NCBI GenBank assembly: GCA_044869275.1
Contig: JBIOXB010000139.1
Location: forward strand, 32,001 to 96,000
Length of the DNA: 64,000 bases
Origin: a bacterium
GTDB taxonomy: Bacteria > Zhuqueibacterota > Zhuqueibacteria > Zhuqueibacterales > Zhuqueibacteraceae
Direction: 5' to 3'
The notes under the pieces are model-generated. The model did no database searches and was not told the DNA's origin. It saw only the letters and a program-made list of their open reading frames with translations. Shown one piece after another: positions 1 through 64,000 of this stretch. Made by a program: the position numbers and the translations under genes. Within the stretch, counting starts at the first letter, position 1, and the number at the start of each line of letters is the position of its first letter.

Positions 1-68
1 GTGGGCGTCATGGGAAGACCAGATTGGGGCGGGCCGGTCGGCGCCGTGCTTGGATATTTAGGCTCCAT
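1..68 (-). CDS. Possible 5' end of a gene running off the window (MEPKYPSTAPTGPPQSGLPMTP...)
   Basis: Open frame from ATG at 68 to the window edge; too short to classify. Confidence 0.3.
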   Translation of the reverse strand, partial: MEPKYPSTAPTGPPQSGLPMTP

Positions 69-191
69 TCCCGTCTCATTATATGTGTTCCGAAAGATTC
101 TGCAAAAGCGCTATAAAAAGTTTTCCATTTGGCTGGTCACGGCCGAGCAAGCCAGGACAACTGTATAGAGGTTTTTGCAATCGAGGCATGT

Positions 192-330
192 CTAGCAGGA
201 TGCTGAAAAAGCCTCGAATTGCTCTGCTTCGTAGTTTGCGCGAAAGCGGGAATCCATGCTCTTCTTGGATTTTCTGGATACCTGCTTTCGCGGGCATGAC
301 ATTTAACGGGGTTTTTCAGCAACCTGTTAG
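192..330. repeat. Small MITE/REP-like palindromic element
   Basis: Terminal inverted repeats ctagcaggatgctgaaaaa (192-210) and tttttcagcaacctgttag (312-330), 17/19 match; internal inverted pair gcgaaagcgggaatcca / tggatacctgctttcgc. Confidence 0.7.
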
Positions 331-344
331 GCCATGCTGGCGTG

Positions 345-1199
345 TTAACCGCGGAAGACTGAAGCATGCTCTTGAACGAATTCGGCAACGGTTCGCGGCG
401 GCCGGCCAGTGAGATCAGCGACGGTGTTGGTGATCGTTACTGTTTTTCCGCCCGCGCGCTGATAGGCACCGATAGCGAGAATGCTTTCGATGACGGCGGG
501 CGGAACGCCTTCTCGAACGCGGCGCGCCCGCGCTTCCTCTGGAGACTCATCGACAAACCGCAGCTTCTTGCTGATTACCGCGCCGATGATCTCCGCAGCT
601 TGGCGATAAGAAATCGCTTCACTTCCCGTAAGCACATATTTTTTGCCGAGATGTCCCGGCTGAGTGAGCGTGACAAAGGCGACCGCGGCTACGTCACGCG
701 GATCGATGTAAGGAATTTTGCCGTCACCGGAAGGCGAGTAGATGACGACCTCTTTGATGACGTACTCGGCCTGGGCAAGAAGGTTCTGCATAAAGTGGTG
801 AGGCCGGAGCATGGTCCAAGCCATCCCCGACGCTTGCAGTTCCTTCTCGACCTGGTAGTGCCATCGCCCGATGGGGGCATTTGAGTGGTCCGATGCGGCG
901 AAGGCCGAAACCTTCACGACGTGTGTAACGCCCGCGGCGCGTGCTGCAGCAATGGCGTTGTGCTGCAACTCCACCATGTCTTCAAAATAGCTTGTGAGAA
1001 GGAATAATGTCTTGGCATCATCGAAAGCCGTTGTTAACGTTTCTGGTCTAGCCAAATCTCCGACAACCCATGTGATGCCAGGCAGTTTCTGCGCTTTTTT
1101 CGGGCTGCGGACAAGCGCGCGGGCGGGGACCCGCGCTTGGGACAGCAATCGCAAGAGTTCACTCCCAATGACGCCCGTACCGCCAGTCACGAGAATCAT
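345..1199 (-). CDS. NmrA-like atypical SDR NAD(P)H-binding oxidoreductase
   Basis: MILVTGGTGVIG Rossmann motif, WTMLRPHHFMQN, IDPRDVA; 284 aa; GGAGG RBS. Confidence 0.9.
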   Translation of the reverse strand: MILVTGGTGVIGSELLRLLSQARVPARALVRSPKKAQKLPGITWVVGDLARPETLTTAFDDAKTLFLLTSYFEDMVELQHNAIAAARAAGVTHVVKVSAFAASDHSNAPIGRWHYQVEKELQASGMAWTMLRPHHFMQNLLAQAEYVIKEVVIYSPSGDGKIPYIDPRDVAAVAFVTLTQPGHLGKKYVLTGSEAISYRQAAEIIGAVISKKLRFVDESPEEARARRVREGVPPAVIESILAIGAYQRAGGKTVTITNTVADLTGRPPRTVAEFVQEHASVFRG

Positions 1200-1234
1200 A
1201 GATACCTCCTCATATTAAATAAGGAACTCGAATC

Positions 1235-1471
1235 ATGAAAAACATAACCACGAAATACACCAACGGTGAAGTCACCGTGGTATGGCAACCGGCCAAGTGC
1301 ACGCATTCCTGCAAATGTTTCATGGGCTTGCCGGAAGTGTTCAATCCCGACGAGCGCCCGTGGGTGAAGCCGGAAGGCGCGAGCACGGAACGAATCATTG
1401 CGCAGGTCAAGTTGTGCCCCTCGGCGGCGCTGTCTTATTTCATGAATGAAAGCAAGGGTGGGAAGCAGTAA
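1235..1471 (+). CDS. YjdI-like divergent (4Fe-4S)-binding protein
   Basis: CTHSCKC...VFNPDERPWVKP...CPSAALSY pattern; AAGGA RBS. Confidence 0.85.
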   Translation: MKNITTKYTNGEVTVVWQPAKCTHSCKCFMGLPEVFNPDERPWVKPEGASTERIIAQVKLCPSAALSYFMNESKGGKQ

Positions 1472-1597
1472 ACTTTCTCTTGTCCTCTCCCCCTTAGGGA
1501 ATCATTGGCTATGGGAGATTGTGTCATCCCGAAGTGATTCATGCAGAGTGGCATTGTTTACGGGGCGGGATTTGATTGCCGGGCATCGGTCATGCGC

Positions 1598-3757
1598 TCA
1601 ATGTTCCTCGTGTTCCACGGCCTCGAGCGCCCGAGGCATGAACATCTCCTGCGCGGCGCGGCGCGGTTCGCCGGGCGCAGGCTCGCGCCGGAGGTATTGG
1701 CCGTCGGGCTGGCAATCCCACGCCGAACAGTTATCGCGATCATAGACCTCGAAGATTTCTGCGAGCTGTTGCTTGCTCTCGGCATGCAAAATCGGAATGA
1801 TGGTTTCCACACGATTGTCGAGATTGCGCCGCATCCAATCCGCCGAACCGATGTAATACTCCGTCTCCCCGCCGTTGATGAAACAATAAATCCGGCTGTG
1901 CTCCAGAAATCTTCCCACCACGCTGAACGCGCGAATCGTCGGCGAGAGCCCCGGCACGCCCGGCCGCAAGCAGCATAGGCCGCGGACGTTCAGCGTGATG
2001 GGCACGCCCGCCTGGCTGGCGGCATACAACTCCTTGATCATGTCCATATCCTGCAACTGGTTCATCTTCGCGCGAATTCCGCACGGCCGCCCCGCTTTCG
2101 CGTGCTCGACTTCCCGGTGAATCAATTCCACGAAACGCGAGCGCATGTCCTTGGGCGCCACGATGAGCTTGCGATAATGCTGATAGGGCGTGGCGCCGGT
2201 CAATTCGTTGAACAACGCGGACACGTCCTCGCACAATTCGGGATCGCATGTCAGCAGACCCAGATCCTCATACACCCGCGCGGTGCCGGTGTGATAGTTG
2301 CCCGTGCCCGCGTGCATGTAGCGGCGAATGCGGCCCTGCTCCTCGCGCACCACCAGTGCGAGCTTGACGTGGGTTTTCAATTTTTGCACGCCGTAGCTCA
2401 CGTGCACGCCCTCGCGTTCGAGATATTGTCCCCAAGCGATGTTGGGTGCTTCATCGAAACGCGCGGTGACTTCCACCAGCACCGCCACTTGTTTGCCGCG
2501 CCGCGAGGCTTCCGCCAGCGCCTGCACGATGGGCGAATCTTTGCTGGTGCGATAAATGGTGAGCTTGATGGCCAGCACTTGCGGATCCAGCGCCGCAGCG
2601 CGAATGAAACTCAAGACCGAATGATCGAAGCTGTGGTAGGGATGGTGCAGCAAAATATCGGCGCGGCGGATGCGATCGAAGATGGGCAGAGGATGCTCCG
2701 GGTTGAGATCGCGCAGGCGCGGATGAACTTCGGGCTGATGCGGCGGATACGCGAGCTGGGCGTAGCCTTCCGCTTGAAAATTGAGCAGATCACTGAGGCC
2801 GATAAAGTACTCCGTGGGATAGACGTCCTCGAGCTGAATATTCAATTGTGTGGCGAGCCATCTCTGCAGCTTGTCCGGCATATCCGGCTCGACCTGCAAA
2901 CGCACGACGCCGGCGAAACGCCTCGCCTTGAGATCGTTGGTGACCTGGCGGATGATGCTGCCGGGCGCCGAGGGTGCGTCGAAATCCGACTCTTCCAATT
3001 CTTGTTGGGCCGTGGTTTCGTCGCCCTCCGCCCCACGCGTGACGCGAAAGAAATAAGATTTGAGCGACTCCGCCGCGGGAAATAGCTGGTCTAAATTTGC
3101 CGCAATAACCTGTTCCAGCGGCACGTAGCCGGCCTGCTCCGGCAAAGAGACCCAGCGTGGCCGGTTGTTCGGCACCTTGATGCGCACGAAGAGCTTGCGG
3201 TTTATTTTGTTCTCGTGAAATTGCACCGCAAGATTGAGCCCCAAGCTGCTGATGAACGGAAATGGATGCTCGGCGTCGACCGCCAGCGGCGTGAGAATGG
3301 GATGCACCGAGGCGCGAAAGTACTCCTGCAAGTATTCCTTCTGTTTCTTGTTGAGATCGGCATAATCGAGAATCGGAATGCCGGTTTGCTTGAGCCCCGG
3401 GCGAATTTCCTCACGCAGCACGCGCGAGAGGCGGCCGATTTGATCGAAAATTTCCTTGCGGCATGCCGCCATTTCTTCCGCCGGCCGCAAGCCGTCGGCC
3501 GAGGGCCTTTCGATGCCGCGCTTGATCATGCGTTTCATGCCGCTGACGCGCTTCATGAAAAACTCGTCGTGCAATCCGCCCATGATACCGGCGAAGCGCA
3601 CACGTTCCAGCAGCGGCAGCGCGCGATCCTCCACCAGCGCGAGCACGCGTCGCGCAAAATAGAGCCAGCTCAATTCACGATTGAAAAACGAAATTTGTGC
3701 CGCGGGGGTTTCCCACTCGTTACTCTTGGCAAGAAAGAGGGCGGTTTCGCTTTTCAT
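1598..3757 (-). CDS. ppk1: Polyphosphate kinase 1
   Basis: FFNRELSWL, HPFPFIS, LLHHPYHSF, KTHVKL, GTGNYH, GRFLEHSR, SADWMRRNL; start could extend to 3823. Confidence 0.97.
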   Translation of the reverse strand: MKSETALFLAKSNEWETPAAQISFFNRELSWLYFARRVLALVEDRALPLLERVRFAGIMGGLHDEFFMKRVSGMKRMIKRGIERPSADGLRPAEEMAACRKEIFDQIGRLSRVLREEIRPGLKQTGIPILDYADLNKKQKEYLQEYFRASVHPILTPLAVDAEHPFPFISSLGLNLAVQFHENKINRKLFVRIKVPNNRPRWVSLPEQAGYVPLEQVIAANLDQLFPAAESLKSYFFRVTRGAEGDETTAQQELEESDFDAPSAPGSIIRQVTNDLKARRFAGVVRLQVEPDMPDKLQRWLATQLNIQLEDVYPTEYFIGLSDLLNFQAEGYAQLAYPPHQPEVHPRLRDLNPEHPLPIFDRIRRADILLHHPYHSFDHSVLSFIRAAALDPQVLAIKLTIYRTSKDSPIVQALAEASRRGKQVAVLVEVTARFDEAPNIAWGQYLEREGVHVSYGVQKLKTHVKLALVVREEQGRIRRYMHAGTGNYHTGTARVYEDLGLLTCDPELCEDVSALFNELTGATPYQHYRKLIVAPKDMRSRFVELIHREVEHAKAGRPCGIRAKMNQLQDMDMIKELYAASQAGVPITLNVRGLCCLRPGVPGLSPTIRAFSVVGRFLEHSRIYCFINGGETEYYIGSADWMRRNLDNRVETIIPILHAESKQQLAEIFEVYDRDNCSAWDCQPDGQYLRREPAPGEPRRAAQEMFMPRALEAVEHEEH

Positions 3758-4087
3758 GGCTTTGCCATTGTCCAGAAAGAAGTTGACCTCTAAGGGCGTC
3801 CTTGCAGCCTGCTGAAGAATCATTTTCGCGCACCGGCTTAGAAGCCGCAGCGATGGTGCCAGCGTCGGCTTCGGGTAAGATACAAAAAATTAATGTTTCA
3901 TGAAAGCGAGCTTCTCCTCTCACCGGAAAGCGGGAAACAGGCATGGCAATCTCACTACCAGCCGTGTGTAATGGCTGAGTTGCAGCAGCGTTGCCAGCAT
4001 TCGTAACCAGGTGACGTTAGGCGTTTGCATGCCGACAAGCGTGCTCAAAGTATATCTAAAGGGGGTGTGGCGCAATGGGGTGAGAAA

Positions 4088-4109
4088 AATCTTAACACAA
4101 TCTTAACAT
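4088..4109. promoter_or_regulatory. Pho-box-like direct repeat (OmpR/PhoB-type site) upstream of ppk1
   Basis: aatcttaacac aatcttaacat: two 11-bp-period repeats with a CTTAAC core. Confidence 0.5.
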
Positions 4110-4246
4110 TGCATCGCAGCCAAATTTTGGCCCTCCGGTCCCGCAAAACTGTAAAGAAGGGAATTTTATGATAGCTTCGAGTGGGGTTAGAAAGGGCAGG
4201 TTATTATCCAGTCCATGGCAGAAACCATGAATTCAAGTTGAGAGGA

Positions 4247-4669
4247 TCAGATGCGCGCGCGCCGGGTGGCTGCTGATAAGGCGGCCGGCTTTCTTGCCGC
4301 CGGGGGGATGGACGGATGCGGAGAATTTCTGTGCTGCAGCGTGCAAGCGGGATTGCCTGCGTGCCCTTTGCGGCGGGCTACGCGAACGCGGGAGTGCGCG
4401 CCGGCGCCTGGCATGTCCACAGCGACAGGTATTTCCCAATACTTGCTGCCGTCGCTCGGACTCTGGCTTTCATGAAAAATGTAGCGCTGCTCCGTCACCG
4501 GCGGGAGCGGCGCACCCTGTACGTTGGCGCGAGCGGGAAAGAGGAAAAGATTCATGGCGCTTAAGAAGTAAGCGACGTGCGAATAGATTTTCAACCAGCT
4601 TTTGTGCTGGCGAGGTGAAAGCCTTTTCTGGACCAGAGAATTTCTATGTTTCGAAGCCGATCTTTTCAT
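4247..4669 (-). CDS. Hypothetical protein, possibly the N-terminal remnant of an exported protein
   Basis: 140 aa ORF with a basic N-terminus and hydrophobic stretch ending ARA; sigma54-like motif upstream. Confidence 0.3.
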   Translation of the reverse strand: MKRSASKHRNSLVQKRLSPRQHKSWLKIYSHVAYFLSAMNLFLFPARANVQGAPLPPVTEQRYIFHESQSPSDGSKYWEIPVAVDMPGAGAHSRVRVARRKGHAGNPACTLQHRNSPHPSIPPAARKPAALSAATRRARI

Positions 4670-4902
4670 GCAGTTTGCGTTGCCTATTTAGGTGAAAAAC
4701 GTCACAAGTCGTTCCTAAATCATTTGCGGAACGAGGTTCGTACCCGACAATTAAGCGAGCTCAATTGTACATTTGTGAGAAGAGGCAGAATCGACCCAAG
4801 AGGTGAAACAATCCGTGGCAAGGCTAATGTGAGACGAATTTTGCATGCACGAGCACGATGCGAGAAGAGCGCGGTTCGCGTTTGGCGAACGCCTGAATCT
4901 TA

Positions 4903-4917
4903 TCAAGACGCGTGCCA
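4903..4917 (-). promoter_or_regulatory. Putative sigma54 -24/-12 promoter (GA variant)
   Basis: Minus strand TGGCACGCGTCTTGA = GG-N10-GA. Confidence 0.35.
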
Positions 4918-5297
4918 AATTTTGGCTTCATTATTCGTAGCGAAAAACAAGCGGTTCGGCGGTTAACGTTGCGACATCTTGTAACAATGGGATTGGAATT
5001 ACAAGTTTGAAATTCGAAACCGTGGAAGTGACCAAAAATGAGACAAAAGACGAGCAGAGGCAGAATAGGGTGTCGTTGGGCAACGTTCGCGCGTTTCCGG
5101 CTATTTGTGGCAACGTCACGGCATATCTCCTCGCCGCGCACCAAGCTGCACGTCATATTTTGCGCCGGCAGAAGAGTCGAGTTCGCGTGCCGCGATGGCT
5201 GGAGCAGCGTAGCTTTTTCGGGGTTGCTCTTTAAGGAAAAGCTGTTTATTATTTTGGGAATGAACCAACAGAATGCGCAGCATCAATCCAGGGCTCA

Positions 5298-6119
5298 ATG
5301 GATCATATGAAATTTCGCCTTGCCTGCGTGCAATTTCGCTCGCGCCTCGGTGATCTCGAATACAATCTCGCACAAATGGCCGCATGGTGCGCACGCGCCG
5401 CCGCCGGGAATGTTGCGGTTTTGGTGTTTCCAGAATGCTGCTTGACCGGCTATTGCCGGCCGCGGCAAATGTCGGAGCTGGCGCAACCGTTTTCCGGAAA
5501 GCTCAAAGAGCGTATTGCCGCAATAGCACAAGAAAACCAAACCATCATTGTCTTCGGCATGCCTGAAAAAGAGGGGACCCGCAATTACAATACGCTGATC
5601 GCCGTCGGCGCAAACGGCGAGACCCTCGCACGTTATCGCAAAATGCATCTGTGGGCCGCGGAGAGCAAATGGGCGCAACCGGGAAACGAATACGTAACAT
5701 TCAAGACCGATTGGGCACATTTCGGGCTGTGGTTGTGCTACGACACGCGCTTTCCCGAAGTCGCGCGCGTGCATGCGCTGCAGGGCATTGAGGTGGCATT
5801 GGTTGCCAGTGCCTGGCGTTCCTCTCATGTCGAGGAATGGCGATTGTGCGCGCAGGCGCGCGCCATCGACAACGGCATCTTCGTGGCCGGGAGCGACGCT
5901 TTGTTGGAGGCGGAGCATTTTCAATGCGCCGGCGGCAGCATTATCGCCGGGCCCGACGGCGGGGTTTTGGCTTTGGCTGAAAAAGGGAAGGAGGAAATGA
6001 TCGCTGCGGAAATCGACACGGCCGCGATCAAAAGCCGGCAAGCAGATTTGCCGCTGTTGCGGCATCGCCGGCCGGAATTGTATGGCAATTTGCTGGAACA
6101 CCTCAAGGTGAAGAGCTGA
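5298..6119 (+). CDS. Carbon-nitrogen hydrolase (nitrilase superfamily)
   Basis: Triad motifs VFPE, YRKMHL, LCYDTRFPE. Confidence 0.93.
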   Translation: MDHMKFRLACVQFRSRLGDLEYNLAQMAAWCARAAAGNVAVLVFPECCLTGYCRPRQMSELAQPFSGKLKERIAAIAQENQTIIVFGMPEKEGTRNYNTLIAVGANGETLARYRKMHLWAAESKWAQPGNEYVTFKTDWAHFGLWLCYDTRFPEVARVHALQGIEVALVASAWRSSHVEEWRLCAQARAIDNGIFVAGSDALLEAEHFQCAGGSIIAGPDGGVLALAEKGKEEMIAAEIDTAAIKSRQADLPLLRHRRPELYGNLLEHLKVKS

Positions 6120-6364
6120 GGCTGCTGGCCTCGTGCCCTTAAGCGCAGTGCCCAGTTGCGTTGCAATTTTTTCTTTGCACTTCTAACCTTATTTCCTTAT
6201 TATGCATTAATTCCATAAATACCTCAATCCGGCTGCAAGATTTTCCCGCGCTAAAATCTCAGCGGTAGGTTGAATACAATTCAAGCGAACATTTGTTCTT
6301 CACAAACAGAGCTGGGAAGATCATTTGTTTGGAGATGTTTAGAGTTCTTGTTCCAGGAGTCAAA

Positions 6365-7144
6365 ATGGATCGACGATCACAATCCTCTTTGACGCATCGC
6401 ATCGTCACAGAGGTATTGGGGCTAACAATTGCTGCTGGCGCCTTGGCACTCGGCACGGTGCCCAACTTGACGGCGAGCTTGCTCGCTCAGGGGCTGGCAG
6501 TTTATGCGGTGTTTTTCACCTTCAGCGTGCTGGTATGGTGGCAAGTGGGCGGCATGGCGGGCGTGGGGATTTTCCGCAACAACCAAACGACGAATGTGCT
6601 GGGGTTATTGACGGCATTTGCCGTGGCATTGCTTCCAATTTTTTTGCGCCTGTTCATCGCCGGGTCCGTTGATTTGCAGGAAACTGCGGCATGGGCCATG
6701 CCGGCCTGTTTTGCGCTCGTCGGCACCGCGCTCGCGCTCATGATTCGCACCGGTAATGTCTATCAATCCAAACGGCAATGGCGGCTGGTGCATCATTCAT
6801 TGTGGGTCGCGAGTGCCATGTTCCTGGCCACGACGCTGATCCCCTTGACCAGCACTTTGTTTTCAATCGTTCCTTTGCGCGTGCTGGCTTGGCTCGTCAT
6901 TCTGACGATTCCTTTGATTGCCCGGCGCATGGGTGTAAGCTTGGTGGCCACGCCGGCGAAACCTCCTTCGCCACGGCCGCTGCCCGGGGAAAATGCTCAG
7001 GCCGGCACGCACGAAGGCGGCCGCCAATTGCAGGGCGTAAATTCCAATAGTGAACCCGGCAGAGAAGAAGCGCAGGACCGCCGCCCGCCGCGGCGCGGCC
7101 ATTACCGCCATCGCCGGCAGGGCGGTTCAAGACGGCGCGTGTAG
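6365..7144 (+). CDS. Multi-pass membrane protein, distantly TMEM175/DUF1211-like, with an Arg-rich tail
   Basis: About 6 hydrophobic helices; AGGAG RBS before ATG 6365. Confidence 0.6.
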   Translation: MDRRSQSSLTHRIVTEVLGLTIAAGALALGTVPNLTASLLAQGLAVYAVFFTFSVLVWWQVGGMAGVGIFRNNQTTNVLGLLTAFAVALLPIFLRLFIAGSVDLQETAAWAMPACFALVGTALALMIRTGNVYQSKRQWRLVHHSLWVASAMFLATTLIPLTSTLFSIVPLRVLAWLVILTIPLIARRMGVSLVATPAKPPSPRPLPGENAQAGTHEGGRQLQGVNSNSEPGREEAQDRRPPRRGHYRHRRQGGSRRRV

Positions 7145-7199
7145 ATCCGAATCCTAAATTTCTGCAAATCATTTTTGTGTCTCAAGGAGAGTAAGTTTC

Positions 7200-7760
7200 A
7201 TGGCAGCAGTGTCCGAATTTCGCAATGGCATGGCAATTTTGCATAATGGCGACGTCTGGATCGTCGCCGAATTCCAGCATTTCAATCCCGGCAACTGGCG
7301 CGCAATGATTCGCACCAAGCTCAAGCACGCCAAAACCGGCCGCGTCGTCGAGCACACGTTTCGCATGACGGACAAAATCGAGGAAGTGCGGCTCGAGGAA
7401 AAAGACATGCAATATCTCTACGCCTCCGACGGCAATCTCTATTTCATGGATACGGAAAACTACGAGCAAACTTTCGTCCCGGCGAGTTTGCTGGGCGATC
7501 AAACGCGTTTCTTGAAAGACGGCAATCTTTGCCACGTGCTGTTTTACGAAGGCAAAGCGATTTCTGCCGAACTGCCCTATTTCGTTGAATTCAAGATCAT
7601 TGAAGCCGAGCCCGCGGTGAAGGGCGACACCGCCACGAGCATCACCAAGGGCGCTAAAATCGAAACCGGCGCCACGGTGCAGGTGCCGCTGTTCATCAAG
7701 GAAGGCGACAAGATCAAAATCGACACGCGCACGGGCAAGTATCTGGAGCGCGCGAACTAG
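7200..7760 (+). CDS. efp: Elongation factor P
   Basis: 186 aa; MQYLY, FMDTENYEQ, KGDTA, VPLFIKEGDKIKIDTRTGKYLER; loop is PGNW rather than PGKG. Confidence 0.97.
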   Translation: MAAVSEFRNGMAILHNGDVWIVAEFQHFNPGNWRAMIRTKLKHAKTGRVVEHTFRMTDKIEEVRLEEKDMQYLYASDGNLYFMDTENYEQTFVPASLLGDQTRFLKDGNLCHVLFYEGKAISAELPYFVEFKIIEAEPAVKGDTATSITKGAKIETGATVQVPLFIKEGDKIKIDTRTGKYLERAN

Positions 7761-7900
7761 CCGCAACGCAAGAGATTCGCCCGAACTGTGGCACCGCCCG
7801 AGAAGTCCCTTTCATTTCTGCATCAGCCGCTCCTAACCGCCGAGGACAAAACGCGCACGCGTGGTAACCCTTCAGATTTCTATCTGTCTTCCACGGAGAG

Positions 7901-7935
7901 AAAACCCAGCCGATTCTTGATCGGCTGGGTTTTTC
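7901..7935. terminator. Bidirectional intrinsic terminator
   Basis: aaaacccagccgat-tcttg-atcggctgggtttt: perfect 14-bp stem with A/T tracts. Confidence 0.85.
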
Positions 7936-7942
7936 CGTCCGT

Positions 7943-8159
7943 TGGAGGCAGGCGTCGTTGCGTTTTCCTCAGATGCACCTTTGCCGGCCCAACCGCTCGG
8001 GAAGCATGTTGATGATTTGGAGATGGGGTCGGACCTATCAGTCAAACCGAATCTTTCACGGCCTTCCGCATTGAGAATCTGAACGGAAGGCCGGGTTGAG
8101 CAAAGTTTCATGCTATCCGGCCCTGCCACCAGCCCGCATCCCGCTTCAGTTTGCCTCCA
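7943..8159. ncRNA. Candidate structured RNA of unknown family
   Basis: Nested complementary segments tggaggca/tgcctcca, gatgc/gcatc, agcatg/catgct, cggccttccg/cggaaggccg; adjoins the terminator. Confidence 0.3.
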
Positions 8160-8207
8160 TTGCATTGCGTTTGAGCACCAGCCCGCTCTTCCAACGAAAG
8201 GTTCAAG

Positions 8208-10097
8208 ATGGCCGAATATCCGAAAACGCCGAACGAAGCGAAGCCAGCGCAGCAGCGCTCCGCGTGGCTGTGGGTTCCAAGTTTATACTATGCGGAAGGC
8301 ATTCCCTATATCGTGGTCATGTCGATTTCGGTGGTGATGTACAAGCTGATGGGCGTCTCCAACACCGATCTGGCGTTGTACACCAGCTGGTTGTATTTGC
8401 CCTGGGTGATCAAGCCGTTGTGGAGCCCTTGCGTCGATCTTTTTCGCACGAAAAGATTCTGGATAGTCACGATGCAGCTCGTGGTCGGCGCAGGCCTCGC
8501 CGGCGTCGCGCTCACCACTCCTCTGCCCTCTTTCTTGCAGTATACACTGATTTTCTTTTGGCTGCTGGCGTTCAGCTCGGCAACGCACGACATCGCCGCG
8601 GACGGCTTTTACATGCTCGGCCTCGCGCCACACCAACAAGCTTTGTTCGTCGGCGTGCGCAGCACATTTTACCGCCTAGCCATGATCACGGGCCAGGGCT
8701 TGCTCGTCATGTTCGCCGGCTATCTCGAAAGCCACAGCGGTCTGCCGGCAATGACCACTTCGATTCATGCGCGGCCTTCCGCCTTGCCGCATCAGATGCT
8801 CCATCCTGATTCGATCCGTGCAATGCCGCGCCAGGGGGACTTGCGCCTGATCGCGGTGCCGGCGGATTTGACCATCGACCTGGCACCGCGCCGAAAAGCG
8901 GAGGTGGATTCGATCATCGCCTTTGCCAAAAAATGGAATGGGCAGAACGGTTTTTATCAAATCGAACAAAATGGCCCGGCGACGGCCACAAAAGCACCAG
9001 CGCCCTCATGGTGGCAACGAGCGGTGGCCGTCAAAGTGGAGGCATTTCTGAAACGGCATTTCGCCCCGGTGGAGCAGGCGGTGATGAAATCCGATTTTGG
9101 CGGCAATATCGGCGCGGTCTTTTTTCATCTTTCGCAAGCGCCGCCCGCGGGGCAAAGAATTGTGGTGAACTTCGGCCGGGCTTCCGGCGACAATAGCATC
9201 GCATTGGTCGAGGGCGCGCGTTTTCAATTCACGCCGGAAAACTGGAACAAACCAGTGATGGCGGTGCTGCAATTGGATCGCAAGCTGCAAACCCCCACCT
9301 CCGCCGCGTTCAAAGCCCGCGCCGGCAACATTCCCTGGGCGTGGTCGATCACGTTTTTTGTGCTGGCGGGAATGTTTGTGGGCTTTTGCATTTATCACCG
9401 TGCCATGCTTCCGCACCCTCCCCAGGACGCCGCCAGCATGAAATCGTCCAGCCGGTGGAAGGATTTTTGGAGCACTTTCGCCTCCTTTTTCAAAAAGAAA
9501 AACATCGGCGTGATTCTCGCCTTCTTGCTCCTCTATCGCTTTGCGGAAGCGCAATTGGTGAAACTCGCTCCGCCATTCTTGCTGGATGCGCGTGAAGTGG
9601 GCGGTTTGGCATTGACGGCCGGGCAAGTGGGTTTTGTCTACGGCACGGTGGGAATTGTGGCGCTGACCATCGGGGGCTTGCTCGGCGGCTGGGTGATTTC
9701 CAGGCAGGGTCTGAAGTTTTGGCTCTGGCCCATGGTGCTGGCGATCAACATTCCAGACGCGGTTTACATCTATCTCGCGTATGCTTTGCCGGATAGTTTT
9801 TTCGTCACCAATCTTTGCGTTGCCCTCGAGTCGCTCGGATACGGTTTCGGTTTTACGGCTTACATGCTCTACATGATCTACATTTCCGAGGGTGAGCATA
9901 AGACCGCGCACTTTGCGCTCTGCACTGGCTTCATGGCGCTGGGTATGATGATTCCGGGCATGTTCAGCGGCTGGCTGCAGGAAATCATCGGTTATCGGCA
10001 TTTCTTCGTGTGGGTGATGTTGGCGACGAGCCTCGGTTTTTCGGTGACGAAGTTCATTCAAGTCGATCCCGAGTTTGGGAAAAAGCTGAAAGCGTAA
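8208..10097 (+). CDS. AmpG-like MFS transporter with a large soluble insertion
   Basis: LYYAEGIP, LPWVIKPLWSP, SATHDIAADGFY, HKTAHFALCTG; 629 aa. Confidence 0.88.
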   Translation: MAEYPKTPNEAKPAQQRSAWLWVPSLYYAEGIPYIVVMSISVVMYKLMGVSNTDLALYTSWLYLPWVIKPLWSPCVDLFRTKRFWIVTMQLVVGAGLAGVALTTPLPSFLQYTLIFFWLLAFSSATHDIAADGFYMLGLAPHQQALFVGVRSTFYRLAMITGQGLLVMFAGYLESHSGLPAMTTSIHARPSALPHQMLHPDSIRAMPRQGDLRLIAVPADLTIDLAPRRKAEVDSIIAFAKKWNGQNGFYQIEQNGPATATKAPAPSWWQRAVAVKVEAFLKRHFAPVEQAVMKSDFGGNIGAVFFHLSQAPPAGQRIVVNFGRASGDNSIALVEGARFQFTPENWNKPVMAVLQLDRKLQTPTSAAFKARAGNIPWAWSITFFVLAGMFVGFCIYHRAMLPHPPQDAASMKSSSRWKDFWSTFASFFKKKNIGVILAFLLLYRFAEAQLVKLAPPFLLDAREVGGLALTAGQVGFVYGTVGIVALTIGGLLGGWVISRQGLKFWLWPMVLAINIPDAVYIYLAYALPDSFFVTNLCVALESLGYGFGFTAYMLYMIYISEGEHKTAHFALCTGFMALGMMIPGMFSGWLQEIIGYRHFFVWVMLATSLGFSVTKFIQVDPEFGKKLKA

Positions 10098-10123
10098 CTT
10101 TTAAAAATCAACTTTCCACAAGC

Positions 10124-11683
10124 ATGGCTATGGAACCAAAACGCCTCGCCGCCATTGACATTGGCTCGAATTCCACGCGCTCGATCATCGTTGAAGTCGA
10201 TGCCGATGGCAATTTTCGCGTGCTCGACGACGAAAAAGAATCCACACGCATCGGCGAGGGCATGGGCAAGAACAAAAACCTGTCCGCGGCCGCCCGGCAG
10301 CGCACGATTCAGGCGCTGCAGCGCATGACCGACATCGCGCGCGGCTTTGGCGCGGAAAAAATCCAGGCCATCGCCACCAGCGCCGTGCGTGAAGCCAAGA
10401 ACCGCGAGGCGTTTTTGCAGAGCGTGGAAACGGAAGTCGGGCTGAAAATCAAGATCATTTCCGGCGAAGAAGAAGCGCGCCTGGCCTTTCTCAGCATGTT
10501 GCATCATTTCGATCTCGGCCACCAGCGTTTTTTCGCCTTGGACATCGGCGGTGGCAGCGCGGCTATCATTTCCGCGCGCGGACCGCACGTGGAAAAAATT
10601 CACTGCCTGGAATTGGGCGCGGTGCGCTTGACGGAGAAGTTCTTGCACAGCGATCCGATCAGCGAAGCGGAATACAGAGCGCTGAGCAGACATATTAAAA
10701 AGACCCTGCAGCCCATTCGCGCCGCCGAAGAACCAGGTGCGCAGATTCTCATCGGCTCCGGCGGCACGATCACCACGATCGCGGAATTGCACAAAGCGCT
10801 GCAGGAAGAAAAATACACCGGCGTACACGGCTACGAATTGAATCGTGCGCAAGTGAACCACGTGCTGGACGACCTGCGGCACAAATCGCTGAAAGAACGC
10901 CGCAAGCTGCCGGGCTTGAACCCCGAGCGTGCCGACATCATCGTCGCCGGCGTCACCGTGGTCAATCAAGTCATGAAGGTGTTTGAAATCAACACGCTGC
11001 GCGTGAGCGCGCGCGGCATTCGCGAAGGATTGATTCTCGACATGATTGCCGGGCCGGCCGCGGCGCGCAAAAAAAATCCCGTGCAAAAACCCGTTTCCGC
11101 CAGCCGGCGCGAGAGTGTGCGCGCCTTCGCCGAATCCTGCCGCTTTGAGGCGCCACATTCGCTGCACGTGACCAAGCTGGCGTTGAATATCTATGATCAA
11201 TTGCTGCGTCCCAACGAGAACCAAATCGCGTACGAGCGTGATCTTTTGGAAGCGGCGAGTATCCTGCACGATATCGGCTATTTTATCAATTACACGCGCC
11301 ATCACAAGCACAGTTATCATTTGATCATCCATTCGCCGCTGGTGGGATTTTCACCGCGCGAAATCGCGATCATCGCCAACCTGGCGCGCTACCATCGCCG
11401 CGCCGAACCGAGCAGGCACCACGCCGAATTCGCGCAACTCGGCAAGCCGGATCAAAAATTGGTGCTGAAACTGGCCGGCATCCTGCGCCTCGCCGACGGC
11501 CTGGACCGCAGCCACGGCCAGCGCATTCAAGAATTGCACAGCGAAAAAACCGGGAAAAAAACGCTTTTGCATTTATTCTCAAGCAAAGATATTGGCATCG
11601 AAATATGGGGGGCGCAACAGAAAGACGGGTTGTTCAAGGAATTCTTCGATACCCAATTGGAGTATAAGCACGTTCCGCAGTAG
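10124..11683 (+). CDS. ppx: Ppx/GppA exopolyphosphatase with C-terminal HD domain
   Basis: AAIDIGSNS, ATSAVREA, DIGGGS, REGL, LHDIG, HHKHS, LARYHR. Confidence 0.93.
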   Translation: MAMEPKRLAAIDIGSNSTRSIIVEVDADGNFRVLDDEKESTRIGEGMGKNKNLSAAARQRTIQALQRMTDIARGFGAEKIQAIATSAVREAKNREAFLQSVETEVGLKIKIISGEEEARLAFLSMLHHFDLGHQRFFALDIGGGSAAIISARGPHVEKIHCLELGAVRLTEKFLHSDPISEAEYRALSRHIKKTLQPIRAAEEPGAQILIGSGGTITTIAELHKALQEEKYTGVHGYELNRAQVNHVLDDLRHKSLKERRKLPGLNPERADIIVAGVTVVNQVMKVFEINTLRVSARGIREGLILDMIAGPAAARKKNPVQKPVSASRRESVRAFAESCRFEAPHSLHVTKLALNIYDQLLRPNENQIAYERDLLEAASILHDIGYFINYTRHHKHSYHLIIHSPLVGFSPREIAIIANLARYHRRAEPSRHHAEFAQLGKPDQKLVLKLAGILRLADGLDRSHGQRIQELHSEKTGKKTLLHLFSSKDIGIEIWGAQQKDGLFKEFFDTQLEYKHVPQ

Positions 11684-11684
11684 T

Positions 11685-11885
11685 CAGCCTGTGTGAAAAC
11701 GCTCGTGCCACCGCTCAGCGGTGGAATGCATGCGGTGACGCTCTGCGTTCGGAAAAGTTAGGCCTTCATAAGTATTATGAAAACAAAATGTGATCGGACG
11801 ACAAGCGGAAACGCAGAGCGTTTCAATAGGTATCACGATCCCGAGGGTTCGGGATCGTGACGAGAGCGCGTTTTCACATAGTCTG
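11685..11885. mobile_element. ~200 bp non-autonomous MITE/REPIN-like element, copy 1
   Basis: Highly similar to 35138-35337; terminal IR cagcctgtgtgaaaacgc / gcgttttcacatagtctg; internal hairpins. Confidence 0.8.
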
Positions 11886-12267
11886 AGTGCTCTTGGCGCT
11901 TAACCGCCCCTCTGGTATTGTCATCGCAGTTTTTAAATTGAAATTACCTGCACTCTCCCTGGGAGAATTTCGTCCCTTGATTTTCTATGGCCGATAGGCT
12001 ATTTTAGTTTTACGGTAACTATCCAGCTATTGTTTTTGTCAGCGGATTGAGCGGATAAAGCGGATTTTAAAGATTCGTTTACCGGCGAGACTACGCCGCC
12101 GAGTGACGTTGATGTAGCGGTTTATCCCGCCAGGGAATTGAGCTTCGATGACCGCCTCAACGTTATTCAACGGTTGAGCAAAAAGCGGCCTTGGACAATT
12201 TGGGCGTGACTTTTCTGGATCGTCTCGAAAACTTCTATTTGCTCAATGACATTATTGAAAACATCTT

Positions 12268-14346
12268 ATGACCACACCTGTGAAATTTTGTGAACATCCC
12301 TTCTTCTATCGCCGCCGGCCCACGCATGAAGTGAAAATCGGCGAGGTCGGCGTCGGTGGCGACAATCCCATTCGCGTGCAGTCCATGACCATTGCAGATA
12401 CCATGGACACCGCCGCGACCGTGAAAGAAACGATTCAGCTTTATGAAGCCGGCTGCGAGATCGTGCGCATCACCGCGCCCTCGATGAACGAGGCGGAGAA
12501 TCTACGCAACATCAAAGCGGAATTGCAGCGGCAGAATATTCGCGTGCCGCTGGTGGCGGATATTCATTACACGCCCAACGCGGCGCTGGCAGCGGCGGAG
12601 ATCGTGGAAAAGGTGCGCATCAACCCCGGCAATTACGCGGACAAGAAAAAATTCGAAGTGCGCGAATATACCGAGGCCGAATATCAGGGGGAATTGGAGC
12701 GCATTGCACAACGTTTCGCGCCGCTGGTGAAGAAGTGCAAAGCCAACGGCGTGGCCATGCGCATTGGCGTGAACCACGGCTCGCTCGCCGATCGCATCAT
12801 GAACCGTTACGGCGACACGCCCGAGGGCATGGTGCAATCAGCGCTGGAATTCATTCGCATCTGCGAGGCGCACGGCTACAAGGACATCGTGGTGTCGATG
12901 AAATCCTCGAATCCGCAGGTGATGATTCAAGCGTATCGCCTGCTCGCCGGCCGCATGTATGAATTGGGCATGACGTACCCGTTCCATCTCGGCGTGACCG
13001 AAGCCGGCGATGGCGAGGACGGCCGCATCAAATCAGCCGTAGGCATCGGCTCTTTACTGGAAGACGGCCTCGGCGATACCATTCGCGTGTCTTTGACCGA
13101 AGATTCGATCTATGAGCTTCCGGTGGCGCAAGCGCTGGTGAGAAAATTCAACGCTGGGCGTGAAAAAAATGGCGCAGCGCGGGAAGCAAATGAAGCACGG
13201 GTCTCGCAATTTCCCGTAGTGCCGGAAGACTGGGCTCGCGTGGTGAAACCTTACGAATACAATCGCCGCGCGGCGCAGCGGGTCGCAGTTTCCGGTCTGG
13301 CGCTGGGCGAAAAAGAGTTGGTGCGCGTGGGCATTTCGCTGGCGCACAACGGCGCGGCGGATGACGAAGTGCGGGCCGCGGTGCCGAAAGCGAGTTATGG
13401 CAAAATCAAAGTATTGGGCGCGCCCGAGCCGCCAGCGGAAAATTTCGCTGAATGGCTCGAAACCGGCGCGAACGGTTGGAATCTGCAGCACACGCGCGCA
13501 TGTTTGCAAAACACGGGGCAACATTCCCCTCTCGCCGCAACCTGGCAAAGCTTGAACGGCGAGAAAGCGCCGGAAACCGTGTTGTTGTTTATGAATGAAG
13601 CGAGCGCGGAAGAAGTTGTTTCGAGCTGGCGATATGCACAGCGGCACGGCGCACATTTGCAGGCCGTGCTCACAACTGAAATGATTGCCGAGCGCTCGTT
13701 TTTTGCAAATGCGGATTTGCTCAAAAACGTGCTTCCGGCCGGAGCCTCGTGCTCGATTGCCATGGCCATTCCCGGCAATCGCCTCGGCCAGGTGGGCTTG
13801 GTGCGCATGTTCGTGAGTTATATCGATAAGATCGGCCTAAACGTGCCGCTGATCTGGCGTTATCAGGTCCCGCCCGATTTGCGCGGCTCGGCCACGGATT
13901 GGATGCTCGATGCCAGCAGCCAGCTCGGCGCATTGTTGTGTGATGGGCTTGGCGACGCCCTCGTGGTCGAAGGCTTGATCAAACCGGCAGAAGCTTTGCG
14001 TTTTAGCTACAATTTGTTGCAAGCCACGCGCTTGCGCATTTCCAAAACCGAATTCATCTCCTGTCCAAGCTGCGGCCGCACGCTGTTCAATTTGCAAACC
14101 ACCACAGAGCGCATTAAATCCAAAACCAGCCATCTAAAGGGTGTGAAAATTGCGATCATGGGCTGCATCGTCAATGGCCCGGGCGAGATGGCGGATGCGG
14201 ATTTCGGCTACGTCGGCACCGGCCCAAAAGTCGTGAGCTTGTACGTGGGCAAAGAATGCGTGCAGCGCAACCTCCCCGAGGAGGAAGCGGATGCGCGGCT
14301 GATTGAGCTGATCAAAGCGCATGGCAAGTGGGTGGAGCCGGGGTAG
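12268..14346 (+). CDS. ispG: HMBPP synthase (IspG/GcpE), long three-domain form
   Basis: IRVQSMT, PLVADIH, RINPGN, RIGVNHGSL, HLGVTEAG, GDTIRVSLT, SCPSCGRT, MGCIVNGPGE. Confidence 0.97.
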   Translation: MTTPVKFCEHPFFYRRRPTHEVKIGEVGVGGDNPIRVQSMTIADTMDTAATVKETIQLYEAGCEIVRITAPSMNEAENLRNIKAELQRQNIRVPLVADIHYTPNAALAAAEIVEKVRINPGNYADKKKFEVREYTEAEYQGELERIAQRFAPLVKKCKANGVAMRIGVNHGSLADRIMNRYGDTPEGMVQSALEFIRICEAHGYKDIVVSMKSSNPQVMIQAYRLLAGRMYELGMTYPFHLGVTEAGDGEDGRIKSAVGIGSLLEDGLGDTIRVSLTEDSIYELPVAQALVRKFNAGREKNGAAREANEARVSQFPVVPEDWARVVKPYEYNRRAAQRVAVSGLALGEKELVRVGISLAHNGAADDEVRAAVPKASYGKIKVLGAPEPPAENFAEWLETGANGWNLQHTRACLQNTGQHSPLAATWQSLNGEKAPETVLLFMNEASAEEVVSSWRYAQRHGAHLQAVLTTEMIAERSFFANADLLKNVLPAGASCSIAMAIPGNRLGQVGLVRMFVSYIDKIGLNVPLIWRYQVPPDLRGSATDWMLDASSQLGALLCDGLGDALVVEGLIKPAEALRFSYNLLQATRLRISKTEFISCPSCGRTLFNLQTTTERIKSKTSHLKGVKIAIMGCIVNGPGEMADADFGYVGTGPKVVSLYVGKECVQRNLPEEEADARLIELIKAHGKWVEPG

Positions 14347-14480
14347 CTCGTGGATTGTGGATAGATGATCGAGGATCGAGAATTGATGATCGAGAATTGT
14401 AGTTTGAGATTTAAGAATCTATATGGCACTTCACGATCCACAATCCACCATCCTCGATCCACGATCTTCGATCTTCGATT
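14346..14480. repeat. Inverted pair of heptamer tandem arrays
   Basis: Left units gatcgag/gattgtg; right units ctcgatc/cacaatc/cacgatc. Confidence 0.8.
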
Positions 14481-15532
14481 TTATTTCAAACGCCGGTCTC
14501 ACAATCTTCGACGAAAAGACATTCGGCCAGCTCGCCTTGCAGCTTTTTCGTTATCAACTTCAACACAACCCGATTTATCGCAGATTTTGCGAGCAAGCTT
14601 CACCACCCGCCATCGCTCCGCGTCATTGGGCTGAAATCCCCGCGGTCACGACCAGCGCATTCAAACATGTGCCGTTAACCTGTTTTCCTCCGGAACAAGC
14701 GCATGCCGTATTTCATACCAGCGGCACTACGGCGCAGCGCAGCGGCAAACATTATTTTCGCACTTTGGAATTCTATCGCGCCGCGATGTTGCGCAGCTTT
14801 CGCGCTTATTGCCTGCCTGATCGTGAAAAAATGCTCATGCTTTTTCTCGGGCCGACGGCTGAACATTTTCCCAACTCGTCTTTGGGCTATATGTTTTCCG
14901 CCGTGCACGAAGAGTTCGGCGCAAAAGGCAGCGCCGCGTTTTTCACACCGGAAAAACTGGCGCTGACCGAATTCCGGAATGCTGTCGAACGAGCCGTGCG
15001 AGAACCGGTTTTCATTTTGGGAACGGCTTTCAATTTGTTGCAATGCATGGAGGAATTGCTGAAGAGCGGGCGGCATTTGGTGCTGCCTTCCGGCAGCCGC
15101 ATTTTGGATACCGGCGGCTACAAAGGCCGCACACGCGAAGTGCCGCGCGAGGAATTTCAAGAGATGTTGTCCGGCTGTTTCGGTGTACCGGGACATTTCG
15201 TATTAAATGAATACGGTATGACGGAATTGAGCTCGCAGTTTTATGAAAGCCGCTTGCCGGGCACACCATTGCGAGACGATAAGGTAGACATCAAGTTCAT
15301 GCCGCCCTGGGTGCGCGTTGTTGCCGTTGACCCGGGGAATTTGCAGCCATTGCCCGCGGGCGAGATCGGCATGCTGCGCATTTTTGATTTGGCAAATGTC
15401 GATTCCGTGCTGGCGATTCAAACCGAAGACTTGGGTCGGGCGTGGCAGGATCGCCTTGAATTGGTGGGCCGCGCGAGCGGGGCGGAATTGCGCGGGTGTT
15501 CGCTGCTCACGGAGACAATTGCTAGAATATGA
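14423..15532 (+). CDS. LuxE-like acyl-protein synthetase
   Basis: FHTSGTT, DTGGYKG, EYGMTELSSQ, IQTEDLG, GRASGAELRGCS. Confidence 0.9.
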   Translation: MALHDPQSTILDPRSSIFDFISNAGLTIFDEKTFGQLALQLFRYQLQHNPIYRRFCEQASPPAIAPRHWAEIPAVTTSAFKHVPLTCFPPEQAHAVFHTSGTTAQRSGKHYFRTLEFYRAAMLRSFRAYCLPDREKMLMLFLGPTAEHFPNSSLGYMFSAVHEEFGAKGSAAFFTPEKLALTEFRNAVERAVREPVFILGTAFNLLQCMEELLKSGRHLVLPSGSRILDTGGYKGRTREVPREEFQEMLSGCFGVPGHFVLNEYGMTELSSQFYESRLPGTPLRDDKVDIKFMPPWVRVVAVDPGNLQPLPAGEIGMLRIFDLANVDSVLAIQTEDLGRAWQDRLELVGRASGAELRGCSLLTETIARI

Positions 15533-16896
15533 CTAATTCTTTGTCAAATAAGAATCCAAAGCTGCCATCTGCATTCGTGCCCCTTTCATCGGGGTTTGCC
15601 CGCGAGCATCAGGGCTTGTCTCCTGCGGAGCTATCCCGTCTATTGCAGGCTTTTCACACTCACGCAATTGAAATTGAAGCAAATGCCAAAGACTGGCAAC
15701 AGCGCGCGCTCAAAGCCTGGCACGCCGTGGCGCGCGCATGGGAAAACTGGCAATTCCCGGGAGCAGAAGCGGTGCTGGCGCAATTGGAAAACAATACGCA
15801 CATGAGCCCTCCGGTGCTGCGTGAAAGCCTCGCTAATCATTTTCGCATGATCAGTACGGCGGAAATGGCCGCGTGGCTGGAAGAAGTTGAAGAAGGGCGC
15901 GCGACCAATGCCGGTGAAAATGGCTATCCTGCCTGGGCTTTTATCATTGGTTCGGGAAACATTCCAGGCGTCGCTTTGCAGCCGCTCATCCAGTTTTCAC
16001 TGCTGGGCATTCCAGCCTTGGTCAAATCTGCCAGCAGCGAACCGCATTTCATGCCCGCGGTCTTGACTACACTCGCGCAGTATGATGAAGAAGTCGCCGC
16101 GCACACGCTCGCGTTAACTTGGCCGCGAGATCAAGAAATTCTGACCGACGCCGTGCTGGCGCAATCACCGGCTGTGGTTGCGTTCGGAGATGATGTCACC
16201 ATGGCGCGGTTGCAGCACAAGGCGGCAGCGAGTTTTGCGCCGTTCGGAGATCGTTTCAGCACGTCGATTGTGTCAGCGGCGGGAGCCAAGCTGCAAACCC
16301 TGCGCAAGCTGGCCTATGATTTCATCATGTTCGATGGCAAAGGTTGCCTCTCCCCGCAAGCGATTTTTGTGATCGCGGACACATGGGAAGAAGTGGAAAA
16401 TTTTGCCATGCATCTTGCGGGTGTGCTGGCAGAAGAAAATCAAAAATGGCCGGCAGGACACTGGTCTGAGGCCGAAAGAGCTTTGATTCAACAGTGGCGC
16501 GGGGCGTGGCAGATGCGGCGCGCCGCCGGTGATAAGATCGCCATACTTCAGCCCAGTGACACTGCGTGGTCCGTGGTCGCAGCGGATGAGTTTGATTTGG
16601 ACGATCGCACGGCGTTTCGAGCGGTACGTTTGTGGTGGGTGAAGGATTTTGCAGAAGTCATGCTGGTGCTGAAAAATCACAGCCACAAAATTCACGCACT
16701 CGCGGCCGATCTCAAAGATGAAGAATTTGCTCGGCTCGCGCTTGATCTCGATGAGCAAAAAGAGCTGCTAGGCCGCATCATCTGTGCTCCTGGAGAATTA
16801 CAGCGCCCCTTCTTTGGATGGATGGGAATCAATCGGCGGTGGTTTGAGTTGATGCATGGCATTGGGTTGGGAGTTGGTGACGGGGCGAGTGGGTGA
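15529..16896 (+). CDS. LuxC-like acyl-CoA/acyl-protein reductase
   Basis: IGSGNIPG, LVKSASSEP, VVAFGDD, FDGKGCLSPQ (catalytic Cys); ATGA overlap with the luxE-like gene. Confidence 0.85.
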   Translation: MTNSLSNKNPKLPSAFVPLSSGFAREHQGLSPAELSRLLQAFHTHAIEIEANAKDWQQRALKAWHAVARAWENWQFPGAEAVLAQLENNTHMSPPVLRESLANHFRMISTAEMAAWLEEVEEGRATNAGENGYPAWAFIIGSGNIPGVALQPLIQFSLLGIPALVKSASSEPHFMPAVLTTLAQYDEEVAAHTLALTWPRDQEILTDAVLAQSPAVVAFGDDVTMARLQHKAAASFAPFGDRFSTSIVSAAGAKLQTLRKLAYDFIMFDGKGCLSPQAIFVIADTWEEVENFAMHLAGVLAEENQKWPAGHWSEAERALIQQWRGAWQMRRAAGDKIAILQPSDTAWSVVAADEFDLDDRTAFRAVRLWWVKDFAEVMLVLKNHSHKIHALAADLKDEEFARLALDLDEQKELLGRIICAPGELQRPFFGWMGINRRWFELMHGIGLGVGDGASG

Positions 16897-17028
16897 GTGG
16901 GTGAGTGGGAGAGTGGGAGAGTGGGAGACTGGGAGACCGGGTGACGGCCGACGAGGTGATCAAGTGCTTTGACGACTTCTACTCCCCCCTTCCCCCTGTC
17001 TCCCCGTCTCCCCGTCTCCCCATCCCCA
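16883..17028. repeat. Inverted pair of octamer tandem arrays
   Basis: (gggwgagt)n on the left, (tctccccg)n on the right. Confidence 0.8.
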
Positions 17029-17060
17029 TCAAGCATCGGTTCTCATCGAAGGCGAAACGT

Positions 17061-18248
17061 ATGCTAAAAGACTTTCTCACCTACCTTTGCCAGACTTCCC
17101 CCGAGCCGCTCGGGCTGGAAATCGATCATGTCCAGGGTATCTATCTTTACACGCGCGACGGCCGGCGTTACATTGATTTCATCTCCGGCATCGGCGTGGC
17201 GAACATCGGGCATGGCCATCCGAAAGTGCTCGCCGCTATGCAGGCACAAATGCAGAAACATCTGCACGTGATGGTTTACGGCGAATACGTTCAGGAAGCG
17301 CAAGTGCGATATGCCAAACGCCTTTCGGAGCTTTCGCCGGTAAAAGACGGCGTCGCCTTTTTCTGCAACAGTGGTGCGGAAGCGATTGAAGGTGCACTCA
17401 AGACCGCACGCAAATTTACTGGGCGGAAGAACTATATTGCATTCGAAGGCGGGTATCACGGCGATACGTACGGCGCGCTGTCGGCGATGTCGAGCAGCTC
17501 TTATCGCCGTCCTTTCGAGCCGCTGTTGAGAGAATTTCAATTCATTCCTTTTGATGATCCTTCCATGTTGCACCGAATTGATGAAAATACTGCCGCCGTT
17601 TTGTTCGAGCCGGTGCAGGGTGAGGCCGGGGTGCGCGTTCCTGCGCCGGAATTTTTGCCGGCGTTGCGGCAACGCTGCGATGAGACCGGCGCGCTCATGA
17701 TTGCCGACGAAGTGATGACCGGCTTCGGCCGCACCGGAAAGTTATTCGCCTGCGAGCATTGGCAGATTCAACCTGATATTGTTTGTCTTGCGAAGGCTTT
17801 GGGCGGCGGTCTGCCGCTGGGCGCTTTCATCGGCCGGCGTGAAATTATGCAAACTCTTTCGCACGATCCGCCCTTAGCGCATGTTACCACCTTCGGCGGA
17901 CATCCTTTGAGTTGCGCCGCAGGCTTGGCCGCGCTGGAAGTTTTATTGACCGAAAAAATGGTGGAAAACAGCGCGCGAAATGGCGTGCGTTTTCTGCATG
18001 AACTGCAGTTAAATCTGCAAAACAACAAATCCATCAAAGACATTCGCGGCCTGGGGAGTTTTTTTGCCATCGAGTTCGATTCGGAAGCCGCCACACAAAG
18101 ATTCGTGAAGAACTGCCGCGAGGCTGGCTTGATCATCGGTTGGACGTTGCACCATGCCACGATCGTACGCGCCGCTCCGCCATTATGCATGAACGAGCAG
18201 GAAGCGGAAGCGGCCATTGCAATCATGATTCGCGCGGCGCAGTTCTAA
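17061..18248 (+). CDS. Class III PLP aminotransferase (ArgD-like)
   Basis: [46 protein letters not shown]. Confidence 0.92.
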
Positions 18249-18552
18249 GATTAAATTATTGTCAAATTATCCGTTGGCCTTAATCAATCCATTGGAGAAA
18301 AAAGTTAGAATCTCATTCTGAGTTTACTTTGCTGGTCACCTAACCGCTAGCTTTGTCAGCTTGTCCCCACATTCCCTCCGCCCTCCGGGTGTGAAATCCT
18401 GGCCAATTCACAAAAATTGCGATTACTGTTCATAGGAATTGTCCTACGCAAATGACGAATCCGGCAAGTAGTATTCACTCGTATACCCAGATTTCAGCTT
18501 CGACTCCGCTGTGCACGGAATTCGACCGAATGGGTTCCTTCTTGGAATCAAC

Positions 18553-19023
18553 ATGAAAAAACCCGTAATCGTTATGGCGGGCGTGTTCGCCCTTACGCTG
18601 TGGCAAGTTGGATGCTCTGCCCCTCACCGCATCTCGAGGCCAGCAAAACTGCACATTGTTTCTTCGCCGCGCTTGAATCTGGATGAAAATGGCTACGCCC
18701 ATCCCGTCGAAGTCCGAATTTACTTTTTGAGATCGCACCACGCTTTTGCAAGCCGTAAATCGCTTGAGCTTTGGGAAAATGATGATGCGATTTTGACCCG
18801 AGACCTGATTTGGAAGAATCAAATAACAGTTTTTCCTGCTCGGGATAACACGATGATTCTCCCGAGGCCAGAGCTGGCGCAAGCAGGTTATCTAGGCATC
18901 GTTGCCAATTATATCAAACCCCGCCTGAACCAGAACAAGGATGTCTTTGCTTTGCACCAGGGCCAAAGCTTCACGCTGAAGCTTGAGCCTCGACATCTCA
19001 GCCTCGAAGTCAACAGCAATTGA
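18553..19023 (+). CDS. tssJ: T6SS outer-membrane lipoprotein TssJ (VasD/SciN)
   Basis: Lipobox QVGC; LNLDENGYAHPVEVRIYFL; YLGIVANY; upstream of tssL and tssM. Confidence 0.8.
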   Translation: MKKPVIVMAGVFALTLWQVGCSAPHRISRPAKLHIVSSPRLNLDENGYAHPVEVRIYFLRSHHAFASRKSLELWENDDAILTRDLIWKNQITVFPARDNTMILPRPELAQAGYLGIVANYIKPRLNQNKDVFALHQGQSFTLKLEPRHLSLEVNSN

Positions 19024-19096
19024 GCCAGAAGATATGATTCACGCACGCATCACGAAGCTTTGAACAGGCAACGAATCGTCAATTCAGGATAGAAAA

Positions 19097-19822
19097 TTGA
19101 ACTCGAGCTTACCCAACACCGAGCAGAAGCTGGCGGAATTGTGCACGAACATTTTTTCACTGGCATTATGGCTGCGTACGCAAAGCGATTTGGGCGCGCC
19201 TGAGAATCTGCGCCAAAAAATTCTCCCGTTGTTTACCAAGATGGAGACGGAGGGCGCCCAAAGAGGTGTCCCGCCCGTCGATCTACGCGAGGCAAAATTT
19301 GCCCTCACCGCTTTGCTCGATGAAACGCTCATGGGTTCGTCCTGGCCCGGCAAAAGCAATTGGGAAAAGCGCATGTTGCAAGACGAGCTCTTCAACACCA
19401 CCAATGCTGGCGAGGAGTTTTTCATCAAGCTCGAACAATTGCGACGCGCAGAGAGTAAAGAAACCGCAGTGTTGGAAGTCTTTCATTGGTGCTTACTGCT
19501 CGGCTTCGAAGGCAAGTATAATGACCGCGAGACACTCGATACGCTCATCTGGGAACTCAGCCAGGAACTAGGCCTGAAGATGTTCTCTTTGCAACAGGAA
19601 TTGTCGCCGGGCTTGAGGCCGCTGGAGCGAGCTTCCCACGTGCGCCAACGAAGCCCGATATCCGCGGGCATCATCTGCGCGGTCTGCATGGTGGGAAGCT
19701 TGCTTTGTTTCTTGATTTTGGAAAACCGTCTCAGCGCACAAGCGGAAACCGTTAAAGCGCGCCTCGAATGGATACTGGCGAAACCCTCGCCCGGACAAGA
19801 AGGAGCTCAAAGGACAAAATGA
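19097..19822 (+). CDS. tssL: TssL/DotU family protein
   Basis: AKFALTALLDE, LQDELF, AGEEFF, CLLLGFEGKY, C-terminal TM. Confidence 0.92.
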   Translation: MNSSLPNTEQKLAELCTNIFSLALWLRTQSDLGAPENLRQKILPLFTKMETEGAQRGVPPVDLREAKFALTALLDETLMGSSWPGKSNWEKRMLQDELFNTTNAGEEFFIKLEQLRRAESKETAVLEVFHWCLLLGFEGKYNDRETLDTLIWELSQELGLKMFSLQQELSPGLRPLERASHVRQRSPISAGIICAVCMVGSLLCFLILENRLSAQAETVKARLEWILAKPSPGQEGAQRTK

Positions 19823-19951
19823 TTGGAGGCGTAACGATTTTTGGAATCGTTACGTTTTGCCTTTCGAAGTTTTTGTCTGATGAACGGCCCTTTGGCTCTT
19901 TGGTTTTTGAGGTGAACGAGCCCGAAAAAGACCTATGCACAAACGGACCCA

Positions 19952-22900
19952 ATGGAACATCCTCAATCTTCAAAACAATCTCAGCATACCCGCCTTGGAA
20001 TAATGCCGGAGAGTGCGCCGCTGCCAACGGTGGCGACGGAAAACGCAGATTTAGTCACTTCTGCTCAGGCAGAGCTACCACGTGAACCGCATATCCCCCA
20101 ATTCTCGGAAACCATTCAAAGTTCTCGTCGCCGCAGGCCGTTTGAAAAGCAGCCTTGGTACTTGATCACGGGACCGCTGGGCAGCGGCAAGAGCACGGCG
20201 TTACGACACTCGGGAATGAAGCCTTCGCGGGACACTGCTTGGAAAATCACAAAAGGAAAGACTGCGCCTGCAACTAAGGATTATGAATTCTATTCCACGC
20301 ATGATACGGTTTGGGTAGACGCCTCGGGCCGCTACGTCGATCTCAGCAGCGATACCTTGAATCTCGAAGAATGGCGGGCCTTTTTCAAGCAACTGGCCAA
20401 GCAGCGCTCGCCAAAAGCTTTTCAGGGTTTGCTGGTCATGGTCAGCATGGTGGAGCACACACCCGGGCGGTTCGGAATTTTGACAGCCAATGCGCAAGCG
20501 CTCGAGCGCCAAGCTTTACTGCTGCGTAATTTCATCGACGAGCTCATGGCACTGTTCGGTTCGCGCTTCCCAGTATATCTGATCGTGACCAAGTGCGATC
20601 TGGTGAGCGGTTTCATTGAATTTTTTGATGATCTCGGGGAGGCCGAGTGCCAACAAGTGTGGGGTAGCACCTTTGCGTCAACGTTATCACAACCCGGAGC
20701 AGGCTTAGAGAGTTTTGGACAAGAATGTGAACAGTTGCAGCACGTGCTCAAAATGCGGAGGTCGAGCAAGCTCCTGGACGCGGAAACTACGGAGGGCAAG
20801 CGTGAGATTTATAACTTTCCCCTACAATGGTGGGAATGCCAACGCCGGCTCGCGAGTTTTGTTGCCGCACTTTTTCAACACGATCCGGACCATGAACCGG
20901 TATTTTGGCGAGGTTTTTATTTTATTAGCAGCGTACAGGAAGGTCTAACGATCGATGGGGTTGGCCGAAGCATAAACGACTACCTAGGCCTGCCTGCGGA
21001 AAATCCCAAGCCGGTCAGAAGCGAACAGAAGAGTTTTTTTCTCAAAAATCTGTTCACACAGTTGATTCTCGCGGATCGCTATTTGATGCAACCACATCCC
21101 GCAGTTGATCGCCGCCAACAAATGCGGCAATGGGTAGGCGTGGCCGCGGCTATTCTACTGGCAGGAATCTTGATTAGCGGTTTTTCAATCTCCTATTACG
21201 GGAACAAGCGCTTGCTGCAGGCCGCACAGCAAGCGGCTGAGCGCGCAGCACCTCTTGCGCAAAAAAATATGCCGCGCGATCTATTCGCACTGGATAGCTT
21301 GCGGGTCCTGGTGAAAAGCCTGGAGAAGCAAAAACCATTCGCGCTGCGTTGGGGCCTGTATCAGGGAGAAAGAATAGTGCAGCCCACGCGGAAAATCTAT
21401 TTTGCAAGCTTGCTGCGCGCCCTGGTGCATCCCGTCCAGGCCTCTTTGGAACAGCGGCTCAATCAGCCATTCTTTTGCGCCGGGAATCGCGATTCTTGTT
21501 ACCTGCTGCTCAAAACGTATCTTATGCTGGACACGAGCCGGTGCCAATTGGATGAAAGTCTCCTGCGCCGCAAAATGTTCGAGATCAGTCAGGAGCTTTA
21601 TCGCAGGCCGCTGCCCAGCGGAGATGCCAGTGCCTTGGCGCGGCAGATCGATTTCTATGTGGCGCACTTCAAAGATCCCAACCATCCGGCACTGCGCCTC
21701 AACGAAAACTTGGTGCAAATGGCGCGCAGGCAGTTGCAAGGCGTGGCCACCGTGGAAATGGTTTATACCAATGCGAAAGCCGCTGCCGAGCAAGCCCCAC
21801 TCATGGCAATAGCTTTGGAAACCATCTTTCAAAACCAAGAACAGGATCTTATGGCGGGAGATTACTCCGTTCCTGGTTTGTTCACCAAGCCCGGCTGGGA
21901 ACGCTTACGAGCCGAGCTGGAAAAGTTCAGCAGCACTGAGCAGCAACGAGATTGCGTTTTGGGTCTGGCAACTGGCCCTCTGGCGAGCCGGTCCGATCGC
22001 GCAAAGATGCAGACACAGATCGAGAATCTGTATTTCAAAGAGTATCATGAACATTGGCGCCGCTTCATACAGGGTATCTCCTTGCGGCGTTTTAGAAATC
22101 TCAAAGATGCCGCCCAGTCTCTTAACGTGCTCACAGGACAGTCCTCACCGCTGATGACGCTGGTGAAAATCATCGCCGAGCATACGGACCTCAAGCAAGA
22201 ATTGACGCAGGCGCAATTCGCGGAAAATCCCTCGCCTTTCGAAGCGACGCCCCCGCTTGTGCAAGTAAAGCAAGATTTTCAACCCATTCAGCGTTTATTG
22301 TTGGTGCAAGACGGAACGGTAACGCCGCCCCCTATCACTCCATATTTTGACGCATTGGCGGAGCTGGGCGATGCGATGCAGGAGATCTCCGCGGCGCCGG
22401 AGGGCGGAGCCACCGCTTTTGCGCAAGAGCTTCTTTCCGGCAAAAATAATGCTTTATCGCGCGGGATGGAGAATATCGGGCGCATCTTGGGCCATCGTGA
22501 TAGCTTGCTGCGACCCCTGTGCGAACAACCCTTTAAATATTCCTGGGCTGTGATTCTGGTTGCGGCACAAGCGCACCTCAATAAGCTTTGGGCCAATGCC
22601 GTGTACACCCCCTTCGTCGAGACGCTCGCGACCAAGTATCCTTTTGATCCTCAAGGCCGCGAGGACGCGAGCCGCACAGAAGCGGGCGACTTTTTCAAAC
22701 CAATAAACGGAACCTTCTGGAGTTTTTTTGATAAACACCTCGCTGGATTCGTCGATCACCAGTCCGGGCGGACGAAAAGCCAGCCAGGATTCGAGGGCAT
22801 TCGCTTATCCGATGATTTTCGTGAAGGCCTTGCGCAGGCAGATTTCCTCTCGAAGAACCTTGTTGCCGCGGAGCGGCAAACACAACCGATCTTTTTGCGC

Positions 22901-23263
22901 CTGCAACCGGAGCCACCGCAGAATGCACCAAACATTGATGCCATCGAGCTGTACTATGACGGTAAAGCCTACCAGTACAAGATGGGGCAGCGACCGATAT
23001 GGACCCTCACCTGGCCGGTGGCCAATCAAAAGGTTCAAATCATTGCCAAAACACAAAACCGGATACTCGCGATAAAAGTTTTTGCCGGTCATTGGGCGCT
23101 GTTTAGAATGCTGCGCGCTGCCAGAATGGAGCAACACACCCTGTATTGGAATTTCGAAGGAATGAAGACCAATATCGGGTTCACGGTGGTTGAAATGAGC
23201 CCCACTTTGTTACCCATGATAAAAAACCTGCAAAGCTTTCACTGCCCGGGCAAGTTAGACTAA
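19952..23263 (+). CDS. tssM: TssM/IcmF family protein
   Basis: PWYLITGPLGSGKS, DASGRY, FPVYLIVTKCDLVSGFIEFF, RGFYF, KYPF, WALFRML; single TM. Confidence 0.92.
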   Translation: MEHPQSSKQSQHTRLGIMPESAPLPTVATENADLVTSAQAELPREPHIPQFSETIQSSRRRRPFEKQPWYLITGPLGSGKSTALRHSGMKPSRDTAWKITKGKTAPATKDYEFYSTHDTVWVDASGRYVDLSSDTLNLEEWRAFFKQLAKQRSPKAFQGLLVMVSMVEHTPGRFGILTANAQALERQALLLRNFIDELMALFGSRFPVYLIVTKCDLVSGFIEFFDDLGEAECQQVWGSTFASTLSQPGAGLESFGQECEQLQHVLKMRRSSKLLDAETTEGKREIYNFPLQWWECQRRLASFVAALFQHDPDHEPVFWRGFYFISSVQEGLTIDGVGRSINDYLGLPAENPKPVRSEQKSFFLKNLFTQLILADRYLMQPHPAVDRRQQMRQWVGVAAAILLAGILISGFSISYYGNKRLLQAAQQAAERAAPLAQKNMPRDLFALDSLRVLVKSLEKQKPFALRWGLYQGERIVQPTRKIYFASLLRALVHPVQASLEQRLNQPFFCAGNRDSCYLLLKTYLMLDTSRCQLDESLLRRKMFEISQELYRRPLPSGDASALARQIDFYVAHFKDPNHPALRLNENLVQMARRQLQGVATVEMVYTNAKAAAEQAPLMAIALETIFQNQEQDLMAGDYSVPGLFTKPGWERLRAELEKFSSTEQQRDCVLGLATGPLASRSDRAKMQTQIENLYFKEYHEHWRRFIQGISLRRFRNLKDAAQSLNVLTGQSSPLMTLVKIIAEHTDLKQELTQAQFAENPSPFEATPPLVQVKQDFQPIQRLLLVQDGTVTPPPITPYFDALAELGDAMQEISAAPEGGATAFAQELLSGKNNALSRGMENIGRILGHRDSLLRPLCEQPFKYSWAVILVAAQAHLNKLWANAVYTPFVETLATKYPFDPQGREDASRTEAGDFFKPINGTFWSFFDKHLAGFVDHQSGRTKSQPGFEGIRLSDDFREGLAQADFLSKNLVAAERQTQPIFLRLQPEPPQNAPNIDAIELYYDGKAYQYKMGQRPIWTLTWPVANQKVQIIAKTQNRILAIKVFAGHWALFRMLRAARMEQHTLYWNFEGMKTNIGFTVVEMSPTLLPMIKNLQSFHCPGKLD

Positions 23264-23374
23264 AATGACGGCGCGCAAGGGCGATCAGGCGGTGCATGGG
23301 GGTGTCATTGTTGCCGGTTGTCCGACCGTAATCATTGGGGATTCGGGCGGCTAACCTTCACGAAAAGACAGCTA

Positions 23375-23587
23375 TCAAACAGTGACATGAATGGTTTCTA
23401 AATAGACGGAATCATTTTGCGGTACAAGTAGGTCGCTTTTCATGTTTGACATAGTTTCCAAATACCCTACGATCGCTTCGGCGGTATTTTTTCTCACCTC
23501 TACGACAGTTTCTCCGATCGCATTGCAGCCGGGCAGGTCTGGACAATAGGCCCAATAGCCGTCTCCTTCCTCATTTTTCTGAATCAC
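23375..23587 (-). CDS. HicB family antitoxin (short form)
   Basis: YWAYCPDLPGCNAIGETVVEVRKNTAEAI; start uncertain. Confidence 0.8.
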   Translation of the reverse strand: MIQKNEEGDGYWAYCPDLPGCNAIGETVVEVRKNTAEAIVGYLETMSNMKSDLLVPQNDSVYLETIHVTV

Positions 23588-23664
23588 GACTTTGCATTTA
23601 CAGACACACTAACATGCTGTAAAATATTACCGTTAGCTGATAGAATCAAGTTTTTCGATCCGCA

Positions 23665-23940
23665 ATGCCCGAAAATATGTTCGAATGTCCTCGACGAGCA
23701 GCTCGGGCTCTTCCAACGCGGCAAAATGGCCGCCGCGAGCAGGGTTCGCGCGTCCTGCCCATCATCGTTCGTCCCTGCAAGTGGCAAAGCGAGCCGGCGC
23801 TCAGCAGCCTGCAAGCCTTGCCGAAAGACGGCAAGGCAGTGATTACTTTCTCCAAAGACAACGGTGACCGAGATCAAGCTTGGTCGGACATTACGACTGC
23901 TATTGAAAAACGCGCCAGAGAGAAATCGAAAGTGATTTGA
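23665..23940 (+). pseudogene. C-terminal half of a TIR domain protein
   Basis: RVLPIIVRPCKWQ...LQALPKDGKAV...RDQAWSDI; the N-terminal FISY motif and catalytic Glu region are not recognisable. Confidence 0.7.
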
Positions 23941-23952
23941 TAACGTTAAGCC

Positions 23953-23981
23953 GTAGAGACGTTCCGGCGGAACGTCTCTAC
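23953..23981. repeat. GTAG-type REP palindrome
   Basis: gtagagacgttcc-ggc-ggaacgtctctac: perfect 13-bp stem between convergent genes. Confidence 0.75.
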
Positions 23982-23990
23982 AATGCGCTT

Positions 23991-24710
23991 TCACATGCCC
24001 GCATAAAGCAGCTTTAACGCCGTGACGAACACCGGGGCAAAGACATAGTCATACGCCCTCCATGCCACCAGAATGCCCAGCATGGCAAAGTTCGGATTTT
24101 GGGTGAAAGCCCAAAAACTTCGCGCCGCGTTTTCGCTGAGGAACAGCCCGACGACGGTATGGCCGTCCAACGGCGGCAAGAGCATGAGATTGAAAGTGGC
24201 AAGCAGCAAATTCAACGAGAAAAGAATACTGAGAAACTTCGCCAGCACACCGGGCCAGCCTGCGGTACTGGTCTCTACAATCCTAGTAAAACCGATTTCG
24301 TCCGCACTGGTGGGCTGGTGAATGAAGCCCGTCGAAGCGCCAATGAAAATGCCGGCCACGGCGATCAACACCAACACCAAATTGGCAAGCGGCCCGGCAA
24401 GCGCCATCCAGGCGGCGCGCTTGGGGTAGCGCTGTTGCCAAAGCGGATCATACGGCGCGCTCGCCCAGCCCATCATCCAGCCGCTCAAAGCAAACGAGAG
24501 CAGCGGAATCACGACGGTTCCGAAGGGCGCGCGTTGGATATGCGGCCAGGGATTGAGGCTGACTTGCCCGCCTTCGTAAGCCGTCAAATCGCCGCCGAGT
24601 TTGGCAGCAAAAGCGTGCGCCGCTTCGTGGCAGGTGAGTGAAAAGAGGAAGATCACATACCAAATTGGAAACAGCCCAAAATTTTCGAGTGACATTTTGT
24701 GAATCCCCAT
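23991..24710 (-). CDS. Site-2 protease (M50) family protein
   Basis: HEAAH, AGPLAN, FNLMLLPPLDG. Confidence 0.93.
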   Translation of the reverse strand: MGIHKMSLENFGLFPIWYVIFLFSLTCHEAAHAFAAKLGGDLTAYEGGQVSLNPWPHIQRAPFGTVVIPLLSFALSGWMMGWASAPYDPLWQQRYPKRAAWMALAGPLANLVLVLIAVAGIFIGASTGFIHQPTSADEIGFTRIVETSTAGWPGVLAKFLSILFSLNLLLATFNLMLLPPLDGHTVVGLFLSENAARSFWAFTQNPNFAMLGILVAWRAYDYVFAPVFVTALKLLYAGM

Positions 24711-25062
24711 TTAAGGTCGGAGGTTTTGAATTCTGAATAAAACAAATTTCAGGGAAATGTCAACAGCTAATAATGGCCCTGCCCAAGGCCTCCAATACAA
24801 GCGGTAATGCAAGCACCGTGCTTGCGGCCATGAGAACGATGCCCCGCCGGATTGCGTCAGTTGTCCTTCATCTCCATTTCCTGCCGTTTATCCCTCCCAG
24901 ACGACCGCTCATCGCCTAACTGTGATCTTTTTCTTTTTGAGTGCGTATCTTTGTCTCAACAAAACGCAGCGGCCCTGCACTTTGACCTCCCTTGCAGACG
25001 GACACACTCCGTCGGTCCCGACACCGGCTGTTTTAGTTGTTGGGCGGCCGTGAGGAAAACAT

Positions 25063-25809
25063 ATGGCACTTCTAATTCTAATCGTTTTGTACGCGATTGC
25101 CCTTTCCGCAGCGCTGGCGCGCGCAGGTTACCGCGCGCGAATCGCTCCTTCGGGTGACACCTCTCGCAGGCGTCCCTCACGAATTCTCATTGTAGGTGCC
25201 ACAGGCGGCACTGGCCGCCAGCTTGTCATGCAAGCATTGGAGCGCGGTTACATGGTCACGGCGCTTGTACGAAACCCTGCAAAGCTGCAGGTCGAACATC
25301 CGCAACTTTCGGTCGTGCAAGGTGATGTCCTAGACTACGGCTCCGTCGATATGGCCATGCGCGGCCAAGAGGCCGTGGTCTCCGCCCTGGGGCACAAACG
25401 GTTCTTCTATCCCACTCGCATTCTGTCCGAAGGAACGCGGAACATTCTGCGGGCGATGGCGGCTCATAGCGTCCCGAGACTCGTCTGCCAAACTTCTCTC
25501 GGCATCGGAGACAGCGTCGGCCGTATGGGTTTGTACTACACGTTTTTCACGATCCCGATGATTTTACCCTTCTACTTCTGGGATAAGACGCGGCAAGAAC
25601 GAATCATCGCGGAAAGTAACGCGGAGTGGGTGATTGTGCGGCCAGGGTTGCTGACCAATGGCGGCAAGCGAGGTCGATACAACTCTGGTCGCCAGGTTGG
25701 CAGTTTCTTTGGAACGGTGCACATTTCCCGTGCTGACGTCGCAGATTTCATGCTCAACCAGCTGGAGTCTGATACGTTTCTGCACACCGCGACGGGCGTG
25801 GCGTGGTAA
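25063..25809 (+). CDS. NAD(P)H-binding SDR (flavin/biliverdin reductase-like)
   Basis: GATGGTG, WVIVRPG, ISRADVADFML. Confidence 0.88.
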   Translation: MALLILIVLYAIALSAALARAGYRARIAPSGDTSRRRPSRILIVGATGGTGRQLVMQALERGYMVTALVRNPAKLQVEHPQLSVVQGDVLDYGSVDMAMRGQEAVVSALGHKRFFYPTRILSEGTRNILRAMAAHSVPRLVCQTSLGIGDSVGRMGLYYTFFTIPMILPFYFWDKTRQERIIAESNAEWVIVRPGLLTNGGKRGRYNSGRQVGSFFGTVHISRADVADFMLNQLESDTFLHTATGVAW

Positions 25810-25865
25810 AGCGGGCACTGCTAGCGTACGTTAAAGTTCTCTGACCCTCATGCAAGGAACTTCTC

Positions 25866-26102
25866 ATGTTAGATCAAATCATTCGCGTCTTTCTGTGGCT
25901 CCATATCGCCGCGGTCTCTGCGTTTGCCGTGGTGAATTTGACCTTTTTGCCTCCCTTGGTGCGCTGGTTGGGACCAACGGCCATCGGTGTGCCACTGTTG
26001 AGTCTGTGGATTGGATATTATAAGAACAAATTTCATCACGGCAAAAAGCCCGCAGACGTGGCCATCATTCGTGAACCGGAGTTGTTGCAGGAAGCAGCCT
26101 GA
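25866..26102 (+). pseudogene. Small membrane ORF, probably an internally deleted DUF2306-like gene
   Basis: N-terminal LWLHIAA joined directly to a C-terminal-like SAFAVVN...WLGPTAIG. Confidence 0.4.
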
Positions 26103-26252
26103 GTGCTGAAAAAGATGCCTACGGCATGACACGTTACTTACAGGGAATTCTGCTGAGAAGACCAAACGACCACGGGCAATACTGTTGAAGAGCTTTAGGC
26201 AAGATGATTAAATGGCAAAATGATTTGAAATTATTTCGCAAGGAGAATCAAT

Positions 26253-26945
26253 ATGTCTCCCGTCATCGAGTTTCATGATCTTCACAAAACCTATCTCCTC
26301 GGAAAATCCGAGGTGCCGGCCTTGCGCGGGATTTCGCTGCAAATTGACGTTGGTGAATTTGTGGCTCTAGCCGGTCCTTCCGGTTCCGGCAAAACCTCGG
26401 CGCTGAATTTGATGGGCTGCATCGACAAAGCCAGCTCCGGTGAGATTCTCTTTGAAGGGCAAAACATCACCAGCACCTCGTTGCCGGCATTGGCATCCGC
26501 CCGGCGCGAGAAGATTGGGTTCATTTTTCAAAACTTCAATCTCATTCCGGTGCTGACCGCTTACGAGAATGTGGAATATCCGCTGTTGTTACGTCATGTC
26601 GCTGCCAAGGATAGAAAGCAGCGCGTGCGGCAAGCCCTGGAATATACCGGTCTCCTGGATCGCGCCCGGCATAAACCCAATGAGCTTTCCGGCGGCCAGC
26701 GCCAGCGCGTTGCGATCGCCCGGGCCCTGGTGGGCGAACCGCGTGTGGTGCTGGCCGATGAACCGACTGCGAATCTCGATTCCATGACCGCGGCAGACAT
26801 CATCACGCTCATGCGCCGGTTGAATCAAGAACAGGGTGTGACTTTTGTGTTTTCCACGCACGATCCACACATGATGCAAGCGGCGCGCCGCTTGATTCAT
26901 TTGCGCGATGGTCAAATCACCGGAGAGGAGAAGGCACATGCTTAA
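26253..26945 (+). CDS. LolD/MacB-type ABC ATPase
   Basis: GPSGSGKT, LSGGQRQRV, LADEPTANLD, STHD. Confidence 0.95.
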   Translation: MSPVIEFHDLHKTYLLGKSEVPALRGISLQIDVGEFVALAGPSGSGKTSALNLMGCIDKASSGEILFEGQNITSTSLPALASARREKIGFIFQNFNLIPVLTAYENVEYPLLLRHVAAKDRKQRVRQALEYTGLLDRARHKPNELSGGQRQRVAIARALVGEPRVVLADEPTANLDSMTAADIITLMRRLNQEQGVTFVFSTHDPHMMQAARRLIHLRDGQITGEEKAHA

Positions 26946-28164
26946 ATTCATCCAGTTCGCAATCCGCAATGTTTTTCGCAACCAGCGTCGCACGCTCATC
27001 TCCCTGCTGGTCATGGTCTTTGGCGCCTGTGCCTTGATCCTGGCCGGCGGTTTTATGCTGCGCACATTTTGGGGATTGCGCGAAAGCACGATTCACGGCC
27101 AAACCGGGCATCTGCAAGTTTATCACCGCGACTATTTCAATCGCGAGGAGGAGAAAAGTCTCGAGCTTAGCCTCGAGAACTTGCCGGCCGTGCGCGAGCT
27201 CGCGCTTGCCAATCCCGAAGTCAATCTCGCGACGCCACGCATAGATTTGACCGGATTGATTTCCAACGGCGATAAATCTTCCATCTTCCTTGGCCAGGGC
27301 CTCGATCCGGAAAAGGAAGCGCAAATGATGGGCGCCTTTGGCCGGCCGGAAAACATTCTGGCGCTCAACGAGGGCACAGAGGATGAAGTCGTGCTCGGCG
27401 CCGGCCTGGCCAAAAGCTTGAATGTGAAGGAAAGCGATTATTTAACACTGATGAGCACGACCAGCGACGGCGCCCTCAATGCCATCGACGTTTTGGTCAA
27501 AGGAACTTTCTCCACCGGCATCAGCGATATCGACAAGCGCTTTTTGAAGGTGCGCAATGAAACCGCACAACGGCTCGCCAATACCGGCCGCGTGCGCAAT
27601 CTCGTGTTGCAGCTCGCGCGCACGGAGATGACGGAACCGGTGCGGCAGGATTTGCAGGCGAAATACGATCGCGCCGGCATGCCGGTGGTGGTGAAAACCT
27701 GGGAAGAGATGGCGCCTTACTATCGCAGCGTGGTGGGATTGTACTACGCCATTTTCGGATTTTTGATGCTGGTGATTTTCATCATCGTGCTCGCCAGCAC
27801 CGCCAATACCATCATCATGAGCATCAGCGAGCGCGTGCAGGAAATCGGCACACTCATGGCGATGGGGACTTCACGCGCCAAGGTCGTGCAGATGTTTTTA
27901 TATGAAGGGCTGGTGCTGGGAGGGCTCGGTGCCGTGCTGGGGATTCTCACCGCCGGTGGATTGAGCTGGTGGATCAATCAAGCCGGCATCGTGATGCCCC
28001 CGCCGCCGGGATGGGATCAAGGCTATGCTTTGAACATCCGTGTCGAGTTGTGGCTGGTCGGGGTCGTGTTGGGATTGATGATGGTCACCGCCGTGCTTTC
28101 GACGGTGATTCCCGCGGTGCGCGCCGCGCGCATGAAAATCGTGGATGCGCTCGGCCATGTTTGA
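26938..28164 (+). CDS. LolE/FtsX-like ABC permease
   Basis: RNVFRNQRRT, ERVQEIGTLMAMG, PAVRAARM; 4-TM layout. Confidence 0.92.
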   Translation: MLKFIQFAIRNVFRNQRRTLISLLVMVFGACALILAGGFMLRTFWGLRESTIHGQTGHLQVYHRDYFNREEEKSLELSLENLPAVRELALANPEVNLATPRIDLTGLISNGDKSSIFLGQGLDPEKEAQMMGAFGRPENILALNEGTEDEVVLGAGLAKSLNVKESDYLTLMSTTSDGALNAIDVLVKGTFSTGISDIDKRFLKVRNETAQRLANTGRVRNLVLQLARTEMTEPVRQDLQAKYDRAGMPVVVKTWEEMAPYYRSVVGLYYAIFGFLMLVIFIIVLASTANTIIMSISERVQEIGTLMAMGTSRAKVVQMFLYEGLVLGGLGAVLGILTAGGLSWWINQAGIVMPPPPGWDQGYALNIRVELWLVGVVLGLMMVTAVLSTVIPAVRAARMKIVDALGHV

Positions 28165-28196
28165 GGGCATTTAATTCCGCAACAAGGAGCTTCGCC

Positions 28197-28946
28197 ATGA
28201 AACCTGTTCTCCTGCTTTTTGCCTTTTGCTTTTTGTTGTTTGCTCTTTGCCTCTTGCCTTTTGCCGCTGGAGCGCAAACGGCCCGGGAAATTGTCGAGGC
28301 CTCGGATGACGCGCGCAATCTCAGTCAGTCTTTCAAAATGGCGATGCGCCTCACGGATTTTGAAAACGAAAAACAAAAGGACCAGGCTGAGTTCGAAGTG
28401 ATGGTCTCCGGCCGTGACAAGGGACTGGTAAAATTCGCCTCCGGACGCAATAAAGGCAATTATCTGTTGATGGCAGGCGACGACATGTGGATTTACCTCC
28501 CCAACACGCGCCTGCCGATTCGCATCACACCGATGCAACGCCTCATGGGCGACGCCAGCAACGGCGACGTCGCGCGTACCAATTATTCCCAGGATTACGA
28601 CGCCACCCTGCTCGGCGAAGAAACCCGTGAGGGTGTGAACTGCTGGCGGCTCGAGTTGAAAGCCAAATCCAAAGCGGCGACTTATCACCGCATTGAATAT
28701 TGGGTCGAGAAGGGAACGTTTCTGCCCACACGCGCCGACTTTTATCTCCTCTCCGGCAAGTTCTATAAGACGGCGCTCTTCGAGAAATTCGAGCCAAATT
28801 CGTTTGCTGATCGCTTTCTCACCCGCACGGTGCTGATCGATCGATTGCGGCCCGGCCGCAAAACCGTGATGGAGTATTTCCATGTGCGACCGGAAGACAT
28901 TCCCGACAAATATTTCAACAAGAATTATCTGCCGAATCTGGAGTAA
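28197..28946 (+). CDS. LolA-like outer-membrane lipoprotein-sorting protein
   Basis: Signal peptide; DDMWIYLP, RLMGDASNGD, YHRIEYWV; AAGGAG RBS. Confidence 0.85.
   Translation: MKPVLLLFAFCFLLFALCLLPFAAGAQTAREIVEASDDARNLSQSFKMAMRLTDFENEKQKDQAEFEVMVSGRDKGLVKFASGRNKGNYLLMAGDDMWIYLPNTRLPIRITPMQRLMGDASNGDVARTNYSQDYDATLLGEETREGVNCWRLELKAKSKAATYHRIEYWVEKGTFLPTRADFYLLSGKFYKTALFEKFEPNSFADRFLTRTVLIDRLRPGRKTVMEYFHVRPEDIPDKYFNKNYLPNLE
28217..28266 (+). repeat. Heptamer tandem array (ttttgcy) inside the signal-peptide coding region
   Basis: ttttgcc ttttgct ttttgtt gtttgct ctttgcc tcttgcc ttttgcc. Confidence 0.65.
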
Positions 28947-28968
28947 TTCCGCGGCAGTTGCCGGAGTG

Positions 28969-30222
28969 ATGCTCGCGGCTGCACTGCCCCTGTGGGCGCA
29001 AGCGCTGAGAGTGAATGGTGTCCTGTTTCACGAGACGGCTTATTGCGACCGCCGTGAAGAATCTCTCTACAATCCGCAGAATCGTCTGCTCCAGCTCGAG
29101 GATCGCAGCCATCTGGTCGCTGCCGAGGTCAATGCCGGGATTCATTTGGTCAGAGGGCTGGCGTTGCGATCTTTCGTGCAAGCGCGCCTTCAAAGTGAGC
29201 GCGATACACAGCCGCATTTGTTTCTACGCGAGCTCGCTTTGAGGCTTTCACCAGCCCGTGTTTTTGATTTGACCATTGGTCGCACGATTCTCAAATGGGG
29301 CACGGGCTACGCCTTCAACCCCACGGGCGTGATTGAGCCGCCTCGTAATCCCGCGGATCCCTCCGATCGCCTGCATCGTTTTCGCGGCCTTGATCTCGCG
29401 CAAGCGGATTTTTATTTCGCGGCCGGCACCGCGACCGTGGTTTATCTCAATACCCTCAATGACCATGGTGCGTGGCGAATGAAAAATGACCATCGTCTCG
29501 CCGTGCGGCTGAACACGCTGGTGCAAGGCTTCGATGTTGCGCTGATTGGTTTTTGGGGAAAGCACCAGCGCGGCCGCTTTGGCTGCAACTTCACCAAAGT
29601 AATCGGCGGAGCCTTGGAGATTCACGGCGAATTCCTCGGCCAGCGAGGTTCCGCAACGCCGCAGCACCTTATTGCTACGGTGGATGCTCCGGACACGCTG
29701 TTTCGCTTTCCGCCTTATGCGCCTCTGTTTGAGCACAGGTTCAATGGTAAGTATCTGGCAGGATTTCAGTACACGCTCGCCGGCGGCGTCAATCTGGCCA
29801 TGGAATACTTTCACAATGATGAAGGCATGAATGGCGACGATTGGCAGCGCTTTCTCGACTATCTTCTTTTTGCCAATCGCGAGCTTTCCAATTCCCGCTG
29901 GAACAGCCCCGCCGGCAATCTGGCAGCGGCGAATTTGTTGTGGTCAACCGGCGTGTTGTCCGCCACCGGCAGCACGCGGGATTATCTGTTCGGGCGGTGT
30001 TATTTCCCTGAAATTTTCTCAAGGCGCGTTTCCGGCGAGTTCATTGCGCTCAGAAATTTGCATGATGGCTCGACGGTTGTCATCCCGGCTCTTTCGGTTT
30101 ATTTGGGCCACGAAGTTTCCGTTTCCCTGCGCTGGAACGGATTTCTCGGCCATCGCGAATCGGAGTACGGCGAATCATTATATCGCAGCGTGACCAGCCT
30201 TGGGCTGTCGTGGAAATTTTGA
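28969..30222 (+). CDS. Putative outer-membrane beta-barrel protein
   Basis: IGRTILKWGTGYAFNP motif, amphipathic strands, C-terminal LSWKF; start uncertain. Confidence 0.7.
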   Translation: MLAAALPLWAQALRVNGVLFHETAYCDRREESLYNPQNRLLQLEDRSHLVAAEVNAGIHLVRGLALRSFVQARLQSERDTQPHLFLRELALRLSPARVFDLTIGRTILKWGTGYAFNPTGVIEPPRNPADPSDRLHRFRGLDLAQADFYFAAGTATVVYLNTLNDHGAWRMKNDHRLAVRLNTLVQGFDVALIGFWGKHQRGRFGCNFTKVIGGALEIHGEFLGQRGSATPQHLIATVDAPDTLFRFPPYAPLFEHRFNGKYLAGFQYTLAGGVNLAMEYFHNDEGMNGDDWQRFLDYLLFANRELSNSRWNSPAGNLAAANLLWSTGVLSATGSTRDYLFGRCYFPEIFSRRVSGEFIALRNLHDGSTVVIPALSVYLGHEVSVSLRWNGFLGHRESEYGESLYRSVTSLGLSWKF

Positions 30223-30473
30223 CGCCCAGCTCAATGATAAGCTTTGTCTTGACGATTAATTTTTCCTATATTTTTGTGCACAACAGCCTGACTCTGCCAA
30301 ACTGATTTGAGAATGCCAGTTTTGTTTGTCATTCCGTTAGGAATCTTCCCCCAAATGTCCGAGAAAACTCGAGAAGCTAACTCAGATTGTTTCTGAATAA
30401 CCATTGCGAGTTCAGTGCTGAAGTCCAGAGCTGAACCTTCTGGTAATGGTTATGAAAGTATTAAGAGCACAAA

Positions 30474-31571
30474 ATGCCGATCCGGCTGACCACACTGCAC
30501 ACGCGCCTTCGTGATTCCTGGACCTGGAAAGAGTTCCGGATGGTGCTCTTCATCAATGTCCTGATTACGTGCCTGCTTTTTTTTGTCTATGTCGATTTCA
30601 GAACCGCGGGCTGGTTCGAAGACGTCCTCCGGGTGTTTATTTTCACACAGGCGATTGGCATTTCGATTTACTTTTTTATTTGCTTCAGCGATATTTGGTC
30701 CGTTCGCAGCCTCTGGAAGCGATCCGCCGGCTTGACCCTGCTTTTCATATTAGCGGGCTGGACCGGAACACTCGTCGCATTGGGAATCGATTATTTGATC
30801 TTTACTGAGCATCCGGATCATCTCGGCAAATTGTTTGTCGACAACACCCTGATGGCCTTGCTGTTTGGCGCCACGGCCACCAGCTACTTCGTTTTGCGTA
30901 GCCGCTTCGAAGAAGCGATTACGCAACTCGCGGAAAAGGAAGTCAACGAACAGCGTCTTTTGAGATTGAAAACCAAAGCCGAGCTCGAAGCACTGCGTGC
31001 GAAAATAGATCCGCACTTCCTTTTCAATGCGCTCAATTCCATCTCCAGCCTGATTCCGGTGGATCCGCCGCGCGCGGAAGAAATGGTGCAGCGCTTGTCG
31101 CACCTCTTTCGCTACACCTTGGATGCGAGCCATCACGAAACCGTGCGCTTGTCCGAGGAATTGCGCTCAGTACGGGAATATTTGGAGATTGAAAAAGTGC
31201 GCCTGGGCGAGCGCCTCTCCTATGAGATTGTTGCCGAGAACGAATTGTCAAACGTGCCGTTGCCGGGCTTGCTCTTGCAGCCTCTGGTGGAGAACAGCGT
31301 GAAACACGGCCTGGCGCACAGCAAAAACGGCGGACGGATTACGATTCATTGCCGGCGGGAAAACGACATGTGCCGGATTGAAGTCAATGACACCGGAAAA
31401 GGATTTGATGAGGTAACTAGGCAGGAAGGCTTTGGCTTAAGCAGCGTGCGCGAGCGGCTGGCATTGCATTATGGGAATGCTCACGAATTTCAGCTCACCC
31501 ATGAGAACGGCGTGCAAATCGTCATGCGCTTGCCTTTAAGCATAAACGGAGCGAGCGGTGAGGCGTTATAG
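30474..31571 (+). CDS. LytS/YehU-type sensor histidine kinase
   Basis: 4 TMs; LRAKIDPHFLFNALN, LQPLVENSVKHG, DTGKG, GFGL. Confidence 0.93.
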   Translation: MPIRLTTLHTRLRDSWTWKEFRMVLFINVLITCLLFFVYVDFRTAGWFEDVLRVFIFTQAIGISIYFFICFSDIWSVRSLWKRSAGLTLLFILAGWTGTLVALGIDYLIFTEHPDHLGKLFVDNTLMALLFGATATSYFVLRSRFEEAITQLAEKEVNEQRLLRLKTKAELEALRAKIDPHFLFNALNSISSLIPVDPPRAEEMVQRLSHLFRYTLDASHHETVRLSEELRSVREYLEIEKVRLGERLSYEIVAENELSNVPLPGLLLQPLVENSVKHGLAHSKNGGRITIHCRRENDMCRIEVNDTGKGFDEVTRQEGFGLSSVRERLALHYGNAHEFQLTHENGVQIVMRLPLSINGASGEAL

Positions 31572-32304
31572 CACCATTTTGATCGAGGACGAGCCACTGG
31601 CTTTGCAGCGTCTGGAGCGTTTGCTGCAACCCTACAGGGAGATCATCGCCGTCGTCGATCGCGCGGCCGACGGCGAAGCGGCGGTGGCAAAGATCAACGC
31701 GCAGCAGCCCGATTTGATTTTTTTGGACATTCAAATGCCGGAGCTGAACGGCTTTGAGGTTTTGGCGCGCATTCAGCATTTGCCGTGGATCATTTTTTCC
31801 ACGGCTTACGACGAGTACGCGCTCAAGGCTTTCGAAACGAACGCCATCGATTATCTGCTCAAGCCCGTCGATCCGGAGCGCCTGCGCCGCGCCGTGGAGA
31901 AATTGCAGCGTTTGACGGGTGAAGAGAAAAAGGCGTGGCCGGAGCAATTACAACAGTTGCTGGCGGCATTCAAACAACCCGCGCTCAAGCGTTTGCAGGT
32001 CCGCCACGGCGATCACATTCGATTTTTGCCGGTGAAGGACATTCACTATTTTCAAGCCGAAGACAAATACGTGATCGCGCACACGTTCGAAGAAGCCTTT
32101 GTGCTGGATCAGACTTTGCACCAGTTGGAAGCGGATTTACCGGCGGAGGATTTCGTACGCATTCATCGCTCGGCGATCATCAATCTGAACCATTTGCAGG
32201 AAATCGTCCGCTCGTTCGGCAGTTTTCATGTACGCATGCGGGACCGGAATAAAACCGAGCTGCCGGTGAGCCGGAAAGCCAGGGCGAGATTGGGATTAGC
32301 GTGA
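31558..32304 (+). CDS. LytTR response regulator
   Basis: IEDE, FLDIQMP, DYLLKP, FVRIHRS, LPVSR. Confidence 0.95.
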   Translation: MRRYSTILIEDEPLALQRLERLLQPYREIIAVVDRAADGEAAVAKINAQQPDLIFLDIQMPELNGFEVLARIQHLPWIIFSTAYDEYALKAFETNAIDYLLKPVDPERLRRAVEKLQRLTGEEKKAWPEQLQQLLAAFKQPALKRLQVRHGDHIRFLPVKDIHYFQAEDKYVIAHTFEEAFVLDQTLHQLEADLPAEDFVRIHRSAIINLNHLQEIVRSFGSFHVRMRDRNKTELPVSRKARARLGLA

Positions 32305-32329
32305 TCAGGAAGAACGCTGCCGGTGGAAG

Positions 32330-33529
32330 TCAAGGGCGAAAAAAATGAGCCGCGGTGAGGGTGTAAACCATGACGGCTTCTTCAACTTCATTTAACGCAA
32401 TTGCTTCCTCCGCCGAATGAGCCAGCGATAGATCTCCGGGCCCGCAAACCACACAGGCGATATCGGCTTCGCGGGAGAGCAACGCTGCGTCTGTCCATGC
32501 GGGGAAGGCCGTAAGCGCTGCTTCCGAGCCAAAAATTTCGAGGCGGGCTTTTTGTGCGGAGAGCACCAGCGGATGATCCACGGCAATCTCCATCGGCCCG
32601 TGCACCATGGTCGCCATGCCGCCGGGCACGCGGCGTATCTCTGTGGTCAAACCGGGCATGGCCGCCCGCACTTGCGTCAAAATTTCCTGCAACTCACTAA
32701 AGACCAGCTCGACGCTTTCGGAGGGCAGCCAGCGGCGGTCCAGTTGAATGGAGCAACGCGCGGCAACAGTGCTGGGCTGGTCACCTCCATGAATCGTGCC
32801 CATGTTGATGGTGGGCGCACCGATGATTTCGTGCCGGCGTTTTTGAAATTGCGGCAGGAGCTCCTCTTCCACCGCCCGGATAAAACGCGCGGCCGCGGTG
32901 ATTGCATTGCAGCCTTTCTCCGGCGTGCCGCCGTGGGTGGCTTTACCGAGGAATTCGATCTCCAGCCATTCGAGGCCTTTGTGCCCCACCGCAATGCGAT
33001 TGTGCGTCGGCTCTCCGACAATGGCGGCGTCCGCGCGCATGCCTGAGCGGATCAAAGCTTCGGCGCCCAGGCTTTCCATTTCTTCATCAATCACCGCGGC
33101 AAGCATCACCTCACCTCGTGGGAGCAAATCAAGTCGTTTGAGCGCCACGAGCGTGGCGGCCATCGCGGCCACTGCACCTTTCATGTCCACGGTGCCGCGG
33201 CCGTACATTTTGCCTTCCCGGATTTCCGCCGAAAAGGGCGTCATAGTGGTGATCGCATTCGGAGGCACCGTGTCGGTGTGTCCGCAGAGCAGCAAGCGCG
33301 GGCCGGAAACTTTCCCAGGAACGGTCGCGATCAAATTCGGTCGGCCCGGCCGAACTTCTAGCAGGGAAAATTCGAGGCCCTGCCGATCGCAATATTTCGC
33401 GAGAATATCGACGACTTGTTCCTCCTGCCGCGGCAAGCCGGGATAGCTCGGCGCCTGCACAAGATCGCGCAGCAGATCGATCACTCCGAGGGCCGGTAGG
33501 ATTTGCTCGAATTGTGATGAAATGGGCAT
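32330..33529 (-). CDS. M20 metallopeptidase (ArgE/DapE family)
   Basis: GHTDTVP, GRGTVDMKG, DEE, GEPT, AHSAEE. Confidence 0.93.
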   Translation of the reverse strand: MPISSQFEQILPALGVIDLLRDLVQAPSYPGLPRQEEQVVDILAKYCDRQGLEFSLLEVRPGRPNLIATVPGKVSGPRLLLCGHTDTVPPNAITTMTPFSAEIREGKMYGRGTVDMKGAVAAMAATLVALKRLDLLPRGEVMLAAVIDEEMESLGAEALIRSGMRADAAIVGEPTHNRIAVGHKGLEWLEIEFLGKATHGGTPEKGCNAITAAARFIRAVEEELLPQFQKRRHEIIGAPTINMGTIHGGDQPSTVAARCSIQLDRRWLPSESVELVFSELQEILTQVRAAMPGLTTEIRRVPGGMATMVHGPMEIAVDHPLVLSAQKARLEIFGSEAALTAFPAWTDAALLSREADIACVVCGPGDLSLAHSAEEAIALNEVEEAVMVYTLTAAHFFRP

Positions 33530-33574
33530 CCTTGCGAAAGAAACTTTAAAAGTAAACACTCAAGCCGAATTTTA

Positions 33575-34006
33575 CTAGGTTGTTATCCAGCCGGCAATGC
33601 CGCTCACGCCGGCGCCCCAAGATTTCGTCGAAGTTTTTGCATCAGTGCTGTTGAAGCTGCCGTCCGAATTGTTGCTCAGAATCTGTTGGTGGCTCGTTCG
33701 GTTGGAAAATCGCGCGAGAGGGCCGAATCCCGCCATAAAGGCAATTTCCTGGGAGTGATCCCAATACCACAAGTATTGGGCGTTGAATAGGAGATTTTGC
33801 TCGCTTTGGTCGGTCTTGCTTTGTTGTGTTTGATACAGAGTATCCTCAAGTGAGTTGCTCGCACTTCCTTCCGCATCCATTTCTGAACCGGATACGGTCA
33901 CACCGATTCTCACCGCCCGTTGAGCACTGAAATGGCGTTTGAGCGAAAGTGTGGTGCTCTCAAAGGGTGCTGTCTTTCGCGGAATCGAAAAGACGCGAAG
34001 GAGCAA
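33575..34006 (-). pseudogene. Internal fragment of a probable outer-membrane beta-strand protein
   Basis: Alternating strands (LSLKRHF, AVRIGVTVSG, WGAGVSGIAG); no signal peptide; abrupt end. Confidence 0.4.
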
Positions 34007-34088
34007 GGCACACGCCGGTTAATTCGATGACCCCTTTGCACTTCCACTTTCCTTTACACACATTTCTTCAGGTGTTGCGCCAGTTTGG

Positions 34089-35105
34089 TCAAGGGGTCAG
34101 CACGACTTTGCCGATATTTTTCCTCGCTTCCATATAGACCTGCGCTTCACCTGCTTGTTCAAAAGAAAAAGCGCGGTCAATATGCGGCCGCACCCAGCCT
34201 TCTTGCACGCCGTTGAGTATGTCCGGCATCCAGCCGCGCACTTTTTCTCCTTCGTGCCAGAGATGCCCGAGATTGACGCCGAACACGCCCTTGTTGCCGT
34301 TCATCAAACCAACCGGATTGAACCACGGCATCTGCAAAATCATTTTCACTAAGCCGAGCTTGGAATTGCTGCCTGCCGTGCTCGCGGTGGAAATGCCGAA
34401 CATGCCCAATCTGCCCGTGTGCCGCAGCACCTTGTAGTTTTGCTTCCAAGTTTTGCCGCCGATGGGATCAATGGCCAATTCCACGCCGTGGCCGTGGGTA
34501 AGGTCACGCACAGCTTTTTGCCAGTCTTGGGTGCGATAGTCGATGGCGTGCTGCAAGCCGCGCTCACGCAGAAAAGTATGCTTGCCCGCGCTCGCGGTGC
34601 CAATCGTGATCGCGCCGATTTTCTTGGCAATGTCAAGGGCGGCCAAACCCACACCGCCGCCGGCGTTTTGAATCAGCACGGTTTCACCAGCGCGCAACGA
34701 GCCCATGACCACCAACAATTGATACGCGGTGAGATAATTTACCGGTATGGCTGCTGCCGCTTCAAAGCTCAATTTTTTCGGCTTGGCAAATACCTGTGCG
34801 GCGGGCACCTTGACTTTTTCAGAATAACCGCCAAAACGAGTCAAGGCAACAACCTCTTGGCCGGCTTGAAATGCCGTCACCGATTTTTCAACAGCAGCTA
34901 TCACACCTGCGACTTCATAACCCACCACGCACGGAAGCTTGGGCGCGTCGGGATAAATGCCTTTGCGCGCCATAATGTCCGCGAAATTGATGCCCGCGGC
35001 TTTCACGGCAATGACTACTTCATTTGGCCCCGGCTGGGGGTCGGCACTTTCTTTGATCTGCAATACCTCGGGTCCACCCACGCGCGTGATGAAAATTTGT
35101 CGCAA
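34089..35105 (-). CDS. Medium-chain dehydrogenase/reductase, VAT-1-like
   Basis: GINFAD, GYEVAG, NAGGGVG, RKNIGKVVL; TTG start after AAGGAG. Confidence 0.92.
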   Translation of the reverse strand: MRQIFITRVGGPEVLQIKESADPQPGPNEVVIAVKAAGINFADIMARKGIYPDAPKLPCVVGYEVAGVIAAVEKSVTAFQAGQEVVALTRFGGYSEKVKVPAAQVFAKPKKLSFEAAAAIPVNYLTAYQLLVVMGSLRAGETVLIQNAGGGVGLAALDIAKKIGAITIGTASAGKHTFLRERGLQHAIDYRTQDWQKAVRDLTHGHGVELAIDPIGGKTWKQNYKVLRHTGRLGMFGISTASTAGSNSKLGLVKMILQMPWFNPVGLMNGNKGVFGVNLGHLWHEGEKVRGWMPDILNGVQEGWVRPHIDRAFSFEQAGEAQVYMEARKNIGKVVLTP

Positions 35106-35137
35106 GAAGTGTCTCCTTTTTCTCATTCCGAAGGTGT

Positions 35138-35337
35138 CAGCCTCGGTGAAAACTCTCGTTCCACCGCTCAGCGGTGGAATGCATGCGGTGACGCTCTGCG
35201 TCCGGAAAAGTTAGGCCTTAATGAGTATTGTGAAAACAAAATGCGATCGAACATAAAGCGGGAACGCAGAGCGTTTCAATAGGCATCACGGCACGGTGGT
35301 TCGGGGTCGTGACGAGAGCGCGTTTTCACACAGTCTG
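35138..35337. mobile_element. ~200 bp MITE/REPIN-like element, copy 2
   Basis: Colinear with 11685-11885 (shared ccaccgctcagcggtggaatgcatgcggtgacgctctgcgt). Confidence 0.8.
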
Positions 35338-35373
35338 TATGCTTCGGAACGCGCTTAGTGAGATGGTATGCCC

Positions 35374-35408
35374 AATCTCGTTCCCAAGTACAACTTGGGA
35401 ACGAGATT
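35374..35408. repeat. Perfect 16-bp-stem REP-like palindrome
   Basis: aatctcgttcccaagt-aca-acttgggaacgagatt. Confidence 0.8.
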
Positions 35409-35442
35409 GAACGAGATTGAAAACGAAGCTAAACAAGAGTTG

Positions 35443-36918
35443 CTATTTGCTGCCCGTCTCTGCGCTGCCGCCGATGCCGAGCTTTTTCAAAATGATATTG
35501 AACACCTCCGTGCCCAGCCAGCCACCAATGATGGCGACCGCCAAGCTGCTCAAGGGATTCAACGCCACGTTGCGCGGCACGAGCGCAAGCAGATTGAAGA
35601 CGAAGCCCCAATACAAAACAAAACCGGTGACGAAGCCGATCAAAATACGCCACCATTTGGCGTTCGCCTCGCGCCAATAGGCAATGAAGCCGCCGGCGAG
35701 GCCGCCGAGCGCGGTCAGCGTCAGCAAAACCGTCGGAAGTGAAACTTTGACCGGCGCGCTGCTCGCGGGCAAATTGGGCGTGGCGGCCGTGAGCACGACC
35801 TGCCCGCGCCACGTCGGCCGGAAAGTGGTGCGGCCCTGGAAACTCCCCGGCGCAATGACGATTTCTTTCTGCTCTAATTCGCCGCGGCCCCGGTCGATCT
35901 CAAAGGACACTGCGCGCGGTGCCTCGGTGGCGATGGCGCGGCCCTGGCTGTCCAATAATTTTACGTTGAGATCGCATTGATCGACGAGGGTTATTTCGGA
36001 GGGACTGGGATCCAGCACGATTTGGGCAATCGCCGGTCCGAATTTAATCTGCAAACTTCTGTCGCCTTCCACGTCCGTCGCTGGCCGCGATTGCACGTAT
36101 TCCACCGTGACCGTTTGCACGTCTTGTGAAGTGAGCACTGCCGTGCCCGAGCTTTCGCCCGCGGGGATGATCAGTGCCTGCGGCCGCAACACGCCGCTGC
36201 TGTTGAACAGTTGCACGCGAATCGTTTGCGCCAGCGAATCAACTTCATCGAGCAAGAAGGCTTGAATCATTGCACCATCCTGGCCGTCGGCCAGCAGCGT
36301 GCGTTGCGGGCTGTAGCGCAAAGTGATCGTGGGCTTGGGCGCACCTGTTGGTGCGGCGCTTTCACGCGCGGTGATGCTCATGCTCCTTTCCGTACGCAGG
36401 GGTTGCGGCTCTCCCGTTGCCGCGGCGCCGGCGCCACCGGACGCGCCCGCGGCTTCCGGTTTCGGCGCCTCCGGGCTTTTGGGCTTGGCGCTCGCGGGCT
36501 TGACGCGCAGATACCTTCCCCCCTCGTGCAGCCGCTCGTGCTGCGCCCGCAATTGCAGCAATCCTGCCTCAGCTGGGATGATGGTGGTAGCGCCGGAAGT
36601 GTCGCCGGCGCTAATGGTAGCGCCAGTCGTGTCAACCTTGCCGGAAGGCAAATGTACCAGCAGCCTGACGACATATTCGCGCGGTGCGGGCGCAGCTTGA
36701 TTCTCGGCATCAAGGCAAACAATTTCGATTTCCACTTTGTCGCCGGCATAGAGGTGCTTGCCCGGAGAATTGATTTTCAGTTTGAGCGGCTTGCCTTTTA
36801 CAGATTGCGCCGGCAGCGAACCGGCGGCCAGCCATGAAATCGGCAACGCGATAACGGCCGCGCGCCACAGCACGAGCGCCGCCGGCTTCACCGCGCGGAA
36901 AGAGTGCGGCAATTTCAT
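35443..36918 (-). CDS. Exported protein with tandem Ig-like domains and a C-terminal 3-TM anchor
   Basis: Signal-like N-terminus; three repeats of the I(S/P/A)(A/P)GxxxG motif; LLADGQD (invasin/Big-like); hydrophobic C-terminus. Confidence 0.7.
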   Translation of the reverse strand: MKLPHSFRAVKPAALVLWRAAVIALPISWLAAGSLPAQSVKGKPLKLKINSPGKHLYAGDKVEIEIVCLDAENQAAPAPREYVVRLLVHLPSGKVDTTGATISAGDTSGATTIIPAEAGLLQLRAQHERLHEGGRYLRVKPASAKPKSPEAPKPEAAGASGGAGAAATGEPQPLRTERSMSITARESAAPTGAPKPTITLRYSPQRTLLADGQDGAMIQAFLLDEVDSLAQTIRVQLFNSSGVLRPQALIIPAGESSGTAVLTSQDVQTVTVEYVQSRPATDVEGDRSLQIKFGPAIAQIVLDPSPSEITLVDQCDLNVKLLDSQGRAIATEAPRAVSFEIDRGRGELEQKEIVIAPGSFQGRTTFRPTWRGQVVLTAATPNLPASSAPVKVSLPTVLLTLTALGGLAGGFIAYWREANAKWWRILIGFVTGFVLYWGFVFNLLALVPRNVALNPLSSLAVAIIGGWLGTEVFNIILKKLGIGGSAETGSK

Positions 36919-37268
36919 CTTAGCTTTCCTTTCTCAAATATCCAACGCAAGCATCGCGTGGTGGGAAACGGGAAATAAAAAAGCTTCTGCCAAAGACAGA
37001 AGCTCGTCCAAATCATTTGTTCATTTTGAAGCGCGGCTCTCTTCGGCGGAACCCGATAAAGATTTGTGTTCCGGAGGTGAGCAAACGTTAGCAAAATGGC
37101 GTTGCATTGTCAAGCAGAATCTGGTCGCGAACATTCATTTCGCACTTGACATTCTCGCGGGAGAGGAGCAAAATGCCATGATCCTCTATCAACGTGATGG
37201 CGAGCAAGTGACCGGCCAAAGCCTGTGGTTCGCGACAGCGAGGTTTCTTCAATAACTGCGCAAGGAGA

Positions 37269-38066
37269 ATGAAAAAAGACATGTCGAATTACATTAAGTT
37301 TCTCGGCACCGCCGGTGCGCGTTTTGTCATGATCCAGCAATTGCGTTCTTCCGCAGGAACGATCATCCATCTTGACGGCCAAATGATCCTGCTCGACCCG
37401 GGTCCGGGTACCCTGGCGCGCTGCGCCGCCAGCCGGCCCAAAATCAACGCGGGGGAGTTGCAGGCCATCATTCTTTCCCACCGCCACGTCGATCATTCCA
37501 CCGATGTGAACGTCATGATGGAAGCCATGTCCGAAGGAGGATTCAAAAAGCGCGGCGTGCTCTTCGCGCCGGAAGATTGCTTGGAAGGCGACGATCCGGT
37601 GGTGCTGCGCTACGTGCGCGATTACATTGCCCGGATTGAAATCTTGCGCGAAAAATCTGCGCGTAAAATCAACGCCCTGCGCTTTCATACCAGCGGGCGG
37701 CATAAGCATGGCGCGGAAACTTATGGCGTCATTTTCGACAGCAGCCTGGGCAAAATCTCTTTCCTGGTCGATACGGAATTCTTCCCAGGCTTGATTTCAT
37801 GGTACAAAGGCGCGCGCGTGCTGGTCATGAATGTCGTGCGCTTGCGGCCGGCGGACGACGACCGCGTGATTCAGCACCTCTGCTTGCCTGAGGCGAAACA
37901 GATCATTGCGGAGGTCAAACCCGAGGCCGCCATTCTCACGCATTTCGGCTCGACCATGCTGCGCGCCAAACCCTGGGAGCTGGCCGAAAAATTGAGCCGC
38001 GAAATCGGAGTGAAAGTCATCGCCGCCTCCGACGGGATGAATTTTTCGTTGGAAGAGTTCAAGTGA
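37269..38066 (+). CDS. MBL-fold metallo-hydrolase
   Basis: FLGTAG, LDPGPG, SHRHVDH, LTHFG. Confidence 0.92.
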   Translation: MKKDMSNYIKFLGTAGARFVMIQQLRSSAGTIIHLDGQMILLDPGPGTLARCAASRPKINAGELQAIILSHRHVDHSTDVNVMMEAMSEGGFKKRGVLFAPEDCLEGDDPVVLRYVRDYIARIEILREKSARKINALRFHTSGRHKHGAETYGVIFDSSLGKISFLVDTEFFPGLISWYKGARVLVMNVVRLRPADDDRVIQHLCLPEAKQIIAEVKPEAAILTHFGSTMLRAKPWELAEKLSREIGVKVIAASDGMNFSLEEFK

Positions 38067-38116
38067 GGGAGCTACGACGATACTTATTATCGGAGGGATC
38101 TGATGCGCGGAAGTGA

Positions 38117-38400
38117 CTAAGTCAAACGCACGCACACCACTGTGGCGTCGTCCGGCAAAGTTTTGGCAGCGGAAAAATCTTTCACCGCTTGAATGACCGT
38201 TGCACTCAAGTCTTGCGCCGCAGCGCGATTTTTTGCCGCCAGCAATCTGCGCAGATGCTCCTCCTCGAATTGTTGGACCTGGCGATTGCTCGCTTCGATC
38301 ACGCCGTCGGTGTAGAGCATGAGCACGTCGCCGCGTGCGCATGCAAATTCGATTTCCTCGAAAGCAAACACCCATGCCCAAGGTCCGGCGCAGCACCGCG
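38117..38400 (-). pseudogene. C-terminal fragment of a PP2C/SpoIIE phosphatase
   Basis: GDVLMLYTDGVIEA...DDATVVCV; N-terminal half missing. Confidence 0.75.
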
Positions 38401-38561
38401 CCGGACAGGGCCTGCGTCACCGGCCGCGAAACTTGACAAGCGCGCGCATTTGTCGTATATTCCCCAGTCTTTTCGAATCAAATTTGTTTAAGTGTTGAGT
38501 GGGCAGCGATCGACTCCACGCCCGCGCGGGGCTAGAAGCAGCCCGAGGATTCTTTCCGGCA

Positions 38562-41483
38562 ATGATATCCCAAGACTTTTCAGTCGAAAATATAACTTCG
38601 GAATTGAATGCGGAGCAGTGCGAGGCCGTGGAATTTCTCGGCGGCCCGCTCGCCATCATTGCCGGCGCGGGCACGGGCAAAACGCGCGTCATCACCTACC
38701 GCATCGCGTATTTAATCGCCGCTAAAATCGCCAAGCCCAATCAGATCCTCGCGCTCACCTTCACCGACAAAGCCGCCGCGGAAATGGAGGAGCGCGTCGA
38801 CCTGCTCGTGCCTTATGGCTACACCGATGTCACCATCTCCACTTTTCATTCCTTCGGCGACCGCCTGGTGCGCGAGTTTGCGGTGGATCTCGGCCTGGAT
38901 CCGGATTTCAAGCTCTTGAGCTCCGCTGAGCAAGCGCTGTTTTTACGCGAGCATCTTTTCGAATTGCCGCTGAAATATTATCGCCCTCTGGGCAATCCCA
39001 CCAAATTTCTGCACGAGCTCACCCGGCATTTCAGCCGTTTGAAAGATGAAGATATTGCGCCGGCGGAATATGTAGCGTTTGCAGAACAATCTTTGCAGCA
39101 TGCAACAGATGATGCTGCCGGACGCCGCGACGCCGAAAAGCAACTGGAATTGGCGCGTTGCTATGAAGCCTATCAAGGCTTGATGGCCAAAAATGGCTTT
39201 GTCGATTTCGGCGATCAAATCGCCTTGTGCACGCGCTTGCTGCGCGAGCATGCCGACGTCCAGCGCAAGCTGCAGCAGCGCTATCAACATATTTTAGTGG
39301 ATGAATTTCAGGACACGAATTACGCCCAGTTTCAATTGGTGAAGGAGCTTGCCGCGGGGCACAGAAATCTCACCGTGGTGGCAGATGACGATCAATCCAT
39401 TTACAAATTTCGCGGTGCGGCCATCAGCAATATTTTGAATTTTGACGCGACCTATCCCGCCGCGCATTACGTCGTACTCACCAAGAATTACCGTTCCACG
39501 CAAGCGATTTTAGACGCTTCGTATCGCTTGATCCGGCAAAATGATCCCGACCGTCTCGAAGTCAAACGCCACATCAACAAAAAACTCACGGGCCGCAAGC
39601 CGGGAGGCAAAGCCGTCGAGCATATGCATTTCGACACCTTGAGCGCGGAGGCCCAGGCGGTGGCGCAGCGCATCGCGGAAAAAGTCAGCGCCGGCTTGCA
39701 GCGTTACTCGGACTATTGCATTCTGGTGCGTTCGAACGGCGCGGCCGATCCTTATCTGCGCGCGCTGGCCGAAGCGCGCGTGCCCTTTCGGTTCTCCGGC
39801 AATCGCGGCCTGTTTCAGCGCGAAGAGATTCGTTTGCTGATCGCCTTTATGCGCGTGCTGGTGAATCCGCAGGATTCAGTCAGCCTGTATCATCTGGCAC
39901 AATCGGACATTTATCGCGTGCCTATGGCGGATCTGCAAGAATTCTTACAGAAGAGCCACGAAACCAATCGCTCCCTGCTCAACCTGTTTCGCAGTTTTGA
40001 TGACTCCACTTGGGAAAAGCCGGTCTCGCTTGAGGGCCGCGCCACGCTCGCCAAACTATTGTCGGATTACGACAAATATCTCGTCAAATCGCGCGAGCTG
40101 CCCACCTATGCGCTGCTGTATAATTTTTTGAAAGAATCCGGCTATTTACAGGGCTTGATCAACGGCAGCAATCTCGAAGGCGACGCCAAAATTCGCAATC
40201 TCGCCAAGTTTTTTTTAACCGTGCAGAATTACGCGCATTTCACCGAGAGTGGCGATCTCGCTTTTTTCGTGAAGCATCTCGATTTGATGCGCGAGTTCGG
40301 CGACGACCCCGGCATGGCCGATCCTGACCTCGACGCCGAGGCCGTGCAGGTCATGACGGTGCACAAAGCCAAGGGCCTGGAGTTTCCCATCGTTTTCGTG
40401 GTGGGATTGGTCGATCAAAGATTTCCCACCGTCGCGCGCAGCTCGACGATCGAATTGCCGGAAGGCATCATCAAAGATACTTTGCCCGAAGGCGATTTTC
40501 ATCTGCAGGAAGAACGGCGGCTGTTTTACGTGGCCATGACGCGCGCCCAAAGCGAGCTTTATCTCACCAGCAGCCGCGATCACGGCGGTGCGCGCTTGCG
40601 CAAGGTGAGCCGGTTCGTGAAAGAAGCCATCGATGCCGCGCACACGGACGAGGATTTCATTAAAATCTCGCCGCTGGAAACATTGGCGCGCTTCGATATT
40701 CCCGACAAACCGCAGGCGGAGGAGCGCCACGCTCTGCCCGAAGATCAACCGCTCACCCTCGATCCGCACAAGATCGACGACTATCTCACCTGCCCGCTGA
40801 AATATAAATACATTCACGTGCTGCGCGTGCCGCTGCAGCCGCATCATTCCATCATTTACGGCCAGGCGATTCACGCCGCGATCAAGGAATATAATCAACG
40901 CAAAAAACAGCGCCGGCCTGTGACCAGTGAGGATTTGCTGCGTGTGTTTCAGGCCAAGTGGCGCAATCTCGGCTTTATCAGCCGCGAGCACGAGGATTTG
41001 CGCTTTGCGCGCGGCCAGGAGATTCTGCAAAAGTTCTTTGAGCAGGCGGAAAAAGAAAAACGCGTTCCGGTTTATGCCGAAGAAGCTTTTCACTTTCAAT
41101 TCGACCATCTGACCATCGCCGGCCGCTGGGATCGCGTGGATGAAGAGGGCGGCGAAGTCCATATCACGGATTACAAAGCCTCGGAAGTTGAAGATCAAAA
41201 AAAAGCGAATGAGCGCGCACGCGACAGTTTGCAATTGCGCATCTATGCCTGGGCATACGAGGAACGATTTGGCCGTGCGGTGAATGGCTGGCGCATGCAC
41301 TTCCTCGAATCCGGCGTGATCGGCGAAGCCGGGCGCAAGGACGTTTATTTCAACAAAGCGCGCAACGACGTGACGAAAGCCGCCACCGGCATTCGCCGGC
41401 GTGACTACACCCCCACGCCCAGCGCGTTCGTATGCCCCCATTGCGCGTTTCAGGATATTTGTCCGGCGGCGGAGCGTGAATAA
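38562..41483 (+). CDS. UvrD/PcrA-like SF1 helicase with a C-terminal PD-(D/E)XK nuclease
   Basis: AGAGTGKT, VDEFQD, MTVHKAKGLEF, EERRLFYVAMTRA; GRWDRVD...DYK; YLTCP and CPHC...C Fe-S cysteines. Confidence 0.93.
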   Translation: MISQDFSVENITSELNAEQCEAVEFLGGPLAIIAGAGTGKTRVITYRIAYLIAAKIAKPNQILALTFTDKAAAEMEERVDLLVPYGYTDVTISTFHSFGDRLVREFAVDLGLDPDFKLLSSAEQALFLREHLFELPLKYYRPLGNPTKFLHELTRHFSRLKDEDIAPAEYVAFAEQSLQHATDDAAGRRDAEKQLELARCYEAYQGLMAKNGFVDFGDQIALCTRLLREHADVQRKLQQRYQHILVDEFQDTNYAQFQLVKELAAGHRNLTVVADDDQSIYKFRGAAISNILNFDATYPAAHYVVLTKNYRSTQAILDASYRLIRQNDPDRLEVKRHINKKLTGRKPGGKAVEHMHFDTLSAEAQAVAQRIAEKVSAGLQRYSDYCILVRSNGAADPYLRALAEARVPFRFSGNRGLFQREEIRLLIAFMRVLVNPQDSVSLYHLAQSDIYRVPMADLQEFLQKSHETNRSLLNLFRSFDDSTWEKPVSLEGRATLAKLLSDYDKYLVKSRELPTYALLYNFLKESGYLQGLINGSNLEGDAKIRNLAKFFLTVQNYAHFTESGDLAFFVKHLDLMREFGDDPGMADPDLDAEAVQVMTVHKAKGLEFPIVFVVGLVDQRFPTVARSSTIELPEGIIKDTLPEGDFHLQEERRLFYVAMTRAQSELYLTSSRDHGGARLRKVSRFVKEAIDAAHTDEDFIKISPLETLARFDIPDKPQAEERHALPEDQPLTLDPHKIDDYLTCPLKYKYIHVLRVPLQPHHSIIYGQAIHAAIKEYNQRKKQRRPVTSEDLLRVFQAKWRNLGFISREHEDLRFARGQEILQKFFEQAEKEKRVPVYAEEAFHFQFDHLTIAGRWDRVDEEGGEVHITDYKASEVEDQKKANERARDSLQLRIYAWAYEERFGRAVNGWRMHFLESGVIGEAGRKDVYFNKARNDVTKAATGIRRRDYTPTPSAFVCPHCAFQDICPAAERE

Positions 41484-41791
41484 AAAAGAAAAAGGCAAAG
41501 AGCAAAAAGAATGTTCAAATCTCGTTACGGCGGCCACCGTCGTAACCCAGAGAAGACGCTCTGCGTCGCACCGCGCAAAGAACGTTTGCGAAAACAGTTT
41601 GCCAAACTGAGTTGCCTAAATTTGACGGCGAAAAAACCACCAGCATTGATTCTACTCGCCTCAACTTTTTTAAGATTAAGAATAAAGCTTTTGATCAAAG
41701 AAATCAGTGTGAATCCGTGTCATCCGCGTTATCCGAGTTCTAAAAGGGGCTAATGAACAGCCTGTAAAAAATCGCCGACGTCTCGGGACTC

Positions 41792-43015
41792 ATGACTGAC
41801 ACCAAAAAGGATGTACGCTTGGCTTTCTCAATACTACATTTCTCCGACTTGCACCTCGATGCCAACTTCGCGAGCAGTTATCTGCCCACGAAAGTGGCAC
41901 GGCAGTGCCGGGAGCAATTGCGGCAGACGTTGCGGCACATTTTAGAGCTGGCAAAGACGCGCAAAGCCGATGCCGTGACCATTGCCGGCGATTTGTTCGA
42001 GCGCGAGCGTTTGTCGCATGATACCGCGGCTTTTTTGTATGAAGAGTTCGACAAGCTCTCTCCGATTCCGGTGTTCATCGCGCCGGGCAATCATGACGCC
42101 GCCGACGCGGTGTCGTTGTATCAGCGCGGCCGCTGGCCGGAGAACGTCAACATCGCCATCAAACCGAGCTTGACGGAGTGGCGATTATCGAAGGATTTTT
42201 CGTTGTGGTCGGCGGCGCATTTGTCGCCCAGCGACCGCCAGAATTTTCTCGAGAGCTTTCGCGTGCCGGAGCCGGCGGCGGGCGCGCTCAAGCCGTTTCC
42301 CATGCTATTGCTGCATGCGAGTGTCATGGCCTCGCGCACGACGGATTTGCGCGCACACGCGCCACTGACGCTCGACGACGTGCGCGCCGCCGGATTCACG
42401 CTGGCATTGTTGGGGCATTATCACACCAGCCGCGTGCTGCGCAGTGAGAAACTCGTCGCCGTGTATCCCGGCAGCCCGGAGCCCTTGGGATTTCAGAATG
42501 AAGGCGGGCATGATGTTGCCTGGATTCAACTCACGCCCGGCGAGGCGCCCAGCGTGGAATTGTATCCGATCGCGACGCTAAATTTTGAGAACCTCGCCAT
42601 CGCGATTGACGATTGCCAGCATCGCGAACAGCTGCTCGACAAGATTCTGCAGATCACGCAAGAAAAAAAGCTCGCGCATAGCATCTTGCGCCTGCAGCTC
42701 ACCGGACAAGCCGCAGCCAGTTTGCAGCTCGACCTCGATCTCCTCACCACGCGCCTCGAAAAAGAATTTGCCTATTTGCGCTTGGAAGATCTCACCCGGC
42801 CGGCGTGGGATTGGGAAAAGCTCGTCGAGGAACCCACGGCCCGCGGCGAATTCGTGCGCGACATGAGGAGCTTGAGCGAGCGCGAGCCGGCGCGCCAGGA
42901 GTTTTATCGTGAAGCCCTGCACTATGGCCTGCAAGCATTCGAACATGAAGACATTAGACTGCAATCCTTTGCAGACTCCAATGGCAAGAATGATGAAAAA
43001 AACCAAAGTCGATGA
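41792..43015 (+). CDS. SbcD/Mre11 (YhaO-like) DNA repair exonuclease
   Basis: SDLHLD, AGDLFE, PGNHD, LGHYH, YPGSPE. Confidence 0.92.
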   Translation: MTDTKKDVRLAFSILHFSDLHLDANFASSYLPTKVARQCREQLRQTLRHILELAKTRKADAVTIAGDLFERERLSHDTAAFLYEEFDKLSPIPVFIAPGNHDAADAVSLYQRGRWPENVNIAIKPSLTEWRLSKDFSLWSAAHLSPSDRQNFLESFRVPEPAAGALKPFPMLLLHASVMASRTTDLRAHAPLTLDDVRAAGFTLALLGHYHTSRVLRSEKLVAVYPGSPEPLGFQNEGGHDVAWIQLTPGEAPSVELYPIATLNFENLAIAIDDCQHREQLLDKILQITQEKKLAHSILRLQLTGQAAASLQLDLDLLTTRLEKEFAYLRLEDLTRPAWDWEKLVEEPTARGEFVRDMRSLSEREPARQEFYREALHYGLQAFEHEDIRLQSFADSNGKNDEKNQSR

Positions 43016-43030
43016 ACGGGCGTTGATGAC

Positions 43031-45814
43031 ATGAAATTGCTCGAGCTCAATCTCCAAGCCTTCGGGCGATTGTCGAACCGCAGCTTCACGTTTCATCCCC
43101 AGCTCAACGTCATCACCGGGCCGAATGAAGCGGGAAAATCGACTCTGCAGCACGCGATTCTGGCCTTGCTGTACGGCTTTTATAACCATGCGCGTGCGTT
43201 GCAGCGCGAACAGGAAATGCACGACCGCTTCCGGCCCTGGGGCTCGGAGAAATATGCCGGCAGTCTGAAATATCGCCTCGACGACGGCACGGCCTTGATC
43301 GTCCATCGCGATTTCGCGCATGACGACATTTCCACGCAATTGCTCGATGCCGTCACCGGCGAAGATTTGACCCAACGCTACGCGCGTGGACGGCACGGCA
43401 AAAGTGATTTCATCGAAAGGCAGCTCGGCATGTCGCGCGCCGTGTTTTTGAATACCGCCTTCGTGCAGCAAGGCGAACTGCGCAGCTTCAAACAACGCGA
43501 CGCGGCGGGCATTTCCGATGCCATTTTGACTTTGCTGGATTCCGCCGGCACCGAAACCTCCGCCGAGCAAGCGCTCGAGCGCCTGGATAAGACCTTGCGT
43601 GAGCTGTTCAGCGAACGCTCCCCCAAAACCGTGCTCTCGCAGGCGCGCCAGCGCCTCGAAGATTTGCACGAGAAACGCGCGCTGCGCCAAGCCACGCAAC
43701 GCGCGGTGCAGCAAGAAATCGAAAAAGCCGAAACGCTCTCCCTGGAAATCGACGAGCTCAAATCGCACGTTGAAGCGCTGGCGCGGCAACTGTTGGAAAC
43801 GCAGCTTGAATTGCTGCGCGCACGCTTGCGCCGCTGGCAGGAAAGCGAGAGCCGCCGGCAAAAATTGGAGGCCGAGACCGCGGAGCTGGCACACCTCGCG
43901 AATTTTCCGGTGGAGCTCAAAGAGCAGTTTTTTCAGTTGCGCGACGAATTTCTGCATCTGGAAAAATTACATCTGGTGCTGGCGGACGAGCGCAACAGCA
44001 TCGAGCTGCGCTTGATGGGCCTGCAGGAAAAGAGCGGCAGCGCACCGGTGCCCGTCCGGCTCTGGCAGAATTCTTCCTTCGAAGATTTTCTCGCGTTGCG
44101 GCAGCGCTGGCAAACAGCATTTGAAGAAGTCATCGGCAGCGAGAGCGCGTGCCATGCCGCGGACGATCAACTCAAGAGCGCCGGTATCGGCGAACCCGAG
44201 CGCGCCTTGTTCGCCTCCTTGGATGCGCCGCGGCTGGAACATTTGCGCGAGTTTGAGGCGGCGCTCAACGAAGCCGAAGCGGAAGTCAACGGCATCCGCG
44301 CTGAATTTGAGGCGCATGGACGCGAGTTGCCGCACCGCCGCCGCGTGCTCGGCTTCGTCTCCGGCATCGCGCTCTTCACCATGATTACTTCGCTGATCCA
44401 TATCGGCATGAGCCCGGAGGGCACCTCCCATTTTGGCGACGCCATGCTGGTGTTTTTGAGTTTTGCGATTTTACTAGGCTGCCTCGCCGTTGAGGTGCGC
44501 GGCCAGGCCTCCGGCAAGGAATTGCGCCGCGAATTGGTGGATTCCGAAAATAAATTCATGGAAGAGCGGCGCCGGCTGCGCGACGTCTTGTTGCAATATC
44601 GTGCGGACTCCTTGAACGAGCTGATGCAGCGCCGCATGCAATATCTCGAGCTGAACGCGGCAGTGGAAAAGCACCGACAGCTCAGGGCGGAGATGGAAAA
44701 AATCGAAAAAGGCTTGCAGCCCTGGATGGCGGAATTGGGCATCGGTCACATTGCGATGGAAACCGTGACGGAAGCCGAGAAACGGCTGCGGGAAAGCCAT
44801 CAACTGTATGCTGCCAACCAATCTCTGCATCAACGCCTGCAGGAAATCCAACGGCAGCAGCAAGACCTGCAAAAGAACCGGCAAAGCTACGTGCAGCAGC
44901 TCGAAGCGATTTTGCAAAGCGCCGGCATCGACGAGCCCGCGGGAGAAAAAGCATTTCAAGCATTTTTAGCGGGCTGCCAGAAGCGCGAATATCTCGATAC
45001 CGTGCGCATGCAAAAGCAGCAAGCGGAAACGCTCAGCACGGAGATCCTGGAAAACGAACGGGTGGAGGCTTTGTCCGCACAAATCAAACAGCTGGAAAGT
45101 GAATGGTCCGCCCTGCCTCCGCGCGTGAGCGGAGCCGCCAGCTCAAAGCGTGAGGTTTCCGAAAGCGCCATTGCCGCGCTGCGCACCACGCGTGAAAATG
45201 TGCAACGTGAGATTCACCAGCATCAGCAGGCGCTGTCGGTTTTGCAGGAGCGCATCGCCGCGCGCTTGCAAGGCCTGCCACCGCTCGCCGAAATCGAGGA
45301 AGAAATCGCCCGGGAAGAGGCGCGCATCGCGCGGTATGAAACCGCCAAGCAGGCTTTGGAGCTGGCGCGCGAGCGCATCGCGCAAGCGGCACAACGCCTG
45401 CATCGCGATTTCGTGCCGCGCTTGAAGGAATTTACCGCCAGCCATCTGGGAAAGCTCACCGCCGGAAAGTATACCGGCTTGTTGATCGATCCCGCGACGT
45501 TTGCCATGCGCGTGGAACGTGGCCAGCACGCGGCGCCGGTGGATTTGGAAAAGCTGAGCCACGGCACACGCGAACAGGTTTATCTCTTGTTGCGTGCCGC
45601 CGTCGCCGATCTGTTTGCGCACAATGCCGAAGCCGCTCCCCTGTTTTGGGACGATCCCCTGGTGCATGCCGATGCCGAACGCCAGCGCCAGGCGCTGGAG
45701 ATTTGCCCTTTGCTGGTGGAGAAACAACAACTTTTTTATTTCACCAAAGATCAAGAAATCGTGGAATATTTTCGCGAGCGTTACGGTTCGGAGGCAATCA
45801 TTCGGCTGGCGTAG
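43031..45814 (+). CDS. YhaN-like SMC/Rad50-type ATPase with a central 2-TM hairpin
   Basis: GPNEAGKST, long coiled coils, LSHGTREQ signature, WDDPLVHAD. Confidence 0.9.
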   Translation: MKLLELNLQAFGRLSNRSFTFHPQLNVITGPNEAGKSTLQHAILALLYGFYNHARALQREQEMHDRFRPWGSEKYAGSLKYRLDDGTALIVHRDFAHDDISTQLLDAVTGEDLTQRYARGRHGKSDFIERQLGMSRAVFLNTAFVQQGELRSFKQRDAAGISDAILTLLDSAGTETSAEQALERLDKTLRELFSERSPKTVLSQARQRLEDLHEKRALRQATQRAVQQEIEKAETLSLEIDELKSHVEALARQLLETQLELLRARLRRWQESESRRQKLEAETAELAHLANFPVELKEQFFQLRDEFLHLEKLHLVLADERNSIELRLMGLQEKSGSAPVPVRLWQNSSFEDFLALRQRWQTAFEEVIGSESACHAADDQLKSAGIGEPERALFASLDAPRLEHLREFEAALNEAEAEVNGIRAEFEAHGRELPHRRRVLGFVSGIALFTMITSLIHIGMSPEGTSHFGDAMLVFLSFAILLGCLAVEVRGQASGKELRRELVDSENKFMEERRRLRDVLLQYRADSLNELMQRRMQYLELNAAVEKHRQLRAEMEKIEKGLQPWMAELGIGHIAMETVTEAEKRLRESHQLYAANQSLHQRLQEIQRQQQDLQKNRQSYVQQLEAILQSAGIDEPAGEKAFQAFLAGCQKREYLDTVRMQKQQAETLSTEILENERVEALSAQIKQLESEWSALPPRVSGAASSKREVSESAIAALRTTRENVQREIHQHQQALSVLQERIAARLQGLPPLAEIEEEIAREEARIARYETAKQALELARERIAQAAQRLHRDFVPRLKEFTASHLGKLTAGKYTGLLIDPATFAMRVERGQHAAPVDLEKLSHGTREQVYLLLRAAVADLFAHNAEAAPLFWDDPLVHADAERQRQALEICPLLVEKQQLFYFTKDQEIVEYFRERYGSEAIIRLA

Positions 45815-45904
45815 AGATTGATTGCAACTTCTATTGCGCTTTATGCGTAACTTTCATCGCTCTATCATATTCAGACTGTGAGAAAACGCCTGGTTTCACC
45901 GCAG

Positions 45905-45952
45905 GCCGAGCTTGCCGAAGGCTGAGCTTGCCGCTGGCTGAGCTTGCCGAAG
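45905..45952 (+). repeat. Three 16-bp tandem repeats
   Basis: gccgagcttgccgaag gctgagcttgccgctg gctgagcttgccgaag. Confidence 0.75.
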
Positions 45953-46010
45953 CCTGACGACCAATAAGCTGCTGCATTGAAATACCATTACTTCCTTAAA
46001 CAAGCACCAT

Positions 46011-47234
46011 ATGCGCTCTTATTTTCCTCATGCCGTTGTTTTGGTTTCGATCTTGGTGATCTCTTCGTTTTGCCGCTATCTTCTCCAGAAATACAATTCC
46101 CGTTGGTGGCAAAAGGCTTTCATCCGGCGTCTGGCCTGGCTGGGGCCGGCGGCGGGCGGGCTCGGCATCCTGTGCTGGGCGCTCGGCACGAGCACGCAGA
46201 GCTATGTCTTGATCACGTTCGGCGCGATGCTTGCCGTCATCATCGTAATCGCGTCGTTGTCGAGCCTGGTCGCATTGCCGTTCGCGAGCTTGATGAATTT
46301 TCTCGCGCACCGAAACAGCGCTGCACCGGTGGCTGCTCTCGCCTCTGTGCCTGCGAATTTCGACGCCGAACGCCGGCGTTTTTTACAGGCCACGGCCGCG
46401 GCTTTGCCGGTGCTTTCCATTTCCGGTGGTATGGCCGGACTGACGAAATCTTTTGAAGAAATTCGCACACCGGTTTTGCGCCTGCGCTTTCCGGATCTGC
46501 CCGTTGATTTGGCGGGGCTGAAAATCCTCCATCTTTCCGATTTGCATCTCGGCTATTATCGCGGTCTGCCGGAGATGGAAAAGCTTTTCCTTCGCCTGGA
46601 AAATGCCAGCGCCGACCTGGTACTGGTCACCGGCGATGTTGCCGATGACTTGCACTTGCTGCCGGACATTCTGTGCATGATCGAGGCTTTGCATCCTCCG
46701 CTGGGCGTTTGGGCTGCGCTGGGCAATCACGAATACTTCCGCGGCATCCAGCGCGTGCGCCGGTATTTTGAGAAGAGCCCGGTGCCACTGCTGTGCGAAA
46801 GTGGCCAGACACTTGCGCGCGGCGCAGCCACGATTTTTGTCGCTGGCGCTGACGACCCGCGTGCACAGCGCGATTTGAATCCGGAAGACTTCCTGCTGCG
46901 ATCGGTGGATGCGGCTGTGCGCGAGGCCCCCGGCCGTGCTTTCAACATTCTAATGACGCATCGGCCTGGCGGTTTCGATCGCGCCGCTGAGTTGGGTGTC
47001 GATCTGACGCTCGCCGGACACACGCATGGCATGCAAATCGGTTACCGCGGCCGCAGCATGTTTGAAACTTGGGCGCCGGAAAAATACTTGTGGGGACATT
47101 ATCGCAAAGGCAACAGCCATCTCTACACTTCCTCCGGCGTCGGCCATTGGTTCCCTTTCCGTCTGGGATGCCCGCCGGAAGCGCCGCTCATTATTCTGGA
47201 GAGCGCAGACCCACCAAAGCCTCAAACGGCTTAA
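46011..47234 (+). CDS. Membrane-bound YkuE-like metallophosphoesterase
   Basis: SDLH, TGD, LGNHE, LAGHTHG; three N-terminal TMs followed by RRRFL. Confidence 0.92.
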   Translation: MRSYFPHAVVLVSILVISSFCRYLLQKYNSRWWQKAFIRRLAWLGPAAGGLGILCWALGTSTQSYVLITFGAMLAVIIVIASLSSLVALPFASLMNFLAHRNSAAPVAALASVPANFDAERRRFLQATAAALPVLSISGGMAGLTKSFEEIRTPVLRLRFPDLPVDLAGLKILHLSDLHLGYYRGLPEMEKLFLRLENASADLVLVTGDVADDLHLLPDILCMIEALHPPLGVWAALGNHEYFRGIQRVRRYFEKSPVPLLCESGQTLARGAATIFVAGADDPRAQRDLNPEDFLLRSVDAAVREAPGRAFNILMTHRPGGFDRAAELGVDLTLAGHTHGMQIGYRGRSMFETWAPEKYLWGHYRKGNSHLYTSSGVGHWFPFRLGCPPEAPLIILESADPPKPQTA

Positions 47235-47418
47235 CTCGACCCTGCCATAGTCAAAAAGAACCGCCGCGTCGCCGGGCTCGCAGAGTGTGGTTGCTTTGCA
47301 TTCTCAGCGCATTCTGCGACGCAGCGGTGAATCTGACAAAGTCGAACGATTGATAACCAATTCTCTTAAATCTGTGCACTGATAGCTTGACTCATCGCGA
47401 TTCTCTTTTTGGATTTCT

Positions 47419-48840
47419 ATGGCCAATCCTCCCAACAGAACTTTTGATCGTTCCCTCACCGAAGGCCCGATTTTGCAGGCAGTCTGGAAGCTCGCCTGGC
47501 CGACGATGTTGCAAAATATCATCGCCGGCTTGCAGGGTATCATTGATCATACCATGGTCGGCCATCTCGTGGGTTACGCCGCCAATGCCGCCATCGGCGT
47601 GAGCTGGCAGATTTTTCTCGTCGTCCTGGTTTTCATCAGCTCCCTGTATGCCGGCATGGGCGCGATGGTGGCGCGCTTTGCGGGCGCGGGCGAGCTGGAA
47701 AAAGTCAACCGCGTGGTGTATCAGGCGTTTCTCACTTCGATCTTTTTAGCGCTGGGGGTTTTCGCCCCGCTGGGCTATTTTTTCTCGCCGCACTTGCTGG
47801 AGCTCGTGCACGCCACGCCCGAAGTGAAAGCCGGGGCTTTGCCTTATTTGCGTACGATGTTCGGCTTCAGTTTCGGCATGTTGATTTTCTTTTTGCTCGG
47901 CGGCGCATTGCGCGCGGCCGGCGATGCCCGCACGCCGCTGCGCCTGGGCATTCTCATGACCGTGCTCAATTTGATCTTGAATATTATTTTGATTCGTGGC
48001 CTCGGCCCAATCCCCGCACTGGGCACCTACGGCGCGGCGTTGGGAACAGTGATCGCCAGCGGCATCGTTGCGGTGCTGGGCATCGGTTTGCTGTTTTCAC
48101 CGCGTTCGGCCGTGCACTTTCCCAAGAACATGAGTTGGAAGCCGGACTGGGATATCATTCGCTCGCTCTTCCGTTTCGGATTACCGGCCGGGTTTCAAGG
48201 CATTGCGATGAACGTCGCTGGCGTGTTGTTGCTGCGTTACATCGGCTCCTTGCCAAACAGCGCGGCCGCACAGGCCGCATACGCCGTGGGTTACACGGAA
48301 TTGTTTTCGCTGATCACGTGGACCTCGGTGGGCTTGATGGGCGCGACCGCGGCCCTGGCGGGACAAAATTTAGGCGCGGGCAAACCCGAGCGCTGCAAAC
48401 AAGTCGTCCATACCGCCTCCATAATTGGCTTGGGCGTGGCCATTGCGATTGGTCTGCTTTTTCAGCTCATCCCCAGAAGTTTGCTCGGCCTTTTCGGAAT
48501 GGCAGAGGGGCCCGTGGTCGATATCGGCGTGCAACTGCTGCGTTATCTGAGCGTTTCGGGACTGTTTATCAGCTGCGCGTTGGTCTATACCGGCGGCTTG
48601 CAGGGCACAGGCGACACGCGCAGCCCGCTGTATATTTCTTTGATTTCGCAGATCGCGATTTCGCTCGGCTACTGCGCCTTGCAACAATCACAAGGCAGCT
48701 TGCAACCCTCTGACATCTGGTTGGCTATCGTCATGGGCCACGCCGCGCGTTGTCTGCTTTCGATGTGGAAATTCCGGCAGGGGAAATGGCAGGAGATCAG
48801 AATGGAAATTCGCAGTGCCGAAAAACTCGCTGTGGAGTGA
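47419..48840 (+). CDS. MATE family efflux transporter
   Basis: LTEGPI, LAWP, GDARTPL, GQNLGAG, GDTRSPL. Confidence 0.94.
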   Translation: MANPPNRTFDRSLTEGPILQAVWKLAWPTMLQNIIAGLQGIIDHTMVGHLVGYAANAAIGVSWQIFLVVLVFISSLYAGMGAMVARFAGAGELEKVNRVVYQAFLTSIFLALGVFAPLGYFFSPHLLELVHATPEVKAGALPYLRTMFGFSFGMLIFFLLGGALRAAGDARTPLRLGILMTVLNLILNIILIRGLGPIPALGTYGAALGTVIASGIVAVLGIGLLFSPRSAVHFPKNMSWKPDWDIIRSLFRFGLPAGFQGIAMNVAGVLLLRYIGSLPNSAAAQAAYAVGYTELFSLITWTSVGLMGATAALAGQNLGAGKPERCKQVVHTASIIGLGVAIAIGLLFQLIPRSLLGLFGMAEGPVVDIGVQLLRYLSVSGLFISCALVYTGGLQGTGDTRSPLYISLISQIAISLGYCALQQSQGSLQPSDIWLAIVMGHAARCLLSMWKFRQGKWQEIRMEIRSAEKLAVE

Positions 48841-48976
48841 GGCGGGCTGGGGCGAGAGCTGAGTGAAGGGGCGATAGTATTAGGTGCTCTCATAGATCTC
48901 CTCGGCTCCATTTCCAACAACTGCCATTTTTAGTTTTCCGTGCTACCTCGAACGAGAACCTCGGTTACGAAACAAT

Positions 48977-49829
48977 TCATTGATTTAATACCATCACCGC
49001 TTTCGTTTGGGTTTGGCCGTGGGCTTGCACGCAAACGACATACATGCCACTAGATCTGCCTCCGGTGCGATCAAAGCCATCCCACTCTAGGGCATTCCGG
49101 CCTTGGGGCATCTTCTGATTCTCACACAAAGTCTTAACCAGACGCCCCGCGGGGTTGTAAACTTTCACCGCCACCGCCGCGGGCTGGCCTAGCTCGAAGG
49201 AGATCGTCACCGTTCGTGCCAAACAGCATATTGCCTTCATCATCCTGCACGATGCACTTCACGCGGTAAGGAGTGAGATACTTGCTTGGGAGCGGCCCGC
49301 AGGTGGTATCCGGCACCCAGGAAGAATTCATCCATTTGAAGTAACCGGCGGGCGTAAACTTGAACCACTGGCCGGAAGAGTCCCTCCTGCCGATGTCGGC
49401 GCTGGACATGGCGCCACACCAGAGATTGCCTTGCACATCGAGATAAAGCGAAAGCATGCGATTTTCCGCGAGTCCAGCGCCTCGCTTGAAATGCTGCCAG
49501 GTTCGGTCTTTGATATGGAAGCGAAATAGGCCGTCAATGGTGCCCACCCAAAGCACATCAGATTTGTAATCCAGCGCCAGCGCGGTCACTTCTGCAACGA
49601 CCGCGCCCTGCGAGGTCATGGGCACGAAGCTTTCGAATGTGCTGCCGTCAAAACGATACACACCGTTGAAGCCAGTTCCAAACCAAATGGTTTTGGCTCT
49701 GTCACTATAAACTATAGGATTGACGTTATTGAAAGGCAGAAAGTGCGTCCATCGTTGTGCGGCCGCCGGCCCGCAGGCACCAAGCGCTATCAGAGCGGTA
49801 ATCGAAGATAGTACTTTGATGCTCTTCAT
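48977..49829 (-). pseudogene. Internally deleted exported beta-propeller protein with a C-terminal FlgD-Ig sorting domain
   Basis: Signal peptide and IWFGT/LWVGT/GNLW repeats (49829 to ~49210), joined out of frame to VKVYNPAGRLVKTL...WDG...SGMY. Confidence 0.75.
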
Positions 49830-50370
49830 GGCTCATTGATTCCCTGCGGATCAATCCTAAACTTAAATTGCCCGGGGCCGGGAGCTCCTCGCGGATCACG
49901 AGGAAATCGACATTCTCGCATTTCCAAACTCGCCGGGTCAAAGCCCATCCGGTCCATGCTTACCGTCGTCCCATTGGAGACGTGTGGTTCCGCGAGGGCC
50001 GTGAACGTTGCTGCCGGACTGTCGCAGAATCTGACCTCATTCGATGAAATATAAAACCATGGTGAGAACGGATTAACCGAGGCATTGCATAACTTCAGGT
50101 CAATCGTCAGCGTATCCGGATTATCTGCGGCTTTGGCCAGCAGATTGCACGCTGTAACGCAAACGCGGTAATTGGTTAAGACGCTAACGGGAATGAAGAT
50201 CTGACCGTTGACGTTGCCGATGTGATTGCCGAAAGCTTCAGCTATCAAACCTGCGCGTTGCACACCCTCGATTTTCCCGAGAAATACTACACACTCCATC
50301 GCAAAAAGCGTATCGAGCTTGAATTCGATGGAAATTTCCACGACTTTTTTACGTGCACGGCCAGGAAGAT
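49826..50370 (-). pseudogene. Probable 3' remnant of a gene
   Basis: Open frame whose stop overlaps (ATGA) the next start; no clear start or RBS. Confidence 0.35.
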
Positions 50371-52215
50371 TCAATGCCGAGTATTTTGATACTTTTTGTA
50401 GATGTGCATGATCCCCGGCACATAGGCGGCGGTTTCCGCTGGCATCCCCTCCGCGCCACCGCCGTGAAGCTGCCATCTCCCCGCCCAACGTTCACCGGCG
50501 TTGTACCCAGCCAGGCCGGCCTCCATGCCATACATGTCGATCAACATGGCGAGATAACGGCAGCCGAGCCGGAGGTTGTAGTTCGGATTGAAAAGAACTT
50601 CCTCCGCGCTGGTCCAGGGAATGCCTTCGGCCTCGGCCAAGTAAATGCCGGTGGCCGGCATGATTTGCATCAATCCCATTGCGCCAGCCCACGAAACCGC
50701 GTTCGGATTCCAGGAGGCCTCAAAGGTAATCGTGGCACAGATCAGCTCGATATTCAATTGGGGATATTTGCGCGTCATGCGCTCGATCTCGTCGGCCAGA
50801 GACAGCCTCAGCGCCGATTCCAACTTCGGGGCCAGGCGGTCGATCATCCTCCTCGCCCTTTCCAGATCGAGCTGGCGCAGACTATCCGATTGTTGGATGG
50901 CCTGCAGCTTCTGGGCATGATCTTGCAGGCCATCGAGCTGTACCCGTTGGTGCTGCTGCGAGCGCTGCAGATGCTTGTGCAGTTCGATCGCAGCGGGCCC
51001 CCAAACCACCGCCAGAGTGAAGGCGGCGACTTCGATTGCCGCAACGCGAAGCCGGCGGCGCTTGGGTGTCTCTAGCTCTGCGACAAAAGGCGGCGCGGCG
51101 CTGTCGTATGCTTCCTCGTCGAGGTCTGCCACTGCCGGGTAGTCAAGGGCTTTGCGAGCGAGAGCTTCTTCCTCTGTCGCAGCCGGCATGGTCACGGCAA
51201 CTGCAGGAGAGGAAAGCGGCCATGCGGCCTCCTCTTCCGGCGCGCTGACAATATCGACCTCCAAAGCTTTCAACACCTCTGGCATGGAGAAGGCCAGGGC
51301 AAAACGAGGCGCGGTGCTGCTGGCGAAATGCAGTGCCACCGCACGCCGCGTTGAACTCTCCAGCCACCATGCACCGGAGTCTCCCGCACCGCTGAGCGGC
51401 TGTTCTGGTGCTTCCGGCGCAATGTGGACCAGCGGACCCACCACGTGGTTGGTGCTGCCATACAAATGCATGGCATAACCCAACACCCCGGTGATGACAC
51501 CGCGAGTGACACCGGTTCCTGCGCCGGATTTTATCACGCGCATTCCCAATTGCGGAATGGTCACGCCGGTCACAGGGCCGATTCCAATTTGCTCATGGCG
51601 CAGTGGCTTGAGACTGCGAAGCTGCGCCACGGCCGCGTCCAGGCCACAGTGGATGGCGCTGCGCTGGTATTCGGCGATGGTTTCCGCTTCGCCGTCCGCC
51701 GCCCTCGCGATGAGCGAGCCCAGCTGCATCTCTTGCTCCCCCGGCTCCGCCCCCGATAACACGTGCCAACTGCTGAGCAGCATCTCCGCGCCGCTTTGCC
51801 GGTCGCGCACTTTACCGCCCAAAGTTCCCCGGCGATGATCATGTGGATTCGAGAGGGCGAGCCCTCCTGCCAGAAACGGGCGCGAATCGCAAAGCTCCTC
51901 TGCACGCGTTGAAGTGGCCTGCCACCAATCCAAGCGGTAAATGGCCTCGGGGACGTCAACGGCAAAGCCCAAACGCTGAGCCTCGATCACGCGGTGCGAT
52001 TCGGCAACCGCCCATGCTTGAAAGGCCGCGTCCAGCAGTTTGCGGCGAAGGTGAATGCGCACCGCCAGCTCCGGCTCGAGCCTATGCTGGTCGGCGGAAC
52101 GCGTGCGCAAACCGAGATCGATGAGCGCGACGTTCGGATCGTCGAGATACAGGACCAAGGCCTTTTCGAGCGCGCGGCGTGCAGCGCTCCAGGTTTTCGG
52201 ATCAATGTTCATCAT
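50371..52215 (-). CDS. Fusion of a trypsin/Nal1-like serine protease, TM, coiled coil and SLT lytic transglycosylase
   Basis: Triad motifs SWHVL, LDAA, GDSGA; SLT motifs FEAS, AMGLMQIMP, GYNAG, ETAAYV. Confidence 0.85.
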   Translation of the reverse strand: MMNIDPKTWSAARRALEKALVLYLDDPNVALIDLGLRTRSADQHRLEPELAVRIHLRRKLLDAAFQAWAVAESHRVIEAQRLGFAVDVPEAIYRLDWWQATSTRAEELCDSRPFLAGGLALSNPHDHRRGTLGGKVRDRQSGAEMLLSSWHVLSGAEPGEQEMQLGSLIARAADGEAETIAEYQRSAIHCGLDAAVAQLRSLKPLRHEQIGIGPVTGVTIPQLGMRVIKSGAGTGVTRGVITGVLGYAMHLYGSTNHVVGPLVHIAPEAPEQPLSGAGDSGAWWLESSTRRAVALHFASSTAPRFALAFSMPEVLKALEVDIVSAPEEEAAWPLSSPAVAVTMPAATEEEALARKALDYPAVADLDEEAYDSAAPPFVAELETPKRRRLRVAAIEVAAFTLAVVWGPAAIELHKHLQRSQQHQRVQLDGLQDHAQKLQAIQQSDSLRQLDLERARRMIDRLAPKLESALRLSLADEIERMTRKYPQLNIELICATITFEASWNPNAVSWAGAMGLMQIMPATGIYLAEAEGIPWTSAEEVLFNPNYNLRLGCRYLAMLIDMYGMEAGLAGYNAGERWAGRWQLHGGGAEGMPAETAAYVPGIMHIYKKYQNTRH

Positions 52216-52230
52216 ATGCTTCTTTGATGC

Positions 52231-52965
52231 TCAAGGGGCGACTCTTAAAAACGGTCCTCGATAAAAAGCCATCGGAGAATCGGGGCGAAGCGCAAAGGCG
52301 ACGAGCTGCAATAGATAATGCCCGATGCCGGGGACTTTGAATTCAACCCGCAGGTCATATTCAGTTTGACCGGGATACATTATTTCTGTTTGCGAGCCCA
52401 GCAGCTTGCACTCGCCGGTGTTGGTGTCGGCAGCATGAATTTGAACGCAGAGAGAAATATGCGGCGGAACCGAGCTCGGGATCAACTTGCCAGCCACGCC
52501 GCAGCGAATTTCGCCGCGCAAGTATTTTATCGTTGTGGCGTTCGACCTGGCCGGCATTTCCACCGGTGCGAATCTGACCTCGTCGATGGACAATGCCGGT
52601 TCGGGTGGGCGAATTTCCAGCATTGCTTCGCCTGCCTTCTTCTCCGCGACATTCTCTTCTTTTTCTTCACACGACACAGCGGCAATTGCCTTTTCATTGG
52701 CAAACAATTGCGCCCAATCCAACCATTCCTGACTGGCAATGCTTGTGGCCGCGATCGCAGTGCCGGCGCGTTCTTGCAGCTCGCGCGACAGGGTTTCCGG
52801 CGTATGCCCCAAAAAGTCGGAGAACTTTCGTATGCCCACACTGTTGAGCGCCATCTCCATGGCCGGATCGATGCCGGGGATATTCAACAAGTCATCACGA
52901 CCTAAAAGCAGCAGGGCTGAAGACGGCAAGACCGTCGGTTGGTAATTGTGCTCGGCTTGTTTCAT
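52231..52965 (-). CDS. Helix-hairpin-helix-like protein with a C-terminal beta-sandwich-like domain
   Basis: DDLLNIPGIDPAMEMALNSVGIRKF HhH-like motif; C-terminal GHYLL...GPFL. Confidence 0.7.
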   Translation of the reverse strand: MKQAEHNYQPTVLPSSALLLLGRDDLLNIPGIDPAMEMALNSVGIRKFSDFLGHTPETLSRELQERAGTAIAATSIASQEWLDWAQLFANEKAIAAVSCEEKEENVAEKKAGEAMLEIRPPEPALSIDEVRFAPVEMPARSNATTIKYLRGEIRCGVAGKLIPSSVPPHISLCVQIHAADTNTGECKLLGSQTEIMYPGQTEYDLRVEFKVPGIGHYLLQLVAFALRPDSPMAFYRGPFLRVAP

Positions 52966-53168
52966 TTTCGACAATCTCCATTTTATGCTTGCGCTCTCCA
53001 AGAGATTGAAGTATATTGATTTTACCTTCTCCAAGAGAGCCGCAGAGAGCGCACACGCTTGACCAGCGATCGGACCAATGTATTGGCTGCTGACGCGTGA
53101 CCTTATGCATGCTTGTGGCGCGCTTGAAAACATCCTGCCTTAACCCTTCAAAACCAGGAGAACATACA

Positions 53169-53405
53169 ATGTCTAATGTCATCAATGTCAATTTCAATCC
53201 CACACCTGACTTTGAACATCATGAAACCCAAGGCTCACGCAACGGCGACTGGATCGTTTTTCGTTGCGCGCAATGCCAGGATTACGAACGCCGGCTGAAT
53301 TGGCGCACCGGAGAAACCACGGTGCGGAATAGCAGTGCCAACATCGATCATCATGGCAAGTATTACCCGCGGGACATCATAGCCGCCTTCGAGAATGTCA
53401 ATTAA
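53169..53405 (+). CDS. Small hypothetical protein with a CxxC motif
   Basis: AGGAG RBS; FRCAQCQDYER; 78 aa. Confidence 0.65.
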   Translation: MSNVINVNFNPTPDFEHHETQGSRNGDWIVFRCAQCQDYERRLNWRTGETTVRNSSANIDHHGKYYPRDIIAAFENVN

Positions 53406-54439
53406 TTAGCGAACATCAGGCCGCCATCGAGTGAAGCCGTGCAGGTCGAATGCTCTCCCTTCGTCATGGCGAGAGTCACCGTAGCATGGAGGCGATAGGC
53501 ACCGGCCAGCAACGGCTTGGCGATCAAATTCAGAGTAACAATTCCTGTCGGAGTAATATGATCGTGTGCTTCAACGAGGATTTCACCCAAGTTGCTACTT
53601 AAACTTTTCGCGTAAACGATGGCTTCATAAGCCATCGGCGCCGTGCCGAACTTGTTCACCGCTTCAAGATCAAGGGTGAGACGTAAACCAAATGACCGGC
53701 CAGCTCTTACCTGGCGAGGGCCAGTAGCGTCGGCTTTCGAGATTTCCAGTTTCCGCAGATGCGGCACGTGACCGTTATTCGGGGGGGCAACCGGTGAAGC
53801 CGCTGGCCCAACCGGCGCAGCTTGACGTTCCTTCCGCTGTAGCTTTTGCTGCAGAGCGTGAGCGGCGGGCGATTCCAGTAAAGCCGGGGGAAGTGAGCCA
53901 CCGATCGATTTTTTGTCCAACGCGGATGCGGGCAAATCTATCTTTGCCTCGTATGCCGCAGCAAGGGCTTTGGGTTTTTCCAAAATGGCCAATCTTTTTT
54001 CCAATTCTTGCATTCGGCCTTCGCCATAGAGTCGTTGCCGCTCAATCTCGCTGCGATCCCCTTTTAGCGCCTCGGCCTGTTGCACGGCATTCTCTGCCGT
54101 TGCCTTCGCCTGTTCCTGAAGGCTGACAATCTCCTCCTGCATTTTCACAATCGCGCTCTTCAGCGCCTGCCCTTCTTGTTTGATGTTCTTCAGGTCCTCG
54201 AGCACCTCGTTTCGATCAGCAGGCGCTAACGCAGACTCAGCCCCGCCCCATTTCACCGAGATTTCTTCATCTGTGATAGTCACCAGCTTTGATTCCTCTG
54301 CCGGCGCAATGACAGGCGCGTCTATTGGTTTTTCCTGCTGGCCTTGGTTGTTTCTTTTGTGTTTTCTTTTTTTATGCTGCGCCAGCGCTCGCGACTGGCT
54401 TCTGTTTTCAGCTTGCTCTTCTTTTCTTAATGCGTTCAT
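53402..54439 (-). CDS. Coiled-coil protein with a C-terminal beta-sandwich-like domain
   Basis: GAGGTG RBS; heptad-rich middle; C-terminal AGAYRL...GGLM. Confidence 0.7.
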   Translation of the reverse strand: MNALRKEEQAENRSQSRALAQHKKRKHKRNNQGQQEKPIDAPVIAPAEESKLVTITDEEISVKWGGAESALAPADRNEVLEDLKNIKQEGQALKSAIVKMQEEIVSLQEQAKATAENAVQQAEALKGDRSEIERQRLYGEGRMQELEKRLAILEKPKALAAAYEAKIDLPASALDKKSIGGSLPPALLESPAAHALQQKLQRKERQAAPVGPAASPVAPPNNGHVPHLRKLEISKADATGPRQVRAGRSFGLRLTLDLEAVNKFGTAPMAYEAIVYAKSLSSNLGEILVEAHDHITPTGIVTLNLIAKPLLAGAYRLHATVTLAMTKGEHSTCTASLDGGLMFAN

Positions 54440-54576
54440 AACGCACCTCATGAGATAGCGATGATAACGGGAAATTGAGTGTCGTAACCCAATTTGTGCC
54501 GATGAAAACACTGGCCCCTCGCTGCTAGAAGTTGCGGCGAGGGGCCAAGTTGTTACTTGCAGCGAACTGCCAAGCA

Positions 54577-55020
54577 TTACGGCACCGATACGTAGAACTG
54601 CAGGATCCCACCTTCGCAGTAGCCGGCGATAGGACCAGGCGTTCCGACGAGGTTCAGATAAGTGATGGTCGTCACCAGCTTATAGGCGCCTGCCTCAATG
54701 GTGAAAGGCGGCGTGACAATCTCGGTCAGAAACGGCAGATAGAGGTTCGGTGCGACGCTGGGCGCTAAAGGCACCAGCACATCAGCCGCGGGGAGATCGT
54801 AATCGGGGTTATTTCCCAGACTTTCGAGACGGACACGCACGCGCCATGTGCCACCGATCATGGCATTCAAAGTGCCTTCGGTTTGTAGCTTGACGCGAAC
54901 ACGCCAAGTCTCGCTGGTCTTGATGAGAGAGGTAGGATCGAAGATACCAGCTTCGAACACCTCACAGGTACCGCTGACGTTGAAATCGGTACCGCGGTCC
55001 TCAAAGATGAATTCAGACAT
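54577..55020 (-). CDS. Hypothetical single-domain beta-rich protein
   Basis: GGAG RBS; 147 aa; AGAYKL...GGILQF. Confidence 0.8.
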   Translation of the reverse strand: MSEFIFEDRGTDFNVSGTCEVFEAGIFDPTSLIKTSETWRVRVKLQTEGTLNAMIGGTWRVRVRLESLGNNPDYDLPAADVLVPLAPSVAPNLYLPFLTEIVTPPFTIEAGAYKLVTTITYLNLVGTPGPIAGYCEGGILQFYVSVP

Positions 55021-55164
55021 ATAAAAACTCCGTGAATTAAAGGATGAAACATTTAGTGAATTATTGATGAGCTTTGCCTCGCTGTCGATCCGGCTGAGAT
55101 GAAGTGCAAGAAGCGATCTTCAACCGATCATCACTCATCCGTGCATCTTCACTCAAAACCTTTT

Positions 55165-55180
55165 TTCAAACGGCATGCCA
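55165..55180 (-). promoter_or_regulatory. Putative sigma54 -24/-12 promoter (GA variant)
   Basis: Minus strand TGGCATGCCGTTTGAA, ~145 bp upstream of the 55020 start. Confidence 0.45.
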
Positions 55181-55289
55181 CTTTTCTTTTCAGATTCGAG
55201 GGTATTGCTTTAACGATCGAAATACCAAAACCATAAAGCGGCAATATTCGCGCTGCAGTCTCGCGGAGAGGAATGGCGCCAACTCGGAC

Positions 55290-55683
55290 GATTTCCAAAA
55301 AGCCTCCCGTTCTTCTTCCTCCGTCGAGAAGGCTTTGGTAGAGATTATTCAGCAAGTTGGAAAAAATAAACGGTGAGAATCCACAGCGCAAGCAAGCGGG
55401 CCTTGGAAATCGGCGCGCTCTCGAATTTCGCAGCGCCGGCTTGGAAATCGCCGCAGCTTGATTTGGAAATCCGCCAAAGCCGGCGTTTCCAAAAATTTTC
55501 CACGCAAGACGGGCATTTCTTGAAGATCCCTTGATACGCTTATGAGAATACTGTCCAAGTCATCCAAACAAAATATCTGCGCGAAAACGGAGTATTTGGA
55601 AATCAATTCTTTTCCTTGGCCAGCGAAGCGATACTTGCGGGCACACGATCTCTGCAAGCGCCTGTTTTTAAAAAGAATTTCCA
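55290..55683. promoter_or_regulatory. Cluster of TTGGAAATC motifs (candidate activator-binding sites)
   Basis: Exact at 55403, 55441, 55463, 55596 and inverted at 55290; partial at 55357, 55486, 55497, 55677. Confidence 0.5.
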
Positions 55684-56015
55684 CAACTATGATTGTCGAT
55701 CATTTTGGGAACAGTTTTTGTCAGTTGGTGGAGAGGAAATGGAGAAGAAGCAGAGAGCACTCAAAGTTAAAAGCCAAGTGAGGTCGAATGATCATCGAAC
55801 ATGAGCAATAGGTTGCACGGCAAGGGAGGCATAATTGCTTTTGAGAGAATTCGTTGCCTTTGGTGTCCATATTCATAGCAGTTCATTACTGCGAAAAGTG
55901 TTATTGCCTCGACCATCACCTTGCCTGGCCTTCTCTCCATGGCAATAGCCTGTCACCGGGTTGCTGCTTGACAAACCCTGCCCAATTGCCCGCAGGTAAA
56001 ATGGAGGTAGCGTTC

Positions 56016-56330
56016 ATGGAACTTTTTCTTAATCTCAATTGCGCCGTGCTCATGTTCTTGTTGAATTCCAATTTGTTCGCCCAGGCCAGGAATCAGGTTT
56101 TTACCGGCGCAAGGCCGTTGGCGCTGGGAGAAGCTTTCGTGGCGGTCGCCGACGACGGCAATGCTATTTATTGGAATCCGGCGGGAAGGCAGCGCGTCGA
56201 CGAGATATCTGACGCGGCGGTGAATGCGCAACTTGACCAAGCTTTGCGCCGCGGACCGAAACAGCCTCCCAAAAAACCAAATCGTCCCGTGCTCCGGCCG
56301 GGACGACCTAAAAAACCAATCGCGGAATAG
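56016..56330 (+). pseudogene. N-terminal remnant of a PorV/PorQ-like beta-barrel protein
   Basis: GGAGG RBS, signal peptide, GARPLALGEAFVAVADDGNAIYWNPAG, then unrelated sequence. Confidence 0.75.
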
Positions 56331-56612
56331 TTCGGACCGGGAGGACTGCGCCCTGGTATTGGGCATTTTGAGCATTTCACCAGGTATGTCCCCAAGGCTA
56401 CGCCCTGGCGAGGCATAAACTAAAATGAGAGGCGGCACCGTTGTAAAATCATCGCTCTTGTCTCTTCAAAGAATTGTCCACGAAAAAGGAATCGCTTATA
56501 AAAAACTGAATGGACTAAACCCAGCGATTTGTCCCGAAATATTTCAAGCAAGATCATTGCGGTAAAATGATCGCCGCCGCATGCACGATTTGACACGACA
56601 TTGGAGCCACCC

Positions 56613-59588
56613 ATGCCAGCATCTGTGTTTGCCCATCATCGATTATGGGGGAGAATCACTCTCGGATTTCTTGCCGTGCTTTTGCCGCTCTGGCTTTTTG
56701 ATACGGTCGGATTTCTAAAGGCTTTCGAATTGCAGTTTTTGGACAGGATGATGAAGTTGCGCGGCCATCGCGACCCGAGCCCCAATCTCATCCTGGTCAC
56801 GATCGACAATCAGGCCGCCAACGCGCTGGGGTCGCCGCTGCCGCGGCGGTACTACACACAATTGCTGCGCGCCTTGAGCCAATACGGCGCCAAAACCATC
56901 GTGCTTGATCTGCAGTTCAACACGCATCATGATGTGGAAGCGGATATCGAACTCGCAAAACTCATGCAATCGCTCGGTAACGTCATCCAACCTTTTTTGT
57001 TTCAGTATCGTCTGGAAGATGACTTCGATCATAAAATCGAAAGGGCAACGCCGCAGAACAGCGCGTATGCACAATTCAGTATAAGGCCTAAGCAATACGC
57101 TGATCTTTCCTTTATCTTGGGTGACTCGGCGATGCTGCCGCATCGAATTTTTATTGAAACCGCGGCCAAGGCCGGCCTGGTTTTTATCTATCCGGACGAC
57201 GACGGCGGATACCGCCGGCTGCCCTTGTTGTGTAAAAACTTTGGAAAAGTCTATGCGGCCTTGAGCTTGTTAGCGATCTGCGATTATCACAACATTTCGC
57301 CGGACAGCTTGCGCATTCAGCAGAATTTTTGGGGGTATCAACTCGCTCTCCCTTTCGCATCAACCGCGGTCAATATACCCATCAACCGGCAGGGGCAGAC
57401 GCTGCTGAATTTTTACGGTCCATTTGAAGCTTTCAAATCCTATTCGATCCTTGACATTCTCGAATCGTTGCAGGAGCTCGAGCAGCGCAAAGCGCCGCGC
57501 GTGCCCTTGCGAGATTTTGCCGGCAAAATCGTTCTCCTCGGCACCAACGAGAGCCTGCGCAAGGATTTCTTCGTCACTCCTTTTGCCGAGGATTTTCCCG
57601 GCATGGGCATTCATGCCACCGCCATCAGCAATTTTCTCAACGGCGACAGCTTGCGGCAGTTGCCGCAGCGCCTCGAGGCCGGACTCGTTATTATTCTCGC
57701 TCTCCTCCTGACCGGCGGCATGTTGCTCGCCAGCCGCCTCAACAAAGCGCGCGAGACAATTTATGCCGGGCTGATCTTTGGGGCAATTTTGCTGGCGTTC
57801 AATGCGTGTGCCTATGTGCTGCTGTTCGAAAGCTGGCATGTTGTGCCTCCCATGCTGAAAACCAATGGCGCGCTCGTACTGTTGTTTGTTGCCACGACGA
57901 TTTATGAAAAAAACTGGGGCGTCAGGACGCTCAATCGCGAGGTCGGGCGCTTGGAAAGCGCCATGCAAGAGCGCTTGGCAGAAATGAACACGCTCAATGC
58001 CAAGATCAGCGCCCGTGATGAAGAATACAAAACGCTGGAGTTTTTAATCAAAGACTTCGAAAATCTTTTTTCTCATCCGCCGGCCGAGCTGACCAGTTTG
58101 TTGCAGAATCCGCTGGATCGCATGCGCCTTGTCAAAGAACAAATTAGATATGAATTGGATCACTTGCATGATGACAAACATCGCCTGGAGAATGAGAATA
58201 AAGATCTCGAATCACAAATAATAAGGCTCAGAGCAATCCAACCGGAACCTGCCCCCGGCGCGGCAGAAAAGAATAAGGAGGCCCCCACTCCTGGAGAAAC
58301 GCCGCAGAAAAAATTGGAAGAAATGAATGGGGTGATGGAGCAATATAAAAAATTCAGGGATAAAGCCCAGGTTACGCACTATTTCGATCCGGCGTTCAAC
58401 ATGATCACCGCGGTGATGAATGGCCGGCCCGATGACGAGCCGAAAAAATCCAAAATGCAGGAAATCTTCTCGCTCATCGAGCGCATTAGCCCGTATGATT
58501 CCACAGTATTGATCACGGGCGCCATCGGCACCGGCAAAACGGAATTGGCCAAAGCCATCCACCATCGCAGCCGTCGCAAACAGGGGCCATTCAAGTGCAT
58601 CAACATTGCGTCGATTCCGGAGAATTTGATCGAGTCCGAGTTGTTTGGCCATACCAAAGGCGCGTTTACCGGCGCCCTGAACGATCGCAAAGGCGCGTTT
58701 GAATACCTCAACGGCGGCACCATCGTTCTCGATGAGATCGGCGACCTCAAACCGGAATCGCAAGTCAAATTGTTGCACGTGCTGCAGGAGAAAAAGTTCA
58801 GCCGTGTGGGTAGCAACGAGCAGATCGAAGTCGACGTGCGCATTATCACCGCCACCAACCAGGACTTGCAGGAGCTTATCCGGGAGAAAAAGTTCCGCGA
58901 AGATTTGTATTCCCGGTTGAATGTGATCCGCATTCAGGTGCCGCCATTGCGCGAGCGCCGCGAGGAAATTCCCCACTACGTCCATTATTTTTTGGCCAAT
59001 TTCAACAAAAAATATGATCAACAAAAACGCGTAAGCGACGATGCCTTGATGGCCATGATTCTCCACGATTGGCAAAACAACATTCGTGATCTGAAAAATG
59101 CGGTGGATAGAGCCTACGTCCACAGTGGGGACCATACCATCCGTCTGGGCGACTTGGATGAAGACATGCAAAAAAGTTATCGCGCCGTTTTTACCGAGCA
59201 ATCCGCCAGCATGTGGGAAGGCTTGGTCAAAAGCGCTCGAGCAGAAATAGACAACCTGATGGACAAGTGCCGGGAGCTTCTGCATGCGGGGAATGTCGAG
59301 CAAGCTTTACAGTTGGGCCAGCTCAAAATGGGGGATTTGACTTACGAAAGCTGCTATGAATGCATCCAAGCTTATCTCGACAATGAAGGTTCATCCTTTC
59401 CGCACAACCAGAGAGAAAAGCTGGCCAAGCAAATCATCGTGGTTATGCAAAAGGAACTTTACGCCTGGTGCAAGGAGGAAAAACTCGGCAGCATGGAGGT
59501 TTTGTCCAAAGAAATCGAAAAACTGCTCGGCCGTGGCCGCCGGCAAGTGGACAATTGGGAACGCGAAGTCGGCGCGCCCGCGCGGTAA
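56613..59588 (+). CDS. Membrane-bound CHASE2-domain sigma54-dependent activator (bEBP)
   Basis: TM, CHASE2 (LVTID, PRRYY, DDDGGYRR, GKIVLLG, PGMGIHA), 3 TMs, coiled coil, AAA+ with ESELFGHTKGAFTGA, LDEIG, FREDLYSRL; C-terminal HTH-like segment. Confidence 0.9.
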   Translation: MPASVFAHHRLWGRITLGFLAVLLPLWLFDTVGFLKAFELQFLDRMMKLRGHRDPSPNLILVTIDNQAANALGSPLPRRYYTQLLRALSQYGAKTIVLDLQFNTHHDVEADIELAKLMQSLGNVIQPFLFQYRLEDDFDHKIERATPQNSAYAQFSIRPKQYADLSFILGDSAMLPHRIFIETAAKAGLVFIYPDDDGGYRRLPLLCKNFGKVYAALSLLAICDYHNISPDSLRIQQNFWGYQLALPFASTAVNIPINRQGQTLLNFYGPFEAFKSYSILDILESLQELEQRKAPRVPLRDFAGKIVLLGTNESLRKDFFVTPFAEDFPGMGIHATAISNFLNGDSLRQLPQRLEAGLVIILALLLTGGMLLASRLNKARETIYAGLIFGAILLAFNACAYVLLFESWHVVPPMLKTNGALVLLFVATTIYEKNWGVRTLNREVGRLESAMQERLAEMNTLNAKISARDEEYKTLEFLIKDFENLFSHPPAELTSLLQNPLDRMRLVKEQIRYELDHLHDDKHRLENENKDLESQIIRLRAIQPEPAPGAAEKNKEAPTPGETPQKKLEEMNGVMEQYKKFRDKAQVTHYFDPAFNMITAVMNGRPDDEPKKSKMQEIFSLIERISPYDSTVLITGAIGTGKTELAKAIHHRSRRKQGPFKCINIASIPENLIESELFGHTKGAFTGALNDRKGAFEYLNGGTIVLDEIGDLKPESQVKLLHVLQEKKFSRVGSNEQIEVDVRIITATNQDLQELIREKKFREDLYSRLNVIRIQVPPLRERREEIPHYVHYFLANFNKKYDQQKRVSDDALMAMILHDWQNNIRDLKNAVDRAYVHSGDHTIRLGDLDEDMQKSYRAVFTEQSASMWEGLVKSARAEIDNLMDKCRELLHAGNVEQALQLGQLKMGDLTYESCYECIQAYLDNEGSSFPHNQREKLAKQIIVVMQKELYAWCKEEKLGSMEVLSKEIEKLLGRGRRQVDNWEREVGAPAR

Positions 59589-59684
59589 ACGTGCCGCTCC
59601 TGATCCACGCGCCGGGAATACGGTCACGCAGCGTGGAGTTCGTGATCATCATGCGGCAGGCTGCGCCCAGTCGTTTTTCTCTTT

Positions 59685-60185
59685 TTACTTCTCCCCGATC
59701 ATCGCCAAATGATTCGGCTCCACCAGCCAGCGCAACAACAAATGTCCCGTACGCAGCGGCTTTTCACCCTCCACCAGCGCCACTCCGCCCTTTTTGAAAA
59801 AAGCAATTGGAGTGTTTTTTCCGGCGACCAGAAAGGCCAGCAAGGCACTGACATGCGGCTCATGGCCGGCCAGGGCGATCGCGGCTTGGTCACCGTGCTC
59901 GCTGAGCAGCGCCAGCATCTGTGCGGGATCAGCTTCAGGCACGAGCAAGTCCGTATGCTCAATCTTCTCAATTTTCAATTCAGCTTGCAAGATCTCCGCA
60001 GTTTGATGGGCGCGCACCAGCGGGCTGGAATAGAGATGCGTGAGCTCGACCCCCAAATTTCGCAAGCCGCGTGCGATGCGCACCATCTTTTTCCGGCCCT
60101 TGTCCGTCAGCGGCCGTTGTGCATCGGGCTCATGCCAGTTTTCTCGCAATTCGGCGATCGCGTGCCGCACGATATAAATCTGCAT
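59685..60185 (-). CDS. sixA: Phosphohistidine phosphatase SixA
   Basis: IVRHAIA, RPLTDKG, SSPLVRAHQTA, GHEP, FKKGG. Confidence 0.9.
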   Translation of the reverse strand: MQIYIVRHAIAELRENWHEPDAQRPLTDKGRKKMVRIARGLRNLGVELTHLYSSPLVRAHQTAEILQAELKIEKIEHTDLLVPEADPAQMLALLSEHGDQAAIALAGHEPHVSALLAFLVAGKNTPIAFFKKGGVALVEGEKPLRTGHLLLRWLVEPNHLAMIGEK

Positions 60186-60275
60186 GTTCCTTCTCCTCCA
60201 AAAATACTCAATTTCTTTGGTTCTGCCATTTGTTTCGGTCGGCATGGGCAGCAGCATGCTGCAAAAACATTCAGA

Positions 60276-60386
60276 AGACAGAAAGATGAAGGACAGAAAA
60301 ATGTTTGCCACCGGCTTCATCTCTTCAACGTCAACTTCCCTGACATGATGCCAACTGCAATTTTTCTGTCTCTCATTTTTCTGTCT
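60276..60386. repeat. Inverted repeat pair built from a gacagaaaaat unit
   Basis: agacagaaagatgaaggacagaaaaat ... atttttctgtctctcatttttctgtct. Confidence 0.7.
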
Positions 60387-60767
60387 TGGCTCTTATGCAA
60401 GCCAACTTCACATTGCCAAGTTAGAATAAAATCCAAAAGTCCGGCTCACGGAAATGAATTTCCACGGAAAGATGTATGTTCTTTTGTTTCCGTGAGCCGT
60501 TCCTATTCTGCGCGCCTTAACACCGCCGCTCGCCCGAGCTTCAGTTTTCAGCTTGCCGGAAAACTGGGGTAGGTTCTACGCCACAAAATATAGAAATTTT
60601 CACCCAGCTTGTCAAATGCCAAAGCCTGACAGTCGCGAGGCGCTTGCATGAAAGAGCTTGTGGCCAAAGATTTTTTTTATTATAATTTTACATTCCGTTT
60701 TGCACGGCATTCGGGCAAAAAATTACACTCCACTTTGCAAAACTTCGCGGCCGGACAACGGGTGTCT

Positions 60768-61412
60768 ATGAGGACGAACAACAATCTTTGGGCAGCCGCC
60801 GTAATGCTGGCGTGTGCAGGGGTTTGCGCATGTTCGAAGAATAACACTTCCCAAACCATCGACGAGAAAGAGCCGCCGCCACCCGCGCCGCAGGCGGAAG
60901 CACCGGCTCCGTCTGCTTCTCCCATTCCGGCCGGGCCGATTGCCGGTTCGGTATTAGACGTGGTTTCTCCCGACAGCCCGATGCCTCCGGATGTGCTCAT
61001 CGCCATGGCCGCTTATGGCGTGAAAACGCAAGGCCAAACCAAATTCTGGCATACCCAAAGCCTCGACATTAACGAAGATGGCTCGAAAGAGTTGTTGATT
61101 TCCAACGTCGTGGAGTGGTGCGGCAGCGGCGGCTGCAGCTTGTGGCTGTGGCAGCGCACACGCAATGGCTTGCGCAATCTCTTGCCGACCGAGGACATCA
61201 CGGCTGCCGCCATCAACCTGGAAGACGCACGCACGGAGAGCTATCGCAACCTCAGCGTCTTTCATCGCGCCACCGGCAAGAACAAGGAATTTTTGATGGT
61301 CAGCGATTTGTACGTGTGGAATGGCGAAGCGTACCGCAAAAGTTCCACGATCGAGCATGGCAAGTATCTCGACACACCCTTGCCCGCGACGGTGTGGAAA
61401 GTCTTGCCGTGA
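60768..61412 (+). CDS. Hypothetical lipoprotein
   Basis: Lipobox VCAC, Pro-rich linker, DINEDGSKE and WCGSGGC motifs. Confidence 0.75.
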   Translation: MRTNNNLWAAAVMLACAGVCACSKNNTSQTIDEKEPPPPAPQAEAPAPSASPIPAGPIAGSVLDVVSPDSPMPPDVLIAMAAYGVKTQGQTKFWHTQSLDINEDGSKELLISNVVEWCGSGGCSLWLWQRTRNGLRNLLPTEDITAAAINLEDARTESYRNLSVFHRATGKNKEFLMVSDLYVWNGEAYRKSSTIEHGKYLDTPLPATVWKVLP

Positions 61413-61503
61413 GCAGTTGACCTGCTAGGCTTTGTCCACTTCAGAAAATTTTTATGCGAACAGCACTGGTTGTGCAAAAGTCATTGGTCAAGCTGGAGGC
61501 GAC

Positions 61504-61995
61504 ATGGATGCAACGATGGCGTTGTTGCAAATCTTCGTGATTATTGTGGTACTGGTAGGTGGCGGTTTTTTGGCGAAAACTTACTTCCGCAAGGCTAAAA
61601 TCACCAAAGAAGATAAGGAACTCTGGAAAAAGAACGCCGTCAATCACAACAAAGAGCTGGATACCGCTTTCAACAAGAAGGATGAAAAAGCGTACAACGA
61701 AATGCTGTATGCCAAGGTTTCACGCTTCATGCCCAAGATTCCGTATCGCATCGAGGGCCAGACCGAAGTCATGAAAAAGGTCAAAATGCAAATGGAGCAA
61801 GTCGGCAGCGGGTCGACCAGTCCCATGCAAAGAAGTGAAGAGTTGTTCAACGACGTCTTGGTGGTCACTTATAATTACATGACAGACAGCAAGTTGGGTG
61901 ACAAGTTTGTCGAAGGCTCGGGCAAAGTGACACGGGTATGGGCACGCCAACAAAGCGGCTGGAAATTGGTGCACGAACATATCAGCGAGAACTAA
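61504..61995 (+). CDS. Membrane-anchored NTF2/SnoaL-like (DUF4440) protein
   Basis: N-terminal TM; TRVWARQQSGWKLVHEHIS; GGAGG RBS. Confidence 0.8.
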   Translation: MDATMALLQIFVIIVVLVGGGFLAKTYFRKAKITKEDKELWKKNAVNHNKELDTAFNKKDEKAYNEMLYAKVSRFMPKIPYRIEGQTEVMKKVKMQMEQVGSGSTSPMQRSEELFNDVLVVTYNYMTDSKLGDKFVEGSGKVTRVWARQQSGWKLVHEHISEN

Positions 61996-61996
61996 C

Positions 61997-62554
61997 ATGA
62001 AGCGTCATCCGGCGATCTTGCAGCGCCAGCGCACGGCATTGTTGTTGATTGATATTCAGGCACGGGTGCATGCGGTCATGCTGCACCGCCAGCAAGTGGA
62101 GCAAAATGCGGTGAAATTGATTCGCGGCTTTCAGATTCTGCAGATCCCCATCTTCCTCACCGAACAATACCCCCAGGGCCTGGGCGCGACAATTTCCGGA
62201 GTTCTCGCGGCATTGGGCGGGATTTCTCCTTTGCAAAAAATGTCTTTCAGTTGCTGCGGCAATGAAGAATTGATGAATAGATTGGAAGAAGGAGGAATCA
62301 AACAACTGGTGTTATGCGGGATTGAGACGCACGTGTGCGTGCAGCAAACCGCGCTGGATTTGCTGGCAAACGGCTATCAAGTGCACGTGGCGCAGGACGC
62401 AGTTTCCTCGCGCCAGGAAGCCGATCATCTCACCGCCCTCGCGCGCATGCGCGCGGCGGGCACGGTGGTCACCGGAACGGAATCCGTTTTGTTCGAATTG
62501 CTGCAGCGCGCGGATGTGGCGGAGTTCAAGCAGGTGGCGGCGCTGATCAAGTGA
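61997..62554 (+). CDS. Isochorismatase-family hydrolase
   Basis: LIDIQ, TEQYPQGLG, KMSFSC, GIETHVCVQQT. Confidence 0.93.
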   Translation: MKRHPAILQRQRTALLLIDIQARVHAVMLHRQQVEQNAVKLIRGFQILQIPIFLTEQYPQGLGATISGVLAALGGISPLQKMSFSCCGNEELMNRLEEGGIKQLVLCGIETHVCVQQTALDLLANGYQVHVAQDAVSSRQEADHLTALARMRAAGTVVTGTESVLFELLQRADVAEFKQVAALIK

Positions 62555-62706
62555 AATCCTGGGCTGGTCCGGGCGGCGCTGCGGCAACCTCCCCAAATGC
62601 CGGCACCAAAATCCACGGACGAGGCCCGCGGCCTCAGCGCCGAGGAGAGCAGCGCTCCTGCTCGCCTGATTCCAGGCAGCAACGCAGTTCCCACCTCCCT
62701 CACCCC

Positions 62707-63456
62707 CTACTCAAAATCCAGCAGGGTATGCGAATACGAACGCAGGGTCGCGCCGGTGGCCGTAACGTAGCGCTTCCAAAATTCCTGCACGGCAAAAAAC
62801 TTTTCAGTGTCTTTGGAATAGGCGCCGGCCATCCAAACCTCGACGCCTTCAAGGCGGGGAATGCGGTGCTTGCTGCGCAGCGTGGCGATGGCACCATCCA
62901 GGTATTGCGAAGTGAGCTGATCTTTGTCGAAGTCGAATTCCGAAGAGCTCTCTTGCATATCGGAAATGATGATCAGCGATTTCCTGCTAGCCTTGCCGTT
63001 CTTGATCTGGTCGCAAATTAAAAAGGAATTCACAATCTCGCTTTTCTGCATTTTGACGCGGGAAGAAAGCACGCTGTCCACGGTCGCAATCAAGCTGCGC
63101 GTGATCTCACGCAAGCTCTTGTCATACTGCGTGCGGTTGTCGTTCCACATGCTGAACGAGGGAAACGTGATGTCAAAAATCGGCGTGAAGTCCGCAATGG
63201 TGAGATCGATGATTTTGCAGACGGTCAAGCGATCGCCCTCTTCGAGTTTGGAGACGATTCTTTCGATGTACTTCTTGTAATTGTCCCGGTCCGGCAGGGT
63301 GCTGAGCGACATGTCGATGAAGATCATGACATGGCGGGATTCTTTGGGCGCGGCGTGATTGCAGCCCGTGGCCACCGCCCCGGCGATCATCGCAGCAGCC
63401 GTCATCATAGCCAGCGCTAGCGCCGGCCGCAAAAGGTTTGCAAATCGACGATTCAT
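62707..63456 (-). CDS. Putative lipoprotein with a vWA-like domain
   Basis: ATGC lipobox; IFIDMSLS (DxSxS) and IIISDM; alternative start at 63522. Confidence 0.65.
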   Translation of the reverse strand: MNRRFANLLRPALALAMMTAAAMIAGAVATGCNHAAPKESRHVMIFIDMSLSTLPDRDNYKKYIERIVSKLEEGDRLTVCKIIDLTIADFTPIFDITFPSFSMWNDNRTQYDKSLREITRSLIATVDSVLSSRVKMQKSEIVNSFLICDQIKNGKASRKSLIIISDMQESSSEFDFDKDQLTSQYLDGAIATLRSKHRIPRLEGVEVWMAGAYSKDTEKFFAVQEFWKRYVTATGATLRSYSHTLLDFE

Positions 63457-63518
63457 TCCTTGAACACGTTCAGGTTTTGGGTGAAACCATGGTATGGCAG
63501 TCTTGCCGAATCGAAAAC

Positions 63519-64000
63519 TCATTCAAACGAAAAGCGCGTGCTCACCAGCGCCGTCGAGGGCTTGGTTTGGCCATTGTTGTTGGCGAACGTCTCTTCACGG
63601 AATTCCGGAATCAAGATGTCCGGCAGCATTTCGAAAGCCTTGGGCCGATGCTCGTCCTGGCGGCGCAGCAGATTATGCTGGCGATACACGCTGATGGTTT
63701 GGTGGGCGCGATCACGAATCTGCAGAATGTGGTTGTGGCAGCCGGATTTCAGCGCGTTGCGCATGCCTTCGATGCGATGGATGCGCCGCAGCGCTTTGGT
63801 GTAATCCTGCTTGAATTTGAACAGCTTGAAATCGCGCTCGTGCGCGTACCACGAAGCATACACCGAAATCACGAAGATCAAAAAATTCAAAGATAGAAAG
63901 AAGAGCCAGGCGTTGAACATCGTCTCTTCCGTGGACGGCACTGAAGTCTTGAAGTAGCTATTGCGCACGGCAGCCAGCGCATAGAGGGAAAAAACGATCA
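63519..64000 (-). CDS. 3' part of a membrane/coiled-coil protein that begins beyond the window
   Basis: Open frame with a TM followed by helical segment; stop overlaps the alternative start of the next gene. Confidence 0.6.
   Translation of the reverse strand, partial: IVFSLYALAAVRNSYFKTSVPSTEETMFNAWLFFLSLNFLIFVISVYASWYAHERDFKLFKFKQDYTKALRRIHRIEGMRNALKSGCHNHILQIRDRAHQTISVYRQHNLLRRQDEHRPKAFEMLPDILIPEFREETFANNNGQTKPSTALVSTRFSFE

Follow-up and report, generated by a model that had tools for sequence, protein, structure and literature searches.

A conserved gene fusion joins a NAL1-like serine protease to a lytic transglycosylase in a predicted membrane protein of KSB1 bacteria

Lytic transglycosylases of the Slt70, MltC and EmtA type are soluble or are anchored to the outer membrane as lipoproteins. 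The transmembrane proteases BlaR1 and MecR1 are four-helix zinc metalloproteases equipped with a non-turnover sensor. Rice NARROW LEAF 1 (NAL1; PDB 8hau, 7y77, 8pmm) is composed of an ABD-like subdomain and a trypsin-fold protease with a His/Asp/Ser triad, and its activity depends on the oligomer according to PMC12012508. Finally, the Pepco-Avs4-type modules, as presented in PMC12642450, encode a trypsin-like protease beside small beta-rich, possibly latent effectors. The gene described here resembles each of these systems in some respects. Both of its domains belong to known enzyme families. In the literature searched, we found no description of a cytoplasmic S1-type protease linked by one membrane helix to a lytic transglycosylase, in agreement with the first-pass annotation of this DNA, which had considered the architecture unfamiliar from characterised proteins.

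The gene is located at positions 50371..52215 of the window, which is the whole 64 kb stretch of DNA that was analysed. The first-pass annotation gave the existence and 614-aa length of this open reading frame correctly but overlooked its strand, which is minus; stops interrupt the plus-strand reading. The host is a soil-dwelling member of the uncultured KSB1 group. From its N terminus, the protein carries a NAL1-like protease, a linker, a single membrane helix, a stalk and a catalytic SLT domain, and these original domain calls agree with sequence profiles, conserved motifs and an AlphaFold2 model of the whole protein (mean pLDDT 87.1). The fusion is a genuine, conserved single gene, and its product is predicted to be a one-pass membrane protein with a cytoplasmic NAL1-type serine protease and a periplasmic lytic transglycosylase. 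Two protein-atlas searches matched only clusters labelled 'hypothetical protein'.

Residues 1-328 (51232..52215, minus strand) include an N-terminal helix, a NAL1 ABD-like subdomain and the trypsin-fold protease. The family profile matches the rice NAL1 PDB structures (E 7e-12) in two stretches that cover the ABD and the protease domain, and NAL1 chains rank first when the model is compared by Foldseek (8hau_D, E 1e-16, TM 0.64, ~370 columns), which upholds the Nal1-like character noticed initially. The domain also matches phrog_20754, annotated 'protease', over its full length. A Pfam search with the same domain gave only noise, with no match up to E 10 even to NAL1_N (PF25608) or Nal1_C (PF25819); relatives of the domain match both of these families, mostly under the cut-offs. 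A tblastn search of the domain against GenBank phages yielded no match. Despite the common two-part architecture and triad, identity to rice NAL1 is only 15-17%, the plant N-terminal domain is absent, and the fusion protein, unlike rice NAL1, continues into a linker, membrane helix and SLT domain at its C terminus.

The trypsin-type triad, previously called intact, is formed by His151 in WHVL (codon 51763..51765), Asp193 in LDAA (51637..51639) and Ser280 in GDSG (51376..51378), all on the minus strand, which are conserved in 99, 103 and 103 of 103 aligned rows, respectively. The ATP-site set of NAL1 (R120, R122, K123 and K139) is less uniformly represented. Lys59 aligns with K139 (77/103 rows) and Ser40 stands in place of K123, while the counterparts of the NAL1 ATP ligands vary, the Arg37 position being R or K in 69/103 rows and the Arg39 position in 52/103.

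The protease is followed by an acidic, Ala/Pro-rich linker (residues 329-383; 51067..51231, minus strand) with 12 Asp/Glu versus 2 Lys/Arg over 55 residues. It is predicted to be disordered (pLDDT <50), and across the family its length ranges from 19 to 216 aa without a conserved motif or site. The sequence KRRR (residues 385-388) lies just before the predicted transmembrane helix (residues 389-412; 50980..51051, minus strand; Kyte-Doolittle 1.77), beyond which is a Gln-rich, coiled-coil-like helical stalk that is predicted to be periplasmic (residues 413-461; 50833..50979, minus strand). In the model, a single continuous helix (384-461) spans both the membrane segment and the stalk. Each element named at the outset for this region, namely the acidic linker, the basic stretch, one hydrophobic helix and a coiled coil, could therefore be located. 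The hydrophobic segment is seen in 57 of 58 fused homologues, and the spacing from it to the GLMQ motif is constant at 96-108 aa (55 homologues).

A hydrophobic N terminus is found in 0/58 fused homologues, consistent with the reported absence of a signal peptide. Among possible topologies, the one proposed earlier, with the protease in the cytoplasm and the muralytic domain in the periplasm, is the most reasonable because there is no signal peptide and because stand-alone paralogues consisting of a membrane helix, stalk and SLT domain exist. The positive-inside rule favours neither orientation across the family, since Lys plus Arg on the N-terminal side of the helix is higher in 24, equal in 11 and lower in 20 of 55 homologues.

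The C-terminal portion (residues 467-612; 50380..50817, minus strand) is a family 1, goose-lysozyme-like SLT domain according to Pfam, sequence matches and the model. Residues 484-582 match Pfam SLT (PF01464) with E 2.2e-18 and 66.4 bits against a cut-off of 21.3, and Slt70, MltC and EmtA are matched at the sequence level. The fold is all-helical, with helices in residues 467-612 at pLDDT >90, and it matches viral LT_GEWL and transglycosylase folds. The catalytic Glu499 of the FEAS motif (codon 50719..50721, minus strand) is Glu in 52/53 rows and in 22/22 fused loci. Together with GLMQ (514-517) and YNAG (571-574), it falls in columns conserved in 51-53 of the 53 SLT-bearing rows, as expected from the first description of the domain. 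Because the protease triad and the SLT glutamate are so widely kept, both enzymes look active from their sequences.

The catalytic Glu, GLMQ and YNxG are common to the fusion and to Slt70, MltC and EmtA (PDB 1qsa, 4c5f, 6gi4). Unlike these enzymes, the fusion is predicted to be anchored through an internal inner-membrane helix and helical stalk, and it carries a 330-aa predicted cytoplasmic enzyme. All NCBIfam equivalogs of the Slt70, MltC, EmtA, MltD and MltF types were missed (best 62 bits versus 234, and 53 versus 536), and since it scores below every one of these cut-offs, the domain is not an orthologue of any named E. coli-type enzyme. More similar are stand-alone proteins of 240-300 aa with a membrane helix, stalk and SLT domain, which are 41-50% identical over fusion residues ~390-613 and lack the cytoplasmic domain. 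With the fusion as query, these are found in 38/41 related KSB1 genomes, often in several copies, and the C-terminal half of the fusion likely came from them. As they occur in nearly every related genome, the SLT part of the fusion might be no more than a housekeeping enzyme that serves as an anchor. A separate scan of genome contigs seeded on SLT motifs recovered generic SLT genes from many phyla and was uninformative on the fusion.

The fusion gene is the last in a four-gene operon, and the remainder of the operon encodes neither a membrane protein nor an adjacent holin. Directly upstream, after a 15-nt gap, is a gene for a 300-aa helix-hairpin-helix (HhH) protein (52231..53133, minus strand; Pfam HHH_5) with a basic N terminus, an HhH bundle and a 7-stranded Ig-like C-domain (helices 90-164 and strands 180-298 in its model). 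This protein is possibly DNA-binding, and its model weakly matches Sec63-type units of Brr2 (E 1e-5, TM 0.2-0.3). Further upstream is a 391-aa protein (53402..54577, minus strand) with a coiled-coil region and an Ig-like C-domain that aligns with the HhH-family C-domain (hhalign probability 94.8, E 5e-8). The first gene of the operon (54577..55020, minus strand) encodes a 147-aa protein that consists of an Ig-like domain matching the 391-aa family (hhalign probability 96.7, E 4e-10) and has homologues at six other loci (L015, L017, L018, L106, L109 and L150). Profile comparison was needed to see these similarities, as pairwise BLASTP of the 147-aa protein found nothing with the HhH protein and only E 0.005 with the 391-aa protein. 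All three upstream proteins thus have an Ig-like domain in common.

This operon is a KSB1 variant of a wider NAL1-like protease cassette, which is made up of a ~250-aa protein, a protease, a free N-domain copy and an HhH protein. The protease family and the HhH/Ig partner are common to both. In the window, two extra Ig-like proteins replace the ~250-aa protein and the free protease, and the protease is tethered to the membrane with an SLT domain, unlike that of the wider cassette. The first-pass annotation had noticed neither the conserved partners in the operon nor this cassette. The ~250-aa protein is upstream in 37/39 metagenome loci and the HhH protein is downstream in 17/26. The ~250-aa protein and the HhH C-domain align only weakly (probability 32), and the top PDB matches of the former are weak FN3 domains.

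At least 55 clusters of fused proteins were recovered (>=500 aa, with both GDSG and G[LMI]MQ). Fused genes occur in 9/41 related genomes, all within one family, and in 13/77 metagenome loci, which were obtained with an alignment of closer relatives. Many of the loci represent related genomes and are not independent. The HhH gene is upstream of the fused gene in the window, in 8/9 genome loci and in 12/13 of these metagenome loci. In a tree, the 62 N-domains from fusions all fall in one clade (SH-aLRT 97) that is sister to stand-alone copies from the same cassettes, and because the fused domains group in this way, the protease-SLT fusion has a single origin. The junction is also bridged in a second sample, by a contig that spans 50871-51863 without differences, and no joints or indels are seen. 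The initial concern that the fusion might be peculiar to this assembly is therefore dispelled, as the fusion is conserved, arose once and has been assembled independently. That two genes were falsely joined by assembly or gene calling is extremely improbable given the numerous independent fused homologues, the bridging contig, the clean junction and the single clade.

Protease residues are lost in only 2/22 fused copies (L011 and L019). Both retain the N-terminal ABD piece and the SLT glutamate, and each adjoins a free NAL1-like gene. Since this is true of both protease-losing copies, the protease may be required but can probably be supplied in trans.

The operon is preceded by a sigma-54-like element, TGGCATG-N4-TTTGAA (55165..55180, minus strand), 145 nt upstream of its first start codon. 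It is the sole match in 64 kb versus 0.02 expected, for a pattern that was derived from these same loci, and it lacks the canonical GC at -12. In 9 related loci, the same element lies 254-285 nt ahead of the gene that opens the cassette. Within the window, the canonical sigma-54 consensus shows no enrichment (46 matches versus 46.5 expected), and no consistent strict GG/GC sites were found upstream of cassette genes. Divergently encoded is a 995-aa activator with CHASE2 and sigma-54-interaction AAA+ domains (56601..59588, plus strand; Pfam). Its homologues adjoin the cassette at nine loci (L012, L017, L019, L101, L102, L103, L104, L107 and L122), CHASE2 activators are beside 10/23 fused loci, and GAF sigma-54 activators are found as well. 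The fusion likely serves a CHASE2-regulated operon of the sigma-54 type as its final, membrane-anchored component.

Our preferred reading, to which we assign a probability of roughly 0.4, is that the membrane-tethered protease processes the co-encoded Ig-like proteins while the active transglycosylase opens the wall. The operon would be induced by the CHASE2 activator on sensing an outside signal, and the protease domains would form NAL1-like trimers or hexamers at the membrane, either alone or with a free paralogue through the N-terminal ABD piece. The assembled protease would then process the 147-aa, 391-aa and HhH Ig-like proteins. Meanwhile, the tethered SLT domain, raised above the membrane by ~50 residues of stalk, would make local cuts in the glycan strands, such that wall opening and cytoplasmic proteolysis might coincide in place and time. 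Such a coupling of proteolysis with wall cleavage, which the first-pass annotation had raised, would be consistent with the context of the operon. The outcome could be regulated envelope remodelling or lysis. A tethered transglycosylase by itself rarely lyses cells, and lysis is therefore speculative. A more specific version is doubtful, in which this would be a chromosomal, holin-independent programmed wall-opening device whose CHASE2-induced operon provides a NAL1-type cage protease that is active solely as an oligomer at the membrane and that matures latent Ig-like effectors as its own transglycosylase breaches the wall.

In a different role, the protein might act as a transmembrane sensor-protease like BlaR1 or MecR1, with which it would have in common a wall-enzyme fold outside the cytoplasm, a membrane-spanning segment, a protease on the inside and a neighbour that possibly binds DNA. 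The SLT domain would report the peptidoglycan state (damage, turnover or foreign lysins) and activate the protease through the single helix or by clustering, with cleavage of the HhH or other Ig-like proteins as the output. The predicted arrangement, in which the wall-binding fold is external and the protease internal, the fixed HhH neighbour, and the peptidoglycan-binding domains that PMC12642450 includes among sensors fused to protease-effector-module proteases are all in line with this role. It is nonetheless unlikely. The fusion has an S1-type protease, one helix and an SLT domain whose catalytic Glu (52/53) and other motifs are retained, which a pure sensor would not need, and relatives are fused in one chain to several catalytic wall hydrolases rather than just to binding domains. 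Moreover, sensing already seems to fall to the CHASE2 activator, and a single helix with a disordered linker of such variable length would be a poor conformational transmitter. Alternatively, an infection-triggered NAL1-like protease could unleash latent Ig-like or beta-rich death effectors in anti-phage abortive infection, with the transglycosylase completing lysis. In Pepco-Avs4 (PMC12642450), too, the gene for a small beta-rich protein lies immediately upstream of that for a trypsin-like protease; one member of the family carries a fused KAP NTPase that matches QatA/PifA models; TPR-CHAT genes are beside the cassette at six loci (L012, L014, L019, L101, L102 and L104); and NAL1-like folds are present in one PHROG family and two viral proteins. 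However, PADLOC gave no match for the fusion, the HhH, 391-aa or 147-aa proteins, the ~250-aa cassette protein or the free protease, and neither a STAND sensor, which sets the window operon apart from Pepco-Avs4, nor another known phage sensor is fused. Nor are the Ig-like proteins Pepco, as they have no Pfam match and measure 147-391 aa versus 117 aa for Pepco. Control by CHASE2 and GAF sigma-54 activators is unusual for defence genes, and the neighbouring genes in the window serve repair and efflux rather than forming a defence island. We consider this anti-phage role quite improbable.

The protein could also be an ordinary membrane-bound lytic transglycosylase whose protease tail controls only its own level or release, without any link to its neighbours. 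The C-terminal 230 aa do resemble the stand-alone proteins of most related genomes, and the long flexible linker could reach the protease active site of the same molecule. This is very unlikely in view of the near-constant HhH partner upstream and of the variants that lose the protease, keep the ABD and adjoin a free protease, which suggest that the fusion interacts with further proteins of the cassette. Moreover, cytoplasmic cleavage cannot free the periplasmic domain and would leave only a protein like the stand-alone paralogues. For this reason, and because the linker has no conserved site and varies in length, the self-releasing lysin that was suggested at first sight is unlikely. A SAR endolysin or phage lysis cassette was rejected as well, as a predicted cytoplasmic part of 388 aa comes before the hydrophobic helix, which begins only at residue 389.

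The fusion offers a handle on the role of the widespread bacterial relatives of NAL1, a yield protein of rice, and on the coupling of cytoplasmic events to local wall cutting. If the wall-opening device proves true, a single polypeptide would link proteolysis in the cytoplasm to the cleavage of peptidoglycan in a new way, and bacterial relatives of NAL1 would have their first function. Amidase_2 with LysM, Peptidase_M74, GH19 and PG_binding_1 domains occur as fusion partners of other NAL1-like proteases. Such repeated, independent fusion to wall hydrolases suggests a real functional link, with wall hydrolysis as an output.

The minus strand carries a 614-residue ORF at positions 50371-52215, where the plus-strand frame is full of stop codons. 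Its product contains an SLT domain at residues 484-582 (Pfam, E 2.2e-18) and matches Slt70, MltC and EmtA in sequence searches. The N-terminal 330 residues have no match of their own in the Pfam search; a profile built from 56 relatives recovers nine rice NAL1 chain sequences from the PDB at about E 1e-11, followed by streptogrisin B and alpha-lytic protease. The motifs quoted in the first-pass annotation are all present, namely WHVL (His151), LDAA (Asp193), GDSG (Ser280), KRRR (385-388), FEAS (Glu499), GLMQ and YNAG. The active sites of both the protease and the SLT domain are intact, with the His, Asp and Ser of the triad conserved in 99, 103 and 103 of 103 aligned rows, respectively, and the SLT Glu in 52 of 53.

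An AlphaFold2 model (103-sequence input alignment, mean pLDDT 87.1) places an N-terminal helix and a mainly beta fold at residues 1-328 with confidence. These are followed by a disordered linker (329-383; pLDDT below 50; 12 acidic versus 2 basic residues), a single continuous helix (384-461) that includes the hydrophobic stretch 389-412, and an all-helical SLT domain (467-612). The top Foldseek PDB matches of the model are NAL1 chains (8hau_D, E 1e-16, TM 0.64 on the target, approximately 370 columns), and bacterial S1 proteases rank after them with TM values of 0.75-0.84. Lys139 of NAL1, which binds ATP, corresponds to Lys59 of the fused protein, a lysine in 77 of 103 rows. However, NAL1 residues R120 and R122 correspond to Arg37 and Arg39, both at variable positions, and thus a nucleotide site in the N-domain is only possible. 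According to PMC12012508, an aligned triad in NAL1 requires trimer-to-hexamer assembly, which suggests by analogy that clustering at the membrane could switch on the fused protease.

The protease-SLT fusion is real. A protein search yields 80 matches, several of them named candidate division KSB1. Among the 58 matches of at least 500 residues, 55 carry both GDSG and the SLT motif G[LMI]MQ, and 57 have a hydrophobic segment between the two. Fused genes occur in nine of 41 genomes (the window's own and its relatives), all from one family: G000 (the window's own genome), G001 (three copies), G002, G005, G008, G011 (degenerate), G014, G016 and G017. They also account for 13 of 77 loci in a scan of metagenomes that used the protease domain as its seed. 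A check of the junction had been proposed, and a second sample from the same study covers 50871-51863 in one 993-nucleotide piece with zero differences; its contigs reveal no joints or indels. Run X1 contains the whole stretch, but may be the assembly's own source. The genomes, the metagenome loci and the second-sample contig contradict the concern that the fusion is unique to this assembly through deletion or misassembly.

A tree of 130 N-domains (62 fused and 68 stand-alone, excluding rows that lack GDSG or fall outside length limits) separates all fused copies from the rest at one branch (SH-aLRT 97). Their sister group consists of stand-alone copies from L012, L103 and L107, which are cassettes where a NAL1-like protease gene has recurrent neighbours. 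This branching is consistent with a single ancient fusion that followed a duplication within the KSB1 lineage.

The expected absence of a signal peptide holds across the family, since none of 58 fused proteins has a hydrophobic N-terminus. The predicted transmembrane helix has a family-wide mean Kyte-Doolittle value of 2.07. It is preceded by a linker of 19-216 residues, and its distance to GLMQ is fixed at 96-108 residues. Flanking Lys and Arg counts favour neither side (N-side higher in 24, equal in 11 and lower in 20 of 55). We infer that the protease is inside and the SLT domain outside, because a folded 330-residue N-domain without a signal stays inside, the SLT substrate is located outside, and stand-alone homologues of residues ~390-613 are anchored by this helix at their N-terminus.

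Upstream of the fused gene, separated by 15 nucleotides, lies a gene for a 300-residue protein (52231-53133), with genes for 391-residue (53402-54577) and 147-residue (54577-55020) proteins farther upstream, all on the minus strand. The 300-residue protein has an HHH_5 match in Pfam, and its model comprises a helical bundle (90-164) and a seven-stranded sandwich (180-298), with weak fold matches to Sec63-type units and Ig-like domains of glycosidases. Profile comparison shows a C-terminal domain of about 100 residues common to all three predicted proteins (147- versus 391-residue family, probability 96.7, E 4e-10; 391-residue versus helix-hairpin-helix (HhH) family, probability 94.8, E 5e-8). 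The HhH gene precedes the fused gene in eight of nine genome loci (exception L016) and 12 of 13 metagenome loci (exception L106), although these are not all independent, as L101 and L102 are near-copies and many loci come from related genomes. A 220-residue ORF (49826-50488, minus strand) shares 118 nucleotides with the 3' end of the fused gene and is probably not a gene, because it matches no family and lacks homologues in related loci. Beyond it, an ORF at 49134-49829 (minus strand) appears to be truncated; its product has a signal peptide and Reg_prop repeats.

Divergent from the operon is a gene for a CHASE2 sigma-54 activator (56601-59588; Pfam), whose homologues adjoin nine further fused loci; many contigs end before its presence could be judged. 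Matches to the canonical sigma-54 consensus show no enrichment. A variant, TGGCAYG-N4-TTTGA, has one match in the 64-kb window versus 0.02 expected, 145 nucleotides before the first start codon. A looser form has 12 matches in 556 kb of loci, nine of which lie 254-285 nucleotides ahead of the first gene of the cassette, on its strand. Because the pattern comes from these same sequences, the evidence lies in its position and recurrence rather than in the window count. A same-genus genome has, besides the CHASE2 activator, a second sigma-54 activator with a GAF domain (L017:8693-10396, G001:C404) immediately downstream of its fused gene.

The N-domain belongs to a broad family, with 1515 clusters at E <=0.001 in a representative search. 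The 77 metagenome loci include 67 stand-alone NAL1-like genes. Where there is room, such genes are preceded by an uncharacterised protein of about 250 residues (37 of 39 loci) and have, on the downstream side, an HhH/Ig protein in 17 of 26 loci and a small separate copy of the first 60-90 protease residues in 10 of 26. Four of 49 scanned members are fused to other wall hydrolases (Amidase_2 with LysM; Peptidase_M74 with PG_binding_1 and GH19 or Amidase_2; GH19 with PG_binding_1), none with a hydrophobic segment; one further member carries a KAP NTPase as fusion partner and another a subtilase (P0187, P0197, P0198, P0200, P0163 and P0156, from other metagenomes). The KAP NTPase matches QatA/PifA defence models. 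Along its entire length the N-domain matches a PHROG 'protease' family, and its fold recurs in two viral proteins.

The window's own genome carries a second cassette (G000:C53, L011:7073-11146) encoding, in order, the ~250-residue protein, a free NAL1-like protease, an HhH/Ig protein and a 393-residue protein. The last combines only the protease's N-terminal subdomain (the ABD piece, its first ~86 residues) with the transmembrane helix, stalk and SLT domain. Another fused copy (L019:10090-11517, G011:C6), which appeared as three pieces in the genome search, lacks residues 106-215, including the catalytic His and Asp. These are the only two of 22 fused copies missing the triad, and each adjoins a free protease. 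The SLT Glu is retained in all 22.

From the architecture, conservation, intact active sites, partners and promoter-like element, we infer the rest of the mechanism. The fused protein might be a BlaR1-like sensor-protease, part of an abortive-infection protease-effector module of the kind treated in PMC12642450, or a self-processing housekeeping enzyme. We favour a reading in which the SLT domain would act as the output, because it retains its catalytic residues, relatives carry catalytic wall hydrolases and not just binding domains as fusion partners, and sensing is seemingly delegated to the CHASE2 activator. We also prefer a role for the co-encoded Ig-like proteins as substrates or partners of the protease, given that they are fixed neighbours and that protease loss is tolerated only beside a free paralogue, with the ABD docking piece retained. 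Although unusual and conserved, the architecture is restricted to an uncultured group, and the function proposed for it is a prediction. Searches of the literature, at the level of titles and abstracts, gave no account of a protease-SLT architecture, nor of NAL1 relatives in bacteria with wall enzymes.

In the KSB1 loci L012, L014, L019, L101, L102 and L104, the cassette is closely preceded by a gene set (e.g. L019:3033-6444) encoding TPR, ~607-residue and ~150-residue proteins, then a ~1000-residue TPR-CHAT (caspase-like) protein and a ~114-residue membrane protein, possibly a separate protease-effector module. Elsewhere in the window, a LytS-type histidine kinase and LytTR response regulator (30474-32304, plus strand) have no relation to the fused gene as far as seen. 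A TssM/IcmF-type type VI secretion protein (19952-23263, plus strand), 27 kb from the fused gene with unrelated genes between, indicates that a type VI secretion cluster probably occupies some of the first half of the window. A DNA-end-processing run (38499-45814, plus strand) encodes a UvrD-type helicase with a PD-(D/E)XK nuclease (AddA-like), followed by SbcD-like and SbcC-like proteins.
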